Origin: Bdellovibrionales bacterium
GTDB taxonomy: Bacteria > Bdellovibrionota > Bdellovibrionia > Bdellovibrionales > UBA1609
Length of the DNA stretch: 64,000 bases
Reading direction: 5' to 3'
Assembly (NCBI GenBank): GCA_020435005.1
Contig: JAGRAE010000001.1
Span: 609-64,608 of the forward strand
Part shown: positions 1 to 64,000 of the stretch, in pieces
How positions within the stretch are numbered: the first letter of the stretch is position 1
Layout of the letters: each line of letters begins with the position of its first letter
The notes under the pieces: generated by a model
Told to the model about the DNA's origin: nothing
Database searches by the model: none
The model's input: the letters and a program-made list of their open reading frames with translations, nothing else
Program-made: the position numbers and the translations under genes

Positions 1-487
1 CCACTTCATGCATATTTCCATGCTCAACGTGCACTCCATCAAAAAAGTAAACTATGTTTTTATATTGAACATTGGTTGCTAAAACTTCATTTATATATGC
101 TCTCACTGCAGGCCATAACATCCCCTGATCATGATTGCCCACTACAAATGTTATAGTTCGTCCTTCCTTTGAGGCAAAATGCTTCAAAGCATTGAAAAAC
201 TTTTGATGACCTAAATGAATTTCTTTCATTTTTTCTAAGGTCACTGCTTCTGTAATTACCGTTAGAAAATGCCCTTTGTATGGAACTTGTAAAAAATTAA
301 AAATATCTCCATTTAAGATCACTTCAACATCATAATCGGCGTATTTCCCTTTTGTATGAAATTCCAAGAACTCCACAAATTTATCATCATAGTAAAACTC
401 TTCTAGAGGGTTATTACTCCCGTCCTCTAAAACTCTTCCTGTTCCAAGATGTAAGTCACTCACGACTAGTTTAATTTTCTTTTTCAT
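1..487 (-). CDS. Calcineurin-like metallophosphoesterase (N-terminal part; the gene runs off the left edge of the window)
   Basis: My own reverse-strand translation from the ATG at 487 gives MKKKIKLVVSDLHLGTG...NGDIFNF...VVGNHD...EHGN. These are the DxH, GD, GNHD and H motifs of the metallophosphoesterase fold. The start abuts the stop of the GGDEF gene at 488. Confidence 0.75.
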   Translation of the reverse strand, partial: MKKKIKLVVSDLHLGTGRVLEDGSNNPLEEFYYDDKFVEFLEFHTKGKYADYDVEVILNGDIFNFLQVPYKGHFLTVITEAVTLEKMKEIHLGHQKFFNALKHFASKEGRTITFVVGNHDQGMLWPAVRAYINEVLATNVQYKNIVYFFDGVHVEHGNMHEV

Positions 488-1501
488 TTAACTGGCAGTT
501 ACGTAAACTGTATTTCTACTTTTATTTTTTGCTAAATACATTGCATCATCAGCTAGTTGAATTATTTGCTCACTTGTTTGGGCATGTCGAGGAAAGCCTG
601 CTAAACCTATACTCACTGTTAATTTTATTTCAGCTGGTGCACCTTCTACATCAAAGCCCTTAGCCTCAACCGCTTTCCTAATTCTTTCAGCCACAACTTT
701 GGCTTTGTCAACATCTGTTTGAGTTAACACAATTACAAATTCGTCTCCACCATAGCGAAAAGCAAAATCAGAGATTCTGATGTGACTTTTAATAATTTCA
801 GACATTTCAATTAATATTTGTGAGCCAACGAGGTGGCCACAAGTATCATTTACTGCCTTAAAAAAATCTACATCTAAAAATAAAACTGCAAAAGTGCACT
901 GCTCCCTTTTTGCTCTTGATATTTCTTTATCCAAAACCATAGGTAAATATCTTTGATTAAATAATTCCGTAACGTCGTCTATAAAAGACATTTCTCTCAC
1001 TGAATAGTGTTCAATTGCAAACTGTAAATGTTTAGTCATATATGATACTAATTCTTTGGCTTTGGTTATTGCCTGACTTCTTTCACCTGAATTGACATCA
1101 CTAAAAAAAAAGTAAGCATCAATCTCACAAGTTCCAGTATTCATTACAGGAATAATAAAATGATATTTTCTATTAGTTTCCACGCACAGATAGCCTTCAT
1201 CCTTTAGTTTTTGTGCTTGATTGAAAAGATCAAAAGTTAAAAATTTATTTACTAATTCTGATACATCAATTGCTGATTGTGAGGTTACAAAAACATCTTG
1301 ATCCATTTTTGAATGGGGAATGTATTTTTCCTTTTTGTCATATATGAGTTTAGCTTCTTTATTGAGAATCCAATGGATATTACCTGACATCACTTTGGTA
1401 GATAAATAGTTTAGGCTTCTCTTTACAATAACAGACAAATTCAAAGTATCATATAAATCATCTAAATCTTGAATGGTCTGTATCCGAGTAAATTCATTCA
1501 T
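488..1501 (-). CDS. Diguanylate cyclase (GGDEF domain) with an uncharacterised N-terminal sensor region
   Basis: Motif RYGGDEFVIV with an RxxD I-site five residues upstream (RISDFAFRYGGDEF). LDVDFFKAVND is typical of GGDEF domains. Confidence 0.9.
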   Translation of the reverse strand: MNEFTRIQTIQDLDDLYDTLNLSVIVKRSLNYLSTKVMSGNIHWILNKEAKLIYDKKEKYIPHSKMDQDVFVTSQSAIDVSELVNKFLTFDLFNQAQKLKDEGYLCVETNRKYHFIIPVMNTGTCEIDAYFFFSDVNSGERSQAITKAKELVSYMTKHLQFAIEHYSVREMSFIDDVTELFNQRYLPMVLDKEISRAKREQCTFAVLFLDVDFFKAVNDTCGHLVGSQILIEMSEIIKSHIRISDFAFRYGGDEFVIVLTQTDVDKAKVVAERIRKAVEAKGFDVEGAPAEIKLTVSIGLAGFPRHAQTSEQIIQLADDAMYLAKNKSRNTVYVTAS

Positions 1502-2580
1502 TAATCAACCTTTTTCAAGTTTCCAGTAAGATTATTAAAATCTTCTGCTTCTAGTAAAGATAAGGCCAACCTCAATGTTTTTACAGTTTTTCTCAAAACC
1601 TCTTGTTTTTGTGAGATGTATTTGTTGCTCTCATGTATTTTGCTTCTTAATGACTCTAGCTCATGATTCAATTTATCCAATTGTCTTTTGAGGTTTAGAA
1701 TCATTTCATCTTTACTTTTCACTAGAGCTTTGCTCTCTAGTTTAATAAGTTCCAATCTATTCTCAAGCTCACGCTCTCTAACTTTGATTTTCCTTAAACC
1801 CATTTGTAATCTATTTTCTAGTTCACTGGCTCTTTGTGAAACTCTTTGAATTTCTCTATCTTTTTCTGCAATTGAGTTTAGCAGAATTTCCTTTTCACCC
1901 TTTACATTATCATTTAAATCACGATATTTAATTTGAAAATTATGGGCTTTCCCTTCTAATTGATCTACTTTATTACGAAAAGTTTCGGCTGCTGCCGCCA
2001 ATTCTTCATTTTCAATAGATAGTTTTTCATTTTCTTTTTGCAATTCTTTTATTTTTATTTTTGCAATACGTAGATTTTCTGATTCAGCTAACATACTCTC
2101 AGTAGGTGACATAGTTCGACTTGAGCTTTGATAAGGTGAAGAAATATTAAACAAATCCAAATCAACTTTTTCTGTATGATCTAATGGATCTTCTGACACA
2201 ACTTCTTTGACTTCACTTTTTACTTCAACAGCTTTTACCATTTCTGTGGCTAAAGTTTCCTCATAGGCCTGCACCAATTCTTCTTCGCGAAGTGCATCGT
2301 CTTCCTCTTTATGTTCTTCATAAATTTCAGTAAAGTTATAAACAGACTCTTCTTTTGCTTTAATATTTGTTTTCTTATTGATATCAGGTAAATCAATGTC
2401 TAATTCTAAAATTCCCTCTTCATTTTCTTCTGTCTGATTTGAAATAGTATAAAAATCCACAGTAGAAGCTTGCGCTTCTTCATAATAATTTTTCGACTCA
2501 CTTTTCCCACTACTTTCTGTAGAATCGTTGAGTTCATCCATTAAATCGTCAACTAAGACGTCTTTTTTCTTTTTTGTCAT
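1501..2580 (-). CDS. Hypothetical acidic / coiled-coil protein
   Basis: 359-aa ORF with an Asp/Glu-rich N-terminal half and a heptad-like, K/E/L-rich C-terminal half. It overlaps the GGDEF gene start by 1 nt (TAATG). No catalytic motif was recognised. Confidence 0.55.
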   Translation of the reverse strand: MTKKKKDVLVDDLMDELNDSTESSGKSESKNYYEEAQASTVDFYTISNQTEENEEGILELDIDLPDINKKTNIKAKEESVYNFTEIYEEHKEEDDALREEELVQAYEETLATEMVKAVEVKSEVKEVVSEDPLDHTEKVDLDLFNISSPYQSSSRTMSPTESMLAESENLRIAKIKIKELQKENEKLSIENEELAAAAETFRNKVDQLEGKAHNFQIKYRDLNDNVKGEKEILLNSIAEKDREIQRVSQRASELENRLQMGLRKIKVRERELENRLELIKLESKALVKSKDEMILNLKRQLDKLNHELESLRSKIHESNKYISQKQEVLRKTVKTLRLALSLLEAEDFNNLTGNLKKVD

Positions 2581-2647
2581 CCACCTAAACTATCGGAAAC
2601 TATTGAACTTTAATTAATTTTTTAACTAAGTTTCCAGACTTAGGTGG
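2581..2647 (-). promoter_or_regulatory. Imperfect hairpin between the PfkB kinase gene and the coiled-coil gene; its 3' arm contains the Shine-Dalgarno sequence of the downstream gene
   Basis: CCACCTAA (2581-2588) pairs with TTAGGTGG (2640-2647), and GGAAACT (2595-2601) pairs with AGTTTCC (2629-2635). On the minus-strand mRNA, TTAGGTGG lies immediately before the ATG at 2580. Confidence 0.35.
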
Positions 2648-2718
2648 CATAGGAATTAATAAGTCTACATGGTCCAATGACATTACATAACGACAAAGGA
2701 CCAGCTATAATGTGTATA

Positions 2719-3630
2719 TCAGTCTCTATGAGCAATAACTTTGTGGTACAAAGCTTGTCTCTTTTCAACTTGAGGCCAATCCACTTTTTCTAAAGCATTC
2801 ACACTAAAGTCTTGAACAGTAAAACTAGCCATCAGACAGCCATGGATGCAGGCTTGCTTAACATCTTCTAATTTCCAATCAGAATTTAACTTGGATAAAT
2901 ATCCAAAGAAACCACCAGCAAAAGTATCTCCAGCACCTGTAGGATCAATAACATTTTCAACGGGGTAGGCTGGTAAAATAAAATACTGCCCCTCTGAATA
3001 CATCATAAAACCGTACTCTCCCCTTTTCATAACAACAGCTCGCGGCCCCCAATTAGTTAATTCTTTTATAGCGGCAACAGTATTCCATGTATTGGCTAGA
3101 GCTCTGACTTCTCCTTCGTTTATCAATAAAACATCCACTCTTTTGAGTAGTGATTTGAGGTCATCAATCTTTGAATCTATCCAAAAGTTCATGGTATCAA
3201 CACCCACTAATTTGGGGGACTGAACTTGATCGAGAACGCGATGTTGAAGTTCAGGATCAATATTAGCTAAAAAAACATATTTTGAATCTTTGTATTCTTC
3301 GGGCAATTCAGGATTGAAATTTTCAAAAACATTTAACTGGGTATCTAAAGTAATGGCTTCATTCATATCCTTTTCATATTTTCCTTCCCAATGAAATGTA
3401 GAGCCAGGTACTTTCTGTAGTCCTTTAGTACAAATATCTCTATTTTCTAATTTAGCTAAATCTGAAGGAGCATAGTCATCGCCAATAACTCCCACTACAC
3501 GGACTCTTGAATAAAGTGAAGCCGATAAAGAAAAGTAATTAGCCGAACCGCCAAGGGCGTGGTCTGCCTTACCAGTTGGTGTTGTAATTGTGTCATAGGC
3601 AATACTTCCAACGACTAAAATTTCTGACAT
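2719..3630 (-). CDS. PfkB-family carbohydrate/nucleoside kinase
   Basis: Ribokinase-fold motifs: N-terminal GSIAYD, and C-terminal DPTGAGDTFAGGF (anion hole / catalytic Asp). Confidence 0.85.
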   Translation of the reverse strand: MSEILVVGSIAYDTITTPTGKADHALGGSANYFSLSASLYSRVRVVGVIGDDYAPSDLAKLENRDICTKGLQKVPGSTFHWEGKYEKDMNEAITLDTQLNVFENFNPELPEEYKDSKYVFLANIDPELQHRVLDQVQSPKLVGVDTMNFWIDSKIDDLKSLLKRVDVLLINEGEVRALANTWNTVAAIKELTNWGPRAVVMKRGEYGFMMYSEGQYFILPAYPVENVIDPTGAGDTFAGGFFGYLSKLNSDWKLEDVKQACIHGCLMASFTVQDFSVNALEKVDWPQVEKRQALYHKVIAHRD

Positions 3631-3659
3631 TGAGAATCTCCTTGCAATTTATACTTAAA

Positions 3660-4709
3660 TTAAATGGACATGGTTATAGGATGATTTTTATGGGCTGAGG
3701 TCAATTGTCCACAAGCCGCGTAAATATCTCTACCCATTGTACGGCGGCGCAACACGTGGACATCCTTGCTCATTAAGTAAGTCTGAAAAGCATTCACCTT
3801 TTCCTCAGTAGGACGATGAAAACCTGAATCTGGGTGTTCATTAAATGGAATTAAATTAACTTTACTGGGCACATTTCTCAAAATTTTAACTAATTCTCGG
3901 GCATGCTCTAAAGAATCATTGAAATCTTTTAACAATACATACTCCATAGTCACTTTGTCTTTGGAAGTGCGTGAGTGAATACGACAAGCTTCCAATAGAT
4001 CTGCTATAGGCCATTTTTTATTTATAGGCATGATTTTTTCTCTCGTTTCGTCATTAGAAGCATTCAAACTTACGGCTAAGCGAAGCCCAGCTTGAGTTAC
4101 AAGAGGTATTTGTGGTACTAAACCAGAGGTGGAAACTGTAATTTTTTTACGCGATAAATTTATTCCCCATGAAGAGTGTAAAATCTTTGAAGCAGAAAAC
4201 ACAGCTTCAGGGTTATCAAGAGGCTCACCCATACCCATAAAAACTACATTAGTAATGGGCTCACCCTCAGGTTGGTCCATCATTACTCTTACAAATTGGC
4301 CAACGATTTGTTGAGTACTCAATCGTTTTTTAAGTTTTTGTTTTCCTGTAAAACAGAATTTGCAGGCCATATTACAACCCACTTCAGAGGATAAACACAA
4401 AGTACGACGACCGTTATTTCCTGGAATCAATACGGCTTCGACGGTTTGATTATCGCCCACATCAAACAAATACTTTCTTGTTCCATCGCGACTTATTTGT
4501 TCTTTAACTACTTGAGGTAGCTCTAAATTTAATAGTTGTGGTAGCTGAGCACGAAAATTCTTAGAAATATTGGTCATGTTATTGAAGTCAAACTCTTTAA
4601 GGCCATAAACCCAACGATACAATTGTTGAGCGCGAAACTTTTTTTCACCAAAGGATTGGATATAATCAGTGAGATCTTCTAATCGATATTGAAAAAAATT
4701 AACGGCCAT
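3660..4709 (-). CDS. rlmN: 23S rRNA/tRNA (adenine-C2)-methyltransferase RlmN (radical SAM)
   Basis: FRAQQLYRWVY N-terminal motif, radical-SAM cluster CNMACKFC, GMGEPLDN, and the C-terminal catalytic Cys in DIYAACGQL. Confidence 0.9.
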   Translation of the reverse strand: MAVNFFQYRLEDLTDYIQSFGEKKFRAQQLYRWVYGLKEFDFNNMTNISKNFRAQLPQLLNLELPQVVKEQISRDGTRKYLFDVGDNQTVEAVLIPGNNGRRTLCLSSEVGCNMACKFCFTGKQKLKKRLSTQQIVGQFVRVMMDQPEGEPITNVVFMGMGEPLDNPEAVFSASKILHSSWGINLSRKKITVSTSGLVPQIPLVTQAGLRLAVSLNASNDETREKIMPINKKWPIADLLEACRIHSRTSKDKVTMEYVLLKDFNDSLEHARELVKILRNVPSKVNLIPFNEHPDSGFHRPTEEKVNAFQTYLMSKDVHVLRRRTMGRDIYAACGQLTSAHKNHPITMSI

Positions 4710-4772
4710 AGCTCCTCTTTAACGCGACGAACCATTTGATAGCATAGAAGCCCTAGCCAGACAAGAAATTGT

Positions 4773-5681
4773 TTACGGTCCCCCTGAACAATCTACATAT
4801 CCTAATGCCTGAGTAATTATAAATTCTTTAGGAGTTTCAAAATTGTTGCCCCAGGGGGCAAATGACTGAAATCTTGCAGTAGCACATAAAGATGGGTTTG
4901 TAGGAGCTCTTAAATGCAACCCCGCCGGTGACACATAAAACAGTATATTATCAGCGTGTCCTGCTTGAGCTGGCCCTAAATCTTTGTATGTCGTTTGCTC
5001 CCAATTTGTAAATTGTTGAGTAATAAAGTATCTATATCTTACCCAAGGAACTCCCCCTTCAACTTTTGCTTGAACCCAAAAGTAGTTATAAGAATTCTCG
5101 AGCAAACCAGTTAATTGTCTCAAGCCAACTTTCATTCCCTCCAAATTAGCAAAACCTAAAGTTCCTCCACCACTATTTGAAGAACTGCATGAAGTAATGG
5201 TATTTACGCCATTAATCTGTGAGTGAATAATAAAAGGTATATGTTTTATCTGTGGATAAATTTCCTGATCATTAAAACCTTTAAATGTAACTAAAACCTT
5301 GTGACTTATAGCTGGTGGAGCAGAGTAAATTAATTCTAACTCTATGTTTGCAATCATTAAGGAACCAAAAGCTACCGAAAGTAAGGGTGTTCCACCTAAA
5401 AGCTTTGATTGTAAATCAATTTCTTGTGTTGCAGTTGATGTGTTACTGAGTGATATGTCAGATAATACCGTTCCACCAAAGATACTTGTACATACAGCTG
5501 CATCTTTTAAACGAGTGCTCAACTCTTCAATGGCGGTTATTTGATCTACTTTATAATTGATTCGAGCCATAGATTTTTGGGTGTTGAAGATAAGAGTAGC
5601 CATTAAGCTGAGCACAACTCCCATAATGCTTACTAAAACTACAGCTTCAATCAAACTGAAACCCTTAGACCCTACTTTCAT
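4773..5681 (-). CDS. Modular type IV pilin-like protein (orphan paralogue of the 19.5-23.2 kb cluster)
   Basis: N-terminus MKVGSKG|FSLIEAVVLVSIMGVVLSL is a prepilin cleavage/methylation motif with Glu5. Cys64 and Cys165 are spaced as in the three clustered paralogues. A SSSNSGGG linker and a C-terminal extra domain follow. Confidence 0.7.
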   Translation of the reverse strand: MKVGSKGFSLIEAVVLVSIMGVVLSLMATLIFNTQKSMARINYKVDQITAIEELSTRLKDAAVCTSIFGGTVLSDISLSNTSTATQEIDLQSKLLGGTPLLSVAFGSLMIANIELELIYSAPPAISHKVLVTFKGFNDQEIYPQIKHIPFIIHSQINGVNTITSCSSSNSGGGTLGFANLEGMKVGLRQLTGLLENSYNYFWVQAKVEGGVPWVRYRYFITQQFTNWEQTTYKDLGPAQAGHADNILFYVSPAGLHLRAPTNPSLCATARFQSFAPWGNNFETPKEFIITQALGYVDCSGGP

Positions 5682-5765
5682 AGTATAATTTTATTATTAA
5701 AGTTGTTGTTTGTGAGAGTGTTTTGTCGAGACTGTATCAATATAGAACAATTAACGATCAAAAAC

Positions 5766-6812
5766 CTATGACTTTAAATCGGCAAGTAATTCATCAAAAT
5801 AGCATGGTACACAACCCACTTTGCCAACAACAATACCGGCCGCTGAGTTAGCAGCGATACAAGCTTCATTCAAGTCAAACCCTGAAGCCCATGCTAATGA
5901 AAGTGTCGCAAGTACCGTGTCTCCCGCCCCAGTCACATCAAAAGTTTGTTTAGCTTGTGTCGGCATAGCAAAGTACTCATCACCTTCTATGTGTAACATT
6001 CCTTCTTTTCCCAGGGTAACAACAAGGTGCTCACAACCTATAGCTTTTTGTATTTCTCGAGTCACTTGGCCCAATGAATTCTCATCTTCACGCAGATCAT
6101 CTAAATTTAATCCTGATAACTCAAAAGCTTCATCCCTGTTGGGCTTAAAGACATCGGCACCTTTATAATATTTTATTGGAGTTGTTCGGTGTGGATCAAC
6201 AAATACTTTTTTACCATGATCATGGGCTAATTTTATGAGGCTTTGAGTACTATTTTCTGAAAATACTCCCTTTGCATAATCTTCTAGGACCACCACATCT
6301 ATTTCACTCATTAAATCTTTAGCTCGATTTAAGAGTTCATTCTCTGCGGTTTTTGATAAAAACTGCTTTCTCTCAAAATCCACTCGAGCAATGTGGTGAT
6401 TTCCAGTCATTAAACGCGTCTTTCGCGTTGTTGGACGAGCTGAGTCAACAATTAGTGACTCTGAGGATACCCCCGCCTCAGCCAATAAAGACTTAAAATC
6501 TTGGGCTGTCGAGTCATTTCCGATGACTCCAAGAAGATGACATTTTCCCTTTAAACTTACAACATTTTGGGCCACATTGGCTGCCAAGCCCAGTCTTCTT
6601 TCTTGGCTTTTTACCTCTAAAACGGGCACAGGCGCTTCTGGGCTAATTCTTTTGACGTCTCCCAGATAATATTCATCAAGGCAAAGGTCTCCCACTACTA
6701 ATAATCGACCTTTTGATAAGTCTTCTAACTTTTTCGCAATAGCTTGTTTTTTGTCCTTTAATTCACTTTTTGAAATAAAATTAAGACTCATCTTTACCTC
6801 TGTGGTTATCAT
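5766..6812 (-). CDS. rfaE1: D-glycero-beta-D-manno-heptose-7-phosphate kinase (RfaE/HldE domain I type, kinase only)
   Basis: LLVVGDLCLDEYYLGDVKRISPEAPVPVLEV is the hallmark N-terminus of the HldE kinase domain; the C-terminal PfkB motif is DVTGAGDTV. The alternative ATG at 6791 has a better GAGG Shine-Dalgarno. Confidence 0.8.
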   Translation of the reverse strand: MITTEVKMSLNFISKSELKDKKQAIAKKLEDLSKGRLLVVGDLCLDEYYLGDVKRISPEAPVPVLEVKSQERRLGLAANVAQNVVSLKGKCHLLGVIGNDSTAQDFKSLLAEAGVSSESLIVDSARPTTRKTRLMTGNHHIARVDFERKQFLSKTAENELLNRAKDLMSEIDVVVLEDYAKGVFSENSTQSLIKLAHDHGKKVFVDPHRTTPIKYYKGADVFKPNRDEAFELSGLNLDDLREDENSLGQVTREIQKAIGCEHLVVTLGKEGMLHIEGDEYFAMPTQAKQTFDVTGAGDTVLATLSLAWASGFDLNEACIAANSAAGIVVGKVGCVPCYFDELLADLKS

Positions 6813-6918
6813 AGTTAGATATAAAATAAATAGCAGCTATTTTGCTATGCAGAATTGACTTGATTTGAAAACATGCAAGGATTATTTTTCTGGAAAATTT
6901 TTTAATGGAGATAGTTTA

Positions 6919-8175
6919 ATGAAAAGCCTTACTGAAGGTGCCCTATACCGAAACACCCTGAGAACTTTAGAGACTGCTGGCGAAATTATTAACTTGAATA
7001 GAAATGCACTTGAAAGGCTAAAACTACCCAGGCGAGCTATCGCTGTTTCCGTTCCGGTTAAAATGGATGATGGCAGAGTGCAAATTTTCCCCGGTTATCG
7101 CGTACAACACAATCAAGCTCTAGGCCCTTTCAAAGGCGGATTGCGCTATCATCAATCGGTAAATTTAAGCGAAGTTGCAGCTTTATCGATGTTAATGACT
7201 TTTAAAAACTCATTACTAGGCTTACCCTTAGGCGGAGCTAAAGGTGGAGTAACTGTCAACCCCAACCAGCTCTCTACAAACGAACTTGAACATTTGACGC
7301 GTCGATTTACTTCAGAACTTAGCCCTTTTATTGGTCCCGATGAAGACATTCCTGCACCCGATGTCGGTACTGATTCGCAAACAATGGCCTGGATGCTAGA
7401 TACCTATTCTATGGAATCTGGTTTTTCTCAAACAGGGGTCGTAACAGGTAAACCTATTGAAATTGGTGGGTCACAAGGACGCGAATGTGCAACGGGCTTA
7501 GGTGTTGTCTACGTTACTGAAAAAGCCTTAGCTACGAGAGGCAAAAAAATCCAAGGAGCCACCATGGCCATTCAAGGTTTTGGTAAAGTGGGTATGCATG
7601 CTGCTATTGAAGCCTTTGCCCTCGGTGCTAAAGTAGTGGCTGTGAGTGATGTTACTGGAGCTATTTATCATCCTGAAGGTTTAAATATAACGGACGTAAA
7701 AAAATATATTGATGAAAATAAAGTTCTTAAAGGCTACCCCAATGCTCAAACTATTGACGGAGAAGAGCTCTTAGAATTAGACGTTGATGTTTTAGCGCCC
7801 TGTGCTCTCGATGGTGTTATTAACAGCACCAATGTTGATCGCATCAAAGCACCTATAATTGTAGAAGGCGCTAATGGACCTGTAACGGTCAATGCCAGTG
7901 ATGAGCTCTACAAACGCAATACAATGATTATCCCTGATATTTTAGCCAATGGCGGTGGAGTTGTCGTTAGCTACTTTGAGTGGGTTCAAGATATTGTTTG
8001 GTTGTTTTGGCACGAAGATGAAGTTCGTCAAAAGTTAAAAACTATTATGTATCGTTCTTTTGATACTGTTTTTGACTTTCACAAAGAAATGGGCACCAAT
8101 TTACGCCTTTCTGCTATGGGTGTTTCATTGAAACGCCTAGAAAAAGCTATGAAACTTCGTGGTCAAGCTTGGTAG
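6919..8175 (+). CDS. gdhA: Glutamate dehydrogenase
   Basis: GLPLGGAKGG (catalytic Lys region) and the GFGKVG Rossmann motif. I place the start at the ATG at 6919, which has GGAG 8 nt upstream. The track ORF begins at the TTG at 6865. Confidence 0.9.
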   Translation: MKSLTEGALYRNTLRTLETAGEIINLNRNALERLKLPRRAIAVSVPVKMDDGRVQIFPGYRVQHNQALGPFKGGLRYHQSVNLSEVAALSMLMTFKNSLLGLPLGGAKGGVTVNPNQLSTNELEHLTRRFTSELSPFIGPDEDIPAPDVGTDSQTMAWMLDTYSMESGFSQTGVVTGKPIEIGGSQGRECATGLGVVYVTEKALATRGKKIQGATMAIQGFGKVGMHAAIEAFALGAKVVAVSDVTGAIYHPEGLNITDVKKYIDENKVLKGYPNAQTIDGEELLELDVDVLAPCALDGVINSTNVDRIKAPIIVEGANGPVTVNASDELYKRNTMIIPDILANGGGVVVSYFEWVQDIVWLFWHEDEVRQKLKTIMYRSFDTVFDFHKEMGTNLRLSAMGVSLKRLEKAMKLRGQAW

Positions 8176-9156
8176 ATGAGTTTTAAACCTTGGTTATTAT
8201 TACCTCCCAAGCTAGCTCATGATTTGAGTCCTTTTGCCTTAAACCTTATAAAACATATGGTCACTTCTACCAATGATGATTGGCAGAGTTTTACCTGGAG
8301 AAATTTATATTTCCGCAATCCTTTAGGAATTGCTGGTGGTGTTGATAAGAATGTGGAACAAGTGGATGCTTGGCACAGATTAGGTTGTGGTTTTATTGAA
8401 GTGGGTACAATCACTCCACTGCCTCAAGGCCCCAACCCTGGTAAAATAATGGATAGAGATATTTTACAACGAGCTGTGTGGAATAAAATGGGCTTCCCCA
8501 ACAAAGGTTTAGAGTGGGCAATACAAAATTTAAAAAAACTAAAACGCCCTTTTTATGTTCCTCTATTTGCAAATATTGGCAAAAATAGGAACACTCCCCT
8601 AGAAAAAGCTGCAGAAGACTACAAAAAATGTATTTTAGCTTTAGAGAATTTTGTAGATGTCTTTGTCATTAATATAAGCAGTCCCAATACAAAAAACTTA
8701 CGGGACTTGCTCGCTCCAGATTCTTTAAAGCCATTTTTACAGGAGGTTTTAAGTTCACGTCGACAAAACACCCCCACTTTGCTCAAACTCAGCCCTGATT
8801 TAGATGACGATACATTACAAAACATTTTAAATGTATCCTTAGCAGCTAACATAGACGGCTGGATTTTAACTAATACAACTTTATCAAGACCTTCAAACAT
8901 TTCATTTCCCCAAGAAGGAGGACTTTCAGGCGAGCCTTTAGCCACCACTTCAAAAGATTTTTTAAAAAAATCTTTGCGCTTTTTAGGGGAACATAGACAA
9001 GACAAACTTGTTATTTCTACTGGTGGTATAATGAACGCTGATGATGTCCAAGAACGCATCAGAATGGGTGCAGATTTAGTCCAGGTTTATTCTACTCTCA
9101 TATTTGAAGGGCCTTTTTTCTTTAAAAAAACTTTGAAATGTTTAAAACAGAGTTAA
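8176..9156 (+). CDS. pyrD: Dihydroorotate dehydrogenase (quinone), class 2
   Basis: NPLGIAGGVDKN, FIEVGTITP, INISSPNT and SGEPL motifs. The ATG follows the gdhA stop directly. Confidence 0.9.
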   Translation: MSFKPWLLLPPKLAHDLSPFALNLIKHMVTSTNDDWQSFTWRNLYFRNPLGIAGGVDKNVEQVDAWHRLGCGFIEVGTITPLPQGPNPGKIMDRDILQRAVWNKMGFPNKGLEWAIQNLKKLKRPFYVPLFANIGKNRNTPLEKAAEDYKKCILALENFVDVFVINISSPNTKNLRDLLAPDSLKPFLQEVLSSRRQNTPTLLKLSPDLDDDTLQNILNVSLAANIDGWILTNTTLSRPSNISFPQEGGLSGEPLATTSKDFLKKSLRFLGEHRQDKLVISTGGIMNADDVQERIRMGADLVQVYSTLIFEGPFFFKKTLKCLKQS

Positions 9157-9236
9157 CAATTTTGAAATCAAAAGCTCATCAAGTAGCACACTGTCATACA
9201 TTGAGTTATTAATTTGAAGCAGGTAGTCTTTTTAAG

Positions 9237-9650
9237 ATGACTAAGAAAAAACGGCCCGTATGGGTTCCTGTAGTAACTGGTTTAATAATTAAAAACTCGA
9301 AAGTTTTAATTGGCTGTCGACCACAGGATAAAAATTTATCCGGAAAATGGGAGTTTCCAGGTGGTAAAATCGAACTTTCTGAATCTCCAGAACAAGCTCT
9401 CAAAAGAGAGTTATTGGAAGAATTGGGAATAGATGCTGAAATAGGCCCATTAAAACTTGTTGGAACTCATGCCTACGGAGATACTGGTATTTTGATACTT
9501 TTTTATGAAATAAAATATTGGAAAGGTGAACCTAAAACTCTTTACCATACTGAATTAAAATGGGTAGAATTTAATGAATTAAAGCTCCATCCCCTTCCTG
9601 AAGCAAATGAAAAAATGCTTTCACGAATTTTGGCGGTATTAAATGACTAG
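9237..9650 (+). CDS. mutT: NUDIX hydrolase, MutT-like (8-oxo-dGTP diphosphatase type)
   Basis: Nudix box GKWEFPGGKIELSESPEQALKRELLEELG; 137 aa. Confidence 0.75.
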   Translation: MTKKKRPVWVPVVTGLIIKNSKVLIGCRPQDKNLSGKWEFPGGKIELSESPEQALKRELLEELGIDAEIGPLKLVGTHAYGDTGILILFYEIKYWKGEPKTLYHTELKWVEFNELKLHPLPEANEKMLSRILAVLND

Positions 9651-10680
9651 GATTACTTTTATTTTGGAAAGCTTGTGCGAACTTAATAACCCACGAGCCA
9701 TTAATGCCTATCATTTCATTGATCAATTAGCGAAAACTCACAGTGAAGTAAAAATCATTACGTCTTATGATGAAAGGGTTGAATTTAGTTTTAACAGTAA
9801 AAATATATTAATTTACCGCCCATTGAATGGACTTAAATTTTTTGAAAGCCTCAACCTTTATCCCTTGCTAATAAATGGCGACATTGATGTCCTGCATGTA
9901 TTTGCCCCTTTTACTAAGTCCAAATGGAATTACATGCGCAACCTAAAATTTGCGGCCTCTTTTTTAAAAATTGTACGTAATTGTAAAACTAGCTTTAGCG
10001 GCTACGATCCTAGCTTTCACAACTGGTCAATTAAAGCCATTCAAAAATTTAATGAAAACTTTGATTTGATTTTTAGCCATTTTCACGATCAGTTACCACA
10101 AAGTTTGTCTCAACCTCTTATTGTACCAATTATAAAAGATGCTGATCCTACAATTGAGTCTAATAAGAATATTTCTATTATTGCTAATTTTTCACAAATT
10201 TTAGATGAGCCTGAATTACTGAAAACCTTAGAAGACTTTTTAAGTAAAAATAAAGATTGGAAAGTTCAAATCTGTGGGGGCTGGGGGGAATTAGGATTAT
10301 TGAGTAAATCATCTCAACAAGTTTTTTGGCAAAACACTCAACAATTAGAACAATGGATTATTGAAGAATTAGACCCCTTAAGTAAGGCTCGCTTGGTTAT
10401 AGATTTATCTAAAACCCTTTCTGACTCGCTATATTTTGCTCAACAATGTTTGTACAAAAATATTCCTTATGTAAGCAAAGTTCCCATACTAAAGCACATT
10501 AAAGACCGCGATTTATATTTAGCAAAACTTTTGTGGCCAATTAATAATTATGAAGGTTCGCTGTACGAAAAACTTTTGATTCTTAAAGATTTCAGTCTGC
10601 CTCAAAACGAGGAGTTCTTGTCCAATAAAATGGACTTTGCTACAAACAATTTTAATCGAGCAACACAAAGCTTGAGATAA
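9643..10680 (+). CDS. Hypothetical protein, possibly a degenerate GT-B-fold glycosyltransferase-like protein
   Basis: 345-aa ORF overlapping the mutT end by 8 nt. Only vague resemblance in layout to GT4 enzymes; no catalytic motif recognised. Confidence 0.45.
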   Translation: MTRITFILESLCELNNPRAINAYHFIDQLAKTHSEVKIITSYDERVEFSFNSKNILIYRPLNGLKFFESLNLYPLLINGDIDVLHVFAPFTKSKWNYMRNLKFAASFLKIVRNCKTSFSGYDPSFHNWSIKAIQKFNENFDLIFSHFHDQLPQSLSQPLIVPIIKDADPTIESNKNISIIANFSQILDEPELLKTLEDFLSKNKDWKVQICGGWGELGLLSKSSQQVFWQNTQQLEQWIIEELDPLSKARLVIDLSKTLSDSLYFAQQCLYKNIPYVSKVPILKHIKDRDLYLAKLLWPINNYEGSLYEKLLILKDFSLPQNEEFLSNKMDFATNNFNRATQSLR

Positions 10681-10687
10681 GAATCTT

Positions 10688-12157
10688 TCAAAACTTCTGC
10701 AATCGCTTTTCCCATAAACTGAAAAAATATTCAGTCACCACTGCCAAACAAGCCGCCGGCACTGCTCCTTGTAGAATTATCTGATTATCATTCAAAGCTA
10801 AACCGGTTACGATAGGCTCACCTAAGCCACCAGCACCAATGAAAGCCGCAAGAGTCGCTGTACCTATATTTATAACTGTAGCTGTTCGAATACCAGCTAT
10901 TATTACAGGCAATCCCATGGGAATTTGCACAAGGTATAGAGTTTCCCATGGACCCAATCCTATGCCTCGCGCTGATTCTAAATATTGATGTGGAATATTT
11001 TTTAAAGCGACATATGTATTTCTTAAAATGGGCAAAATACTATATAAAAATAAACCAATTATTGCCGGCGTAACTCCAATACCAAATAAAGGAATCATAA
11101 AAGCTAAGAGTGCGATAGATGGTATGGTCTGTAGAATTCCAGAAATACCTATTATTGGTTCCGCCAAACGGGGCCACTGTTGCAATAAAATTCCCAATGG
11201 TATTGCAAATAGGATGGCCATCATAATGGCTGTAAAAGTAAGAAAGAGATGTTCTTTTCCTCTTCTAAAAATATTTTTCCAATTCCATGATTTTTTTGTA
11301 GGCTTAATTTTTTGAGGATTTATAAAACCTTGATTTATTAAAAATTGTTGTGCCACTTTTTGATAAGATTTATTTTCATTTTGCACCTGTGAATTGAGAT
11401 CGGTCATTTTTCTGTTAGATATTTTTCCCAACAGAATTTGAATTTTCTCTACAACATCTATAGGCAAATCTTTTCTAATGAATGGCAAGGCTAGATACTT
11501 TGGAAAAAAATCTTTGTCATCTTCAAGCAATACTAAATTGTAGTGTTTAATTTTTCCATCTGTTGAATAGGCATCCATGACATCGGCTTCGTCATTATCC
11601 AATGCGCGATAGGCCAGTTCGTGTTCTATGGCTTTTACTTTTAATTGGTTGAGGGAATATATTTTTTTTAAATTTTTCCATCCATCTTCTCTATTCAAAA
11701 ATTCATAAGAAAAAACAACTCTTAATTCTAAAGCAGAAAGTTGAGAAATCTTTTGTAGATCATACTTTTGAGCCACTTCTTGGGTCACTGCAATGGCATA
11801 AGTGTTATTAAACCCAAAAGGTTTTAAAATATCTAAGTTTTTACTTAATAGTTCTTTTCGAATCAGTTTAAGCTCATTCACCTCTGGTTTTTTAAGAATA
11901 ACCTGACTGATGGTGCCTGAATACTCAGGATAAATATCAATTTCACCATTCTCGAGAGCCGTATAAGCCACTAGTGTACCAGCTAAACCAAAATTGCGGA
12001 TCACTTTATACTCATAATTTTCTAATAACTGAGCCATCATTTCTGCCAACAAAAAACTCTCAGTAAATTTTTTACTACCAATTTTGATAGGAGTGCTCGC
12101 AAATGAAAGTGCAGAAAATAAGATTAAAAAAATAATTAAAAATCTTCTGGCCATCAA
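10688..12157 (-). CDS. Osmoprotectant-type (glycine betaine/choline family) ABC transporter, fused substrate-binding domain plus permease
   Basis: The signal-like N-terminus and the first ~280 aa resemble OpuBC/ProX-type binding proteins (KIGSKKFTES, EIDIYPEYSGT). The C-terminal ~200 aa is a multi-TM BPD-type permease (GLGPWETLYLVQIPMGLPVIIAGIRTA). Overlaps the ATPase gene by 4 nt. Confidence 0.8.
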   Translation of the reverse strand: MMARRFLIIFLILFSALSFASTPIKIGSKKFTESFLLAEMMAQLLENYEYKVIRNFGLAGTLVAYTALENGEIDIYPEYSGTISQVILKKPEVNELKLIRKELLSKNLDILKPFGFNNTYAIAVTQEVAQKYDLQKISQLSALELRVVFSYEFLNREDGWKNLKKIYSLNQLKVKAIEHELAYRALDNDEADVMDAYSTDGKIKHYNLVLLEDDKDFFPKYLALPFIRKDLPIDVVEKIQILLGKISNRKMTDLNSQVQNENKSYQKVAQQFLINQGFINPQKIKPTKKSWNWKNIFRRGKEHLFLTFTAIMMAILFAIPLGILLQQWPRLAEPIIGISGILQTIPSIALLAFMIPLFGIGVTPAIIGLFLYSILPILRNTYVALKNIPHQYLESARGIGLGPWETLYLVQIPMGLPVIIAGIRTATVINIGTATLAAFIGAGGLGEPIVTGLALNDNQIILQGAVPAACLAVVTEYFFSLWEKRLQKF

Positions 12158-12930
12158 ACATTACCTAATTTTATATTTTGAAACATTTCCGCGTGCTTCT
12201 CTACGATACTTACATAATTTTCAATGTAATCGCTTTTAGGTTGAGTAACAATTTCATGAGGAGACCCTTGTTGTTCGACTTTTCCATTATTTAAAACTAT
12301 TATTTCGTCACTCATTTTCAATGCTTCAGATATATCGTGAGTCACCAAAACTACAGTGAGTTCATATTGTTTTTTAAGGCTCAAGAAAAAATCTTGTATT
12401 TCAGTTCTCGTATAGGGATCGAGTGCACCAAATGGCTCATCCATAAGCATTATGCGTGGATTCAAAAAAAGCGAACGTGCTATACCTACTCGCTGTTGTT
12501 GCCCACCACTCATTTGTTTGGGATATTTCTTCAAAAATTCATTTGGATTCAAAGATACAACTTCTAATATTTCATGGGCTCGTTTTGATATTTTTCTATC
12601 AGACCAGCCTTTTCTTTTAGCAATGAGGCTTAAATTCTCCAGGCAAGTTAAATGTGGAAATAGTCCACTTCCCTGAATGGCGTAGCCCATTTTACGGCGT
12701 AGATTGACGACTTTATTATAATTAATTTCTTTACCTTGAACAAATATATGCCCACTATCGGCTTTGATTAAACCATTCATAAGTCTTAAACATGTGGTTT
12801 TGCCACTGCCACTTTCGCCAATTAAACTATAAAACTTGTTGTGTTCTATTTTCAAATCGAGCAGAGATAAGATTTGTTTCTCACCTAAAGTTTTATTTAC
12901 ACTTCTAAATTCAATTGCGTAATCAGACAT
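12154..12930 (-). CDS. ABC transporter ATP-binding protein of the same transporter
   Basis: Walker A GESGSGKTT, signature MSGGQQQRV, Walker B IMLMDEP, and the H-loop in VTHD. Confidence 0.9.
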   Translation of the reverse strand: MSDYAIEFRSVNKTLGEKQILSLLDLKIEHNKFYSLIGESGSGKTTCLRLMNGLIKADSGHIFVQGKEINYNKVVNLRRKMGYAIQGSGLFPHLTCLENLSLIAKRKGWSDRKISKRAHEILEVVSLNPNEFLKKYPKQMSGGQQQRVGIARSLFLNPRIMLMDEPFGALDPYTRTEIQDFFLSLKKQYELTVVLVTHDISEALKMSDEIIVLNNGKVEQQGSPHEIVTQPKSDYIENYVSIVEKHAEMFQNIKLGNV

Positions 12931-12956
12931 TCGTTAGGCATAACACGCTCAGCAAT

Positions 12957-13045
12957 AAAAGGTACCTGCTACTTTTTTCTGGAAACAACGTGTAATAAAT
13001 TATACATTATACATTGTTTCAAGGAAAAAGTAGCAGGTACCTTTT
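12957..13045. repeat. Long inverted repeat in the divergent promoter region between the ABC operon and the glycosyltransferase gene
   Basis: AAAAGGTACCTGCTACTTTTT (12957-12977) is the perfect reverse complement of 13025-13045 (21 bp). An inner 7-bp pair is GAAACAA (12982-12988) / TTGTTTC (13014-13020). The central loop holds a tandem TTATACA TTATACA (13000-13013). The right arm ends 1 nt before the ATG at 13047. Confidence 0.9.
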
Positions 13046-13046
13046 T

Positions 13047-14327
13047 ATGAGTCGTGAACTGCCAAAATCACTAAATATTTGTTTTATAGCGAAAAGATTT
13101 CCCATCTTGGGACGTGCTGCAGATCATGGTTTTTTGTGGCCAATCGCAAAAGGACTTACTGCTTGTGGACACAAAGTAAGTGTTCTTTCTTGGAAAAATC
13201 CTCAAGCAAAACGTGAAATTGATCAGGACAATGTTAAGGCCTATTTTTTGGGAGAGATATTTGCACGAAATGAACGCGATTTTCCTTTTTTAGTTAAAGA
13301 AAAATTTCAACAGCTACATAGTCGTGAACCTTTTCACATTGTTCACAGTATAGACGCCAACGGAATTGAAATAGGTAAAGAGCACAAAAAGTTTCGCGTA
13401 GCCATGATGTATGACATTGAAGCGACAGAAATGAGCCAACTCTATTCCATATTAGCAATGGCCCAAGACAATCCTGGTAGTTTAATTCGTGCAGGCGCTG
13501 CTGTTGTTTATAAATTTCTATCTACATATTTTGCCAAAGACCGTAAACTTTTAAGTACTGCCGATGGAATGTTTGTAACAAGCCCTCAACAAAAATTACT
13601 GCTTGAAAGACATTATTTGTATCCAGACTTAAAAACTTTTGTCATTCCTTATGGCTTAGAAGTTGGAGAACTCTCGCCTCGAGAGAAAAATGAAGAACTC
13701 AAACAAAGCTTAAAGCTCCCTCCAAATGCACAAACCATTGTTACTAACACAGATATGAATGAGTTTAGTGAGATCAAAAACTTACTCCATGCCTTTGAAA
13801 AAGTTGCCATTAAAAAGCCCAATACAAGATTAATTATCGTTGGTAATGGACCTGTTTATAAACAAGTTGAATTCGAAATGTTAAATTTAGCGCTTGGCAG
13901 TCGAGTTATTTTTGTAGGATCTGTTAAAAATTCTGAGCTTCCCGATTACATTAGTTTGGCCGATGTTTATGTCGATTTAAGTTCTAGAACTTCTGGTTTT
14001 GAGCCGAGTTTAATTGAGGCCATGGTGCAAAAAAAGGTCATAATAGGTTCAGAGCTCAGCCCTATATCTACGATTGTTGAAAATGGTAAAAATGGTTTTT
14101 TAATCAGACCCGCTGATGTTTCTATGTTAGCGAAGCTTTTTATGAAGATTTTTACAGATGAAGTTCCCAATGATGAGATTGGCGAAAAGGCTCACTTAAA
14201 AGTAATGAATATCTTCAATACACAGAAAATGGTCGAACTCACATTAAAAGCTTATAAAGAAACACTTGAAAACACTGGTTATTATGGAGCATGGTTAAAA
14301 AAATTAGTTAATAATATGGTGCATTAA
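13047..14327 (+). CDS. Glycosyltransferase family 4 (GT-B fold)
   Basis: C-terminal E-x7-E region SGFEPSLIEAMVQKKVIIGSELSPISTIVENGKNGFL. I place the start at the ATG at 13047; the track ORF starts at a TTG at 13014, inside the inverted repeat. Confidence 0.85.
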   Translation: MSRELPKSLNICFIAKRFPILGRAADHGFLWPIAKGLTACGHKVSVLSWKNPQAKREIDQDNVKAYFLGEIFARNERDFPFLVKEKFQQLHSREPFHIVHSIDANGIEIGKEHKKFRVAMMYDIEATEMSQLYSILAMAQDNPGSLIRAGAAVVYKFLSTYFAKDRKLLSTADGMFVTSPQQKLLLERHYLYPDLKTFVIPYGLEVGELSPREKNEELKQSLKLPPNAQTIVTNTDMNEFSEIKNLLHAFEKVAIKKPNTRLIIVGNGPVYKQVEFEMLNLALGSRVIFVGSVKNSELPDYISLADVYVDLSSRTSGFEPSLIEAMVQKKVIIGSELSPISTIVENGKNGFLIRPADVSMLAKLFMKIFTDEVPNDEIGEKAHLKVMNIFNTQKMVELTLKAYKETLENTGYYGAWLKKLVNNMVH

Positions 14328-14439
14328 CTGGACTCTAGGTGAGTTACTAGCAAAAAATCTGCTTTTTTTCATTTTAAACTTGGAAAAATGGGAAGTTAGG
14401 ACCTACAATGTAAGTAAATTCAACACCTTAGAGGGAATC

Positions 14440-14718
14440 ATGACAAAAGCAGACCTGATAAATATAATTTCAGAAAAAGCTGGAATCACTAGAGTTAAAG
14501 CTGAAACAGTTGTTAACACCATCTTTGATTCAATGATTGAAGCTTTAATGAAAGATGATCGTATAGAAATTAGAGGTTTTGGTTCCTTTGTAAATCGCGA
14601 TTATGAAGCCTACCAAGGACGCAACCCAAGAACGGGTGAAGTTATTAATGTTAAACAAAAAAAGCTTCCTTTCTTTAAAGTGGGCAAAGAACTTAAAGAC
14701 GAAATCAACAACGGTTAA
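14440..14718 (+). CDS. ihfB: Integration host factor beta-like / HU-family DNA-bending protein
   Basis: MTKADLI...RIEIRGFGSF...GRNPRTGEVINV...PFFKVGKELK. The ATG at 14440 is preceded by GAGGGA. Confidence 0.8.
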   Translation: MTKADLINIISEKAGITRVKAETVVNTIFDSMIEALMKDDRIEIRGFGSFVNRDYEAYQGRNPRTGEVINVKQKKLPFFKVGKELKDEINNG

Positions 14719-14754
14719 TAACTTCGTAGTTGAACCCTGTCAGTTTATACACGT

Positions 14755-15717
14755 TTAAATAAATTTCGCGAATACTTTAAAATCACTAATATTTTTGTGG
14801 TTTTGTATGGCAAGAAAAAGTCTGTCTAGTCCAAGAGCTATTCCCAAAGTCGGCGGCAAATCGTTTTTTATAAACTCAAAAAACTGTTGGTCTTTTGTCA
14901 ATGGTGGTAATTTTTGAGCTATGCGAATATTACAAATTTCCAGCCAGCGTCTCTCATGCTCTTCATAGTTTAAGAGTTCGTTAAACGCATTGGCCAATTC
15001 ATAACCGCGAAAATACAACTCAAACCTTTCCGCCCAACCCTGCTCATTAGTTTTTGCTAAAGTTGGCATCCATGGTGGATAAGAGTGCAATATAATTGGA
15101 TGATTTTGTTTTAGAGTCTCTTCAATTTTATGCACAAAGACCCAATCAAACAGCTCTTCCCTTGTTTCCCCTCCCTCGGGGTCTAGACCTAAACTCATAG
15201 ATAAATCGACAAGCTCTTCTCGTGTCGTTTGTGGCGTCAATTTAAATTGAACACTTTCATAAAATACTTCAGCCATTGAAACTGTTTTTAATTGTAAACA
15301 CTCTCCCTTTATCCAATTATTTTCTGTTAATTTATTGAAAAGAAGTTGAATATCGTTAACTAAAAGCTCTAATTTATCACCGACTCGATACCATTCTAAC
15401 ATTTGGAATTCGGGTTCATGAGTGGGGCTCAACTCATTGTTGCGAAAACAATTTTTTATTTCAAATAAGTTATTCCAACCAGAGGCAATTAATTTCTTAA
15501 TACTTATTTCTGGACTCGTTGGCAGACAAAAACTTGATTGCCGCCCCCCCCACTCCCAATGTGTCGTAAAAACCTCTAAGTAGGCTTCAAAGGCAGGTCC
15601 TTCAACCAAGGTGGGAGTTTCTACTTCAGTAAGGCCTTGTTCAATAAAATGTTGACGCACAAAGCTCTTGAAAGTGAGCCAATCTTTATATTTAGTGAGC
15701 TTATCCAATTCAAACAT
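14755..15717 (-). CDS. epmA: Elongation factor P--(R)-beta-lysine ligase (EpmA/GenX/PoxA, truncated class II LysRS paralogue)
   Basis: 320 aa containing only a class II aaRS catalytic core: FEIKNCFRNNE (motif 2-like), EFQMLEWY, and GIALGLDRL (motif 3). Confidence 0.85.
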   Translation of the reverse strand: MFELDKLTKYKDWLTFKSFVRQHFIEQGLTEVETPTLVEGPAFEAYLEVFTTHWEWGGRQSSFCLPTSPEISIKKLIASGWNNLFEIKNCFRNNELSPTHEPEFQMLEWYRVGDKLELLVNDIQLLFNKLTENNWIKGECLQLKTVSMAEVFYESVQFKLTPQTTREELVDLSMSLGLDPEGGETREELFDWVFVHKIEETLKQNHPIILHSYPPWMPTLAKTNEQGWAERFELYFRGYELANAFNELLNYEEHERRWLEICNIRIAQKLPPLTKDQQFFEFIKNDLPPTLGIALGLDRLFLAIQNHKNISDFKVFAKFI

Positions 15718-15744
15718 AACTTGACCTAAAAGAGGTGACCTACA

Positions 15745-16056
15745 ATGTCAACAATGAGCTTAATTATTTACGAGGTTAACTTGAAAATTGAACCTGAAAT
15801 TGCCAGTGAATTTGTGGCGTGGTTAAAGCAACACGTACGGGATATGTTGCAAATCCCAGGCTTTAAAAGCGCTGAGATTTTCCAGGAAGAAAGCAATGAA
15901 CCTATACTTCAACTTTGTGTTAAATACCATGTTGGCTCCCGCGAAGAGTTAGAAGACTATTTTAAAATTCTAGCTCCATCAATGAGGGCGCAAGGTATTG
16001 AAAAATTTGGTCAGTTATTTAAAGCCTCTCGCAGAATTCTTTACGCAATAGCTTGA
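15745..16056 (+). CDS. Small conserved hypothetical protein (DUF4286-like by pattern)
   Basis: 103 aa. IIYEVNLKIEPEIASEFVAWLKQHVRDMLQIPGFKSAEIF resembles the ~100-aa DUF4286 family as I remember it. Not verified. Confidence 0.45.
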   Translation: MSTMSLIIYEVNLKIEPEIASEFVAWLKQHVRDMLQIPGFKSAEIFQEESNEPILQLCVKYHVGSREELEDYFKILAPSMRAQGIEKFGQLFKASRRILYAIA

Positions 16057-16112
16057 CTAAACCTAGAGAAAAGAACAATTTAAAACCAACTCTATGCAAG
16101 GAGATGGAAACC

Positions 16113-16586
16113 ATGGATTTTAGCACTATTAATTGGGAAAAAATTAAAAAAGAAGTTATTCGACTAAGTGATTTTGAAGAGATTAAAAAAGAACTTCAAA
16201 ATTTGACCAAAGAAATTCAAACTTTTGATATACAACAACATTTATCACCAAGTGCAAAGAAAAAAGTTAAGGATTTTGAAAAAGCCTATAATCATTTATT
16301 AACAAAAATTAATCGTGCTCAGCGTGATTTTGATCGCGAAATTAGTAAGGCCATTAAACAAATTAAAAAAACTCGAACCGAAGCAGAAAAACATGTTAAA
16401 AAAGTTCGCCAAAAAGCCAAATCACATCAAGCCAAAATTAAAAAGGCAACTTCACAGCTTAAGAAAAAAGTGACAAAAAAATCTGTGAAAAAGAAAAAAG
16501 TTCGTACAACTAAAAAAGCGACGACTAAACCTAGAAAAAAAACCACAAAGAAAGTCACTAAAAAAACAACAGCTAAAAAAGCTTAA
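16113..16586 (+). CDS. Lysine-rich protein with a histone H1-like C-terminal tail (candidate nucleoid- or granule-associated protein)
   Basis: The C-terminal ~60 aa is KKATSQLKKKVTKKSVKKKKVRTTKKATTKPRKKTTKKVTKKTTAKKA; the N-terminal ~100 aa is helical/coiled. AAGGAG lies 9 nt upstream of the ATG at 16113. Confidence 0.6.
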   Translation: MDFSTINWEKIKKEVIRLSDFEEIKKELQNLTKEIQTFDIQQHLSPSAKKKVKDFEKAYNHLLTKINRAQRDFDREISKAIKQIKKTRTEAEKHVKKVRQKAKSHQAKIKKATSQLKKKVTKKSVKKKKVRTTKKATTKPRKKTTKKVTKKTTAKKA

Positions 16587-16604
16587 ATTATAAAGGAATG
16601 GGGT

Positions 16605-19448
16605 ATGGACACATTTAAAGAAGCTTTTTCTCATCGACATATTGGTCCGTCACAAGAAGATCAAATGGAAATGCTTAACTTTTTACAAACAAAAAGTTTA
16701 GGCGAACTGGTTAATAAGTCCACACCTCAGTCCATACGTTTAAAATCTCCCCTTGATTTGCAACAAGGCTTAAGCGAGTCCGAATTTTTGGAGCGCGCTA
16801 AAGAAGTTGCCTCCAAAAATAAAGTCTTTAAAAGCTTTATAGGTTTAGGTTACTACGGCACTAAAACACCGGGAGTTATACAGCGTAATATACTCGAAAA
16901 CCCATTGTGGTACACAGCCTACACCCCCTATCAAGCGGAAATATCACAAGGTCGCATGGAAGCCCTGCTTAATTTCCAGACGATGATTATTGATTTAACA
17001 AAGTTACCCATTGCTAACTCATCTCTTCTAGATGAAGGAACGGCTGTCGCTGAAGCCATAAACATGGCCTATGCTGTTCAACGCAAAGATATTCGCAATA
17101 AGGTTTTAGTCGACAAAAATATATTTCCACAGAGTTTGGCTGTCGTAAAAACGCGTATAGAAGCTCTTGGTTTAGAATTAGTTATAGATGACATATTTAA
17201 TACTTCTAACAAAGAAGATTTTTTTGCCGTCGTCTGCCAATACCCCAATGCTTTAGGTGAAGTGTGTAATTACAGTCAGCTTTCACAAGACTACAAGCAA
17301 GCTGGTGCAAAATTTATTGCTGCCGCAGATCTTTTAAGTTTATGTCTACTAAAAGCTCCTGGAGAATGGGGAGCTGATATAGCTGTTGGAACGACACAAC
17401 GTTTTGGTGTTCCATTCGGCTTTGGCGGACCTCATGCTGCATACTTAGCTTGCAATGACGAATTTAAAAGACTAATACCTGGGCGAATCATAGGGATGTC
17501 TAAAGATGTTCACGATCAACCCGCTTTGCGCTTAGCTCTACAAACGAGAGAACAACATATAAGAAGAGAAAAAGCGACAAGCAATATCTGTACGGCTCAA
17601 GTATTGTTGGCAGTTATGTCTTCTATGTATGCTGTTTACCACGGTCCACACGGACTCAAACGCATTGCAAAGGGCGTTCAACAAAAGACTCAATGTTTTT
17701 TTAATGCACTTAAGTCCAAAGGATATAAAGTCCTCAATCAAACATACTTTGACACTTTGACCATTGAAATTGGCGAAAAAGAACTAGAAAAGTATAAAAA
17801 TAAAGCTCTTGAATTTAAAATAAACTTAGGCCAATGGGATAAACAAACTCTCCTTGTCAGTTTTGATGAAGTCTCTTCTTTAGAGGATTTGGATAAATTA
17901 TTTAAAATTTTTGGCATTACACAAAAACCCGAAGACTTTTTAACTGAAAATCTAACCTTACCAAATGAGCTTATTCGTGAGTCTTCTTACTTATCTCATC
18001 CTGTCTTTAATAAGTACCACTCAGAAACTGAAATGCTCCGCTATATCACAGAACTACAAAGCAAAGATTTATCTTTGGCTCATGCTATGATTCCCTTAGG
18101 CTCTTGCACCATGAAGTTAAACGCTTCTTCTGAAATGCAACCAATTACATGGCCCGAATTTGCAAACATTCATCCTTTTGCACCTCTAGATCAAGCTTTG
18201 GGATATATGGAAATGATTCACCAACTCGAAAACTGGTTAAGTGAAGTTACAGGCTTTGCTGGAGTCTCCTTACAACCCAATGCTGGTTCACAAGGCGAAT
18301 ACGCCGGTCTTTTAGTTGTAAAAAAATACTTAGAGTCTCAAGGTCAATCGCACAGAAATATTTGTTTAATACCCAGCTCAGCACACGGCACAAATCCAGC
18401 CAGTGCTGTTATGGCGGGTATGAAAGTCGTAGTTGTTAAATGTGATGATGAAGGTAATATCGATTTGGTTGATCTCGATCAGAAAATTTCCGACAACAAA
18501 GATTCTCTAGCTGCACTGATGGTCACTTACCCTTCTACTCATGGAGTGTTTGAAGAAAGTATTCGCGAAATATGCGAAAAAGTTCACAGTGCAGGTGGGC
18601 AAGTTTACATGGATGGTGCTAATTTAAACGCATTAGTGGGAATAGCTCAACCAGGAGAGTTTGGACCTGATGTTTGTCATTTAAATTTACACAAAACCTT
18701 CTGCATTCCTCATGGTGGTGGAGGCCCTGGTATTGGCCCAATTGGCGTAGCTCCTCACCTTGTTCAGTTTTTACCCAATCACCCATTAGTAAAAGAGTGC
18801 GGCGGTCATGAGAGTATTGGCGCTATTGCTGCAGCTCCTTGGGGCAGCGCTAGTATTTTACCTATCTCTTGGGGATATATGGCTATGATGGGTCGAGAGG
18901 GTTTAACTCAAGCCACTCAGGTTGCCATCTTAAATGCCAACTATATTGCTAAGAAACTTGAGCCCTACTACCCCATTCTCTATCGTGGTAAAGAAGGCTG
19001 GGTGGCTCACGAATGTATAATTGACGTTAGAAAATTTAAAACAACTTGTGACATTTCAGTGGATGATATTGCAAAGAGACTTATTGACTATGGTTTTCAT
19101 GCTCCGACTATGTCCTGGCCTGTTGCGGGAACGCTTATGATTGAGCCCACTGAAAGTGAAAGTAAGTTTGAAATTGATAGATTTATTGAAGCTATGATTT
19201 CTATTCGTGAAGAAATTAAAGAAGTGGAAGAAGGCACAGCTGATCCCTCAAATAATGTATTAAAAAATGCACCTCACTCATTGTCACATTTAACAACAGA
19301 CAATTGGACTCATCCCTATTCTCGAGAAAAGGCGGCGTACCCGTTAACGAACTTAAAACTTCGCAAATTTTGGGCGCCAGTGGGTCGAGTGGACAATGCT
19401 TACGGCGATCGCAATTTAGTTTGTAGCTGTAATGATTTATTGTCCTAA
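16605..19448 (+). CDS. gcvP: Glycine dehydrogenase (decarboxylating), single-chain P protein of the glycine cleavage system
   Basis: 947 aa with FSHRHIGP N-terminus, [20 protein letters not shown], and the PLP-lysine region [16 protein letters not shown]. Confidence 0.95.
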
Positions 19449-19507
19449 TGTGAGAAAGTGTAAATAAATACATCCCGTTCAAGAAAATATTTGCTATCCT
19501 TATAGTT

Positions 19508-27169: not shown

Positions 27170-28621
27170 GTGAATTTAATTCTTTGTCTAATTATATTCT
27201 TATCTTTTTTCAGTAATAAAGTATTAGCAGCTGTTGCTTATAGAGGATCTCATCCAATAGCTTGGAGCGGTCAAGAAGTACCTGTATGTTGGGAAAACAG
27301 TCCTGATGGCAGTAACATCTACAAAGAAGTAACACGTGAAGCTATTGAGCAAAGTTGGGAAAAATATTCAACCTTAAAGTTTATAGGATGGGGGAACTGC
27401 AATAACAATTCACGCGGCATTCGTATCCAAATAGCTGATGATAACCCTCATACAAAAGGTCTGGGCAGAGAATTAAATGGTAAGAAAAATGGTATGTTGT
27501 TAAATTTCACTTTCCAAAAATGGAGTCAAAGTTGCGCATACAACAAAGAATCTTGCGTAGCTTCAATAGGTGTACACGAATTTGGTCATGCAGTTGGTTT
27601 TACCCATGAACACAATCGAGGGGATCGAGATCCTATGTGTAAAGAAGAACCACAGGGTCCAGATGGCAATGCTTTTTTAACTCCTTATGACGGTGAATCA
27701 GTCATGAATTATTGTAATCCTGAATACAACAATGACGGGCAACTTAGTGATGCTGATATTGCAGGAATCCAATTGTTATATGGAATTCCATGTGAAAATT
27801 GGTTGCCCCCAAAAAAGAATACTATTCGTTTATATAAAGGACAAAGAGTTCGAGCAATGATTCCTTTTAAAAAAGGATTAGTAACTGCTTTTCAGCAAGG
27901 CGGTATATATTATTCACCAGATGGCGCTGATCCAGCCAAAGCCTGCAGCAATACACAAAAAGTATATAATGGAAAACAAAAAGTTCTAGCTATGATTCCT
28001 TATAAGAGTGGAATTATTACGGCTTTTTCGGGTGGGGCTATTTATTATAGTCCAGATGGAAAAAACCTTGGAGGCGGAGGTAAATCTAAAAAAGTTTATA
28101 ATGGAAATCAAAAAGTTTCTGCTATGATTCCCTGGAAAGAAGGAGTTATCACTGCTTTTTCAGGTGGAGGCATTTATTTTAGTCCAGATGGAAAAAACCT
28201 TGGTGGCAATGGAAAAACAAAATTAATATACCGATCAAATCAAAACGTACTAGCTATGTCTCCTTATAAAAAAGGTTATGTTACTGCTTTTTCAGGTGGA
28301 GGCATTTATTTTACTTCTAGCGGAAAATATCCTGCTGGTGGTGGAGATTCAATAGTTTTATACAATGGCAGACAAACATTACAAACAATGATACCTTATA
28401 AAAAAGGATTAATAACAGCCTTCTCAGAGGGTGGGGTTTATTTTAGCCCAAATGGGAAGGATATTGGCGGTCGTGGAAAAACAAAAAATATCTACGGTGG
28501 ACAACAAAAAGCTACAGCTATTTCGATTTTTAAAAGTGGAATTGTTTCAGCTTTTCAAGGAGGCGGAATTTATTATAGCCCTAACCTTGATTATGTTGGT
28601 GGGTATAATGGAGGCTATTAA
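27170..28621 (+). CDS. Secreted astacin-family (M12A-like) zinc metalloprotease with a C-terminal six-repeat domain
   Basis: Signal peptide, then HEFGHAVGFTHEHNRGDRD, matching the astacin signature HExxHxxGxxHExxRxDRD. Met-turn-like SVMNY. GTG start with GGAGGA upstream. Confidence 0.85.
   Translation: MNLILCLIIFLSFFSNKVLAAVAYRGSHPIAWSGQEVPVCWENSPDGSNIYKEVTREAIEQSWEKYSTLKFIGWGNCNNNSRGIRIQIADDNPHTKGLGRELNGKKNGMLLNFTFQKWSQSCAYNKESCVASIGVHEFGHAVGFTHEHNRGDRDPMCKEEPQGPDGNAFLTPYDGESVMNYCNPEYNNDGQLSDADIAGIQLLYGIPCENWLPPKKNTIRLYKGQRVRAMIPFKKGLVTAFQQGGIYYSPDGADPAKACSNTQKVYNGKQKVLAMIPYKSGIITAFSGGAIYYSPDGKNLGGGGKSKKVYNGNQKVSAMIPWKEGVITAFSGGGIYFSPDGKNLGGNGKTKLIYRSNQNVLAMSPYKKGYVTAFSGGGIYFTSSGKYPAGGGDSIVLYNGRQTLQTMIPYKKGLITAFSEGGVYFSPNGKDIGGRGKTKNIYGGQQKATAISIFKSGIVSAFQGGGIYYSPNLDYVGGYNGGY
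27833..28618 (+). repeat. Six tandem coding repeats of 132 nt (44 aa; the last is 42 aa) inside the protease gene
   Basis: Repeat consensus Y-x-G-x-Q-K-V-x-A-M-I-P-Y-K-x-G-[IV]-[IV]-T-A-F-S-G-G-G-I-Y-[YF]-S-P-D-G-K-N-L-G-G-x-G-K-x-K-x-[VI]. The units begin YKGQRV, YNGKQK, YNGNQK, YRSNQN, YNGRQT and YGGQQK. Confidence 0.9.
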
Positions 28622-28649
28622 TAAATTACCAATTTATAATTCAATTTAA

Positions 28650-29669
28650 TTAGAAATTTTTAGTAATATAATTGTTAAATTCTCCCTGATTTACAACGTT
28701 GCTATCAAAAATCCAAGCTGTAACCAACCCTGCCGGTGTCACATCAAAGGCGGGGTTGTAGACATCACAGTTTTTTGGTGTCCATTCCACTCCACCACTA
28801 CTCACCTGAAAACCTCTTACCTCTTCATTGGCTCTTTGTTCTATAGGAATACTTTTTCCACTAGAACATTTCAAATCTAACGTTGTTACAGGTGCTGCAC
28901 AATAAAAGTCAATATGATGATACTTCGCTGCTAGCGCTAATGAATAAGTCCCAGTTTTATTGGCAAAATCACCATTGGTTGCAATTCTATCAGCTCCCAC
29001 AAGAACTTTTTGGATTTTTCCTTGTGCCATAAGAGCTGCTGCCATATTGTCACATATTAATGTATAGGGAATTCCATACTTTTTTAGTTCCCAAGTTGTT
29101 AAACGTCCACCTTGCAATAAGGGGCGAGTCTCATCCACATAAACATGAATTTTTTTGCCGCTTTCAAATGCCGCTTTAATAATTCCAAGAGCTGTCCCAA
29201 TTCCCGCAGCAGCTAATCCCCCTGTATTACAATGAGTGAGTATGTTGTCGTCATCTTCAATAAACTTTTCACCATTTTTAGCAATACGCTCACACAAGGC
29301 GACATCTTCATAAAAAATATTTTCCGCTTTTGCTATAACTTCATATTTATTAAAAACAGTTTCAAATTGAGTGAGCTTATCAATAGCATACATTAAATTA
29401 ACAGCCGTAGGACGAGACTCTCTCAACTGTTCGGCGGCCCTCATAAATTCACTCTCGCTAGCTCCCTGCTCTGCATACAAGGCTAAACTTAGAGCTGCAG
29501 CTACACCAATAAGTGGTGCACCCCGAACTTTTAACTCTTTAATTGCAATTACCATTTCTTTTGGGTTTTGAATTTGCTCCCAAACTTCATGATTTGGTAG
29601 TTGCTTTTGATCTAGAATTTTTAAAATACCATTAGAATGCTCAATGGAAAGCGCTTTGAGTTCTTTCAC
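28650..29669 (-). CDS. mtnA: S-methyl-5-thioribose-1-phosphate isomerase
   Basis: eIF-2B alpha/beta/delta-like family: VRGAPLIGVAAA, THCNTGGLA, VDETRPLLQGGRLT, GADRIATNGDFANKTGTY. Confidence 0.9.
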   Translation of the reverse strand: MKELKALSIEHSNGILKILDQKQLPNHEVWEQIQNPKEMVIAIKELKVRGAPLIGVAAALSLALYAEQGASESEFMRAAEQLRESRPTAVNLMYAIDKLTQFETVFNKYEVIAKAENIFYEDVALCERIAKNGEKFIEDDDNILTHCNTGGLAAAGIGTALGIIKAAFESGKKIHVYVDETRPLLQGGRLTTWELKKYGIPYTLICDNMAAALMAQGKIQKVLVGADRIATNGDFANKTGTYSLALAAKYHHIDFYCAAPVTTLDLKCSSGKSIPIEQRANEEVRGFQVSSGGVEWTPKNCDVYNPAFDVTPAGLVTAWIFDSNVVNQGEFNNYITKNF

Positions 29670-30337
29670 AACACAATATCTCCCATATTCTTCACAATTT
29701 CTTGTCTGAGATCTTTTAACAAATTCACCTTTTCTTGAGGTAACTCTGTGACTCCACCTAAATTATTTGCCAAATACAAAATTTGTGAACTGTGTTCAAT
29801 GCGCTCCATACCTCTATGAGCTTCTTGAAGATTTTCTCCCCAACACAAAGCCCCATGACGTGCTAGTATCATTACCCGATGTTTTGGTAAATATGGCTCA
29901 ATATTCTGGCCCATTTCTGAAGTTCCAGGAATAGCAAAAGGCACTATAGGAATCGTTCCACAGGCTAATATTAGCTCGGACATAGCTCCACAAGGCAACT
30001 CCGTTAAATCAGGGCGAGCAATAGACCAAGCTATAGCATAGGGGGGATGTGCGTGAATAACTGACTTGGCCTTCTCACAATTTTTGTAGACTTCTAAATG
30101 CATCCACATTTCACTAGAGGGCTGGCCTTTTAATACTTTTCCTTCAATATCAACACAAGCCATATCTTCAACGTCCATGAAGGCTTTCATAACTCCAGAT
30201 GGAGTAATCCAAATTTCTTTATCTGAAATTCGAAAACTGATATTGCCATCTGCAGCTGCCAACATGTTTTTTTCATGTAATCTTTTGCAAATTTTTACAA
30301 TCTGCTTTTTCAGCTTGGTATTTTTATCCTGACTCAT
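29666..30337 (-). CDS. mtnB: Class II aldolase/adducin-family protein, probably methylthioribulose-1-phosphate dehydratase
   Basis: AADGNISFRI and the metal-binding His in VIHAHPPYAIAW. The 4-nt overlap with mtnA suggests the salvage-pathway role. The family call is firmer than the specific activity. Confidence 0.6.
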   Translation of the reverse strand: MSQDKNTKLKKQIVKICKRLHEKNMLAAADGNISFRISDKEIWITPSGVMKAFMDVEDMACVDIEGKVLKGQPSSEMWMHLEVYKNCEKAKSVIHAHPPYAIAWSIARPDLTELPCGAMSELILACGTIPIVPFAIPGTSEMGQNIEPYLPKHRVMILARHGALCWGENLQEAHRGMERIEHSSQILYLANNLGGVTELPQEKVNLLKDLRQEIVKNMGDIVL

Positions 30338-30351
30338 CTAGGATCACCCTC

Positions 30352-31407
30352 ATGTATTTAAAATTTCCAGTTAAGTATACTAAAATCATTGAAAAGCTTC
30401 TCAGTCAATTAGGATATAAATTAAGTGATTCATACACACTAGCAAGCTTGGTTTTGGAACTTTCAGAACATTACAATTCTAGAGTGATTTCACCCAATAT
30501 TTGGACATCTTCACAAAGAACTGCCGCCTATTTGGTTTATTTTTTTCCTCTCAATTATTTGCGTATAACCAGAGCAATGTTACTTGCTAAGCAAGTTGGT
30601 TTTTGGCGAGAACCTCGCCACTGGATAGAACTCGGTAGTGGTAATGGCGCTGCTTTTTTAGCATTTCTAGATAATATATCCATTGATTTGACGGGTGCCG
30701 ATTTTATTGAACTCTCCAAAGAAGCCAATCTCCTCATGTATGAATTTCTGAAACAATTAAATGCCTTCGATTTAAAAAAATGCACTTGGCACAATCAGCC
30801 CCTACCTCTCAAAGTTTCTCAACAGAGCTTATTTATATCTAGCTATGCAATAAATGAATTATCACAATTTCCTTTATGGGCTGGTACTTGTAAAGACCAC
30901 TTTATTATCGAACCCTCATTACAAGAAACCACACGGCAACTTATGAATTGGCGACAAAAAATGTTGGAAAGTCATCACTATGCCTGGGCACCTTGTACAC
31001 ATCAAGAATATTGCCCACTAATAAAACATTCTAAAAAGGATTGGTGCTTTGATCGCTTTTTTATAGATCCACCCGAATGGTTTTTAGAAATAGAAAAATT
31101 CTTGCCAATGAAGAACACTTCTCTCACTTATTCTTACCTGGCTCTATCCAAAGAACCTCCCCTCAAAAAAGAAAAATGGGGACGAATAATTGGCGATACA
31201 CTAAAAGAAAAAGGTAAACATCGTCAGGCATTTTGCCGTAGCTCCGAAAGAGAGTTTTTGTCTTGGTTAAAAAAAGAAGGACAACCACCCCAATTACCTA
31301 GAGGGCATTTGCTGTATTTAAATTCTGTAATGAAGAAAGGGAGCGAGCTACGTCACTTACCAAATGACCTTGAAACTCTTGACCTTGATAAGCCATTCTC
31401 TCCTTAA
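30352..31407 (+). CDS. SAM-dependent methyltransferase, Rsm22-like (COG5459-type)
   Basis: SAM motif I WIELGSGNGAAF, and a Cys cluster APCTHQEYCPL...DWCFDRF as in bacterial Rsm22-family proteins. The 3' end overlaps the convergent gene by 110 nt. Confidence 0.55.
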   Translation: MYLKFPVKYTKIIEKLLSQLGYKLSDSYTLASLVLELSEHYNSRVISPNIWTSSQRTAAYLVYFFPLNYLRITRAMLLAKQVGFWREPRHWIELGSGNGAAFLAFLDNISIDLTGADFIELSKEANLLMYEFLKQLNAFDLKKCTWHNQPLPLKVSQQSLFISSYAINELSQFPLWAGTCKDHFIIEPSLQETTRQLMNWRQKMLESHHYAWAPCTHQEYCPLIKHSKKDWCFDRFFIDPPEWFLEIEKFLPMKNTSLTYSYLALSKEPPLKKEKWGRIIGDTLKEKGKHRQAFCRSSEREFLSWLKKEGQPPQLPRGHLLYLNSVMKKGSELRHLPNDLETLDLDKPFSP

Positions 31408-32308
31408 AACGATCTAAAACGTACTGGTAGGAAGCCATTTTATTACCGGCCCATGCTGGAGCGACTAATTCGTCATGACGACTAGCTACTGCTGTTAAAC
31501 GGTGAACAGAAATTTCTGGATTTAGGTAAACTAAAAAATCAATTACTCGATCAGCGTACTCTTCTTTTGAAATAGGTCTAAACAATCCAGCGTTATATTC
31601 TAGCTCTAAAGGTGTGTTTTTAAGAACATGTAGGTTGTGTAATTTAACATTATTAATTGGCAATTGATTAGTCAGTAGTGAGAAGTTTTTAATTTGTTCA
31701 CGAGTTTCACCGGGCAAACCAAACATGAGATGAATCCCTAAGTCTAAATCTGGACAGGCTTCACGAATGCGGTATATAGATTTTATTGCTAACTTTGCCG
31801 TGTGTCCACGGTGCATCCATATGAGTTGATCCTCGTCAAAGCTTTGTACGCCCAACTCCACACTTACAAAAGTTTTCTTTAAAGTGCGGTTCCACAGTTC
31901 AAAAACTGCATCTGAAATACAATCGGGTCTTGTACCTATAACTACACCTACAACATCTTTATTTTTTAAGGCTATATCTATTTGCTTTTCCAGTGTCTGT
32001 GTTTTTGAAAAGGTATTTGTATATGCCTGAAAATAAACAAGGAATTTATGGGCATTATACCTTTTACGCAAATGCTCTTTATTTAAGGCTATCTGACTGG
32101 ATAAGTGCTCTTCCCTGTGTTGAGGATAGGCTGCAGAACCCCATTCATCACAAAAGTTACAGACTGTCATTCCACGAATACCATCACGATTTGGACAGGT
32201 GGTTGCTGTGCTTACGGGAACCTTCCATACTTTTTCGCCAAAAAGGTAATGATAATACAAGCTTATAGGAAAATAAGGCAAGCCTTGCCATTGGGGAAAT
32301 CCTGACAT
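31298..32308 (-). CDS. Radical SAM protein, TIGR01212 (YhcC-like) family
   Basis: CPNRDGIRGMTVCNFCDEWG cluster region near the N-terminus, followed by a TIM-barrel-like pattern (GVVIGTRPDC, VELGVQS). Confidence 0.8.
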   Translation of the reverse strand: MSGFPQWQGLPYFPISLYYHYLFGEKVWKVPVSTATTCPNRDGIRGMTVCNFCDEWGSAAYPQHREEHLSSQIALNKEHLRKRYNAHKFLVYFQAYTNTFSKTQTLEKQIDIALKNKDVVGVVIGTRPDCISDAVFELWNRTLKKTFVSVELGVQSFDEDQLIWMHRGHTAKLAIKSIYRIREACPDLDLGIHLMFGLPGETREQIKNFSLLTNQLPINNVKLHNLHVLKNTPLELEYNAGLFRPISKEEYADRVIDFLVYLNPEISVHRLTAVASRHDELVAPAWAGNKMASYQYVLDRFKERMAYQGQEFQGHLVSDVARSLSSLQNLNTANAL

Positions 32309-32323
32309 ATTTGAGTATCTACA

Positions 32324-33073
32324 ATGAATAAGGCTTTATTTCAAATAATTAAAACGGCTGATGGAAGTCCCAGTTTAGAATGGGCTACAACTGGCGAAGC
32401 CATGCACAATCGAATGGGTGCTTTTGCTGAAAGTGTTGCTCTCTACGGTGAAGCTATTGAAAATGCTGTAAAAACATTTAATCAGCTTAAATTGCTCTCG
32501 ATTGGACTGGGGCTAGGTTATAATGAACTCATAACGGCTTCTGTTTGCCTCAAGTTTAATTTGAAATCTTTTTATATTGAATCTTTTGAAACAGATGAAA
32601 TTTTAAGAATGAATTTTTTAAATTGGTTAGATGGTCAGGAGCCTTCTTTAAAAACATGTTATGATCAAATTCTTAATTTATGTGCCAATTACTTCTTATT
32701 AAACTCATCTGATATTAAGAATAACTTAGTAAAAGCCTATTCTAATCATCAATTTAACTTAAGAAAACAATTAAACAAAGATACAGTTTTTACCAATAAA
32801 TTTAATTGCATCCTCTACGATCCTTTTTCTGCAAAAACGAACCCAGAATGTTGGGATGAAGATTTTCTAAATAATTTTCTTGAAAAAGTATGTGAATCCA
32901 ACTGCATTTTTTCTACTTATGCAGCAAAAGGTACACTTAAAAGAAGTCTAAAAGGACAGGGCTTTGTTGTAAAAAATCCACCTGGCTTTGGGGGCAAACG
33001 TAATAGCACATACGCCTATATGTTAATTCAAGGACTAACTTCGCCCAACTCCTCAATGAGATCAAAGGTATAA
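32324..33073 (+). CDS. mnmD: Stand-alone MnmC/MnmD-like tRNA (mnm5s2U34) methyltransferase domain protein (DUF752 type)
   Basis: KTADGSPSLEW...GEAMHNRMGAFAES and ILYDPFSAKTNPECWDEDFL...STYAAKGTLKRSLKGQGF...GFGGKR parallel the E. coli MnmC methyltransferase domain (FLDGFAPAKNPDMW...TFTSAG...GFGRKR). Confidence 0.7.
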   Translation: MNKALFQIIKTADGSPSLEWATTGEAMHNRMGAFAESVALYGEAIENAVKTFNQLKLLSIGLGLGYNELITASVCLKFNLKSFYIESFETDEILRMNFLNWLDGQEPSLKTCYDQILNLCANYFLLNSSDIKNNLVKAYSNHQFNLRKQLNKDTVFTNKFNCILYDPFSAKTNPECWDEDFLNNFLEKVCESNCIFSTYAAKGTLKRSLKGQGFVVKNPPGFGGKRNSTYAYMLIQGLTSPNSSMRSKV

Positions 33074-33954
33074 AGAAATCTATTTATTGAATCTTCATTT
33101 GCAGGTAATATATTTATTATTTGACGATGAATTCCTTTAACTAGGTCCACTCTTTCCTCAGAAAGTATAATTTTGTATGCTATACCATTTATATCCGTAA
33201 CATACCAATAACTGCCTTCACGCCCACTGTGTCCTTCTGAATATAACAACAAAGGTTGCTGTGATAAATTTTTATCTTCATACAACTCAAAAGCACGGCG
33301 AATGTCTTTATTACTCAAACTCAAAAAATGGCGAATTTGTAAGAGCGTAGCAGGGTGTATATATAATTTTTGCTGATAAAAAACACTATTTTGATTAAAA
33401 GTGATAAAGAAACTTTGTAAGTTTAATTCTTTATTTTTATCTAGTTGCATATTTATATCATTTCCATTGTTGCCACTTGCTATAGATTTTAATCTCAACT
33501 TTTTATACATATTTTCTAGAAATAGGCGTACCTGTTTTTTATCATCAACCTTTTCAATTTGTGTTAATTTTTTAACCTCAGTCCTTTTTAAAAAACTCAG
33601 TTTAGGATCTATTTGGTAAGTTAATTTATAATACTTGCCATTTATAAAAGCTATAAACTCAAAAGCATAAAACTCATCACTTTTAACCTCAATACCCGTA
33701 AAGTCAGATCTATTTAATAGTTGCAAAGCGGAACTTAGATCTTCATTGGTTAATTGATGCAGCTCAAGTGTTGTGCCTAATTCATTTTGACTATAAACGG
33801 CTGCCTCAAGAAGTTCGGGAATTTCAACAATATCATCTAAGGCAAATAAACAGGCCTGCTTTGAATTCAAATGTACTCTTTTTGAACCCTTGCTGGAAGC
33901 CTGAACAACATGATTTATTGATAGTAGTATTAGAAGTAAAATTATTGCCTGCAT
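33028..33954 (-). CDS. Hypothetical secreted protein
   Basis: Signal peptide MQAIILLLILLSINHVVQA. 308 aa with no recognised motif. The 3' end overlaps the convergent mnmD-like gene by 46 nt. Confidence 0.5.
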   Translation of the reverse strand: MQAIILLLILLSINHVVQASSKGSKRVHLNSKQACLFALDDIVEIPELLEAAVYSQNELGTTLELHQLTNEDLSSALQLLNRSDFTGIEVKSDEFYAFEFIAFINGKYYKLTYQIDPKLSFLKRTEVKKLTQIEKVDDKKQVRLFLENMYKKLRLKSIASGNNGNDINMQLDKNKELNLQSFFITFNQNSVFYQQKLYIHPATLLQIRHFLSLSNKDIRRAFELYEDKNLSQQPLLLYSEGHSGREGSYWYVTDINGIAYKIILSEERVDLVKGIHRQIINILPANEDSINRFLYTFDLIEELGEVSP

Positions 33955-34173
33955 AGATTAGCCTTTAGCATTTCACATGCCATTTCAGGGCCTTGCAGAA
34001 ATTAATTTTTTCTAAATAAAGTGTAAAATACTTTTACATGAGTCCATAATTGTCACGACTCACAAGAGTTTTTCAAATTGTTTTCATTTATTAGTTTTAT
34101 ATACTTTATTTTTGCCAATTGGGCGAAAAAGTGTTTTCTTGATTCTAACTCATTAAAATATTATTTTACAGCC

Positions 34174-34932
34174 ATGATTTTACTTAAAATAATTGTTTTC
34201 TTCACACTCCTTTTGCCCCAACTCTCACATGCTATCGTCAACATAGAATCTCTGCGTATGCAAAATTCCGAAGAAGACTTTGTCTTATCATTCCAAATAT
34301 CCTTTAATAAAAAAGAGGGAAATTCTAATGAAGATAAAATTAATCTTATTGGGCAAACCCAAAGACGAAGTCTCAATACTGAGCATTTAGCTCTTATCAA
34401 TTACAAATTTGAGGAGAGTCAATCCGTTCGTACTGAAGATCAAAGGCTATTCCACTATCGCTGGGGATACTTCTTAAGTCCTAAACTAACCTTAGAGTCT
34501 TATATACAATGGCAAGAGGATCATTTTAAACATTTAAATTTTAGAGGCCTTTGGGGGCTCGGTGTAAGGCATAAAGTTCTGGAACAAATGAATTTAAAAT
34601 TTAATGTCGGATACGGACTTTTTCGCTCTAAAGAGGAGTATGAATCCAACGCAAAACAAACTGATATAGAGTGGACCACTCGAGTGAATACTTATTTTTC
34701 TACTTTTTTAATCTTAATGGAAAATGTAAATTTAGAATCCATTTTGTATTTTCAACCGAGTATTAATTTAATAAAGGATTATCGTATACACTGGTTAAAT
34801 CAGATTAATTTTAATGTTAATCAACACCTAACATGGTTGATATCCTATGAAAAAAACCTAGACAACCAACCACCTGAGGGCATTAAAAAAACTGACCACG
34901 AATACGGAACCGCTTTGAAAATTAAGTTTTAA
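34174..34932 (+). CDS. Predicted outer-membrane beta-barrel protein (DUF481-like)
   Basis: Signal peptide MILLKIIVFFTLLLPQLSHA from the ATG at 34174. Alternating hydrophobic pattern and a C-terminal ...ALKIKF ending in Phe, typical of OMP barrels. Confidence 0.45.
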   Translation: MILLKIIVFFTLLLPQLSHAIVNIESLRMQNSEEDFVLSFQISFNKKEGNSNEDKINLIGQTQRRSLNTEHLALINYKFEESQSVRTEDQRLFHYRWGYFLSPKLTLESYIQWQEDHFKHLNFRGLWGLGVRHKVLEQMNLKFNVGYGLFRSKEEYESNAKQTDIEWTTRVNTYFSTFLILMENVNLESILYFQPSINLIKDYRIHWLNQINFNVNQHLTWLISYEKNLDNQPPEGIKKTDHEYGTALKIKF

Positions 34933-34991
34933 CTCGAACTCTTTCAAATACTAATGAAATGACCCGTAAAGCTTTAAGCTTGTTTATATTT

Positions 34992-35939
34992 TCACTGCAA
35001 ATTGGTAATGACTATTAAATCTCCGGATGAACCCTCTTGGATATCATCATTAAGTAATTCATTAATCTGAGCCTCCGTGGCATTTTCAACAAAGGTTTGA
35101 CTAACTATATGAACATTTTTAGCCCCTCTTGCCTTAAAGCGAGCCGCCAATCCATCTCCATATGCAGCGTGAAAATTTCCAACAATTACAACCATAACTG
35201 AATTGTTATGTTGTGGTAGTGAGTTTAAATAATCTAATGACTTCCAAGACATTGAGTCATCCCATAAACTTTGTGCCCAAAACATATTGGTAATCATCTC
35301 TTCTGTAATTTTGCCATGAGAACCGCCAAATGAGAGTATAACTTCGCGAAACCTTTGATAATAACTCTCACTCCCCCATTCATAATTTGGTGGCAAATAA
35401 GCTTTTTCTTCTGGAGTTAGAGAATCTATACCTTGACCACTCACTTTCCCTGTAATAGCTCGCGGCAAATTTATTGCCCTGACCATACCGCCATTAAAAG
35501 TTTCAGACAATTTCATCGTTGGTAAATAGCAGTCAAAAGGCAAAGCTACGAATAGATCCTCATAACCTTTATTTTCAGTATACTCCAAACAGCTGGAATA
35601 CTTGCTTTGACGCCAATTCATTTGCTTTAAAAAATCTTCTTCAGACATACTACCCTTAACATAGTCACTTAGTTCTTGTTGAAGAGTATAAGGAACATGC
35701 TCCATGCCCACGTTGACACTAAAACCCGCTTGTTGAAGATTTTTAACAACATCATATTGTGTTTGGTGATGGGGATAAAAGCCATGTTGTTCACCGACTA
35801 AAATAACATCTCCGGCTTTTACTCTAGAGACCAAATAATTGAGATCCGTTTTTGTACCATGTCCGTCAAATATGTGATTAGTATAATCAAGTGCCCACAG
35901 GCTGTGAAAAGCCATTAACAAACCAACTATTATTGTCAT
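34992..35939 (-). CDS. ChaN-family (haem-binding uptake / Tiki-like) protein
   Basis: DVILVGEQHGFYPHHQTQ...VGMEHV and VVIVGNFHAAYGDGLAARF match the ChaN/PF04187 pattern (GExH...H...E...GxxH). Confidence 0.6.
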   Translation of the reverse strand: MTIIVGLLMAFHSLWALDYTNHIFDGHGTKTDLNYLVSRVKAGDVILVGEQHGFYPHHQTQYDVVKNLQQAGFSVNVGMEHVPYTLQQELSDYVKGSMSEEDFLKQMNWRQSKYSSCLEYTENKGYEDLFVALPFDCYLPTMKLSETFNGGMVRAINLPRAITGKVSGQGIDSLTPEEKAYLPPNYEWGSESYYQRFREVILSFGGSHGKITEEMITNMFWAQSLWDDSMSWKSLDYLNSLPQHNNSVMVVIVGNFHAAYGDGLAARFKARGAKNVHIVSQTFVENATEAQINELLNDDIQEGSSGDLIVITNLQ

Positions 35940-36114
35940 TTATCTCCCCCAGATAAAATTTACTAAATTTTATGAAATAAATGCCTGATATAGCAAGTTC
36001 GTATTATGTTTTATTTAAGCTAGGAATTATTACTTGTATAGAAGTGACTTGTTTTGAAAGTAATTCAATTATATTGCGATGCGATAACAGTTTGTTAGAT
36101 AATTATTTTTCATT

Positions 36115-38337
36115 TTACTCTAACATCTCAACTAAACGCTCTTGAAATTTAATTTCATTGGGTGGCATTAAAACTTCTGTGCGCTTGTTTTTATACAGAT
36201 TAGCTTTAAACACTTTTAAGTCACCATTACTGTGCTGTGTTCTATATTCTTCAATCTCAACTCTCAAATCTAAAAGTTCAAACAAAACCTCATCAGTGTT
36301 GTTAGGGAAAATTTCAGAAATATTATCTGGAACGTCAAAGGCCTTTAAATAAAATATAGATTCAATATAACTATCGGCCAAATATTTATTTAAATCTACT
36401 TTGTAATACTTTTTAAAATACTTGTAGACTTCGCTTTTAAACTTCTCAATATCATTCAAAGCAGCAATATCAATTAAATCTATGTCTATTTCTACACGTT
36501 TTGCACGCTCCTGGAAAAAGTCACTGGTGAATGCATTTTTGGCTTCAGCTCTTTCCAAGTTAATTTTTTTACCTAAACGATACTGCTTATAAGCTTCAAC
36601 GTGTAAGTCCACAAACATAGGGTAATATTTTAAATAAAATTCTATTTGTGACTTGTCTGTAATTTTATAGGAAGGATCTTTTCGGTTCATTAGAACCTGA
36701 GGAGTGTGTTTTTGAAAAAAGTTACCCAATTCATCCTTTAATTTTTTATCATCTACGATCTGGGCTAAAGTATGGATCTCCCCTTCTGGAAAATACCACT
36801 CAATTTGTAAGTCCGTCCAATCCTTTAAGTCATCAAATTTTTCCTTAATCGTATCAAATCCAGCATAAACACTCGTTCCTCCAGTAATTGACCCCGATAA
36901 GAATAAAAGACCCACCAAGGACTTTTTTAAGGAGTCTAAATTTTTTTGAGCGCTTCCAAACAAAACATTTATGCCTAGATTATCAAAAATTTTATCAATA
37001 TCAGACTTGCTAAAAATAGTACTCATTGGTTCCGCAAATTTATCTTTTAAGGCTTTAATGTTGTCTAAATTGTCTTTAGAAAATGCATCAAGTTTAAAAC
37101 GCGTTAAAGCCAATAAAGCCAATGAAGAGGCTTTATAATGTGGTTTTAATGCTAATTGACTTATTTTATCAAGTATACGGCGAATGGCAGGACTCACATC
37201 TTCAGAAAAATCTCTCTTGAATTGATAGTTAACTTCATTAAGGAAAAATATATTTTTAGCATAATCTAACTCCAGTTTACGGAGTTGATCTTTTAATTCT
37301 TTTTGTTGCCTCTTTCTGTCGTTAATTTCTCTTCTCAAATTTTCTTTTAATACTATTGTTACTCTTATCGCTTTTTTCTGCCATACCAATGTACTGATGT
37401 CTAATTGGGGAACGACGAGAACAAAAGGCATAGGTGTGCTTCGTTTTTTTACCGACTCTAGTGCGGAAACAATAACATCTATATTAACAATTTCAGCTAA
37501 ATGATGATTGATAGCCGTCTCGAAACCCTTAACATCTTGATACAATGTTTGAACTTTACTTTCAGCCTCTAAAAAGCCTTTTGGATATTGACTCGCTTCT
37601 TTCTTTATTTCTTCAATAACCTTGTCAATTTCTCCCATTTTAACCGTCTGCTCAGCTGATTTTTCAACTCTTGATATTTCTTCCTTATAAGTGTTCCATG
37701 CAGTTTCTATCTTATTTAACCAATTTAGGCTTATATCTTGACTGGTTTGTGGTGAATTTAAAAAGTCTACTTGATCGCGTAATGGAGAAATTGACAGTGG
37801 CACTTCAATCTCTTTTGAAAACATAATTACAGAAGAACGAAGTTGACTAATTTTAGATCGAACCTCAGTTCGATAAATCAAGTCGTGTTTAAATAGACTT
37901 GTATTGGCAATCCATTCAGAAGCAGCTAACTCGTGTTTAGTTACACGCCAGAAATTTTTCCACTTTAGATTGGCGGTACGTACAGCATTATATGTGCTAT
38001 AAAAAGTATCAGCAATATAACCCCAAGTTAATACTGGAATATGTGAAATTTGGTTAGGCAAACTTTTATTATACCTGATCCAATAAGATTTTTTTCTATT
38101 TTCCAAACTGTATTGAGCCACTTTCAATAAATAATTGCCTGGTGTGCTCGAGATAAAATCAGGGATAGAAACTTCAAAATAACCCTCCTCAGTGCCGTAT
38201 TCAGAATCCTTGCTATTTTTAACTTCTAAAACTTGAAAACAATCGTAAGCAGCACTTCTCAGTTCACGATTACCATGAGCAGTCCCTGACAGCATAAAGA
38301 ACATCAAAAAGGTTACAAATATTTTCAAATGATTCAT
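36115..38337 (-). CDS. Large hypothetical secreted protein with coiled-coil regions
   Basis: Signal peptide MNHLKIFVTFLMFFMLSGTAHG from the ATG at 38337 (the track ORF starts at 38367). About 740 aa, K/E-rich, no recognised domain. Confidence 0.55.
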   Translation of the reverse strand: MNHLKIFVTFLMFFMLSGTAHGNRELRSAAYDCFQVLEVKNSKDSEYGTEEGYFEVSIPDFISSTPGNYLLKVAQYSLENRKKSYWIRYNKSLPNQISHIPVLTWGYIADTFYSTYNAVRTANLKWKNFWRVTKHELAASEWIANTSLFKHDLIYRTEVRSKISQLRSSVIMFSKEIEVPLSISPLRDQVDFLNSPQTSQDISLNWLNKIETAWNTYKEEISRVEKSAEQTVKMGEIDKVIEEIKKEASQYPKGFLEAESKVQTLYQDVKGFETAINHHLAEIVNIDVIVSALESVKKRSTPMPFVLVVPQLDISTLVWQKKAIRVTIVLKENLRREINDRKRQQKELKDQLRKLELDYAKNIFFLNEVNYQFKRDFSEDVSPAIRRILDKISQLALKPHYKASSLALLALTRFKLDAFSKDNLDNIKALKDKFAEPMSTIFSKSDIDKIFDNLGINVLFGSAQKNLDSLKKSLVGLLFLSGSITGGTSVYAGFDTIKEKFDDLKDWTDLQIEWYFPEGEIHTLAQIVDDKKLKDELGNFFQKHTPQVLMNRKDPSYKITDKSQIEFYLKYYPMFVDLHVEAYKQYRLGKKINLERAEAKNAFTSDFFQERAKRVEIDIDLIDIAALNDIEKFKSEVYKYFKKYYKVDLNKYLADSYIESIFYLKAFDVPDNISEIFPNNTDEVLFELLDLRVEIEEYRTQHSNGDLKVFKANLYKNKRTEVLMPPNEIKFQERLVEMLE

Positions 38338-38396
38338 CGGCAAAAAGCTATGCAATTCTAAAACCATAAGAGGTGGGTTTATTTTAATTTTAAAGC

Positions 38397-38591
38397 TTAG
38401 CTGGCTTGGGATTTTGTACTATTTATAACTTTTTTGACATTTTTTGTAAGTTCCCTCAATAATTTTAAGTCATTTTCTGAAGGACTATTGGCACCATATG
38501 TAATAGGCATATAAATTTCTAAAAACTTTTGCAAAAAAGAGCTAGTTTCCGGTCTTATGTTAGAATAATTGAAAGTAATCCTTGGGTCCAA
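38397..38591 (-). pseudogene. Probable displaced C-terminal segment of the upstream transglutaminase gene, reached by a 1-nt shift in a homopolymer
   Basis: This frame is open from the TAG just upstream of the T7 run (38598-38604) to 38397. Removing one A/T from the run joins ...DAHLVKKK to YTLDPRITFNYSNIRPETSSFLQKFLEIYMPITYG... Confidence 0.45.
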
Positions 38592-40428
38592 AGTATATTT
38601 TTTTCTTAACTAAATGGGCATCAAGATATAAGCATAGATCATTATATATACTTTTTTGTTGAGTTAACCCTTTCCTGTAAAAGTATCGTTTTCTATTGAG
38701 CCAAATAAAAAATATAATTAAAGCAAATAAGCTCAGAAAACCTAATTTTTTAAGTTTTAAATTTTCTAATCCCAATTTTCTAAAAAACTGTCTCTGTCCC
38801 TCTTTATCAAAATCCAAAAGAAATTGGTTCCAACGCATAGAAGCTAAATCAAAAGCCAATTGTGATTGTACAATGACTTTAAAATACCAACTTGATTTAA
38901 AACGAGCTAAATACTCATCTTGGGAAAGCCCAGCATTTAACTCATCTTGGCTTAGACTATGATACATTTGACCGCCCAGCTCTAGCCTTAGTGGAGCAAC
39001 AACTTCAGTTGGATCAACTCTTAACCAACGATCAAGCGTATTTGACCACATTTCTACCCAAGCATGAGCATCCTTGTCTTTAACTGTATAATGCTCACCA
39101 AAATCATTCTTCTCACCGCCCTGGAAACCGACTACAATCCGTGCTGGCACACCACTTGCTCGTAACAAGTACGCAAAACTGGAGGCTAAATGCTCACAGA
39201 AACCAATTTTCGTATCAAACAAAAACTCTGATACACTATTGTTTTTAACGGGAGTTGGGTTTAACGAATATTTTAAATTTTTACTAAAAAAATCTAAATA
39301 ATTATTCTTTATATCTAGCTCATTATTTGATTGTTGCAATGTAATCTTGATTAATTGTTTCAACCGTTCATCGTCTTCATTTTTAATTTGCAAATACTTT
39401 TCTTTCTCTAAAAGCATTTGCTTAGGCATGGGGTCGGAATAAACTTTGTATGAAAGTTTCTGACCATTATTTTGCTTTACAGTATACACTCTACCATTGC
39501 CGATATAACTTTGCATTTGCTTCATTTGATCTTTAAATTTTAAAGATATAGGAGTCTCCAATGCAAACAGCCAAGTGCCATAATTAGGCTCTAATATAAT
39601 ATTTTGTTCATAAAACAACTCACCTCTAAACTGTCTAGAGTAATTAGTTTGTGTCTGTTCCTTAGCTGGCTCCCAAGATAGTCCTTGGTTGAAACTCAAT
39701 ACGGCACCTCTCCAGTATCTGTCTTTTGGCTGGGGTACATTCTTGCCAAACACCACTCTAAAGGCAATTTCGTCAGAAGCGATTAGTTTTGAGACTTCAC
39801 CAGGAGCTAATTGAGGACTAAAACCTGATTTCGCTTGAGTTTCATTATTTAATTGAATAAATCCCGTAGAAAATCGTGGGAAAACAAAAAATAACAAGGT
39901 TAATAAGGGAGCTGTTTGTAAAAACAGCTTAAAACCTAACTTTAATAAGGGCAAAAATTTCAGTTGAATTTCCTTACCTTTATGTAATTGCAAAAGAAGT
40001 GCAGTAACAAGGGCTAAATTTAATATACCTAATATTGTAAGCGATAATGATTGTGAAACTAAAAAACGAGACATCAACAATAAAAAGTTCAGAAATAAAA
40101 CAACCATTGCATCATGATAATCAACACTGTCAATTAGCTTAAGACTGACACCTGCAATCAACAAAGCCGTTGCCGGCTCGGCACCTGTAATTTGACCATG
40201 TTGAAAGAACACCAAGTAACAAGAACCAATGATAAGAAGTAGTTTCAAAATTATATTTGGTAGTTTCACTTTTTGATACTCATGAAGAATCCTCCAAACA
40301 ATAGAAATTAAACCAATTATTAGTGTAGTAGTTAAGTGATCTTCAAGATGAGGCAAGAGATTTAATGTGATGAGTACAATCAAGCTTAAATTGAACTTTC
40401 TAGATGGAGTAAAATTATGAGGCTTCAT
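38560..40428 (-). CDS. Membrane transglutaminase-like protein (TgpA-type: polytopic N-terminus + transglutaminase core)
   Basis: About six N-terminal TM helices, then the Cys-His-Asp core: GFCEHLASSFAYLLRASGVPARIVVGF ... DAHAWVEMW ... RVDPT. Confidence 0.85.
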   Translation of the reverse strand: MKPHNFTPSRKFNLSLIVLITLNLLPHLEDHLTTTLIIGLISIVWRILHEYQKVKLPNIILKLLLIIGSCYLVFFQHGQITGAEPATALLIAGVSLKLIDSVDYHDAMVVLFLNFLLLMSRFLVSQSLSLTILGILNLALVTALLLQLHKGKEIQLKFLPLLKLGFKLFLQTAPLLTLLFFVFPRFSTGFIQLNNETQAKSGFSPQLAPGEVSKLIASDEIAFRVVFGKNVPQPKDRYWRGAVLSFNQGLSWEPAKEQTQTNYSRQFRGELFYEQNIILEPNYGTWLFALETPISLKFKDQMKQMQSYIGNGRVYTVKQNNGQKLSYKVYSDPMPKQMLLEKEKYLQIKNEDDERLKQLIKITLQQSNNELDIKNNYLDFFSKNLKYSLNPTPVKNNSVSEFLFDTKIGFCEHLASSFAYLLRASGVPARIVVGFQGGEKNDFGEHYTVKDKDAHAWVEMWSNTLDRWLRVDPTEVVAPLRLELGGQMYHSLSQDELNAGLSQDEYLARFKSSWYFKVIVQSQLAFDLASMRWNQFLLDFDKEGQRQFFRKLGLENLKLKKLGFLSLFALIIFFIWLNRKRYFYRKGLTQQKSIYNDLCLYLDAHLVKKKIYFGPKDYFQLF

Positions 40429-41317
40429 AGTTTGGATACTCCGCCAAAGATTTTAGACATTCTTTCTTGTGGATCTGACCTAAGCCTGGTCCAATAAACT
40501 GATCATCTAACTTTAAGCTGTATATAATTTTCTTTGTTTCACAATCATCTATCCATTTTACTAACTGTTGCAACTTCGCCTCTATGTGACCACTCATGTT
40601 TTGGATATCTAAACTTAAAACTCTGTTATCACCATCTTTAAATTCTTTTACCAATAGTGGTCGACCTCTTGCGTAAGCCTTCCAATCAATATGTTTATGT
40701 GATTCGCCATAAGAATACTTTTTGTGTTGAGTAAAATCATCACCTCTGACACCGATTATTTTTTCTACAGAATCACCCAGCAATTCATTTTCAGGTAAGT
40801 TAAAATTTCCAAAAGGTTGTGGATACACATAGTAATTTGTTTTTATATCAAAGAATCGCCATGCATAAAAAAGTCCAAAGGGAAAAGTTGTTGATAATCT
40901 AATTTGCTCTACACTTTTTTTGCCTCGTCCTTGAGTGGTGTAAGCAAATCTTTCTATACTTAATGTAGCGCCCGTTAAGTTAGGAACCATAAATGAAATA
41001 CCCGCATTATTATTTTTTGTTGTATTTATTTGAATTTGATTATGCCCTTCATTATTAGTGCTTTTTATCCATATTTTTGCATTCCCTTGCGAAAAAGCTG
41101 GAGCCAATTCCATTTGTAGTTTTTCAATATTCAAACCTTTTAAATTAGAATGTGTTTGAACCATGCCAATTAAAATAACTGCTACTAAAAAAAAACTTAG
41201 TAAATAGACTAAATTATTAGAATATATAATCCCTGCTAATAAAGTTATAAATACACCAAAACCATAAAGTATTCCATAACGAGTAGGAATGATGAATATT
41301 CTTTCTCTTTTGCTCAT
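40415..41317 (-). CDS. DUF58 family protein
   Basis: Two N-terminal TM helices and the HIDWKAYARGRPLLVKEF motif typical of DUF58. Sits between the MoxR and transglutaminase genes with overlapping ends. Confidence 0.75.
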   Translation of the reverse strand: MSKRERIFIIPTRYGILYGFGVFITLLAGIIYSNNLVYLLSFFLVAVILIGMVQTHSNLKGLNIEKLQMELAPAFSQGNAKIWIKSTNNEGHNQIQINTTKNNNAGISFMVPNLTGATLSIERFAYTTQGRGKKSVEQIRLSTTFPFGLFYAWRFFDIKTNYYVYPQPFGNFNLPENELLGDSVEKIIGVRGDDFTQHKKYSYGESHKHIDWKAYARGRPLLVKEFKDGDNRVLSLDIQNMSGHIEAKLQQLVKWIDDCETKKIIYSLKLDDQFIGPGLGQIHKKECLKSLAEYPNYEAS

Positions 41318-42258
41318 GGTACTATAACACTATGGATTATTTCTTGTGCTAATTCATACCCATCTACATTCGTAGAATGATTGAATGAAAGCAGTCTATG
41401 GTTCATAACAGCTACTGCTACTGCTTGGATATCTTCTGGTATTACAAAGTCTCTGCCTTCTATAAAGGCCCAAGCCTTTGCGGCTCTACTAAAATCTCTT
41501 ACAGCTCGGGGAGATAAACCGAGAGATAAAGTACGGCTTTTTTCTACAATGTCCTGTAAATAATCTAACATCATATCAGAAATGTGAACGACATTGGCTT
41601 GCGCAATATATCGTTTTAAATCCTTTGGCGTTAAAACTTGTGGAAGTTCTTCAATCCATTGTCTTCTATCTTTGCCAATTATAATTTCTCTTTCTGCTTT
41701 ACGACTGGGAAAACCTAGTTGCGTCTTCATTAGAAATCTATCGAGTTGGGATTCAGGCAATGGAAATGTTCCAATATTTTCTTGAGGATCTTGAGTAGCT
41801 ACTAAAAAGAACGGCGAAGGCAGTTCATATCTTATGCCGTCAATACTAACTTGATACTCTTCCATAGCTTGAAGACAAGCACTCTGTGTTTTTGGTGTAG
41901 CTCTATTTATCTCATCTGCTAATACGAAGTTTGCAAATATAGGACCTTTATGAAATTCAAACGTCTGTGTTTCTTTATTAAAGATACTGGTTCCTAAAAT
42001 ATCTGCTGGCAACATATCATTTGTAAACTGAATGCGACTACTTTCTAAACCCATAACTTTTGACAAAGTTTTTACTAAGCTTGTTTTTCCCATGCCTGGT
42101 CGATCTTCTAATAACAAGTGACCATTAGCTAGTAAACAAGCAATAGAAAGCTTTACTTCTTTTTCCTTGTCGACTATCACCCGATTAACTAACTCAACAA
42201 GTTGTTCAATCTTTTTTTCGCTTCTAAATTCATCTAATTTTCTTAAGGCTTCAGACAT
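41314..42258 (-). CDS. MoxR-family AAA+ ATPase
   Basis: Walker A EDRPGMGKTS, Walker B FVLADEINRATPKTQSA, VATQDPQE, and a C-terminal lid region. 314 aa, typical of MoxR. Confidence 0.9.
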   Translation of the reverse strand: MSEALRKLDEFRSEKKIEQLVELVNRVIVDKEKEVKLSIACLLANGHLLLEDRPGMGKTSLVKTLSKVMGLESSRIQFTNDMLPADILGTSIFNKETQTFEFHKGPIFANFVLADEINRATPKTQSACLQAMEEYQVSIDGIRYELPSPFFLVATQDPQENIGTFPLPESQLDRFLMKTQLGFPSRKAEREIIIGKDRRQWIEELPQVLTPKDLKRYIAQANVVHISDMMLDYLQDIVEKSRTLSLGLSPRAVRDFSRAAKAWAFIEGRDFVIPEDIQAVAVAVMNHRLLSFNHSTNVDGYELAQEIIHSVIVP

Positions 42259-42380
42259 ATTTTTTTATCGGTACTTATGACTTGCAAATATAGAAAAGAA
42301 TTAAAATCACAATGATTCTAGACTTTAGAAATTAGTAAGAGTAGAATGTAAATGACAAGGTTTATTTCTGGAGAAAGGTC

Positions 42381-42914
42381 TTGCAAATTGTTACTTTGCA
42401 AAATTCACAAGTTAATATATCTGAAATTGAAAATATTTTTTTAGACACCTCCTCTATTCAAAGTTTTAAATCAAAACATGAAAAGTACAATTTTATTGAT
42501 AAATGGTTAACACCCTATCTAGAAAATTGGCCCGAATTAGTTTATCTGGCCCTTCATCAAAATGGATCTGTAATGGGCTATTTAACTGGATGCAAATGTA
42601 GTCTGAGTGCAAAAGATGAGTTAAGTCCACGCATAGCTAGCTACTTAACATTTGACGAGTACTTCGCAGAATATCCAGCCCATCTCCACGTGAATGTTCT
42701 GTCTAGTTTTCAAGGCCAAGGTCTTGGCAAAATTCTAATACAAAGCTTTATTTCCGACTTACAAAAACAAACTGTTAAAGGTTTACATGCCATTACAAGT
42801 GCTGATTCTGCAAATATCTCTTTTTATAAAAAATTAGGTTTTCAAGTCGTTTCACAGAAATTATATAAAAAGTGGACACTTTTATTGATGGGACAATATT
42901 TATTTAGCAATTAG
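42381..42914 (+). CDS. GNAT-family N-acetyltransferase
   Basis: Acetyl-CoA motif A FQGQGLGKILIQ followed by FYKKLGF. TTG start with GGAGAAAGG upstream. Confidence 0.7.
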   Translation: MQIVTLQNSQVNISEIENIFLDTSSIQSFKSKHEKYNFIDKWLTPYLENWPELVYLALHQNGSVMGYLTGCKCSLSAKDELSPRIASYLTFDEYFAEYPAHLHVNVLSSFQGQGLGKILIQSFISDLQKQTVKGLHAITSADSANISFYKKLGFQVVSQKLYKKWTLLLMGQYLFSN

Positions 42915-44096
42915 AAAATACAACTGACCCATCACATCAGTATTATATGCAGCTAGTTCTGCATATACACCTTCTCCATGATATATATCGACCCGTGCTT
43001 TTCCTTTTATAGCCCCGCCTGTATCTTGATCAATAACAAAACGAGAGAAATCTTGCATAGTCTTATCGCTTTCATTAATTGGCCGCTTGGCATTGATAAA
43101 ACTGAGTATACCTTTAAAACCGTAGTGCTTTCTATCTGTAGCTATCGACCGACCATCTGTCAGTGGCACTTTATCACTTCCTTCTGGTGGATGATTAGAG
43201 AGTTTAAAAAATATATATCCAGGGCTATAACTGTAAATTTCACGTTCTAAGTGTTTGTTCCAATTTAGAAACTGTCTTTGTGCTTCAATACTTAAATCAT
43301 CTATATAGCCTTGATCCTTCATATAAAGACTTATAAAACGGAAATCTTTTTTATTTGTGCCGGCAAAAGAAATATAATAATTTTTTTCTGATCCATTTTT
43401 AAATACTTTTACTTTTCCTCCACCTTGTACCTGAAGCAGGTAAAGCTCAAACAGGTCCTTTGCGTAAAATAAGCTTAATCCTTTTCCTTCTAAGACATGA
43501 TCAAAATCTATTTCTTCTCGAGTGAAGTTTCTCATATTTGATGGAGGCAGTTCGTAGATTGCATGTAAATATCTTTTATCTTTTTCGGTAGAACCTTTTA
43601 TTTCTGGCGTATAGTAGGCTGTAAATCTAGTATAGTCTTTTTTACCATAACCCCTGTCATTTTCATCGAGTTTCGGTTTATATAAATTAAAATTTTGTTT
43701 AATATTAGTATTAAATTGATCAAGACATAAGGTTTTGTCGTTATAGCTGGATATACAGTTTAAGTTCTCTTTAATAAATTCATTAAATAACTCTAGGGTT
43801 TCAACAAGTTTACTTGCCTGAATAAACTGATTGTCAAAACTCACATTGATTTTTTTTAGGTTATAATCTTTAAACCTTAAAAGTTGTCGTTTAATTCCTA
43901 ACTGCATATCGGCAAAGTCTAAATCGTCAGATAAATAAGGCCATTCATTTAAAGGCACTATTTCAGTAGGTGTTGTATATAATTTATTTAGCTCTGTTAG
44001 ATCAGGAAGTTTTTCTTTAATAATTTTAGACTCTAAATCTTTTCGCTTAGATTTAACATCTTTTCCGCAAGAAATATTAACTAATAAGACTAACAA
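42900..44096 (-). CDS. mltA: Membrane-bound lytic murein transglycosylase A
   Basis: MltA and 3D domain motifs: FTAYYTPE, SIATD, VIDQDTGGAIKGKARVDIYHG. The true start is probably upstream of the TTG at 44096 (see findings). Confidence 0.85.
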   Translation of the reverse strand: MLVLLVNISCGKDVKSKRKDLESKIIKEKLPDLTELNKLYTTPTEIVPLNEWPYLSDDLDFADMQLGIKRQLLRFKDYNLKKINVSFDNQFIQASKLVETLELFNEFIKENLNCISSYNDKTLCLDQFNTNIKQNFNLYKPKLDENDRGYGKKDYTRFTAYYTPEIKGSTEKDKRYLHAIYELPPSNMRNFTREEIDFDHVLEGKGLSLFYAKDLFELYLLQVQGGGKVKVFKNGSEKNYYISFAGTNKKDFRFISLYMKDQGYIDDLSIEAQRQFLNWNKHLEREIYSYSPGYIFFKLSNHPPEGSDKVPLTDGRSIATDRKHYGFKGILSFINAKRPINESDKTMQDFSRFVIDQDTGGAIKGKARVDIYHGEGVYAELAAYNTDVMGQLYFLIAK

Positions 44097-44209
44097 TAGA
44101 AGTATTTTAATTAAAAGCTCCTTGAGAACCCTTAATTAAAATTTAGCAACTGGTTGGAATTCTCACAAATTTCTCGCCCACAACTAGACGAAAGTTAAGA
44201 TTAACCTAC

Positions 44210-46039
44210 TCATTTTAAACATGAGTAAATCAGTTTGAAAAAGGATTCTTGAAACTCACTAGGAGACTGGATAATATCATAATGACTAAACATATCGGAA
44301 AAATAAGTACGTTTCTTTTTATCCAAAACAATTGCCACAAATTCGACCCCTTGACTCTCCGCCTCAATACGTGCCTTTCTGACATCATAAATTCCGTGAT
44401 GTCCTTCGTAATAATCAAGATCAGTTGGTTTACCATCTGTAATCAATAAAAGTATTTTCTTTTTTGCTGATTTTGCAACAAGCTCATTTTTGACATGTCT
44501 AATGGCTGGCCCTAACCTTGTATAGCCCTGAGGGTCAACACTAGCTATCTTTTCTTTATAAAAAGTCCAATTATCACTAAAACTCTTATACACTATTAAA
44601 TTGCAATTTCTACGTGTTACGCTAAAAGTTCCAGCGACCATTATCTGATGACAAAATTTTTCTAGCAATTCCGATAAACTTAAAAGTCCAAAACGGATGG
44701 CTTCAATTATATGTTCATTTTCAATCCATGAATCAGTTGACAATGACTGATCAAACAATACTGATAAAGCAAAATAGTTATGTCTTTTTCGTTTTTCGCT
44801 GAAAATTTTTTGATTGGGAGTATGGCCACTTCTAAAATCAGTAAATGATGTACACCATTTATCAATATCTATCTCAGTTCCCTCAAGTAATCCTTTTCTC
44901 CATTTCGGCTGATTGAAAATCTGAGTTATTTTCTTTTTCCATTTATTGTTTCGCTGCCTTTCAATTAAGTTAGTATTAATTATCTTAGTTCCTTTATGTT
45001 CTGCAGAAGACACATATAAAGCACAGTACTCCTTTAAATACCTTTGGTGTTTATCATCCCATTCTGGATAAGTAAATTGACCACTTACTTTTCTATGTTG
45101 TGCATAACTTGTGGCAAATGATAAAATAATATCGGATTTATATACTGACTGGCTTGTTTCGCCATCGACTGTAATATGACCCATTTCAATTTCATTCATT
45201 GCTGAATTATGTTTTTGGAGCTCGTCATCCCCATCATTATGCCTTCCACTTTTCTCAAACTCATCCACAGTTTCCATTTTTTCAAAGGAGTGAATAACAG
45301 GATTGGCACTTTCCTTATCCAAAGATACCTTCTTGACTGGCTTATTATAGCCACTTTGTTGCTCACTATTTTTTCGATCAACTCTTGGTACTGACGAGGA
45401 TGAATTTACATCCAAATTTTCTGAAGTATTAGGAAGAAAAATTGGAACAGAAAATAATAGATAGGTTGGCAAAGTATCATTTCTTTTTTGTTTATTCCTT
45501 AATTTTTCAATTTGACAAATATTTTCATCAGTTGGCTCTTTTATTGAATCTACTCTTTGATCCCACAAAACAAAAAAATCATCTTGCTTTCTAAATTTAG
45601 AGAGTCTAAATTCTTCTAAAATAGTAGATTCAAAATATCGAAAGGTCGGGAACTCCTGGTTCAACCATAGATTAATCATATGCATATTTTTGAGAGTGGC
45701 TAAAACTCCAGCTCTTTTTGATTTCTCCTCTCGCCAATCTTCCTTTTTGATTGCAAATAACCCCAACGCCTTGAGCGCCATATAAAAGTAAACTCTTTTG
45801 TTTAAATACCTATCATTAAAAATATTAACCCGATCTGGCATAAAAACATCTCTGTTCCAAACTGCAAAAGTTTTTAAACTCGGATGTAAAGTCAACTTTG
45901 AACTTTTTGGTAATGAATAAGAAAAAACTGTATTAAGATAATTTTCAATAAGGTTTAATTGACAACAAGAAAGATCAGATAATTCTTTCTCTCTTTTTGT
46001 TTTCCATATTTTTTTAAAAACACCCTCTAAAAAATCCAT
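44210..46039 (-). CDS. norD: Nitric oxide reductase activation protein NorD (C-terminal von Willebrand A domain)
   Basis: C-terminal VWA with KKILLLITDGKPTDLDYYEG...DVRKARIEAESQGVEFVAIVLD. Position directly after norQ. Confidence 0.8.
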   Translation of the reverse strand: MDFLEGVFKKIWKTKREKELSDLSCCQLNLIENYLNTVFSYSLPKSSKLTLHPSLKTFAVWNRDVFMPDRVNIFNDRYLNKRVYFYMALKALGLFAIKKEDWREEKSKRAGVLATLKNMHMINLWLNQEFPTFRYFESTILEEFRLSKFRKQDDFFVLWDQRVDSIKEPTDENICQIEKLRNKQKRNDTLPTYLLFSVPIFLPNTSENLDVNSSSSVPRVDRKNSEQQSGYNKPVKKVSLDKESANPVIHSFEKMETVDEFEKSGRHNDGDDELQKHNSAMNEIEMGHITVDGETSQSVYKSDIILSFATSYAQHRKVSGQFTYPEWDDKHQRYLKEYCALYVSSAEHKGTKIINTNLIERQRNNKWKKKITQIFNQPKWRKGLLEGTEIDIDKWCTSFTDFRSGHTPNQKIFSEKRKRHNYFALSVLFDQSLSTDSWIENEHIIEAIRFGLLSLSELLEKFCHQIMVAGTFSVTRRNCNLIVYKSFSDNWTFYKEKIASVDPQGYTRLGPAIRHVKNELVAKSAKKKILLLITDGKPTDLDYYEGHHGIYDVRKARIEAESQGVEFVAIVLDKKKRTYFSDMFSHYDIIQSPSEFQESFFKLIYSCLK

Positions 46040-46041
46040 AC

Positions 46042-46842
46042 TTAAAGACTAATATCAATAATGTCTATTAGTGCCGATACCACTTGTCTTTCATCTGTTA
46101 ATGTCTCTGCAATGGCAACGTGGGCTGCCTCCCTCACATTAATCCCAGATTTTATTAGGCAGCCAGCATGTATTAGAATACGAGTAGAAACTGTAGCCTT
46201 TAAATCGAAATTTTCACTTCTCCGAATTCTATTTGCTAAACGAGATAGAGCTTGCGCTTTTGAGAACTCTACTCCTGAGATATTCTGAATAAGCTCTGCC
46301 TCTCTTTTCTCATCAATATAATCCATTGATAAAGTTACAAATCTCTGACGAGTAGAAGGCTTCATCTCTTTGAGGCCGGACTGATATCCAGGATTAAAAC
46401 TTGCTACTACCATAAAATTATTTGAAGCTTTAACAACTTCATTAATTTTGTCTAAGTATATTTCTCTTCGGTGATCCGTGAGAGGGTGAATAGCAACAAT
46501 AACATCTTCTCGAGCTTCAGCTATCTCGTCAAAATACAAAATTGCGTCTGAACGAATGGCCCTAATTACAGGACCGTCTTGCCAGATTGTATCTCCTCCT
46601 TTGATTATAAATCTTCCAAGTAAATCAGTAGCATTTGTATCTTCGTTGCATGCTATTTTCACAAGAGGCTTTCCAAGCTTATAAGACATAAACTCAACAA
46701 ACTGTGATTTACCACAACCTGTTGGACCTTTTAATAGTAAGGGTAATTGGTTCTCATAACAGCTATTAAAAATTTCTTCTTCATTTTTATTAACTAAATA
46801 AAAGAGATCAGTAACAACCTCATTATCGTTATTCCACTTCAT
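46042..46842 (-). CDS. norQ: CbbQ/NirQ/NorQ-family AAA+ ATPase
   Basis: Walker A LKGPTGCGKSQ, Walker B ILYFDEIAEA; 266 aa. Overlaps the norB end by 14 nt. Confidence 0.9.
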   Translation of the reverse strand: MKWNNDNEVVTDLFYLVNKNEEEIFNSCYENQLPLLLKGPTGCGKSQFVEFMSYKLGKPLVKIACNEDTNATDLLGRFIIKGGDTIWQDGPVIRAIRSDAILYFDEIAEAREDVIVAIHPLTDHRREIYLDKINEVVKASNNFMVVASFNPGYQSGLKEMKPSTRQRFVTLSMDYIDEKREAELIQNISGVEFSKAQALSRLANRIRRSENFDLKATVSTRILIHAGCLIKSGINVREAAHVAIAETLTDERQVVSALIDIIDISL

Positions 46843-48163
46843 TCAATCTCCCTACAGGAGAACCAAAACGTACAAAGTTATAAACAAATGCAACTATTCC
46901 CATGGTAAATAAACTGGCTGCAAGTACCAGACCGAAAAAGTGGATTTCAATTTCTTTTTGCACGTGTAAGAAATCTAGGCCCATTTTTCTCTCCAAATAA
47001 ACTTGTGCAATTCCAGCTATACCAAAGGCTACAGTCATAGAAACCATACCAATATTTGATGTCCAAAACGCAAAAATATTTATGCTACTATCTTGTAGCT
47101 TTCTACCTGTTAACAAAGGCATACTATAAGTAATAATGGCAAGAATTAAGCAAGCGTAGGCCCCCCAGAACGCAAGATGTCCATGCATTGCAGTCACAAG
47201 AGTTCCATGTGTATACATATTCACCTGTGGAAGAGTATGAGCAAAACCTAAAAGTCCTGCACCTACAAAAGACATAATAGCTGTGCCTAGAGTCCATAAT
47301 AAAGCCGTTTTATTTGTTGGATTTTTACCACCCTTTTTAGCCATGGCAATAGCATAGATAGCCATCCCAAAAAATGCGATTGGTTCAAGGGCACTAAATA
47401 TTCCGCCAATCATCAACCAGTACTTTGGTGTACCTATATAATAATAATGATGACCCGTCCCTAAGATACCACTTAAAAATGTAAAACCAACAATAATGTA
47501 CAACCACTTTTCAATGATTTCTCTGTCAACACCTGTTAATTTAATTAATAGGAAAGACATTATTGCACCCATAATAAGCTCCCATACGCCCTCCACCCAT
47601 AAATGAACAACCCACCAACGCCAATATGAGTCGTGAGTTTGATGATCAGTTTCAATCATTCCAGGTAAATACAACAAGGCAGCAGTTAAAAGTCCAAAAA
47701 ACAAAACTATGCTTGTGGTTGTATAACGTTTTCCTTTCCAAATAGTTCCGCCAATAAGACCAATAAATAATAACACGTCAACAACAACTAAGTAATCAAG
47801 AGGACGAGGGATTTCTAAGAATTTTCGCCCCTCCCACCACTGAAAGTGAAACCCAATTATTGCTGTAACGCCAACAACTACGAAAGCTATTAATTGAATG
47901 TAAGCCCATCTGACCGAGATAATTTCCCTGTCGGCTTCTTCGGGTACTATATAATAAGCTGCCCCCATAAAGCCCGAAAGCAGCCACATAACTAAAAGAT
48001 TCGTATGAGTAGATCTCGCAACATTAAAAGGTATTAGTTCATGAAGTCCGTCATATCCCATATGAGCAAAACCCAATATGAATCCATATACCAACTGCAA
48101 ACTAAAAAGTAACATACATACTGCAAAAAACCAATAAGCCACTCTTTGTGATGAGTATTTCAT
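46829..48163 (-). CDS. norB: Nitric oxide reductase large subunit NorB (cNOR type)
   Basis: Twelve-TM haem-copper-oxidase-like protein with His ligand motifs: RSTHTNLLVMW, VVHLWVEGVWE, GTGHHYYY, AMHGHLAFWGAY. 444 aa. Confidence 0.9.
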   Translation of the reverse strand: MKYSSQRVAYWFFAVCMLLFSLQLVYGFILGFAHMGYDGLHELIPFNVARSTHTNLLVMWLLSGFMGAAYYIVPEEADREIISVRWAYIQLIAFVVVGVTAIIGFHFQWWEGRKFLEIPRPLDYLVVVDVLLFIGLIGGTIWKGKRYTTTSIVLFFGLLTAALLYLPGMIETDHQTHDSYWRWWVVHLWVEGVWELIMGAIMSFLLIKLTGVDREIIEKWLYIIVGFTFLSGILGTGHHYYYIGTPKYWLMIGGIFSALEPIAFFGMAIYAIAMAKKGGKNPTNKTALLWTLGTAIMSFVGAGLLGFAHTLPQVNMYTHGTLVTAMHGHLAFWGAYACLILAIITYSMPLLTGRKLQDSSINIFAFWTSNIGMVSMTVAFGIAGIAQVYLERKMGLDFLHVQKEIEIHFFGLVLAASLFTMGIVAFVYNFVRFGSPVGRLNEVE

Positions 48164-48882
48164 TTCTCACCCCCTTTTAATTTAGAAAGAAATGCTGCTA
48201 ATTCGATAATATCTTCTTCGGACAGTGGTAGTTTAGGCATCGCTGAATTTGACTTAATCTGCATAGGGTCCTTTAACCACTTCGTAAGATAAATGATATC
48301 TCTTGTAGATCCAATACTGTCTAAGGCGGGGCCAACTTGCCCGCCTTGACCGCCAAGACTGTGACAGGCAACACACATTTGATTAAATACGGTTGGACGA
48401 TTTTTACTGTTTACAATTGTATCTTCCATGGTTGTGCTGCCAATTGCTGTAGGCGATGCACTTTTTACCAGATCAGGTTCAGGAGGAAAACCATTGAGGT
48501 CCAAAGTCCCAATCCATCTAAGAAATGCTGTTAAATCATTAATCTCTTGTTCATTAAAATTATACTTAGTCATTTTCCTTTGACCGGGGTACATTGATTG
48601 TGGGGCCTTAAGTATTTCTTTTATAAAAACTTCTCCTCTACGCTCAAAAACTTTTGTAAGTTCTGGGGCATAATAGGCACCTTCACCGAGTATTGTATGA
48701 CAGCCCATGCAATTACTCTTATCAAAAAGGTGCTTGCCTCGAACAACATCTAAGGTCATTTCTTTTTGATTTGTTTGCTCTGGTATTCTTTGAAATGTAT
48801 CTATGGTTAATCCTATAAAAATAAGTGAAAAGGCCGTAGTACCAACTACAAAGAAGGCCTTTGCTTGTGATTTTGAAAGCAT
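48160..48882 (-). CDS. norC: Nitric oxide reductase cytochrome c subunit NorC fused to a second C-terminal class I cytochrome c domain
   Basis: The N-terminal TM anchor and VVRGKHLFDKSNCMGCHTILGEGAYYAPEL match canonical NorC. A second haem motif CVACH (Cys170/173/His174) with SAMPKL follows beyond about residue 135. Confidence 0.85.
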   Translation of the reverse strand: MLSKSQAKAFFVVGTTAFSLIFIGLTIDTFQRIPEQTNQKEMTLDVVRGKHLFDKSNCMGCHTILGEGAYYAPELTKVFERRGEVFIKEILKAPQSMYPGQRKMTKYNFNEQEINDLTAFLRWIGTLDLNGFPPEPDLVKSASPTAIGSTTMEDTIVNSKNRPTVFNQMCVACHSLGGQGGQVGPALDSIGSTRDIIYLTKWLKDPMQIKSNSAMPKLPLSEEDIIELAAFLSKLKGGEK

Positions 48883-48935
48883 CCCATCTCCCTTTTGCTA
48901 TTTTTCTTAGCATAATGCTGTTTTAGCAACGCGAG

Positions 48936-48950
48936 TATGATCTAAATCAC
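48936..48950. promoter_or_regulatory. FNR/Dnr-type dyad (TGAT-N4-ATCA) in the divergent norC / 49042 promoter region
   Basis: tATGATCTAAATCAC lies about 55 nt upstream of the norC start. It is identical, as reverse complement, to 55091-55105 upstream of nirS. Confidence 0.6.
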
Positions 48951-49041
48951 CTCTTTCAGAAAATACTTCTTCCTCACTTTCATTTACATAGATATTTTAA
49001 GATTAATTTGTAAGAGGCACCTAGACAAAAAACTAAACAAC

Positions 49042-50427
49042 ATGAGAGGAGTAAAAGTGCCAAAGTTTTATTTATTGATTTATACCTTTTTTTTTACATT
49101 AGCAGGATTCGCACAAAATGGTAAAAACATTCAATTAAACGAATCTTCTGGTAGGATAAATCTTGCGGCTGAAAAACTAAAATTGTTTAAAGAACAAGAA
49201 TCTTTCAAAATTGAATACTCCTGTGAAAAACAAAAAATTTATCAAGAGAGTCAGAGCCTCCTACTTGGAAGCTCTCAAGAATGCAAACAAGAAATAATAT
49301 ACTTACTTCAAAGAAAACATAGAGAATTACTAACATTATCTTTTCTTCAGACCAATGCCCATCGGGACACCAACATTTATGATCAGTTTGGCCTTTCCAA
49401 GAGAGCTACTAAGACTGTTGCCAGAGCAAGAGTCTTACCTTGGCTCAAACTGACAGCTATGCATTTTACAGATGAAAATCTTCAAAAAGATCCTTACAGG
49501 CTCATCTCTGGATACATGAATATTTCAAACCAAACTGATTTTCCAATAGAAATTAACTATGGATACGAAGAGGATAGCAAATCGAAATTAAATATATTGT
49601 ACGGCAAAAAAAACTTTGGGATCTTAAAGGACTCTACAAGTTTATCATTATATGTGGGTGGTCTCATCCTAGATCAAAAATTTCGTAAAAATATCGAGAG
49701 AGAGGATAACCGCTATTTCAGTGCTTTGCAATTCAACTTTAACCAAATAGATCAGTCAATTATTTTGGGTGGTGGCAAAGAAGATAATGGACCTCACTCT
49801 TACTTGTTTGGTCTACACGGTTCAGTGCTCGGTAATGTCGCTAATGAGTGGATGAGCCTTTGTCGAGTAAAAAAAAATCGAAATTCAAAAGGAAGCCCAC
49901 TTAAAACACGATTTTGTATACTTTCAGTATCTATAGAAAATAAAAACTTAAAAAGGGGACGTTATACTGATTTTTTAGGAGTATTTACGCCCGGCATGAT
50001 CAAACCAACTCGAATTGTAAACGGAAGCACACTCAATGAAAACCCGACTTCAGCAACGACCAGATCATATCTGGATCGCCCCCTTTGGGAACTCACGGCT
50101 TCGACCACCGAAGTTGAAGTTTCTGAAAATGAAAATCTGTACTTAAGTTTAGTCGGTATAAACCGAAGTTTTAAAAGTGATGTTTTGTTTGCACGACATC
50201 CATTTTTTGGAATATCGCTTGAAATTAATAACCACATTTACTTTGATAGAAAAAGTTTTAAAGTTAAAGCTGATGATAATAAAAAAGTCTTAAATACAAA
50301 CTTTGGATTTGGATTAGGTAGTGGGAAAGGTGATAATTCCTGGGCTTTAGGGGCCTCTATTGGTTTTGATATTAAAAATGCAGACCCCATTCTTCAATTT
50401 GTACTATCAAAAAGATTTGGTGATTAA
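49042..50427 (+). CDS. Hypothetical secreted / outer-membrane protein
   Basis: Signal peptide ...LLIYTFFFTLAGFAQ. 461 aa, rich in beta-strand-like alternating segments and Gly/Asn turns. No recognised motif. Divergent from norC. Confidence 0.5.
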   Translation: MRGVKVPKFYLLIYTFFFTLAGFAQNGKNIQLNESSGRINLAAEKLKLFKEQESFKIEYSCEKQKIYQESQSLLLGSSQECKQEIIYLLQRKHRELLTLSFLQTNAHRDTNIYDQFGLSKRATKTVARARVLPWLKLTAMHFTDENLQKDPYRLISGYMNISNQTDFPIEINYGYEEDSKSKLNILYGKKNFGILKDSTSLSLYVGGLILDQKFRKNIEREDNRYFSALQFNFNQIDQSIILGGGKEDNGPHSYLFGLHGSVLGNVANEWMSLCRVKKNRNSKGSPLKTRFCILSVSIENKNLKRGRYTDFLGVFTPGMIKPTRIVNGSTLNENPTSATTRSYLDRPLWELTASTTEVEVSENENLYLSLVGINRSFKSDVLFARHPFFGISLEINNHIYFDRKSFKVKADDNKKVLNTNFGFGLGSGKGDNSWALGASIGFDIKNADPILQFVLSKRFGD

Positions 50428-50442
50428 AGTTAATATAATAAC

Positions 50443-50919
50443 CTACCAAAAAATAATTTTTAGAACATTGGTCGACTCTTTAATTGGTTCTAAAAAAGGT
50501 ACTCCATAGAAACTCAGAGTCGGTAAAACTTTATCAAGTAGTTTTAAACTGTCGACACAACCCTCTCCACCAAAGTATAGAGTTACATTTCTAATTCCTT
50601 GCAGATCGGATGGACTGTGCAAAACGCCCCCAAAGCCCTCAAGTCGACAATCGTATAGATCTGGAAAGTCAACATAGGCAGTGTAAGATCTACCCAACCA
50701 AAAACCCGTTTGATGCCATTGGGGATCATAGTTTATCCATTCTACTTGATACTCAACCTTATAGATTTTTGTATCGGGAAAATAAATAATTTCCCTTAGC
50801 TGATCACCACTTGAGTTTCTAGCAATACTCAGTTGTGCTTCGACAAAGTCAACATTAGCAAAAATCTGACTGGTCCATAACAATGTTGATAACACACCTA
50901 AAATTTTAAAAATTTTCAT
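50443..50919 (-). CDS. Hypothetical small secreted protein
   Basis: Signal peptide MKIFKILGVLSTLLWTSQIFA; 158 aa. Last gene of the apparent nirS-regulator-porin transcription unit, with a 32-nt gap to the porin gene. Confidence 0.5.
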   Translation of the reverse strand: MKIFKILGVLSTLLWTSQIFANVDFVEAQLSIARNSSGDQLREIIYFPDTKIYKVEYQVEWINYDPQWHQTGFWLGRSYTAYVDFPDLYDCRLEGFGGVLHSPSDLQGIRNVTLYFGGEGCVDSLKLLDKVLPTLSFYGVPFLEPIKESTNVLKIIFW

Positions 50920-50951
50920 AAATACTCCTCCCCAATAAAATAATTCATGAT

Positions 50952-52193
50952 CTAAAAATAACTTCCGGCTTGGAAATAATAAAACTGCATTTGCTTACTG
51001 CCAGAATTATCTTTGAGATATTCTTCAGGCCATACCTGTGATACACCTATTTCAAAGGTCAATTCTTCTGAAAACAAATAACTTAATACTAAATCAATTT
51101 CATTGGCAATAGCAGATTGTATGCCCGAAGTACCATAGGGTGCTCCAGAAAAATTGTAAGATGGGGCGTTGTTACTAGTCCTTTCAAATTGATGGTGATC
51201 TAATGAAATCTTAAATGAGTCAGTGACTTTGCCAGAAAAACCAACACGAAAGCCCTTAATATTTTTACGTGAAAAAAGATCTGCATATCCTAACCATTTA
51301 TGACCAGTGGGAAAAAGTTGATCATAATTTTCACTTGCAGAGAAATATTCAATAGAAAGGCGATGCCTTCCAAAAAATCTATAACCCAGCTCTACATCCA
51401 CTTGCAGTTCATCTTCATCAGATCCCGCTACCTTAACTTTCTCAAAGGTTGCCTCAAGACGATAATCCCAATCAAATATAGGTGATTTAAATCGAAAACC
51501 GTAGGCAGTAGTATTGTTTCCCAACATATCGGAGGCATCATTTTTACGTAAAGCATATATATCAAACTCTTTTATCTCATCAGAAATCTGAAAACTAGAA
51601 TAAATACCAATTAGTGATTTATCACCAGCTCCCGCCTTACTAACATTATTATCCCTCAAGGTGGAATACATAATTTCTAACGAACCTAAATCCCATTTTT
51701 GATGAAATTGAATCAAATCAAAAGATCGGCCTTGATTACTCCACCCTACACCACCCAAAAGTAGTTGGTCTCCATAATTAAGCTCTTTACGTCCAGCGGT
51801 AAAAGCAAAATTATCATTAAAGTTATATTTTAGATAGGCTTGGTGCACATCAAGACTTGTATCATTTAGGACGCCGCTAGTTTCTTTTTCAGTAGAAGAT
51901 GAGGTGCCGTTAGGTACAAATTCTGTTTGCCCCCAAATTTTAGTAAATTGAGGTTGAAAAAACACAATCGTCTTTTCACTCTGCTTAAAACTCATATCTA
52001 ATCGAAAACGCGATCCTGTAAAATCAGTATAGTCACTAACGTTTTTATTAAAATCTGAATTATTTCGAACCTCAACACGGGCACGAGCTGAACCTTTTAT
52101 TTGAAAATTACTGGATTCTGCTTTTGCAAAGTTAAATAAAATACAACTAGAAAGTACAATAATCGAGATAATACTTTTTCTTAAATGATGCAT
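50952..52193 (-). CDS. Outer-membrane porin, alginate-export (AlgE-like) family by pattern
   Basis: Signal peptide, then GSARARVEVRNN, LDVHQAYLKY, GRKELNYGDQLLLGGVGWSNQGRSFD, and a C-terminal ...FQAGSYF. Family assignment is from memory of PF13372-like motifs. Confidence 0.5.
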   Translation of the reverse strand: MHHLRKSIISIIVLSSCILFNFAKAESSNFQIKGSARARVEVRNNSDFNKNVSDYTDFTGSRFRLDMSFKQSEKTIVFFQPQFTKIWGQTEFVPNGTSSSTEKETSGVLNDTSLDVHQAYLKYNFNDNFAFTAGRKELNYGDQLLLGGVGWSNQGRSFDLIQFHQKWDLGSLEIMYSTLRDNNVSKAGAGDKSLIGIYSSFQISDEIKEFDIYALRKNDASDMLGNNTTAYGFRFKSPIFDWDYRLEATFEKVKVAGSDEDELQVDVELGYRFFGRHRLSIEYFSASENYDQLFPTGHKWLGYADLFSRKNIKGFRVGFSGKVTDSFKISLDHHQFERTSNNAPSYNFSGAPYGTSGIQSAIANEIDLVLSYLFSEELTFEIGVSQVWPEEYLKDNSGSKQMQFYYFQAGSYF

Positions 52194-52217
52194 GATTGTA
52201 TCTCCAAATTTAAAAAT

Positions 52218-52940
52218 TTAAATTTCAGCTCCCATAAATTCGATTAATTTAGAAGATTTTAAAATTGTTATTTGCTTATCATTTGTCACGACATACCCTT
52301 TCTTAGACCAGTCACTCATAATTCTAATTATTGACTCTACAGAAGCCCCCACAGTATCGGCTATTTCCTTCCGGGTTAAAGGGATTGGAATCGTTTGTTG
52401 ACTATTTGTAGATTGGAGTTCTGCAAGTTCAATTAACAGATTGGCCATTTTTGCTTGTAGTGAAGACTTATTTAATACTTTCTGTTGCTGCAGGGACACC
52501 ATTCTATTTGACAGTAAATTCTGTATTCTAAATACCAAAGTAGGATTATCTTTCCAGCAAGAATAATTTGCTTTAGGAATTTTTAAAGCCCTTGATGGAC
52601 CCATAGAAATAGCAGATATGGGATAAAGTGGATTTCTTTGTGTCAAAATAAGGGCTCCCAATACGTCGCCAGGGCCTGAAAAATGAATAATCGCATCATC
52701 ACCTTGTAAAGTTTGCCTCACCAATTTAAAAGCTCCACTCAATATGACGAAAAAGAAATCGGCTTTACTGCCAGCTTTGAACAATACTTTTCTATGATCA
52801 TTAACTATAACTTTACCACCTTGACACAAGCTTTTTACTTCTAACTCTGAAAATTCAGAGAATAATTTTAAAGCACAAAGCTCTGGCAACACGCCATATT
52901 GCATAAGTTCAGAATTCATACATTCACAATTAACACTCAA
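52218..52940 (-). CDS. CRP/FNR-family transcriptional regulator (Dnr/NnrR/FNR class unresolved)
   Basis: cNMP-binding-like beta-roll and C-terminal HTH LTRKEIADTVGASVESIIRIMSDW, aligning with FNR VETISR and CRP RETVGR (Glu and Arg conserved). TTG start at 52940, or ATG at 52919. Confidence 0.85.
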   Translation of the reverse strand: MSVNCECMNSELMQYGVLPELCALKLFSEFSELEVKSLCQGGKVIVNDHRKVLFKAGSKADFFFVILSGAFKLVRQTLQGDDAIIHFSGPGDVLGALILTQRNPLYPISAISMGPSRALKIPKANYSCWKDNPTLVFRIQNLLSNRMVSLQQQKVLNKSSLQAKMANLLIELAELQSTNSQQTIPIPLTRKEIADTVGASVESIIRIMSDWSKKGYVVTNDKQITILKSSKLIEFMGAEI

Positions 52941-52962
52941 TCTAAATACTCGGCAACAGTTG

Positions 52963-53002
52963 TCTCAATGCAAATTTACCATTTTGTAGATTTGCATTGA
53001 GA
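52963..53002. promoter_or_regulatory. 13-bp perfect inverted repeat between the nirS stop and the regulator gene start (terminator-like or operator)
   Basis: TCTCAATGCAAAT (52963-52975) and ATTTGCATTGAGA (52990-53002) with a 14-nt spacer. No U-tract follows on the minus strand. Confidence 0.4.
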
Positions 53003-53017
53003 TTATTTAAATAAAAC

Positions 53018-55000
<1,983 letters not shown>

Positions 55001-55090
55001 CTAATAATTAAAGAAATTTATCACCTTAGCCAAATTATAAACAATCAAATATTGAAATCAACGTTCATTTTAATCTTTTTTATGAGTATA

Positions 55091-55105
55091 GTGATTTAGA
55101 TCATA
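55091..55105. promoter_or_regulatory. FNR/Dnr-type dyad upstream of nirS
   Basis: GTGATTTAGATCATa is the reverse complement of the 15-mer at 48936-48950. It lies about 100 nt upstream of the nirS start codon. Confidence 0.6.
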
Positions 55106-55159
55106 TTTATTTTTTTTCTAATTACCGAGGTATTATTATGTTTTCGTTAGGTTGACTTA

Positions 55160-56275
55160 CTAATAGCTCTTAAAACAATTATTAAAAGTTAATCTTAAAT
55201 GCTTATCCAACCATATAACCATAGAGATAGCAAATAAAACTACTGAGCTCCAAAAAATAGTTCCGTCAATAGAATATGTACTATTCCACCTTAATACTGC
55301 CCCCAATAGCAAAAGAAAACAAATCAAAGCAATTCTTTTAGAATTTAATTCGTAATCTAAATTACTTTGACTATGTGCGAGAGTTACTCTAGTTGCAACC
55401 ATTATTGTTAGTAATGTAAATCCACCTATATACACTAAGTGAGAGCTCGACACAAATTGGGAGGTGACTACTCTTAAGCCATGCCCTAATAATGTAAATA
55501 CTATGGCCATTTTCAAACCTAATCCTAGCCAACCAAAGACAATCCCTCTTTTAAAAAGTCCAAAGTCCACAACTCCTATGTAAGACAATATTATTAACCT
55601 CAAGACATTTGCCATAGTCAATAGACCAAGATATTCAACGAAGAAACTTAGATTTAAAAAAAACACTTTTAGAGATATTGCTTTATAGTTAAAACTAAGC
55701 ACTGTACCATGACTCATAAATAAATTGGGCAACCTTGAAAGCGCAGGCACCAGTCTACTACCTAATCCAATGATTAGATTTAGTATAAATCCCTCCCCTG
55801 CAAATAGAAAAAGTGTCTTGTAGTCCTTATAAAAGATAAAGTTAATTAATCCAAAAATGGCCAAAAAAAATGCTGCCGGCAAAAAAAGAAAACCGGCAAA
55901 AGGTAGCTTTCTTTTTTTTTGAAAACGGGATAAAATAAAAAATAATAAAAATATCAATTGTATAAAATAAAAGAAAACAGCTAGATCAGTTCTATTAAAA
56001 AAATTCAAAATAAACTGAACTAAAACAAGTGAGCTTGCCAACCAGACTTCTAAACTACAGGTCAACCGAGAGTCTGTCATATGAGGAATAGCCGTCATTA
56101 AAAATCCGGCTACAAAGCTCCAGAAAAACGCAAAGAACATAATCTGGATATGAGCCCTTCGAGGATAAAATGCAATCAATCCTACATCAAAAAACAACCA
56201 AATTAAAACCCCCATCAAACCAAACAATACACCCAAAATGAATAATGGTTTGTATGGATTTTTTACTGCATACAT
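55160..56275 (-). CDS. nnrS: NnrS-family membrane protein (NO-response haem/copper protein family)
   Basis: About 12 TM helices. AHIQIMFFAFFWSFVAGFLMTAIPHMT matches the NnrS pattern H...GF...GFLLTA. Adjacent to nirS. Confidence 0.75.
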   Translation of the reverse strand: MYAVKNPYKPLFILGVLFGLMGVLIWLFFDVGLIAFYPRRAHIQIMFFAFFWSFVAGFLMTAIPHMTDSRLTCSLEVWLASSLVLVQFILNFFNRTDLAVFFYFIQLIFLLFFILSRFQKKRKLPFAGFLFLPAAFFLAIFGLINFIFYKDYKTLFLFAGEGFILNLIIGLGSRLVPALSRLPNLFMSHGTVLSFNYKAISLKVFFLNLSFFVEYLGLLTMANVLRLIILSYIGVVDFGLFKRGIVFGWLGLGLKMAIVFTLLGHGLRVVTSQFVSSSHLVYIGGFTLLTIMVATRVTLAHSQSNLDYELNSKRIALICFLLLLGAVLRWNSTYSIDGTIFWSSVVLFAISMVIWLDKHLRLTFNNCFKSY

Positions 56276-56304
56276 TAGTTCTATAATCCTTTTATTAAAA
56301 TGGT

Positions 56305-56577
56305 TTATTGATTAGAACCACAAATACCACAACAATTTTCCTGATTACCATTTACGGCCTTGGGAACCACCAAGTGCCATCTGTCGTTTTTATTATAATA
56401 TTTTACCTGACTCACTCCTATGTCCGTCAATAAATCTATTTGTTTTCTAGTTTCCTTCAATGAGTTCTTTGATTGAAAGACAGCCGTACATCCATTTGCT
56501 AACCCCTCAATAACTGAAAAAACTAAACCACTCCTAAATCTTTCATTAAATACATCTAAATTAATTATTACTTCCAT
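56305..56577 (-). CDS. Small protein, DUF2249/TusA-like by pattern, with a C-terminal CCGICG tail
   Basis: Good Shine-Dalgarno (GGAG 6 nt before the ATG at 56577). INLDV...EGLANG...DRWHLVVPK resembles DUF2249. The tail is ...ENCCGICGSNQ. A 29-nt gap to nnrS suggests co-transcription. Confidence 0.5.
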   Translation of the reverse strand: MEVIINLDVFNERFRSGLVFSVIEGLANGCTAVFQSKNSLKETRKQIDLLTDIGVSQVKYYNKNDRWHLVVPKAVNGNQENCCGICGSNQ

Positions 56578-56634
56578 TTGTACTCCACAAAAATCTTCAT
56601 TCTTACATTATAGGCAACAATTAGAAAATCCTTT

Positions 56635-56648
56635 ATGATTTACCTCAT
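56635..56648. promoter_or_regulatory. Degenerate FNR/Dnr-like dyad upstream of the small-protein/nnrS operon
   Basis: ATGATTTACCTCAT lies within the palindrome TTATGA-N6-TCATAA (56633-56650), about 58-70 nt upstream of the ATG at 56577. One core mismatch relative to TGAT-N4-ATCA. Confidence 0.35.
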
Positions 56649-56653
56649 AACTT

Positions 56654-59194
56654 CTAAACACATTTACTAGCCCCACAATCAACACAAGTAAAGCAACCCT
56701 CATCAATTCTCAAATTTGAACTATTACAATTATAACACTTAATATGCTGTACTTTTTTGATATAGCCTTTTAAAGTTCTAGCTATTGCGTTAGAAAAAGA
56801 ATGTATGGTGCCCTCACTTTTTAATAGTTGATCTACAACAAATTCAATTTCAGCACCATGTCTTAGAGCTGTTGAAATCATTCTTGTCAATGCCTCTTGT
56901 TCGTCCGTCTCAAAAAACTTTCTAATGTTTTTTAAAAACCAACCATCTCCAGTTTCTAAATGATATACACCTTGAGTCTCTTTTATCAGTTTTCCATGCT
57001 GCACCCTTGATGACAGGTGTAGTGAACCTTGTTTAAGAGCAAAAACCTCATAAGGCGTTTCTTCAAACAAACCCACAAGTACTATCCACTGTGTACCATT
57101 TGATTTAACTTTAAATACATCACATTTAAGTTCTTTTGGTCTTGGCGTGGCTTTAGTCTGCTGTACGCCAAGTGTGTCTTTTTCGCTTGATCTCATAAGT
57201 ACGGAAGCCATTGTCCCGTCACGATAAGTTGTGCAACCTTTTATTGTTCCTGATTTATAGATATCTAAATAAAGATCTTTAAATCTATCAAAGCTAAAGT
57301 CTTTTTTTAGATTAACTGTTTTAGAAATGGCCGAGTCAACGTACCTAGAGAATATCTTTAGCGTATTGATATGGTCATTTATTCCCAAATCATGAGCTGC
57401 GACAGCCCAGTCAGCTTGAGCGTCCCAAGTGTTGTTTTCTTTATGATATCTAACGGCCCAGTCCATTATTTGTGCCTCTTTTAATAACCCTCTGCTTTTA
57501 TCTAATTTCCATACTTCATTATTAAAAGTGGTTCTTAATAAATCATCATCTCCCTCTTTAATCCATTCCCATTTTGTTGAGACTTCTTCAAAGTGTTTAG
57601 CATCCCAATCGATATTTTTGGGAACATTTAGTCCAATAGGGGCAAATGGCTGCATAGCTGTTCTTACATATTCGGGAGAAAATACGGGCTCTATTCCCCC
57701 TGACACATTATTTGCTAAAACTGAGCTGTTTCCAGTCGGTTGAATTGATAACAGGTGACTGTTACGAATGCCATTAGCTAAAATTTGCTCTCTGACATTT
57801 TCATCTAACTTCTTAATAAAATTTGCATCTAAATATTTTTTAGCATCAAATAAGGGAAACGGCCCCTTTTCCTTAGCAATAGATGCTGATGATTTATAGG
57901 TCTCATTCATTATAAAATTTGCTAGTTCTTCTGTTATTTTCAGGGCATCCTCTGAGCCATATCTTATTTTCATCATCATAAGTGCAGAAGCATATCCCAT
58001 AATACCAAGGCCAATTCTTCGTTTTGTCTTTAAACTCTCTTGGTTTTCAGGAAGAGGTACCGATGTAATATCATTTACATTATCTAAAAATCTTACAGCA
58101 ATAGGGATGTACTTTTTAAGTTTGGTGTAGTCCCATTTTTTTTTATCTTTATCAATAAACTGGGTCAAATTAAAGGAACCAAGCAAACAAACACCTCCAA
58201 CAGGTAAAACTTGTTCCCCACAAGGGTTTGTTGCTTGAATATACTCTTCGTAGTAAAGATTGTTCCAATAATTAATTGTATCGACAAACAAAACTCCTGG
58301 TTCATTTCGATTATAAGTGGAGAGCATAATTAAATCCCAAAGTTCACTCGCCTTTTTAAAAGTTTTATAAACCTTTGTAGGGTATCCTAAGTTTCGCCAA
58401 TTATTAAGATTTCCGTCCCAATGCTCTTTATACATTTCTGGTTCTGCTTCAAAATCAGGAAACTCAAGCTTCCATTCATCATTTTGTTCTAATGCCTCCA
58501 TAAAATTTTTCGTTACCAAGACTGACATATTAAACTTTGTCAGACGTCCTGGTTGTTGTTTAGCAGTTATAAATTCTTCTATATCAGGATGCCAAATAGA
58601 CATAGTCACCATTTGTGCACCTTTTCTTATTTTGTTTTTTCCCTTTTTGTTTATCTTCCTTTCACCACTACCAGCCGTAATAACAGAACTCTGTGTGTCC
58701 CACATTTCCAGTAATTTGACTGCACCAGGAGAATCCCCACCAATACCTGAAATATAGGCTCCCCTAGGTCTCATTACATTTGCACAGAAGCCATATCCCC
58801 CTTCTGATTTAAGTATAAGAGCCTGTCTTTTCAGCTCATCCATAATGCTCTCCATGGAGTCCTGATTCTTTCCTCGAAATCCACTAACAAAACAATTGAT
58901 GTAAGTAGTTCCTTTTAAATCAGTTCCTGCATTAGAAGTAATTCTGCCCCCTGGAACAAACTTGAAGTCTTCTAATAAATCTAGAAATTGACTCTCCCAA
59001 TATTTTTTTATTTCTTTTGATTCCACCGATGCTAGATTCTTTGCTATCTTAAAATGACGTTCATTAATATCTTTTTCATTTGCAAACTTATAGGTCTGAT
59101 TAAAAACTTCTTCAGAAAAACTATTATAAAATTTGGTCTTATTTTTTCTGGGATTTGCAGTTGTGTTGAACTCACTAGTTGTATCAAAAGCCAT
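56654..59194 (-). CDS. nrdJ: Class II (adenosylcobalamin-dependent) ribonucleoside-di/triphosphate reductase
   Basis: ATNPCGEQVLPVGGVCLLGSFNL (active-site Cys/Glu region), a SIQPTGNSS-type motif, and a C-terminal zinc-ribbon tail CYNC...CFTCVDCGASKC. I place the start at the ATG at 59194, with AAGGAG 7 nt upstream. Confidence 0.9.
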   Translation of the reverse strand: MAFDTTSEFNTTANPRKNKTKFYNSFSEEVFNQTYKFANEKDINERHFKIAKNLASVESKEIKKYWESQFLDLLEDFKFVPGGRITSNAGTDLKGTTYINCFVSGFRGKNQDSMESIMDELKRQALILKSEGGYGFCANVMRPRGAYISGIGGDSPGAVKLLEMWDTQSSVITAGSGERKINKKGKNKIRKGAQMVTMSIWHPDIEEFITAKQQPGRLTKFNMSVLVTKNFMEALEQNDEWKLEFPDFEAEPEMYKEHWDGNLNNWRNLGYPTKVYKTFKKASELWDLIMLSTYNRNEPGVLFVDTINYWNNLYYEEYIQATNPCGEQVLPVGGVCLLGSFNLTQFIDKDKKKWDYTKLKKYIPIAVRFLDNVNDITSVPLPENQESLKTKRRIGLGIMGYASALMMMKIRYGSEDALKITEELANFIMNETYKSSASIAKEKGPFPLFDAKKYLDANFIKKLDENVREQILANGIRNSHLLSIQPTGNSSVLANNVSGGIEPVFSPEYVRTAMQPFAPIGLNVPKNIDWDAKHFEEVSTKWEWIKEGDDDLLRTTFNNEVWKLDKSRGLLKEAQIMDWAVRYHKENNTWDAQADWAVAAHDLGINDHINTLKIFSRYVDSAISKTVNLKKDFSFDRFKDLYLDIYKSGTIKGCTTYRDGTMASVLMRSSEKDTLGVQQTKATPRPKELKCDVFKVKSNGTQWIVLVGLFEETPYEVFALKQGSLHLSSRVQHGKLIKETQGVYHLETGDGWFLKNIRKFFETDEQEALTRMISTALRHGAEIEFVVDQLLKSEGTIHSFSNAIARTLKGYIKKVQHIKCYNCNSSNLRIDEGCFTCVDCGASKCV

Positions 59195-59227
59195 TTTTTT
59201 CTCCTTGCTGATTATCAACTATAGTGG

Positions 59228-59277
59228 ATGTGAGAAGACTAAAATATGATCTATGTCATATTTTAGTCTTCTCACAT
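59228..59277. repeat. Perfect 22-bp inverted repeat with a 6-nt loop in the nrdJ / lipoprotein divergent intergenic region
   Basis: ATGTGAGAAGACTAAAATATGA (59228-59249), loop TCTATG, then TCATATTTTAGTCTTCTCACAT (59256-59277). It lies 34 nt upstream of the nrdJ start codon. Confidence 0.9.
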
Positions 59278-59424
59278 TCATCTCAAAATGAGAATTTATG
59301 TTTATCACTTACTCAATGTCTATTACTGATACACGATTGATCGAAAAAAACTTAATGTTTTCAATAAATTACTGATTGCAATCACGGCACAACAATTGCT
59401 CATACTATATTCTAGGTGTGGAAT

Positions 59425-60522
59425 ATGAAAATTTATAAATTATTACTTATCTGCTTTTCTTTTTTAATTATTGCATGTGCAGAGGTCGACTTCGACAGCG
59501 GTGGAGGACCACAGTTAACTTGTGTAAATTGTAATGATGGCTCTGAATTAGGTTTTATTGATGGATTAAGTTTAATTCGACACACTGTTAAACTTACTCA
59601 AACACAAACAAAAGTTAAATCTGATATCTTATTTGTAATAGATAATTCTGGCTCTATGTCCACAGAACACAAAAATTTAACTGCTCGCTTTTCAACATTT
59701 ATTAGTAGCATAAAAGATTTAAATTGGCGTGTTTGCATAACAACAACAGATTTTTTAAACGATGATGGCAAACTCTATCATTTTTCAGATGGTAACACAT
59801 GGTTAGATGCGGGTGACAACCAAGCCAATGAAAAATTCTTAGAAGTGATCCAAACTATTTCCAATCAAGATAAAAATGGTCGAGGTGATGAAAGAGGAAT
59901 TTACAGCATCAATCGTGTATTAGAAAGAAAGCAGAGCTGTTTAAGAGACGATGCCACTTTAACTACTATTGTTCTATCAGATGAGAATGAAGGCAGTGAT
60001 GGTACGGGATCAAAGGGCAATCCCATGGTTGAGAAAGACGAGCCAGAATCAATAATTAACAATATAAAATCAAATTATCCACAAAAATTAGCAAAGTATT
60101 CTCACCACTCATTGGTGATTAAGTCAGGTGATGAGAATTGTAAGAAGGAACAAGCCAGTCAAACTTTTAATAATAATAAGGTACCGGCATATTATGGGAC
60201 TTTTTATGAAGAATTAAGTCAACTAAGCGGTGGCACTGTAGGCACAGTATGTTCTAACGATTATGGTGCTCAACTTAAAATTATTGGTGCAGTTATTAGA
60301 GCTAATACCATTGGTAAAGTTCAGTTACTGTGCAGTCCCTTAACAAAAAACAAAGAGCCTATAACTAATGCTAGTCACTTGATTTACAATGCAGAAATCC
60401 GCCCCATTATTAAATCATTAATGGTGTCTAATGAAGCCAGTTTTCAAATTAGTGATCCTAACACTGATTATGCAGAACTTGATATCGTTTACTACTGCCT
60501 AGATGAGCCTTCCACTGAGTAA
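59425..60522 (+). CDS. Predicted lipoprotein with a von Willebrand factor A domain
   Basis: MKIYKLLLICFSFLIIAC lipobox. MIDAS motif ILFVIDNSGSMS, and later TTIVLSDENEG. ATG at 59425 with AGGTG upstream; the track ORF starts at a GTG at 59416. Confidence 0.7.
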   Translation: MKIYKLLLICFSFLIIACAEVDFDSGGGPQLTCVNCNDGSELGFIDGLSLIRHTVKLTQTQTKVKSDILFVIDNSGSMSTEHKNLTARFSTFISSIKDLNWRVCITTTDFLNDDGKLYHFSDGNTWLDAGDNQANEKFLEVIQTISNQDKNGRGDERGIYSINRVLERKQSCLRDDATLTTIVLSDENEGSDGTGSKGNPMVEKDEPESIINNIKSNYPQKLAKYSHHSLVIKSGDENCKKEQASQTFNNNKVPAYYGTFYEELSQLSGGTVGTVCSNDYGAQLKIIGAVIRANTIGKVQLLCSPLTKNKEPITNASHLIYNAEIRPIIKSLMVSNEASFQISDPNTDYAELDIVYYCLDEPSTE

Positions 60523-60627
60523 AGACGCAGCAAGACATCCTCTATAAAACTTGTCCAATGTTCATCTCATAGGTATTCTCGCCAATTATAAAACTGTTTC
60601 TAAACAGCTTTCTTTATCGAGGATTCT

Positions 60628-62013
60628 ATGAATCGTTTAATAACAAAAGATCCCTATACACAAAAAGTAACAGGCGAGTTTATCTATGATAACTTTGACA
60701 GCGTTTCACAAAAAGTCCAAAAATTAAAAAACCTGCAAAAGGACTGGACTCGTTTAAGCCCTCATCAGCGCTTAGAATATGTTAAATCTGCATTAAGTTA
60801 TTTTGAAGAAAACAGACAACAGATTGCAAAAGATATTTGCGAACAAATGGGTCGTCCCTTACATCAGGCAACGGGTGAAGTTAATGGACTATTAGAAAGA
60901 GCCAATTGGATGTGTCATATTGCTCTTGACTCCTTAGCGCCTGATAAACTCACTGACAAAGAGGGTTTTGTACGTGAAATTCACCACGTACCTTATGGCT
61001 TAATATTTGTTATCGCTGCATGGAACTATCCATTATTAATTACTATAAACTCTATTATACCTGCACTTATTTCTGGAAATGTAATTCTTCTTAAACACTC
61101 TAACATGACTCCTAAACTAGGTGAACACTTTCAAAAGGCATTTGGAAAACTAGGCGATTTCAAAAACCTTGTGCAAAATTTAGTAAGTGACCATAGTTTA
61201 ACTGGAGAAATTATTGAAAGCTTGCCTATTGATCATGTGATTTTTACGGGATCGGTTAAAGGGGGACATGAAATTTTAAAATATTGTCAAAAAAGATTTA
61301 TAACTCCCTTACTCGAGCTTGGCGGCAAAGATGCTGGATATGTACATAAAGATGCAAATCTTTTACTTGCAGCGGAAACTCTTGTAGATGGAGCCATGTT
61401 TAATACCGGGCAATCATGTTGTGGCATAGAAAGAGTTTATGTGCATGAAGCTGTAGCTGATGAATTTATTAAAAGGGCCGAAGAGATCATAGAAAATTAT
61501 AAATTAGGTGACCCTAAAAATGAGTCCACCAACATGGGGCCTGTTGCTAAAGTATCAGGTGTTGATGAGATGAACACACAAGTTAAAGAAGCCCAAGATT
61601 TAGGAGCTCAAGTACTTTGCGGTGGAAAATCTGAAAAAATAGATCAAGCTGTTTTTTTTCAACCTACACTTATTATAAAAACAAACAATCAAATGAGAAT
61701 TATGCAGGAAGAAAACTTTGGCCCTATTCTTCCTATCATGAAAGTCAAAAATATAGATGAGGCTATAGCTCTCATAAATGATAATGACTACGGCCTAACA
61801 GCCTCCATTTTTACATCAGATGAACATACAGCTGATTTTTTCTTTGAAAACGTTGATGCTGGCACTATTTTTATGAATAGATGTGATTATCTTGATCCAG
61901 CTTTGCCGTGGACTGGCTATAAAAATAGTGGCGCTGGTGGATCATCATTATCTAAATATGGTTTTTATGGTGTTACAAAAAGAAAAGCAAAACATTTTAA
62001 GGTGAAATTATGA
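60628..62013 (+). CDS. NAD(P)-dependent aldehyde dehydrogenase
   Basis: ALDH family motifs: FTGSVKGG, LELGGKDA (catalytic Glu), NTGQSCCGIERVYV (catalytic Cys), EENFGP. Confidence 0.9.
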   Translation: MNRLITKDPYTQKVTGEFIYDNFDSVSQKVQKLKNLQKDWTRLSPHQRLEYVKSALSYFEENRQQIAKDICEQMGRPLHQATGEVNGLLERANWMCHIALDSLAPDKLTDKEGFVREIHHVPYGLIFVIAAWNYPLLITINSIIPALISGNVILLKHSNMTPKLGEHFQKAFGKLGDFKNLVQNLVSDHSLTGEIIESLPIDHVIFTGSVKGGHEILKYCQKRFITPLLELGGKDAGYVHKDANLLLAAETLVDGAMFNTGQSCCGIERVYVHEAVADEFIKRAEEIIENYKLGDPKNESTNMGPVAKVSGVDEMNTQVKEAQDLGAQVLCGGKSEKIDQAVFFQPTLIIKTNNQMRIMQEENFGPILPIMKVKNIDEAIALINDNDYGLTASIFTSDEHTADFFFENVDAGTIFMNRCDYLDPALPWTGYKNSGAGGSSLSKYGFYGVTKRKAKHFKVKL

Positions 62014-63389
62014 ACCAAAGTGATGCAAATAGATTGGAAGAGTACCGAAAAAAAGGTGTTAAAAGAATTAAATTAGCAATTACTGATATGGATGGTGTTT
62101 TGAGAGGTAAATATGTATCCCTAGATAAATTTGAAACACTCATTAAAAATTTTGGTGGATTCTGTGACAATGTATTTGGGTGGGATGTAGAAGATTTACT
62201 ATATAATAACGGAACAACATTTACCGGCTGGCATACCGCTTTTCCAGATGCAAAATACCGTATTGATGCCAATACAGAACGATGGCTGCCAGATGAAAAT
62301 CTACCCTTTTTTCTCGCTGATTTTTTTAATCAAGATAAACAACTCAATGACCATCCCGTTTGTCCACGCACTACTTTTAAAAGAGTATTAACACAATTAG
62401 ATAGGATGGGATTTACGGCTAACCTAGCTTTTGAGTATGAGTTTTTCTTGTTTAATGAAACCCCACAATCCGTTCGCGAAAAAAATTACCAAAATCTAGA
62501 ACCATTAACACCTGGTATGTTTGGCTACTCAATCATTCGTAATTCAACATATTCAGATTTATTCAACGAATTTATGGATTATTGTTTAGATATGGACATT
62601 CCACTAGAGGGTCTACATTGCGAAACCGGACCAGGAGTTTGGGAGGCGGCTATCGAATACGATGAAGCTTTAAAGGCTGTAGACAGAGCCTCTCTCTTTA
62701 AAACTTTTTCTAAAGTATTTTTTCAAAAACGTGGAATTTTAGCCACTTTTATGGCTCGCTGGAATTTAACACTACCAGGACAATCGGGGCATATTCACCA
62801 ATCGCTAATTGATAAAAAAACAGGTAGAAATATCTTTTATAGCGATAGTGACCCTTATTGTATGAGTGAAACAATGAAGAGCTATGTTGCTGGACAAGTA
62901 AAGTATTTAAAACCTTTTTTAGCTCTTGCTGCACCGACAATTAATTCCTATACGAGATTAGTAAAGGGATTTTGGGCCCCCACTGCCTCTACTTGGGGGG
63001 TTGAAAATAGAACAACAGCACTAAGAGTTATTCCCGGTTCTGAAAAATCACAGCGAGTAGAATTTCGCTTGGGAGCAGCTGATGCCAATCCCTATTTAGC
63101 TGCTACGGCGGTGTTAGCCGCCGGCATGTTGGGCATTCAAGAAAATTTGAAACTTGATGAACCCATAAAAGGCAGCGCTTATGAAGTTCAAGACCAACTT
63201 CCAAAAGAATTACAGCTCCCAACTAGTTTAAGAGATTCTATTGTAAATTTAGAAAACTCTAAAGAAGCTCCACAAGTCTTTGGTAAAGAATTTGTTGAGC
63301 ATTTTATTTCTACACGTAAATGGGAAGTTTCTGAATACGACAAAGCTATTACGGATTGGCAATTAAAAAGATATTTTGAAATTATTTAA
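62010..63389 (+). CDS. Glutamine synthetase family protein (gamma-glutamyl-amine synthetase type, PuuA/GlnA-like)
   Basis: GS catalytic-domain motifs: FEYEFFLF, HCETGPGVWEAAIEY, GQSGHIHQSL, NSYTRLV, ENRTTALRV, RVEFRLGAADANPYL. 4-nt overlap with the ALDH gene. Confidence 0.85.
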   Translation: MNQSDANRLEEYRKKGVKRIKLAITDMDGVLRGKYVSLDKFETLIKNFGGFCDNVFGWDVEDLLYNNGTTFTGWHTAFPDAKYRIDANTERWLPDENLPFFLADFFNQDKQLNDHPVCPRTTFKRVLTQLDRMGFTANLAFEYEFFLFNETPQSVREKNYQNLEPLTPGMFGYSIIRNSTYSDLFNEFMDYCLDMDIPLEGLHCETGPGVWEAAIEYDEALKAVDRASLFKTFSKVFFQKRGILATFMARWNLTLPGQSGHIHQSLIDKKTGRNIFYSDSDPYCMSETMKSYVAGQVKYLKPFLALAAPTINSYTRLVKGFWAPTASTWGVENRTTALRVIPGSEKSQRVEFRLGAADANPYLAATAVLAAGMLGIQENLKLDEPIKGSAYEVQDQLPKELQLPTSLRDSIVNLENSKEAPQVFGKEFVEHFISTRKWEVSEYDKAITDWQLKRYFEII

Positions 63390-63400
63390 GGTGAAAAATT

Positions 63401-64000
63401 ATGATAAAACAATACAACTTTCCTACAACAATACTTTTTGGTCGTGGAGCTGTTGAAGAAGCCGCTCAACGAATATACAACATGAAATTTCGCAAACCAC
63501 TATTAGTGGCTGATCAAGGTTTAGTAGATTTAGGAATTGTAGATAAAATCTCAAAAACACTCCATCAAGCAAATCTAGAGCCAGTAATATTCACCGAAGT
63601 CCATCCAAATCCAATAGAAGATGACGTCCTAAAGGGTGCTAGTTATTATTTAGATAAAAAATGTGACTGTGTAATTGCGCTCGGCGGAGGGAGTCCCATG
63701 GATGCCGCAAAAGGTATTATGATTGCTACAACTCATGAAGGTCCTTTAGCACAGTATGATGATGCCATAGGCGGCGATAAGCTATTAGTAAATCCAATGC
63801 CTAAATTATTTGCCATTCCCACAACAGCTGGAACAGGTAGTGAAGTCGGCCGTTGTGGCGTTATCACTTTGAAAGAAACGAATAATAAAACTATTTTTTT
63901 TCACCCTACACTGTTACCTACAATTGCTATTCTTGAACCTGAATTGACTTTGGGATTGCCTAAATCTTTAACGGTAGCAACTGGTATTGATGCTTTTACT
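63401..64000 (+). CDS. Iron-containing (group III) alcohol dehydrogenase (N-terminal 200 aa; runs off the right edge of the window)
   Basis: My own translation from the ATG at 63401: MIKQYNFPTTILFGRGAVEEAAQ...ALGGGSPMDAAKGI...PTTAGTGSEVGR. These are the typical Fe-ADH nucleotide-binding motifs. Confidence 0.85.
   Translation, partial: MIKQYNFPTTILFGRGAVEEAAQRIYNMKFRKPLLVADQGLVDLGIVDKISKTLHQANLEPVIFTEVHPNPIEDDVLKGASYYLDKKCDCVIALGGGSPMDAAKGIMIATTHEGPLAQYDDAIGGDKLLVNPMPKLFAIPTTAGTGSEVGRCGVITLKETNNKTIFFHPTLLPTIAILEPELTLGLPKSLTVATGIDAFT

Follow-up and report, generated by a model that had tools for sequence, protein, structure and literature searches.

An astacin-like bacterial metzincin joined to a predicted six-bladed propeller of 44-residue repeats in a Bdellovibrionales genome

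That a metzincin may carry a propeller as an exosite is an established principle of protease design. The astacin family (MEROPS M12A) includes astacin, BMP-1/tolloid, the meprins, the hatching enzymes and the bacterial proteins LegP and myroilysin; its consensus zinc motif is HExxHxxGFxHExxRxDRD. Repeats of a different kind, the LGFP domains, consist of an N-terminal helix and a three- to four-stranded sheet and are arranged as a stalk (PMC11299179). Here we describe a gene that joins an astacin-type zinc site to a blade family for which a curated model is lacking. A literature search for the repeat family or for the protease plus propeller architecture returned nothing specific. A preliminary description of the gene, made from its letters, had likened it to the pairing of matrixins with hemopexin. 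As architecture the parallel is apt: the top Foldseek match of the whole-protein model is full-length MMP-1, at a global TM of only 0.23-0.26.

The gene and its catalytic domain

The gene is a complete CDS at 27170..28621 (+) that encodes 483 aa plus stop and begins with GTG in the list of open reading frames. Positions are those of the window, by which we mean the whole 64,000-nt stretch of DNA that was analysed. By exact look-up the protein is MCB0389656.1 from a Bdellovibrionales MAG, publicly labelled 'hypothetical protein'. The GcvP gene is its neighbour. Promoter and terminator scans gave nothing convincing, and the terminator-like sites within the CDS are taken as chance. Neither the catalytic domain nor the repeat domain has a second copy within the window, and the collection of species-representative genomes yielded distant relatives of the catalytic domain only. 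The ribosome-binding site, the N-terminus, the zinc motif and the Met-turn listed below were read from the sequence; the evidence for the catalytic domain comes from Pfam, PDB profile matches and AlphaFold2.

27158..27163 (+), Shine-Dalgarno GGAGGA, 6 nt 5' of the GTG start
27170..27229 (+), signal-peptide-like N-terminus MNLILCLIIFLSFFSNKVLA (aa 1-20), likely cleavage after VLA, before AV
27230..27799 (+), metzincin catalytic domain, aa 21-210
27575..27631 (+), extended zinc-binding motif HEFGHAVGFTHEHNRGDRD, aa 136-154, conserved in the family alignment
27698..27712 (+), Met-turn SVMNY, aa 177-181 (Met179, Tyr181)

The signal peptide of the preliminary description is borne out in the sense that such an N-terminus is present. 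It has no basic n-region, and AlphaFold2 models aa 2-17 as a helix at low confidence. The two orthologues, P0001 and P0002, also have hydrophobic N-termini, that of P0001 being a classical MRK... signal. The protease is probably exported via Sec.

The enzyme is most likely a bacterial metzincin with an astacin-type active site and a predicted zinc endopeptidase. The extended astacin signature is present in full, with His136, His140 and His146 as putative zinc ligands and Glu137 as putative general base, and the Met-turn has the Ser, Met and Tyr of the astacin SxMHY, whose Tyr is a zinc ligand in that family, with Asn in place of His. Both motifs had been recognised earlier and both stand. The family alignment comprises 83 sequences, about 65 of which carry the catalytic domain. 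Across these homologues the zinc motif, the Met-turn and six cysteines (40, 77, 122, 129, 157 and 182) are conserved, the S, M, N and Y of the Met-turn each being kept in 64-65 of the 83 sequences and the cysteines in 62-65. AlphaFold2 gives pLDDT >90 across most of aa 31-200 in the whole-protein model.

The domain that surrounds these motifs is less distinctive. Pfam Astacin (PF01400) scores 29 bits (cut-off 22.5) on profile positions 75-103 of 189 only, and Pfam Peptidase_M10, at 24.7 bits and likewise above its cut-off, scores about equally. Against the PDB, a family profile finds MMP-1 at E = 5e-7 and astacins at E = 1e-5 to 1e-3, with BMP-1 and meprins also among the matches. The earlier label 'astacin-type' fits the zinc site; the domain as a whole matches astacin and matrixin profiles equally weakly. 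Only some 15 residues separate the predicted signal-cleavage site (aa 20) from the first strand (aa 36-41). A pro-peptide of the astacin kind, which keeps the enzyme a zymogen through an aspartate switch, is not recognisable there or in P0001, and a zymogen stage would accordingly be absent.

Repeats, predicted fold and spread of the blade

The remainder of the protein consists of a linker and six repeats. The cysteines below come from alignment columns and the P0001 and P0002 sequences, the propeller from AlphaFold2 and Foldseek.

27791..27793 (+), Cys208, in the linker
27821..28618 (+), predicted six-bladed beta-propeller, aa 218-483, 24 strands
27833..27967 (+), repeat 1, aa 222-266, 45 aa, diverged loop with Cys259
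27944..27946 (+), Cys259, in the long loop of blade 1
27968..28099 (+), repeat 2, aa 267-310, 44 aa
28100..28231 (+), repeat 3, aa 311-354, 44 aa, 75-79% aa and 77-81% nt identity to repeat 2
28232..28363 (+), repeat 4, aa 355-398, 44 aa
28364..28495 (+), repeat 5, aa 399-442, 44 aa
28496..28618 (+), repeat 6, aa 443-483, 41 aa, truncated, without the terminal TxRVY strand

The repeats run head-to-tail over nt 27833-28618 and share the 44-residue consensus TxRVYxGxQxVxAMIPYxxGVITAFSGGGIYFSPDGxNLGGGGx. A 44-position profile of the unit finds six significant domains in the ORF at E = 2e-121, while the next best six-frame segment in the window reaches E = 1.6; the signal is therefore far beyond chance. 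Tandem Repeats Finder recovers only the 2.7 best-preserved copies (period 132, score 401). The number and span of the repeats agree with the preliminary description. Its uniform 132-nt unit does not hold at the two ends of the array, as repeat 1 is one codon longer and repeat 6 is cut short. Pairwise identity is 34-79% in protein and 51-81% in DNA, in line with the divergence at the nucleotide level that had been noted, except that repeats 2 and 3 appear younger than the rest, or homogenised, because of their identity in DNA. The identity matrix of the query against P0001 and P0002 is not diagonal, so that repeat-by-repeat orthology does not date the amplification.

What fold do these repeats adopt? 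For aa 210-483 AlphaFold2 predicts 24 strands and no helices (pLDDT 90.7, pTM 0.89), laid out as six four-stranded antiparallel blades, one per repeat. This is the propeller that the preliminary description had proposed, and its fold and blade number are model predictions. The strand TIRLY (aa 218-222), just before repeat 1, is the counterpart of the TxRVY strand absent from repeat 6; with the one added and the other missing, the total is exactly 24. P0001 and P0002 keep the six repeats plus this N-terminal extra strand. The top Foldseek matches of the repeat-domain model are all beta-propellers. Carp fishelectin, a multivalent six-bladed lectin propeller, fits best overall (PDB 4ruq; TMq 0.64, TMt 0.72, rmsd 4.5 Å, 12% identity), and the superposition extends over nearly its full length (264-266 aligned columns against 237 residues). 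The structural matches are generic, with TM <=0.72 and sequence identity <=16%, and the viral structure library likewise returned generic propeller matches only.

The linker has pLDDT <50 and is probably short and flexible. The pTM is 0.72 for the whole protein as against 0.89 for the repeat domain alone. Cys208 and Cys259 are confined to the query and its two orthologues, P0001 and P0002, and constitute a candidate disulfide pair.

The consensus search that had been suggested earlier shows the repeat family to be rare, with 652 clusters among 1.84 billion representatives. Members carry arrays of 6-7 copies or, in small secreted proteins, 2-3; the small three-repeat proteins are mostly cyanobacterial. 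In some members 4 or 5 copies are detected, but most of the long proteins that are complete have 6 or 7. Among 78 members surveyed, the partners of the array are M10, astacin, reprolysin-like, trypsin, S8, C1, C2, A4, M23 and eCIS_core, and the array, which may precede or follow the peptidase, is joined to at least ten peptidase families that are unrelated to one another. To judge from these fusions, the blade behaves as a mobile module that has been added to secreted peptidases of many unrelated kinds. In about three quarters of the surveyed members no peptidase partner is recognisable, which indicates that the module is not protease-specific. The catalytic domain of the query was found with the propeller in a matching arrangement only in P0001 and P0002. 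P0018 (40% identity at 71% query coverage) combines six repeats with an astacin-profile-matching HExxHxxGFxHE domain.

Identity of the blade and role of the propeller

To which family of blades do the repeats belong? In Pfam and NCBIfam no curated family covers the whole repeat, and the only hits are partial spill-over from LGFP (positions 15-31 of 53) and PD40 (E = 0.016). Hemopexin, Kelch, FG-GAP and tachylectin have no Pfam match on the repeat region. The preliminary description had suggested that the unit may be an undescribed blade family and that a high-probability match to a known one would count against this. Such a match formally arose twice, with LGFP at 44.8 bits (gathering cut-off 22, five stretches) and with WRAP-T at 98.6% hhalign probability. 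The LGFP match fails as evidence of membership and the WD40 match is inconsistent in register, so the claim stands as regards curated families and has to be qualified by a remote WD40 similarity. This WD40 signal is real but remote. With phmmer, the WRAP-T and Nostoc WD40 propellers are found in the PDB at E = 3e-16. The hhalign value, obtained for the domain alignment, falls to 0.1% when the FSPDG motif is scrambled and to <=26% when the rest of the unit is shuffled, and the signal therefore requires both. One relative is named 'WD40 repeat domain-containing protein' by NCBI. The repeats might be divergent but ordinary bacterial WD40; they would then form a familiar type of protein-protein interaction propeller, and the blade would not be a family of its own. 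We consider this improbable, since Pfam WD40 (PF00400) does not match the query even at E <=10 (it matches 4 of the 78 relatives), the single-unit profile aligns only the 11 residues G(I/V)xFSPDGxx(L/I) at 2-4 bits per repeat, and neither the GH nor the WD dipeptide of the canonical strand A-D register is present. The hhalign register places WD40 strand B on the NLGGGG loop and leaves the predicted VITAF strand unpaired, and the remaining parts of the unit match other propeller types, SAKe6 in the PDB and PD40 and LGFP in Pfam. Canonical WD40 membership was not accepted, the similarity being motif-centred and register-inconsistent in the unit profile and shuffling controls. The repeat is better described as a lineage of its own that may be a remote relative of WD40-type blades. 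The case for genuine LGFP, a stalk that anchors to the cell wall like the C-terminus of Corynebacterium MytA and would keep the protease on the producer's own envelope, relies on the Pfam score and on the 18 of 78 family members that also match LGFP. Every matching stretch is limited to about positions 15-31 of the profile (17/53 in the best of them; at most 11-37 in other family members), and a match to the whole LGFP repeat of about 53-54 residues was not seen. The period is 44 and not about 54 residues, the Leu-Gly-Phe-Pro motif is absent from all six repeats, and aa 218-483 are predicted to contain none of the helix of an LGFP stalk. The lineage of the host is Gram-negative and has neither a mycolate nor an arabinogalactan wall. 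On the match length, the period and the lack of helix, LGFP membership was rejected; the score exceeds the Pfam threshold because of a shared hairpin motif of about 17 residues, and the stalk reading, which is largely refuted, appears to us hardly tenable.

Two further alternatives concern the shape and the task of the domain. If the predicted propeller were an artefact of repeat symmetry, the repeats could form an open beta-sheet array or solenoid. Ring closure and domain packing were judged from the summary scores of a predicted model, and the members with 4 and 5 detected copies would suit an open array. Against this, the pTM indicates a compact and confident global fold, the model aligns along almost all of fishelectin, the extra N-terminal strand compensates exactly for the absent C-terminal one, and the long proteins favour 6 and 7 copies. 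We regard an open array as very unlikely. A propeller that acts as a regulatory lid over the active-site cleft, gating or inhibiting the enzyme in the manner of prolyl oligopeptidase, would offer a substitute for the missing pro-peptide, and Cys208 and Cys259 could staple the linker to blade 1. The low confidence of the linker and the drop in pTM argue against a fixed lid, as does the fact that elsewhere the catalytic domain either has one of many unrelated modules at its C-terminus or stands without any. That the propeller occurs before or after so many unrelated peptidase folds is easier to reconcile with a binding module that acts by itself than with a lid shaped to one enzyme, and we think that the lid has only a slim chance of being correct.

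The explanation that we favour, and hold to be probably right as a whole, is an exported astacin-like metzincin whose six-bladed propeller is a ligand-binding or targeting module. A Sec-exported zinc endopeptidase, whose active site would comprise the three His ligands, the general base Glu137 and, in the Met-turn, Tyr181, would be joined by a short linker to the C-terminal propeller. The propeller itself would be non-catalytic and would keep the protease bound to a ligand or substrate of repetitive structure; candidates are glycans or proteins on the surface of another cell. The six copies of the strongly conserved SPDGxNLGGGG loop may provide repeated binding sites, but this Gly-rich loop could be purely structural. 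A targeting role is plausible and gains indirect support from the domain-fusion statistics; the binding role and the class of ligand are our interpretation. A more far-reaching version is conceivable, though we give it rather little credence: a blade lineage without a curated family would build propellers from 6-7 tandem copies or from oligomers of three- and two-repeat proteins, these would be multivalent lectins for a bacterial envelope polymer, and, grafted onto at least ten peptidase families, they would here steer the astacin-like protease to the surface of prey.

Implications and comparison with known systems

What are the implications of such a blade? Databases at present label the repeat inconsistently, as LGFP, WD40, PD40 or nothing, and most relatives, like the query, are publicly named 'hypothetical'. 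With a model built for this family, several hundred annotations could be put right. Attachment to so many unrelated peptidases points to a general targeting device for secreted proteases and makes the ligand worth finding. The natural versions with 2, 3, 6 and 7 copies offer a compact test case for the origin of propellers by amplification of a single blade and oligomerisation. As the host lineage is predatory, we speculate that a protease directed to cell surfaces could serve in the attack on prey.

Among propellers, carp fishelectin and the tachylectin-type lectins are of similar size and include the best global structural match, but the identity is 12% and there is no relationship at the level of sequence. 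The 'recently amplified' bacterial WD40 propellers, Nostoc WRAP (2ymu) and the designed WRAP-T (7bie), repeat every 42-44 aa or so, as the query does, and have in common with it the FSPDG motif and a T-x-(K/R)-(V/L)-(W/Y) strand; they differ in that strand B of WD40 is replaced in the query by a Gly-rich loop, and in the extra VITAF strand of the query. With LGFP (PF08310; MytA of Corynebacterium glutamicum) the repeat shares the hairpin motif G-hydrophobic-x-x-F-x-G-G-x-I-Y-x-S-P, whereas the period, the helix-plus-sheet structure, the linear stalk and the name-giving motif set the two apart.

Among proteases, MMP-1 with its hemopexin domain (1su3, 1fbl) presents the same order of metzincin, short linker and all-beta propeller, the last an exosite in MMPs, and the motif LSxxDIxGIQxLYG of the C-terminal helix is common to both. 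The hemopexin propeller is four-bladed, whereas six blades are predicted for the query, which has no match to Pfam Hemopexin (PF00045) at E <=10; the query also has an astacin-type zinc site with Tyr in the Met-turn and no cysteine-switch pro-peptide. To the astacins (M12A) it is linked by a zinc motif identical in form, by the Met and Tyr of the Met-turn and by sequence matches that are weak but consistent. It departs from them in matching only 29 of 189 positions of the Astacin profile, with the matrixin profile scoring about as well, in the missing pro-peptide, in Asn for His in the Met-turn and in the six family-conserved cysteines of its catalytic domain. The M12-like metallopeptidases of myxobacteria, Bacteroidota and other bacteria have catalytic domains 45-55% identical to that of the query. 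Their C-terminal modules are FG-GAP/VCBS, ricin-B or tachylectin, in contrast to the propeller of 44-aa repeats described here, and in both cases the pattern is that of a single protease type to which one binding module or another is attached at the C-terminus.

The protease gene and its catalytic domain

The protease gene is intact: it has a ribosome-binding site, a full set of catalytic motifs and six repeats. Its ORF (27170..28621, + strand, 483 aa) is the sole long one at this position in the ORF listing of the window; the GTG start lies 6 nt downstream of a GGAGGA Shine-Dalgarno sequence, and translation gives a hydrophobic N-terminus (MNLILCLIIFLSFFSNKVLA/AV) followed by these features:

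aa 136-154, + strand, zinc motif HEFGHAVGFTHEHNRGDRD
aa 177-181, + strand, Met-turn SVMNY
from aa 222, + strand, repeat array of six head-to-tail units: aa 222-266 (45 aa), then four 44-aa units, and a truncated 41-aa unit that ends the protein

Translation thus bears out the preliminary description of six tandem repeats behind a zinc signature and SVMNY, as does a 44-position unit profile, which recovers the ORF from the six-frame translation of the window at E = 2e-121. The same translation holds no second array (best other segment, E = 1.6) and no second catalytic domain, the catalytic-domain profile matching this ORF only. The nucleotide divergence claimed for the repeats is equally real: compared in pairs, units share 34-79% of their residues and 51-81% of their nucleotides, and Tandem Repeats Finder picks up only the 2.7 best-preserved copies, with period 132. 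Repeats 2 and 3 (window 27968-28231) are the closest pair, and their DNA identity of 77-81%, versus 51-71% for other pairs, suggests that an older array later underwent duplication or gene conversion here. Unit-by-unit comparison with the orthologues P0001 and P0002 revealed no positional orthology.

What kind of protease is this? The astacin-type label stands for the zinc site, whose motif agrees at every defined position with the astacin consensus HExxHxxGFxHExxRxDRD; the Met-turn retains its Met and Tyr. A PDB search with a profile built from 83 homologues, however, matches MMP-1 (E = 5e-7) and astacins (E = 1e-5 to 1e-3) with similar strength. The single sequence retrieves BMP-1, tolloid-like protein 1, hatching enzymes and astacin (E = 5e-4 to 4e-3). 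Pfam Astacin (29 bits) and Peptidase_M10 (24.7 bits) are each just over cut-off and span the zinc helix only; in NCBIfam, LegP and other metzincins match below threshold only. The catalytic-domain family is large, with at least 407 proteins at E <= 0.001 among 8000 candidates scored, and conserves the zinc motif, SVMNY and six cysteines. In other bacteria the domain (45-55% identity) precedes FG-GAP/VCBS, ricin-B, tachylectin or other modules. We therefore regard it as a bacterial metzincin family in its own right, whose active site is of astacin type and whose C-terminal modules are interchangeable. As the first strand predicted by AlphaFold2 starts at aa 36, the model leaves no room for a pro-peptide.

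Fold and kinship of the repeat

AlphaFold2 models the full-length protease with pLDDT 87.9 and pTM 0.72 (linker aa 212-216, pLDDT < 50), and aa 210-483 alone, from an alignment of the repeat regions of 12 relatives, with pLDDT 90.7 and pTM 0.89. The latter model is free of helices and has exactly 24 strands, four to each of six groups; the six-bladed propeller with one blade per repeat that had been proposed therefore holds as a prediction. Each unit contributes the predicted strands TxRVY, VxAMIPY, GVITAF and GIYFSP, while SPDGxNLGGGGx forms a predicted loop of 12-13 residues. In the protease, P0001 and P0002 an extra TIRLY strand opens the domain and the final TxRVY strand is missing, whereas in other family members the array opens at AMIPY and closes with TxRVY. 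Such phase shifts are as expected for a closed ring, and closure of the region into one is strongly, if indirectly, suggested. Foldseek against the PDB returned propellers only (E = 1e-8 to 1e-10), among them Ika8, Ycf48 and many WD40 proteins at TM 0.5-0.6; a viral structure library gave generic propellers only. The best global fit is carp fishelectin (PDB 4ruq, 237 aa; TMq 0.64, TMt 0.72, rmsd 4.5 Å), a six-bladed lectin.

The suggestion of an undescribed blade family survives in part: the repeat has no curated model and we found no literature on it, but Pfam and profile comparison do return matches. Pfam LGFP scores 44.8 bits (cut-off 22), each stretch covering positions 15-31 of 53 only. 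LGFP domains are ~54 residues long, pair an N-terminal helix with a 3-4 stranded sheet and form a stalk in the Corynebacterium protein MytA (PMC11299179). We rejected membership on the period of 44, the lack of a helix, the absent LGFP motif and the partial profile coverage. The second resemblance is to WRAP-T, a designed WD40 propeller (phmmer against the PDB, E = 3e-16), and hhalign of the domain alignment against its seven-fold repeated unit gives 98.6% probability. Scrambling AFSPDG abolishes this signal (0.1%) and keeping AFSPDG while shuffling the remainder leaves <=26%; since both controls weaken it, the similarity exceeds one motif. The register is nevertheless off, the Gly loop lying under WD40 strand B and the VITAF strand being skipped. 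A single-unit profile aligns with WD40 only over the 11-residue G(I/V)xFSPDGxx(L/I), at 2-4 bits per repeat, and Pfam WD40 does not match the protease. Annotations are inconsistent throughout the family, with partial and erratic Pfam matches among 78 relatives (LGFP in 18, WD40 in 4, PD40 in 3, none in the rest). On these profile comparisons, our reading is that the repeat represents a distinct blade lineage within the propeller superfamily, possibly a distant relative of WD40-type blades.

Distribution, partners and genomic setting

The search for the repeat in other proteins envisaged in the preliminary description, run with a profile across all of 1.84 billion cluster representatives, yielded 652 proteins at E <= 1e-3, 244 at <= 1e-10 and 99 at <= 1e-30. 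The family is rare.

Proteins per repeat copy number (238 members retrieved)
2 copies: 20
3 copies: 84
4 copies: 38
5 copies: 33
6 copies: 33
7 copies: 27
8 or more copies: 3

Long, complete proteins cluster at six and seven copies. The three-copy class is mainly secreted and ~200 aa long (about 180-225 aa), with several members from named cyanobacteria (Calothrix, Nostoc, Phormidium, Dolichospermum); small proteins with exactly three repeats also carry a degenerate N-terminal half-unit, and two-copy proteins span 157-170 aa. Small secreted proteins of these two kinds form a large subgroup of the repeat family, among P0144-P0232; examples are P0168 (Calothrix), P0167 (Phormidium), P0147 (Ca. 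Electronema), P0214 and P0228. Two or three repeats being too few for a closed propeller, these proteins probably oligomerize to complete the ring.

The array is a mobile module with many peptidase partners, placed N-terminally, C-terminally or internally. Across 78 multi-domain members its partners include the peptidase domains Peptidase_M10, Astacin, Reprolysin_3/4/5, Trypsin, S8, C1, C2, A4, M23 and eCIS_core; non-peptidase partners include RTX repeats, Ig-like domains, the DUF5122 propeller and a regulator domain of winged-helix type. P0123 and P0131, which join a winged-helix Trans_reg_C domain, a predicted membrane-spanning segment and a 5-6 copy array, look like one-component transmembrane regulators with the propeller as extracytoplasmic sensor. 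Only P0001 (53% identity) and P0002 (46%) were found to share the protease's catalytic domain and propeller in the same arrangement, and a Cys pair, C208 (linker) and C259 (blade-1 loop), occurs in these three proteins only. P0018 (40% identity, 71% coverage) has an astacin-profile-matching metzincin domain and six repeats, but is longer and lacks the pair.

The protease is MCB0389656.1 in the public record, annotated 'hypothetical protein'; the neighbouring GcvP matches an NCBI protein from 'MAG: Bdellovibrionales bacterium' at 100% identity. In the protein collection, the 90% cluster holding the full-length 483-aa MCB0389656.1 is represented by a 43-aa JGI fragment, which explains its absence from the homology-search results; further multi-repeat proteins may be concealed likewise. 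The gene is monocistronic and lies among methionine-salvage genes of the opposite strand:

26095-26946, opposite strand, MTAP-type phosphorylase gene
28650-29669, opposite strand, MtnA gene
29666-30337, opposite strand, MtnB-like aldolase gene

It interrupts this cluster, and only 28 nt (28622-28649) separate its stop from the convergent mtnA stop, with no terminator-like hairpin found between them. In L005, the gcvP locus of a relative (GcvP 76% identical), protease, MtnA and MtnB genes (27170-30337 in the window) are all absent, the phosphorylase gene directly adjoins the Rsm22-like gene (L005 10289-10420) and the gcvP-to-phosphorylase interval differs in gene content; this comparison places the protease gene in a chromosomal region that is variable and accessory. 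Four consecutive ORFs fill that interval in the window (19508-26076, +). Three have no Pfam match and the fourth (22049-23239, +) has a prokaryotic N-terminal methylation (pilin-like) motif. At 23593-26076 (+), an ORF of 827 aa has no entry with the same start in the protein collection. In the equivalent L005 interval (7100-9441) their place is taken by genes for a ParE toxin and an AAA_14 protein, which makes this a variable island.

Proposed role and known systems

We propose that the protease is exported by Sec and, for want of a pro-peptide, may be active once the signal peptide is removed. The predicted propeller, joined to the catalytic domain by a linker that is predicted to be flexible, would bind a substrate or surface and so concentrate the protease there. 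This role is suggested by the SPDGxNLGGGG loop, the most conserved blade segment, by the catalytic domain's other C-terminal partners, which are mostly lectin-type modules, and by the lectin propeller found as best structural match. By analogy with multivalent lectin propellers, the six loops are six equivalent candidate sites; alternatively the ligand may be a protein, as for the MMP hemopexin domain. The clade-specific pair C208 and C259 would suit a propeller that serves as lid or autoinhibitor over the active site, but we consider this less likely than a binding module because the linker is predicted to be flexible (pLDDT < 50) and the array is promiscuous, with many unrelated peptidase partners.

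The main value of the system lies in a repeat family that can be cleanly defined, that is strikingly associated with peptidases of unrelated kinds and that offers a natural series of 2-, 3-, 6- and 7-copy forms. A metzincin with a propeller exosite is a known design. Full-length MMP-1 (catalytic plus hemopexin) is the first Foldseek match to the whole-protein model, and its low TM indicates an architectural analogy and not close kinship.

Follow-up and report, generated by a model that had tools for sequence, protein, structure and literature searches.

Does a nitrite-to-N2O gene set carried on a contig with no haem d1, nitrate reductase or N2O reductase gene encode a working denitrification pathway, and how did an uncultured Bdellovibrionales bacterium come to possess it? 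The window (the whole 64-kb stretch of DNA analyzed) represents nearly all of a 64,868-bp source contig, the one contig of the MAG covered here. NCBI labels this MAG 'Bdellovibrionales bacterium', in agreement with the Bdellovibrionota-like lineage guessed in the original prediction. The gene set is intact at positions 44210-56577 and comprises norCBQD, a CRP/FNR-family regulator, a cd1-type nirS, nnrS, a small Cys-tailed protein and three secreted or outer-membrane proteins. Pfam/NCBIfam scans and reference-protein matches confirmed the identity of the predicted norC, norB, norQ, norD, regulator, nirS and nnrS genes, and the Cys-tailed gene is present as described. They were predicted to lie on the minus strand together with the envelope genes, and this held for all except a 461-aa gene on the plus strand. 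The genes are as follows.

norD, 44210-46039, minus strand: 609 aa, VWA domain (PF00092) at residues 500-573; partner of NorQ
norQ, 46042-46842, minus strand: MoxR-type AAA+ ATPase; PF07728 AAA_5 (111 bits) and PF08406 CbbQ/NirQ/NorQ C-terminal (76 bits)
norB, 46829-48163, minus strand: cNOR catalytic subunit; 381 bits to P. aeruginosa NorB (3o0r_B) over residues 1-432
norC, 48160-48882, minus strand: 240 aa; residues 3-135 match NorC (3o0r_C, 112 bits)
orf461, 49042-50427, plus strand: 461 aa, secreted/envelope protein with an N-terminal signal-like sequence
orf158, 50443-50919, minus strand: small secreted protein with a signal-like N-terminus and C-terminal ...IIFW
porin-like outer-membrane protein, 50952-52193, minus strand: 413 aa; PF13372 Alginate_exp (77.6 bits, residues 32-401)
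CRP/FNR-family regulator, 52218-52940, minus strand: PF00027 cNMP_binding and PF13545 HTH_Crp_2
nirS, 53018-54991, minus strand: cd1-type nitrite reductase carrying an additional class I cytochrome c domain at its N-terminus
nnrS, 55160-56275, minus strand: NnrS-family membrane protein; PF05940 (80.7 bits, cut-off 28)
orf90, 56305-56577, minus strand: 90 aa, ends CCGICGSNQ

Taken together, the data below make it likely that these genes support a two-step denitrification (nitrite to NO to N2O) in this uncultured low-GC Bdellovibrionales bacterium, probably induced by low oxygen or NO. The module is truncated but otherwise ordinary for denitrification, and others like it are known from the Bdellovibrio-like group.

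Analysis of NirS (657 aa) revealed a match to P. aeruginosa NirS over residues 119-657 (846 bits) and retention of Tyr10, His51, Met88, His182, His327 and His369 (P. aeruginosa numbering). Its two CxxCH motifs, at C38 and C165, show that the protein has an additional class I cytochrome c domain at the N-terminus, where residues 25-115 match cytochromes c4/c552. Comparison with the closest relative (L001) gave a pN of 0.12 versus a saturated pS of 0.78, and nirS is under strong purifying selection. Nearly all of the best 120 NirS database matches (65-85% identity) had the same three-domain length of 640-680 aa, and the labelled ones among them were Bdellovibrionales, Gammaproteobacteria, Pseudomonadales or Ca. 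Schekmanbacteria. The norCBQD genes form a tight operon, since norC and norB overlap by 4 bp, norB and norQ overlap by 14 bp, and norQ and norD are separated by only 2 bp. NorB retains the HLWVEGVWE, GTGHHYY, SALEP and HGHLAF motifs (FeB and haem ligands, conserved glutamates). NorC also has two CxxCH motifs (C58 and C170), and thus an extra C-terminal cytochrome c domain; the full two-domain length was common to 18 or more representatives of clusters built at 50% identity, and the two-haem form was also present in loci L009, L091 and L092. NorQ carries a Walker A motif (GPTGCGKS) at residue 39. NorD carries a MIDAS-like DQSLS motif at residue 430 and shared 34% identity with its positional counterpart in L092 and 25% with that in L009.

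The original prediction tied the module to low-oxygen life, and the promoter regions and the gene adjoining the module support this link. The relevant features are listed here.

TGATCTAAATCA palindrome, 48938-48949, unstranded: norC/orf461 divergent promoter; candidate CRP/FNR-type binding site
TGATTTAGATCA palindrome, 55092-55103, unstranded: upstream of nirS; reverse complement of the norC site
nrdJ, 56654-59218, minus strand: adenosylcobalamin-dependent class II ribonucleotide reductase
TGATTGCAATCA box, 59373-59384, unstranded: upstream of nrdJ

The norC start codon lies 67 nt downstream of its palindrome, and exact TGATYTARATCA sites occurred only twice in the 64 kb, upstream of nirS and norC. 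Three of the four exact TGAT-N4-ATCA sites in the window are in module promoters (nirS, norC and nrdJ). Boxes of this type were also identified upstream of nirS in L001, L087, L005, L089 and L091, and in L091 norC is likewise preceded, at a distance of 72 nt, by a similar box. The regulator scored under the cut-off of every named NCBIfam equivalog and was 44% identical to a CRP-family gene of L092; we read it as Dnr/NnrR-like. The predicted adjoining nrdJ was verified (TIGR02504, 479 bits versus a cut-off of 400). In L087, a ribonucleotide reductase gene located approximately 2.9 kb upstream of nirS encodes a product 66% identical to that of nrdJ. Four related loci have an O2-independent ribonucleotide reductase, of class II or III, no more than 10 kb from nirS or norCB. 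In the window, nrdJ is probably co-regulated with the module, and we infer the direction of this regulation to be induction.

We also examined the window for the remaining denitrification genes. A Pfam scan of nearly all non-nested ORFs of at least 90 aa identified no haem d1, nar/nap or nos gene in the window, as had been predicted. For the d1 set this was corroborated by tblastn with reference nirJ, nirDL, nirG, nirH, nirE, nirC, nirF and nirN, which gave only a weak, expected NirN-to-NirS paralogue match. The window's two radical-SAM genes encode RlmN and MnmL/YtqA rather than NirJ. Given the size of the source contig, the d1, nar/nap and nos genes are missing from the whole of it. The lack of a d1 gene on the contig, and of a nitrate or N2O reductase in view, was counted against our main reading.

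Lack of linked d1 genes is common in the NirS clade to which the window belongs. In 8 of 11 inspected clade loci, window included (flanks mostly 10 kb on both sides), nirS had no d1 gene. When the count was restricted to the seven clade loci whose flanks each extended to 8 kb or more, d1 genes lay within 10 kb of nirS in one, compared with 32 of 40 loci elsewhere (Fisher P = 0.0016), leaving nirS alone in 6/7 and 8/40 loci, respectively. This pattern would fit a lineage that no longer makes haem d1 and supplies NirS with cofactor, or with a late precursor of it, obtained from the denitrifiers on which it preys or beside which it lives. The orphan nirS genes remain intact and constrained, and searches for Bdellovibrionales-type NirN/NirJ revealed, among the best 120 matches listed, none from the four NCBI assemblies in which nirS is an orphan and none on a contig sized like the 3.9-Mb contig of L005 (GCA_963852775.1). 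The nirS-nor interval holds the regulator, the porin, orf158 and orf461 in the window versus nirC, nirF and nirN in L009, and the porin and the two envelope proteins could serve uptake. However, the evidence spans one contig of a MAG, and more divergent d1 genes could fall outside the best 120 matches. A complete d1 set (nirE, sirC-like, nirDLGH, nirJ, nirC, nirF and nirN) is present beside nirS in two lineages of the same clade, L002/L090 and the low-GC L091, unlike in the window. The eight loci elsewhere with orphan nirS are proteobacterial, and in known denitrifiers an orphan nirS is accompanied by d1 genes located elsewhere or by a second copy of nirS. No precedent for such auxotrophy was found in the literature searched. 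None of the three envelope proteins shows a haem-related signature or has a homologue in the related loci. orf461, which is divergent from norC and convergent on orf158, had no Pfam/NCBIfam match and no homologue in any fetched locus, and its single-sequence AlphaFold model was unusable (pLDDT 30). orf158 had no family match in the Pfam/NCBIfam scans. The porin-like protein has a signal-like N-terminus and C-terminal ...SYF. We therefore regard loss of d1 synthesis as quite improbable; most probably the d1 genes are elsewhere in the genome, on another contig.

Two-step denitrification as we propose it would begin with nitrite reduction to NO at haem d1 of periplasmic NirS, whose extra N-terminal domain may act as a built-in electron entry that replaces a separate NirM/NirC-type carrier. 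Membrane-bound cNOR (NorC and NorB) would then convert NO to N2O, with the extra NorC domain likewise a putative electron entry, and NorQ and NorD would insert the non-haem iron (FeB) into NorB. NnrS, a member of a family with a role related to NO stress, may limit NO damage. The regulator, encoded between nirS and nor, would bind the TGAT-N4-ATCA boxes of nirS, norC and nrdJ, and would in this way induce the O2-independent ribonucleotide reductase along with the nitrite and NO reductases.

The physiological role may be energy conservation, detoxification or both. A module that only removes nitrite-derived NO, at oxic-anoxic interfaces or from prey, is an unlikely account, if the least unlikely of the alternatives. 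It would explain why NnrS belongs to the module and why no nitrate or N2O reductase is within the window, but an NO-producing nitrite reductase is needless for detoxification alone, as NirS makes the toxin, and the nearby O2-independent ribonucleotide reductase and shared box point to a programme for low-oxygen growth or survival. The two readings can both hold. The module had been predicted to be physiologically unusual; existing records do not support this view. Genes for nitrite and nitric oxide reductases have been reported in Bdellovibrio and like organisms, in which partial denitrification was proposed, with respiration and detoxification both left possible (bioRxiv 10.64898/2026.07.03.736386). 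From Bdellovibrio, a NirK bearing a haem c domain at its C-terminus has also been reported (PMC4770552), and L091 and L092 share the module.

The original prediction also raised the question of horizontal acquisition. The window's NirS shares 65-68% identity with its gammaproteobacterial counterparts. In the Bdellovibrionales relative L002, the d1 genes come nearest (approximately 70-73%) to betaproteobacterial NirJ among the best 120 matches. The type of nitrite reductase differs even among close relatives, the window encoding NirS and L092 encoding NirK, so local gene exchange does occur. Recent acquisition from Proteobacteria is not supported, however, because NirS sits in a clade of 32-37 sequences that holds every Bdellovibrionales-labelled NirS. 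GC content is 32-37% over the module (44-59 kb), within the 30-40% seen elsewhere in the window. NorB shares 87-88% identity with its low-GC (34-37%) relatives, compared with 72% for L009 and approximately 45% for most of the proteobacterial loci fetched, and a Pfam scan identified no mobile-element genes flanking the module. A recently acquired foreign island is thus the least probable of the explanations considered, and very improbable.

Comparison with related loci placed the two-step module within its lineage. L090 (MAG GCA_016714165.1), its JGI relative L002 (NirJ 97% identical between the two) and L091 encode three-domain NirS proteins 71-73% identical to that of the window. L091 also resembles the window in its two-haem NorC (61%), NorB (88% over 198 available residues), CRP-family regulators and O2-independent ribonucleotide reductase. 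L092, a low-GC contig (34%; Logan SRR26685663), shares norCBQD (NorB 87%, NorC 65%, NorQ 58%), NnrS (41%), and an adjoining O2-independent ribonucleotide reductase, which is class III (nrdDG) versus class II in the window. NnrS is likewise part of the L005 module. The orf90 protein, which had no family match in Pfam/NCBIfam scans and a low-confidence predicted structure (pLDDT 59), has a 94-aa homologue (33% identical) directly upstream of norC in L092 and L093. Unlike the window, L092 encodes a copper-type NirK that is fused at its C-terminus to cytochrome c and does not require haem d1; a nirV-like gene and SCO1 follow it. Thus, a unit of Nir, Nor, NnrS, ribonucleotide reductase and CRP-family regulator recurs in the lineage.

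Among characterized systems, the P. aeruginosa NirS-cNOR system (nirSMCFDLGHJEN / nirQ / norCBD; 1nir, 3o0r and 5guw, the last holding both NirS and NOR chains) resembles the window in its NirS residues, NorB, NorC core, NorQ-type ATPase and NorD-type VWA protein. In contrast to P. aeruginosa, the window has the extra c4/c552-like NirS and cytochrome c NorC domains, has neither nirM nor nirC and no nirFDLGHJEN on the contig, and carries its regulator inside the cluster, followed by the porin and two envelope genes, with nnrS and nrdJ attached. In domain order, the window's NirS matches the 'chimeric' C1-C2-NirS of Chloroflexi, with an extra c551/c552-type cytochrome c, a canonical cytochrome c and a d1 propeller (PMC8756737). 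That arrangement was reported as restricted to Chloroflexi (PMC8756737), whereas the three-domain length also occurs outside Chloroflexi among the labelled sequences of the best 120 NirS matches.

Gene identities across the module (44210-56577) were assigned from an ORF list, Pfam and NCBIfam scans and comparison with solved structures. These analyses bore out the gene content of the original prediction, which had named norCBQD, a CRP/FNR regulator, nirS, nnrS, a small Cys-tailed protein and the neighbouring nrdJ. Its placement of all module genes on the minus strand held with one exception, the 461-aa gene at 49042-50427, which lies on the plus strand.

Genes of the module and the adjoining nrdJ (window coordinates)
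44210-46039, minus strand: norD, VWA domain
46042-46842, minus strand: norQ, AAA_5 and CbbQ_C domains
46829-48163, minus strand: norB, 381 bits to P. aeruginosa NorB
48160-48882, minus strand: norC, NorC core at 112 bits
49042-50427, plus strand: 461-aa protein (orf461), signal-like N-terminus, no family assignment
Between the regulator gene and norC: 413-aa porin-like protein, PF13372, signal-like N-terminus
Between the regulator gene and norC: 158-aa protein (orf158), signal-like N-terminus, no family assignment
52218-52940, minus strand: CRP/FNR regulator, cNMP_binding and HTH_Crp_2 domains
53018-54991, minus strand: nirS, 846 bits to P. aeruginosa NirS structures
55160-56275, minus strand: nnrS, PF05940 at 80.7 bits (cut-off 28), residues 5-359
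56305-56577, minus strand: 90-aa protein (orf90) ending CCGICGSNQ, from sequence only
56654-59218, minus strand: nrdJ, class II adenosylcobalamin-dependent ribonucleotide reductase (RNR), TIGR02504 at 479.4 bits (cut-off 399.95)

NCBI proteins for the window, from the MAG 'Bdellovibrionales bacterium', include NirS (MCB0389679), NorB (MCB0389673), NorC (MCB0389674) and GcvP (MCB0389650). Even lenient Pfam and NCBIfam searches assigned no family to orf90, orf158 or orf461. AlphaFold models built from single sequences for orf90 (pLDDT 59) and orf461 (pLDDT 30) were of too low quality to be used in fold searches. A homologue of orf90 (33% identical) was found directly upstream of norC in two loci fetched for comparison, L092 (8988-9272) and L093; orf90, with its CCGICG tail and no family assignment, looks like an accessory gene conserved with the module. 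Outside the module, a ChaN-type haem-binding protein (34992-35939; PF04187, 143 bits) is encoded approximately 17 kb from nirS and adjoins a DUF481 gene (34078-34932).

Analysis of the window NirS (657 aa) identified the eight-bladed d1 beta-propeller at residues 264-652 (PF02239, 488 bits). The motifs CAGCH 165, GGMPNWG 204, YAVHISR 297, FLHDGGW 443 and IPHPGRG 485 aligned with His51, Met88, His182, His327 and His369 (P. aeruginosa numbering), and Tyr10 in the same numbering was likewise kept. The features that mark a cd1 enzyme, namely CxxCH, the Met ligand, the proximal His of haem d1 and two distal His, are thus all present. The protein also carries an extra CxxCH at C38, within an N-terminal domain for which cytochromes c4, c552 and c554 were the matches. 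This three-domain length was seen in nearly all of the best 120 database matches (65-85% identity), the labelled examples of which include Gammaproteobacteria, Pseudomonadales and Ca. Schekmanbacteria.

The NO reductase genes gave a comparable picture. The window NorB has the haem-copper-oxidase fold (PF00115 at 202 bits), and comparison with 3o0r_B revealed that the FeB and haem histidines and the conserved glutamates are kept (HLWVEGVWE, GTGHHYY, SALEP, HGHLAF). Directly upstream of norB, norC encodes a 240-aa protein that matches 3o0r_C over residues 3-135, a stretch that takes in the N-terminal anchor and CMGCH. A second CxxCH (C170) lies within a C-terminal cytochrome c domain; since this adds a second haem c domain to a mono-haem NorC, the window protein is a variant form. 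The two-domain NorC recurs in 18 or more representatives of clusters made at 50% identity, and neither it nor the three-domain NirS is rare. No separate nirM- or nirC-type cytochrome gene was present in the module, and the fused cytochrome c domains of NirS and NorC may act as built-in electron entry points. The maturation pair NorQ (a MoxR AAA+ protein) and NorD is encoded directly downstream of norB. Just outside the module is a co-directional set comprising a MoxR AAA+ ATPase (41314-42258), a weak DUF58-like gene (40415-41317) and a TgpA-type transglutaminase (38560-40428), which appears unrelated to NorQ/NorD.

Pfam analysis of nearly all ORFs of at least 90 aa not nested in a longer ORF identified no haem d1, nar/nap or nos genes, and tblastn with the reference haem d1 biosynthesis (d1) genes of locus L002 found none of these genes in the window. 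As the window is almost the whole of the 64,868-bp contig, the d1 genes are absent from the contig too. The original prediction was therefore correct that none of these genes is in view, with a scope of one contig of a draft genome, and its reading of the gene set as a truncated denitrification module was supported. The two radical-SAM genes of the window are RlmN and MnmL/YtqA rather than NirJ. The 827-aa ORF at 23593-26076 was considered as NapA, NarG or NosZ and has no such domain; no significant Pfam family was obtained for it or for the 750-aa ORF at 36115-38367, and both are something other than NosZ or a molybdo-enzyme.

The contig does lack d1 genes, a pattern that recurs in the NirS clade holding the window sequence. 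Where nirS had flanks of 8 kb or more in each direction, d1 genes lay within 10 kb of it at 1 of 7 loci inside this Bdellovibrionales clade compared with 32 of 40 outside it (Fisher P = 0.0016). Comparison of the window nirS with its closest relative, L001 (83-85% identity), gave a pN of 0.12 with synonymous sites saturated, and nirS genes without d1 genes in their flanks (orphan nirS) are not decaying. In another reading, which we consider improbable, a whole branch within Bdellovibrionota would have lost haem d1 biosynthesis but retained an intact, selected NirS, which it would charge with haem d1 (or dihydro-haem d1) obtained from denitrifying prey; the porin and envelope genes between nirS and nor might serve the uptake. 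If true, this branch would represent the first auxotroph for haem d1, with a predator pirating a cofactor; such scavenging would be the only real surprise here.

Several related loci carry the biosynthetic genes. In L002 and its close relative L090 (GCA_016714165.1, labelled Bdellovibrionales, 2.4-Mb contig), nirN, nirF, nirC and nirS lie beside nirE, a sirC-like gene, nirDLGH and nirJ, and the low-GC contig L091 combines a full d1 set with a two-haem norC and norB. Haem d1 synthesis is within the capacity of the clade. When NirN and NirJ queries from a Bdellovibrionales relative were used to look for d1 genes in the assemblies with an orphan nirS, only L090 and L091 were recovered among the best 120 matches, a weak negative result. 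A first metagenome scan with the L091 NirJ gave no matches, and a second gave no close relatives, only genes of 63-68% identity; the low-GC matches of these scans were uninformative on the window lineage. Most simply, the nitrite reductase part of the module would undergo frequent rearrangement in this lineage, and the d1 genes of the window genome would lie on another contig.

The regulator encoded within the cluster comprises a cNMP-binding-like sensor domain (PF00027) and a Crp-type helix-turn-helix (PF13545). Related sub-types are FNR, marked by N-terminal cysteines that cluster around an Fe-S centre, and Dnr/NnrR, which responds to NO. Every NCBIfam equivalog scored far below its cut-off for this protein (FNR 55 bits versus a cut-off of 228), and its cysteines are at residues 5, 7, 22, 39 and 128 when read from a TTG start, the start codon being uncertain. 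Examination of intergenic DNA revealed an identical 12-mer in opposite orientations upstream of nirS and norC, TGATCTAAATCA, and no further exact TGATYTARATCA site occurs in the 64 kb. The shorter core TGAT-N4-ATCA, chosen after the intergenic DNA had been read, occurs exactly four times in the window, three of them in the promoter regions of norC/orf461, nirS and nrdJ. TGAT-N4-ATCA is the core of the FNR/Dnr consensus. No perfect full consensus (TTGAT-N4-ATCAA) was found in the window, and the sites with one mismatch to it lie outside the promoters of the module. Similar boxes precede nirS in L001, L005, L087, L089 and L091; in L091, norC is preceded by one as well. The CRP/FNR protein is the obvious candidate to bind these boxes. 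In L005, L087, L091 and L092, a class II or class III RNR is encoded no more than 10 kb from nirS or norCB; together with the box before nrdJ, this supports the proposed place of nrdJ in the low-oxygen programme of the module. The window gave no match to any Rfam family, and nrdJ is therefore not preceded by a cobalamin riboswitch.

Horizontal acquisition had also been raised for the module. The GC content of the module, 32-37%, falls within the 30-40% of the rest of the window. A NirS tree (neighbour-joining in numpy, without bootstrap values) built from the best 120 matches and the NirS of genome-collection loci placed the window sequence in a clade of 32-37 sequences, to which every sequence in the tree labelled Bdellovibrionales or Pseudobdellovibrionaceae belongs. 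NorB is 87-88% identical to its counterparts on the low-GC contigs L091 and L092, compared with approximately 45% for most of the proteobacterial loci fetched and 72% for L009. Given the GC range, the NirS clade and the NorB identities, recent horizontal acquisition was not supported.

These data place an N2O-producing module of the NirS type in a group more often associated with NirK, and in an organism that gene-name surveys (nirS, norB, norC) would overlook as a nitrite/NO reducer and N2O source. For work on denitrification enzymes and low-oxygen predators they offer three small but concrete leads: an extra cytochrome c domain built into both reductases, exchange of NirS and NirK between close relatives beside a conserved nor operon, and a nirS that repeatedly lies apart from the haem d1 genes within the clade. 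The exchange is seen in L092 (Logan SRR26685663, GC 34%; 9285-17892), where norC-norB-norQ-norD are arranged as in the window (NorB 87% identical) and after norD come a 471-aa NirK bearing a cytochrome c at its C-terminus, a nirV-like FGE-sulfatase gene, SCO1 and nnrS; a copper enzyme therefore takes the place that NirS has in the window lineage. A NirK-cytochrome c fusion does not require haem d1. In L009 (6468-19802; MAG 'Proteobacteria bacterium SZUA-336', GC 62%), a three-domain nirS, a full d1 set and a two-haem norC-norB-norQ-norD form one cluster, and its NorB is far closer to that of the window than those of the other proteobacterial loci fetched. The nirS of L006 (4824-15904; GCA_020850475.1, Bdellovibrionales isolate SJ826) has no extra N-terminal domain; on one side is a 575-aa COX1-family gene with SCO1 and a cytochrome b/ferredoxin fusion, and on the other a formate/nitrite transporter and a COX2-cytochrome c/471-aa COX1 pair with SCO1, the pair possibly representing another type of NO reductase.

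The cytochrome c-cytochrome c-d1 NirS was described in 2022 as unique to Chloroflexi (PMC8756737). Nearly all of the best 120 matches to the window NirS, Gammaproteobacteria and Ca. Schekmanbacteria among them, show this arrangement as far as domain order goes, and the order is thus widespread. The suggestion that such a module would be physiologically unusual in a Bdellovibrionota-like predator was not supported. Nitrite and NO reductases have been reported in Bdellovibrio and like organisms, with partial denitrification or detoxification proposed (bioRxiv 10.64898/2026.07.03.736386), and the haem c domain at the C-terminus of a Bdellovibrio NirK was noted long ago (PMC4770552); the module is therefore of an already known type, here in a NirS form.

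Follow-up and report, generated by a model that had tools for sequence, protein, structure and literature searches.

Sequence analysis confirms that the norC gene of this Bdellovibrionales genome encodes a NorC protein carrying an added class I cytochrome c domain. The textbook cNOR is a heterodimer of NorB and a mono-haem NorC that is fed by soluble cytochrome c or (pseudo)azurin, and cNOR is the main source of N2O from denitrification. As far as sequences can tell, the two-haem form of NorC is real and widespread. The finding is carried by the domain architecture, the conserved haem ligands, the predicted fold, the operon context and the wide recurrence of the protein. The window referred to below is the whole stretch of DNA that was analysed, 64,000 nucleotides (64 kb) in length; the features discussed are collected in Table 1.

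Table 1. Genes and NorC domains in the window, with the basis of each assignment
Feature	Position	Strand	Basis or remark
norD, VWA-domain partner of NorQ	44210..46039	(-)	Pfam
norQ, MoxR-type AAA+ ATPase (AAA_5 + CbbQ_C)	46042..46842	(-)	Pfam
norB, cNOR catalytic subunit, 444 aa	46829..48163	(-)	E 9.6e-113 to 3o0r_B (P. aeruginosa NorB)
norC, two-haem form, 240 aa	48160..48882	(-)	stop codon 48160-48162
NorC: N-terminal membrane anchor helix, residues 1-37	48772..48882	(-)	AF2 helix 4-36, pLDDT 91-98; aligns with 3o0r_C anchor
NorC: canonical haem c domain, residues 38-133	48484..48771	(-)	Pfam, PDB alignment, Foldseek
NorC: flexible linker, Ala/Pro/Ser/Thr-rich, residues 134-162	48397..48483	(-)	pLDDT 48-59
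NorC: second class I cytochrome c domain, residues 163-240	48163..48396	(-)	Pfam, AF2, conservation, Foldseek
Crp/Fnr-family regulator (Dnr/NnrR-like), upstream of the cluster	52218..52940	(-)	Pfam
nirS, 657 aa (context only, separate from the NorC finding)	53018..54991	(-)	domain search
nnrS, haem/copper membrane protein linked to NO stress	55160..56275	(-)	domain search

Domain architecture of NorC

The norC reading frame is unbroken and without internal stop. Every motif that the initial annotation had listed sits at the residue given for it in the ORF translation, and the region it had singled out (48160-48480) corresponds to the stop codon plus residues 135-240. Its view that residues 1-130 resemble canonical NorC is borne out, since residues 3-135 align with residues 6-143 of the structurally characterised, 146-aa NorC of P. 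aeruginosa (3o0r_C, E 3.7e-31). The Roseobacter NorC 4xyd_B likewise aligns with the window protein in the PDB search. Because residues 3-135 already cover canonical NorC, residues from about 136 to 240 are extra.

The first part of the protein has the single N-terminal anchor and the haem c domain with CxxCH and Met that characterise a cNOR small subunit. In the anchor, K4 and K8 precede the hydrophobic stretch FFVVGTTAFSLIFIGLTI. The haem domain contains CMGCH (residues 58-62, at 48697-48711), Met104 (48571-48573) and the motif GEGAYYAPEL, of which EGAYYAPEL occupies residues 67-75. The sequence GFPPEPDLV (residues 131-139) leads into the linker. Instead of the mono-haem subunit of about 150 aa that the class is known for, we find 240 aa with a pair of CxxCH motifs. 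Pfam recognises a cytochrome c domain around each of them, PF00034 at residues 47-123 (80 bits for the whole protein, cut-off 21.3) and PF13442 at residues 165-232 (49.8 bits, cut-off 27).

The C-terminal domain carries CVACH at residues 170-174 (48361-48375) and Met215 (codon 48238-48240), both of which can be read in the DNA. It also contains GPALD (184-188) and SAMPKL (212-217, with M215), and the protein ends in LAAFLSKLKGGEK. With its CxxCH, distal Met and predicted helical fold the domain has the features of a class I cytochrome c, and haem attachment is predicted. The eight putative ligand residues, C58, C61, H62 and M104 in the first domain and C170, C173, H174 and M215 in the second, are invariant among 76 diverse homologues. 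Since these homologues are down to 37% identical, the haem motif of the C domain is unlikely to be there by chance. Pairwise identity averages 57% for the N domain, 52% for the anchor and 48% for the C domain, and it drops to 25% for the linker, whose length varies between 13 and 34 residues. High identity in the domains and low identity in a linker of variable length therefore fit two constrained domains on a flexible tether.

An AF2 model built from the 76 sequences has a mean pLDDT of 80.5 (66.5 in an earlier model from 22 close sequences), with inter-domain geometry that carries no confidence (pTM 0.58). In a Foldseek search the first half of the protein matches 3o0r_C with a target-normalised TM-score of 0.74. 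The second half is matched by SorU, SoxX and c551/c552, and also by the c domain of caa3 subunit II, with 33% identity over 88 columns. The initial annotation had claimed a second cytochrome c domain and had made this claim depend on a haem-binding fold in structure prediction. The claim stands: PF13442 scores above its cut-off, the ligands are invariant, and the C domain (residues 161-240) is predicted at a pLDDT of 82-96 with a fold that matches small c-type cytochromes. It reaches none of the curated NCBIfam cut-offs, and for this reason it is best viewed as a generic small class I cytochrome c.

Where the second domain came from is a different question. Within the window its closest relative is the N domain of the same protein (41.6 bits and 30% identity in BLASTP); the two c domains of NirS are weaker matches (33.9 and 21.6 bits). 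The profiles of the N and C domains align with an hhalign probability of 99.6%, and both domains match the same generic NCBIfam models with similar scores. These similarities make internal duplication a possible origin. One could go further and argue that the C domain is a tandem duplicate of the NorC haem domain that has been kept mainly for structural or stabilising reasons and has little or no redox role. We consider this very improbable, for the following reasons. First, although the NorC haem domain ties for the top PDB match of the C-domain profile (48.0 bits), the c domain of caa3 subunit II (2yev_B) scores equally (48.5 bits); the cy-CcoP fusion, c552 and others are further matches. 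Second, class I cytochromes c are all homologous, which counts against reading an origin from similarity. Third, because CxxCH and Met are invariant in every sequence, haem binding, and hence redox function, appears to be under selection.

The nor operon

The genes around norC leave little doubt about its identity. As expected for cNOR, whose NorB has three His and a Glu as FeB ligands and no cross-linked Tyr, norB lies directly downstream, and the TGA of norC overlaps the ATG of norB as ATGA. NorB retains the conserved cNOR active-site motifs HLWVEGVWE, GHHYY, FSALEP and HGH. Together with norQ and norD this arrangement is, judged from the sequence, a bona fide cNOR operon. Between positions 48883 and 49041, upstream of norC, we did not find an Fnr/Dnr box (TTGAT-N4-ATCAA with at most one mismatch). 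Separately, ORFs at 16-23 kb were considered as an alternative complex III, a possible direct electron donor. This candidate was rejected, as the ORFs encode a glycine-cleavage P protein and unrelated or unknown proteins.

Recurrence of the two-haem NorC

The window protein is present in NCBI as 'cytochrome c' of a Bdellovibrionales metagenome-assembled genome, and it is far from alone. At least 120 protein clusters of 224-253 aa have the full two-domain length at 61-78% identity. In a species-representative collection with one genome per species, a scan with the C-domain alignment of the closer set returned 290 genome stretches that encode a relative of the C domain. We describe the best 80 of these 290 in detail. 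Of the best 80 loci, 77 encode both domains in a single ORF with two CxxCH motifs. In the other three the ORF is split or truncated, in one case (L055) at the end of the locus. NorB is a neighbour in 79 of the 80 loci, NorQ in 73, NorD in 67 and a homologue of the Crp/Fnr regulator in 37.

According to the record names, the best 80 comprise 46 Bdellovibrionota, 11 Myxococcota, 8 Planctomycetota (one Brocadiaceae), 4 Entotheonella/Tectimicrobiota, 2 Binatia, 3 'Deltaproteobacteria' and 6 others, Leptospiraceae and Thermodesulfobacteriota among them. Complete isolate genomes account for four of the 80: Pseudobdellovibrio sp. HCB154 (L022), B. bacteriovorus Bd5 (L038) and two Bdellovibrio spp. 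(L075 and L077).

This recurrence bears on the possibility that assembly or gene calling joined norC to a downstream cytochrome gene, which the initial annotation had raised itself. Apart from the fact that the window derives from a metagenome-assembled genome, nothing speaks for such an artefact, and its probability is practically nil. The fusion recurs in hundreds of independent assemblies, including the complete isolate genomes; the same single ORF is seen in 77 of the best 80 and the same protein length in the clusters described above, and the frame is continuous. There is also no room for a separate gene, because norB starts at the stop codon of norC.

More distant relatives extend the picture. 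A representative protein library contains further two-domain NorC proteins of 220-240 aa with 31-56% identity, and one such cluster is the 232-aa NorC of Ca. Azoamicus ciliaticola, a denitrifier that lives inside a ciliate as an endosymbiont. A second, divergent cNOR clade also has a two-domain NorC (221-235 aa, 35-44% identity). The NorB proteins of this clade are 41-47% identical to that of the window and keep the active-site motifs, and their genes are without norQD downstream. A plasmid of Aquabacterium olei encodes a 290-aa two-haem NorC with a longer linker, in a norCBQD cluster under NorR. Matches on Rhizobium plasmids with an apparent query cover of 77% were rejected: they are ordinary norC genes of 150 aa from which the tblastn alignment runs on into norB.

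Nitrite reductase neighbours

The initial annotation had also described a fused NirS in the window, and this description holds. The protein has an extra N-terminal cytochrome c domain (residues 33-106), followed by the canonical c domain (154-227) and the d1 domain (264-652), and its gene lies about 4 kb from norC. NirS with an extra c domain is common; at least 115 clusters of 634-679 aa are found in Bdellovibrionales, Gammaproteobacteria, Pseudomonadales and Schekmanbacteria. The proposed survey of NorC-cytochrome c fusions and their co-occurrence with fused NirS gives a divided answer. The NorC fusion is widespread, but its pairing with fused NirS is not general, as NirS lies within 6 kb of norC in only one of the best 80 loci.

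The nitrite reductase usually found nearby is a different one. In 36 of the 80 loci a NirK with a fused C-terminal cytochrome c (NirK-c) stands beside the two-haem norC. The closest relative (L001) has nnrS, dnr, norCBQD and NirK-c, without NirS. In 44 of the 80 loci there is no Nir gene within 6 kb. A contig of the Azoamicus family has a gene for a stand-alone cytochrome c of 124 aa directly upstream of the two-haem norC, and nirK, in this case unfused, directly after norB. For NirK the tethered cytochrome c is an established internal electron donor (RpNiR; PMC7201279, PMC6038957).

Because NirK-c occurs in 36 of the 80 loci, a general theme does hold in this clade: the enzyme that makes NO and the one that consumes it each bear a tethered cytochrome. 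Suppose we now take this theme one step further. The two-haem NorC and the adjoining fused nitrite reductases (NirK-c, or the c-c-d1 NirS of the window) might form a physically coupled Nir-Nor assembly that is wired by tethered cytochromes and fed directly by a membrane quinol oxidising complex, without a diffusible carrier. We give this idea little credence. If it were true, less NO would leak from such a hard-wired nitrite-to-N2O module, and the module could have spread among predatory bacteria, Planctomycetota, Myxococcota and Azoamicus endosymbionts.

Is the cluster a mobile module?

It has been proposed in the initial annotation that the window contains an island whose enzymes bring their own cytochromes. 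In its strong form, the proposal is that the fused domains make a self-contained nitrite-to-N2O module without carriers, able to function in whatever host it enters with no need of the soluble cytochromes there, and that horizontal mobility of the module is the reason for the architecture. Several observations are in line with this proposal. NorC and NirS are the only ORFs with CxxCH in the 64-kb window, and in most of the 80 loci the surroundings lack a stand-alone gene for a cytochrome c. Identities of 70-77% between NorB proteins of different phyla suggest past transfers, and the Aquabacterium cluster is plasmid-borne. Nevertheless, we find the proposal improbable.

First, neither composition nor gene content gives any sign of an island in the window. 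The GC content of the nor/nir region (0.32-0.37) falls within the range of the whole window (0.30-0.41), no tRNA genes are found in the 64 kb, and the ORFs scanned on the flanks are housekeeping genes of the chromosome (MltA, GNAT, ribonucleotide reductase, glutamine synthetase). A recent island is hence not supported. The Aquabacterium plasmid, in turn, is typed as non-mobilizable. Second, canonical nor operons usually lack donor genes too, so that their absence near the two-haem norC is uninformative. Third, the host must still supply the electrons through a quinol oxidising complex, and the fused domain needs an upstream donor. Fourth, the fused domain is not obviously a substitute for a mobile carrier, because on the Azoamicus-family contig a small cytochrome c is encoded separately, next to the two-haem norC; Ca. 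Azoamicus ciliaticola also encodes the cytochromes c4 and c5 (Graf et al. 2021, PMC7969357).

An older transfer of nor genes between phyla is a different matter from a recent island. Horizontal acquisition of norB in Azoamicaceae has been inferred by Speth et al. 2024 (PMC11549363). Given this and the identity of NorB across phyla, older transfer is plausible.

A possible role for the second haem domain

Elsewhere, extra cytochrome c domains of this kind do a well-known job: subunit II of caa3 oxidases has a cytochrome c fused to it, CcoP of cbb3 oxidases has additional haem domains, and both serve as tethered relays. By analogy, we think that the extra domain of NorC is probably a tethered haem for electron entry or relay, which delivers electrons into the NorC haem. 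A single N-terminal helix anchors NorC in the membrane with the N terminus on the inner side, and both cytochrome domains are periplasmic. The second domain, a small His/Met-ligated class I cytochrome c on a flexible linker of about 29 residues, would collect electrons from an upstream donor, which may be a bc-type complex, an alternative complex III, or a mobile or anchored cytochrome. It would then hand them to the NorC haem, so that the enzyme always has a cytochrome c at its side. From there the first NorC domain would pass them to haem b and then to the haem b3/FeB site of NorB.

This relay reading is the best-supported one, and its basis is the topology, the flexible tether, the strict conservation of His/Met as haem ligands and a close likeness to caa3 subunit II, CcoP and NirK-c. 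From these features we infer haem occupancy, the direction and the partners of electron transfer, and any advantage the domain may bring. Electrons could also flow through the second domain in the reverse direction.

Reverse flow is what one would expect if NorC were a membrane-anchored distributor, whose second haem domain passes electrons onward to periplasmic NirK-c, NirS or NosZ, or docks that enzyme. There is a precedent in the third haem domain of CcoP in pathogenic Neisseria, which reportedly supplies the nitrite reductase AniA. Nitrite reductase genes do adjoin many two-haem norC genes, as the NirK-c loci, the nirK after norB in the Azoamicus family and the nearby nirS of the window illustrate. 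However, most of the NirK proteins beside a two-haem NorC already own a tethered cytochrome c, and more than half of the 80 loci have no Nir gene close by. We also know of no precedent in cNOR for routing electrons via the NorC haem to another enzyme. Hence, a distributor role seems rather doubtful to us.

What a two-haem NorC means for denitrification

That cytochrome c domains are fused to respiratory enzymes is a familiar theme, and the sequences of two-haem NorC are abundant, if generically annotated. Nevertheless, a NorC that is extended or has two haems is, as far as we found, not described in the literature that could be searched, open-access papers and preprints, including Murali et al. 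2024, Graf et al. 2021, Speth et al. 2024 and Schwartz et al. 2022. A recent survey of the diversity of NORs (PMC11214002) goes no further than to give cNOR 'a secondary cytochrome c subunit'. The names given to two-haem NorC proteins at NCBI are 'cytochrome c' or 'c-type cytochrome'. Because these names are generic, gene-based surveys of denitrification could miss norC in the genomes that carry it.

A large clade that crosses phyla and has a second haem motif built in implies that the electron input side of cNOR is not uniform. The second haem could affect donor specificity, kinetics at low NO and the coupling between Nir and Nor. Since the carriers include cultured Bdellovibrio strains, such as HCB-110 and HCB-162, and the energy-supplying endosymbiont Ca. 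Azoamicus, the variant is open to experiment.

Comparison with known systems

The obvious reference is the canonical cNOR, with NorC structures from P. aeruginosa (3O0R chain C, 146 aa) and Roseobacter denitrificans (4XYD chain B). It shares with the window protein the anchor, the haem c domain with CxxCH and Met, and the motif GEGAY(Y/F)APEL, at 40% identity over 139 structure-aligned columns. It likewise shows translational coupling to norB, with norQ and norD downstream. Canonical NorC, however, stops at about residue 146 and has one haem, whereas the window NorC adds a linker and a second haem c domain of about 100 residues in all.

Among denitrification enzymes, the C1-C2-NirS fusion of Chloroflexi (Schwartz et al. 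2022, PMC8756737) likewise adds an extra cytochrome c to an enzyme that already has one. The same study notes that relatives of this extra domain, C1, occur in Nitrospirae within ORFs that carry a NOR annotation, and that a similarity to norC can be detected. The fusion described there concerns NirS, not NorC, and the two-haem NorC is not described. Haem-copper nitrite reductases of the RpNiR class have the same design of a tethered C-terminal cytochrome c, on a different enzyme with a different fold. The role of their tether has been studied structurally and biochemically (PMC7201279, PMC6038957), while the two-haem NorC is known here from sequence and model.

Relatives of the enzyme itself are found among the oxidases, as cNOR and the C family are sister groups (PMC11214002). 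The two-haem CcoP of cbb3 and the engineered cy-CcoP fusion (6XKX) are likewise membrane-anchored tandem class I cytochromes c, and they feed a C-family relative of cNOR. In pathogenic Neisseria CcoP has three haems (PMC2924362). CcoP is, however, a separate third subunit alongside the mono-haem CcoO, and it is CcoO that is the counterpart of NorC. The window protein is also not a CcoP by sequence or context: it scores 29.6 bits against TIGR00782, where the cut-off is 179.95, and its neighbour is NorB, not CcoN.

A close parallel in design is subunit II of the caa3 oxidase (Thermus thermophilus, 2YEV chain B). It likewise bears a C-terminal class I cytochrome c on the membrane-anchored electron-entry subunit of an enzyme of the haem-copper superfamily, and few structures or sequences match the NorC C domain better than its c domain does. 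The window NorC has Pfam matches to cytochrome c families only and none to COX2 or cupredoxin families, which sets it apart from a caa3-type fusion. In caa3 the cytochrome c is attached to a CuA cupredoxin domain and the substrate is O2, whereas in the two-haem NorC it is attached to another cytochrome c, and the enzyme reduces NO.

Nitrite reductases beside two-haem norC

Among the best 80 of 290 related loci, 36 encode NirK-c (NirK that continues at its C-terminus into a cytochrome c) at most 6 kb from the two-haem norC (e.g., L022, L033, L036, and L040), and neighborhoods that combine the two genes span Bdellovibrionota, Planctomycetota, and Myxococcota. A further locus, L086, also carries NirK-c (see table), followed downstream by an FGE-sulfatase-domain gene, which is taken to be nirV, and then by SCO1/SenC and NnrS. 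The L086 contig is 1.34 Mb long. Since cluster P0394, which consists of fused NirS, has the same longest-contig figure (1,342,771 bp), both fused enzymes may lie on this one contig. About 3.5 kb upstream of the L086 nor cluster there is a reverse-transcriptase (RVT_1) gene (L086:4962-6410).

In the window, nirS is placed between nnrS and dnr (gene order across 52218-56275); nnrS and dnr are both found near norCBQD in 10 of the same 80 loci. The closest relative, L001, whose NorC is 78% identical to that of the window, encodes no NirS in the 6 kb upstream of norC, whereas the window does have nirS, which suggests either a lineage-specific gain or a swap of Nir type. Three genes lie between dnr and norC in the window, two of which (the 461-aa and 158-aa ORFs) have no match in Pfam.

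Features of the window and of related loci
Feature	Location	Strand	Description
nirS, 657 aa	window 53018-54991	-	extra N-terminal cytochrome c domain, then normal c and d1 domains
461-aa ORF	window 49042-50427	+	between dnr and norC
158-aa ORF	window 50443-50919	-	between dnr and norC
Outer-membrane beta-barrel, alginate-export family, 413 aa	window 50952-52193	-	between dnr and norC
NirK-c	L086:14762-16177		C-terminal cytochrome c fused
nor/nirK cluster	L087:7555-12378		Azoamicus-family contig, GCA_964354875.1
NorC, 290 aa	L084:5001-5873		Aquabacterium olei plasmid pTB101
Second cNOR clade, nor region	L081:6001-9077 and L083:6001-8017

Two-haem NorC in other settings

On the Azoamicus-family contig, the order is a 124-aa small cytochrome c, two-haem norC, norB, an unfused nirK (332 aa), a NirV-like FGE-sulfatase-domain gene, and then SCO1/SenC; norD and norQ are encoded on the other strand. 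The NorC of Aquabacterium olei has a long linker and CAACH as its second haem motif. Its norCBQD cluster adjoins norR and ytfE on a non-mobilizable plasmid of 366 kb, which points to a NO-detoxification setting for this two-haem NorC, here in a betaproteobacterium. The second cNOR clade (L081 and L083) combines a two-haem NorC of 225-227 aa with a NorB of 440 aa, and neither norQ nor norD is found downstream of norCB. In L081, a gene for a CopD/cytochrome-b5-like fusion protein comes after the nor genes, and nearby are genes for a molybdopterin oxidoreductase and an accompanying NarJ-like chaperone.

Three-domain NirS

The extra N-terminal domain of the window NirS is a PF00034 domain (residues 33-106); in NCBIfam it matches the two-haem shuttle PdsA best, over the second half of that protein. 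Some close relatives, few in number and 570-574 aa long, do not carry this domain. The c-c-d1 architecture recurs in proteins of 634-679 aa from Bdellovibrionales, Gammaproteobacteria, Pseudomonadales, and Schekmanbacteria, which make up at least 115 clusters; a c-c-NirS arrangement has been reported to be confined to Chloroflexi (Schwartz et al. 2022, PMC8756737).
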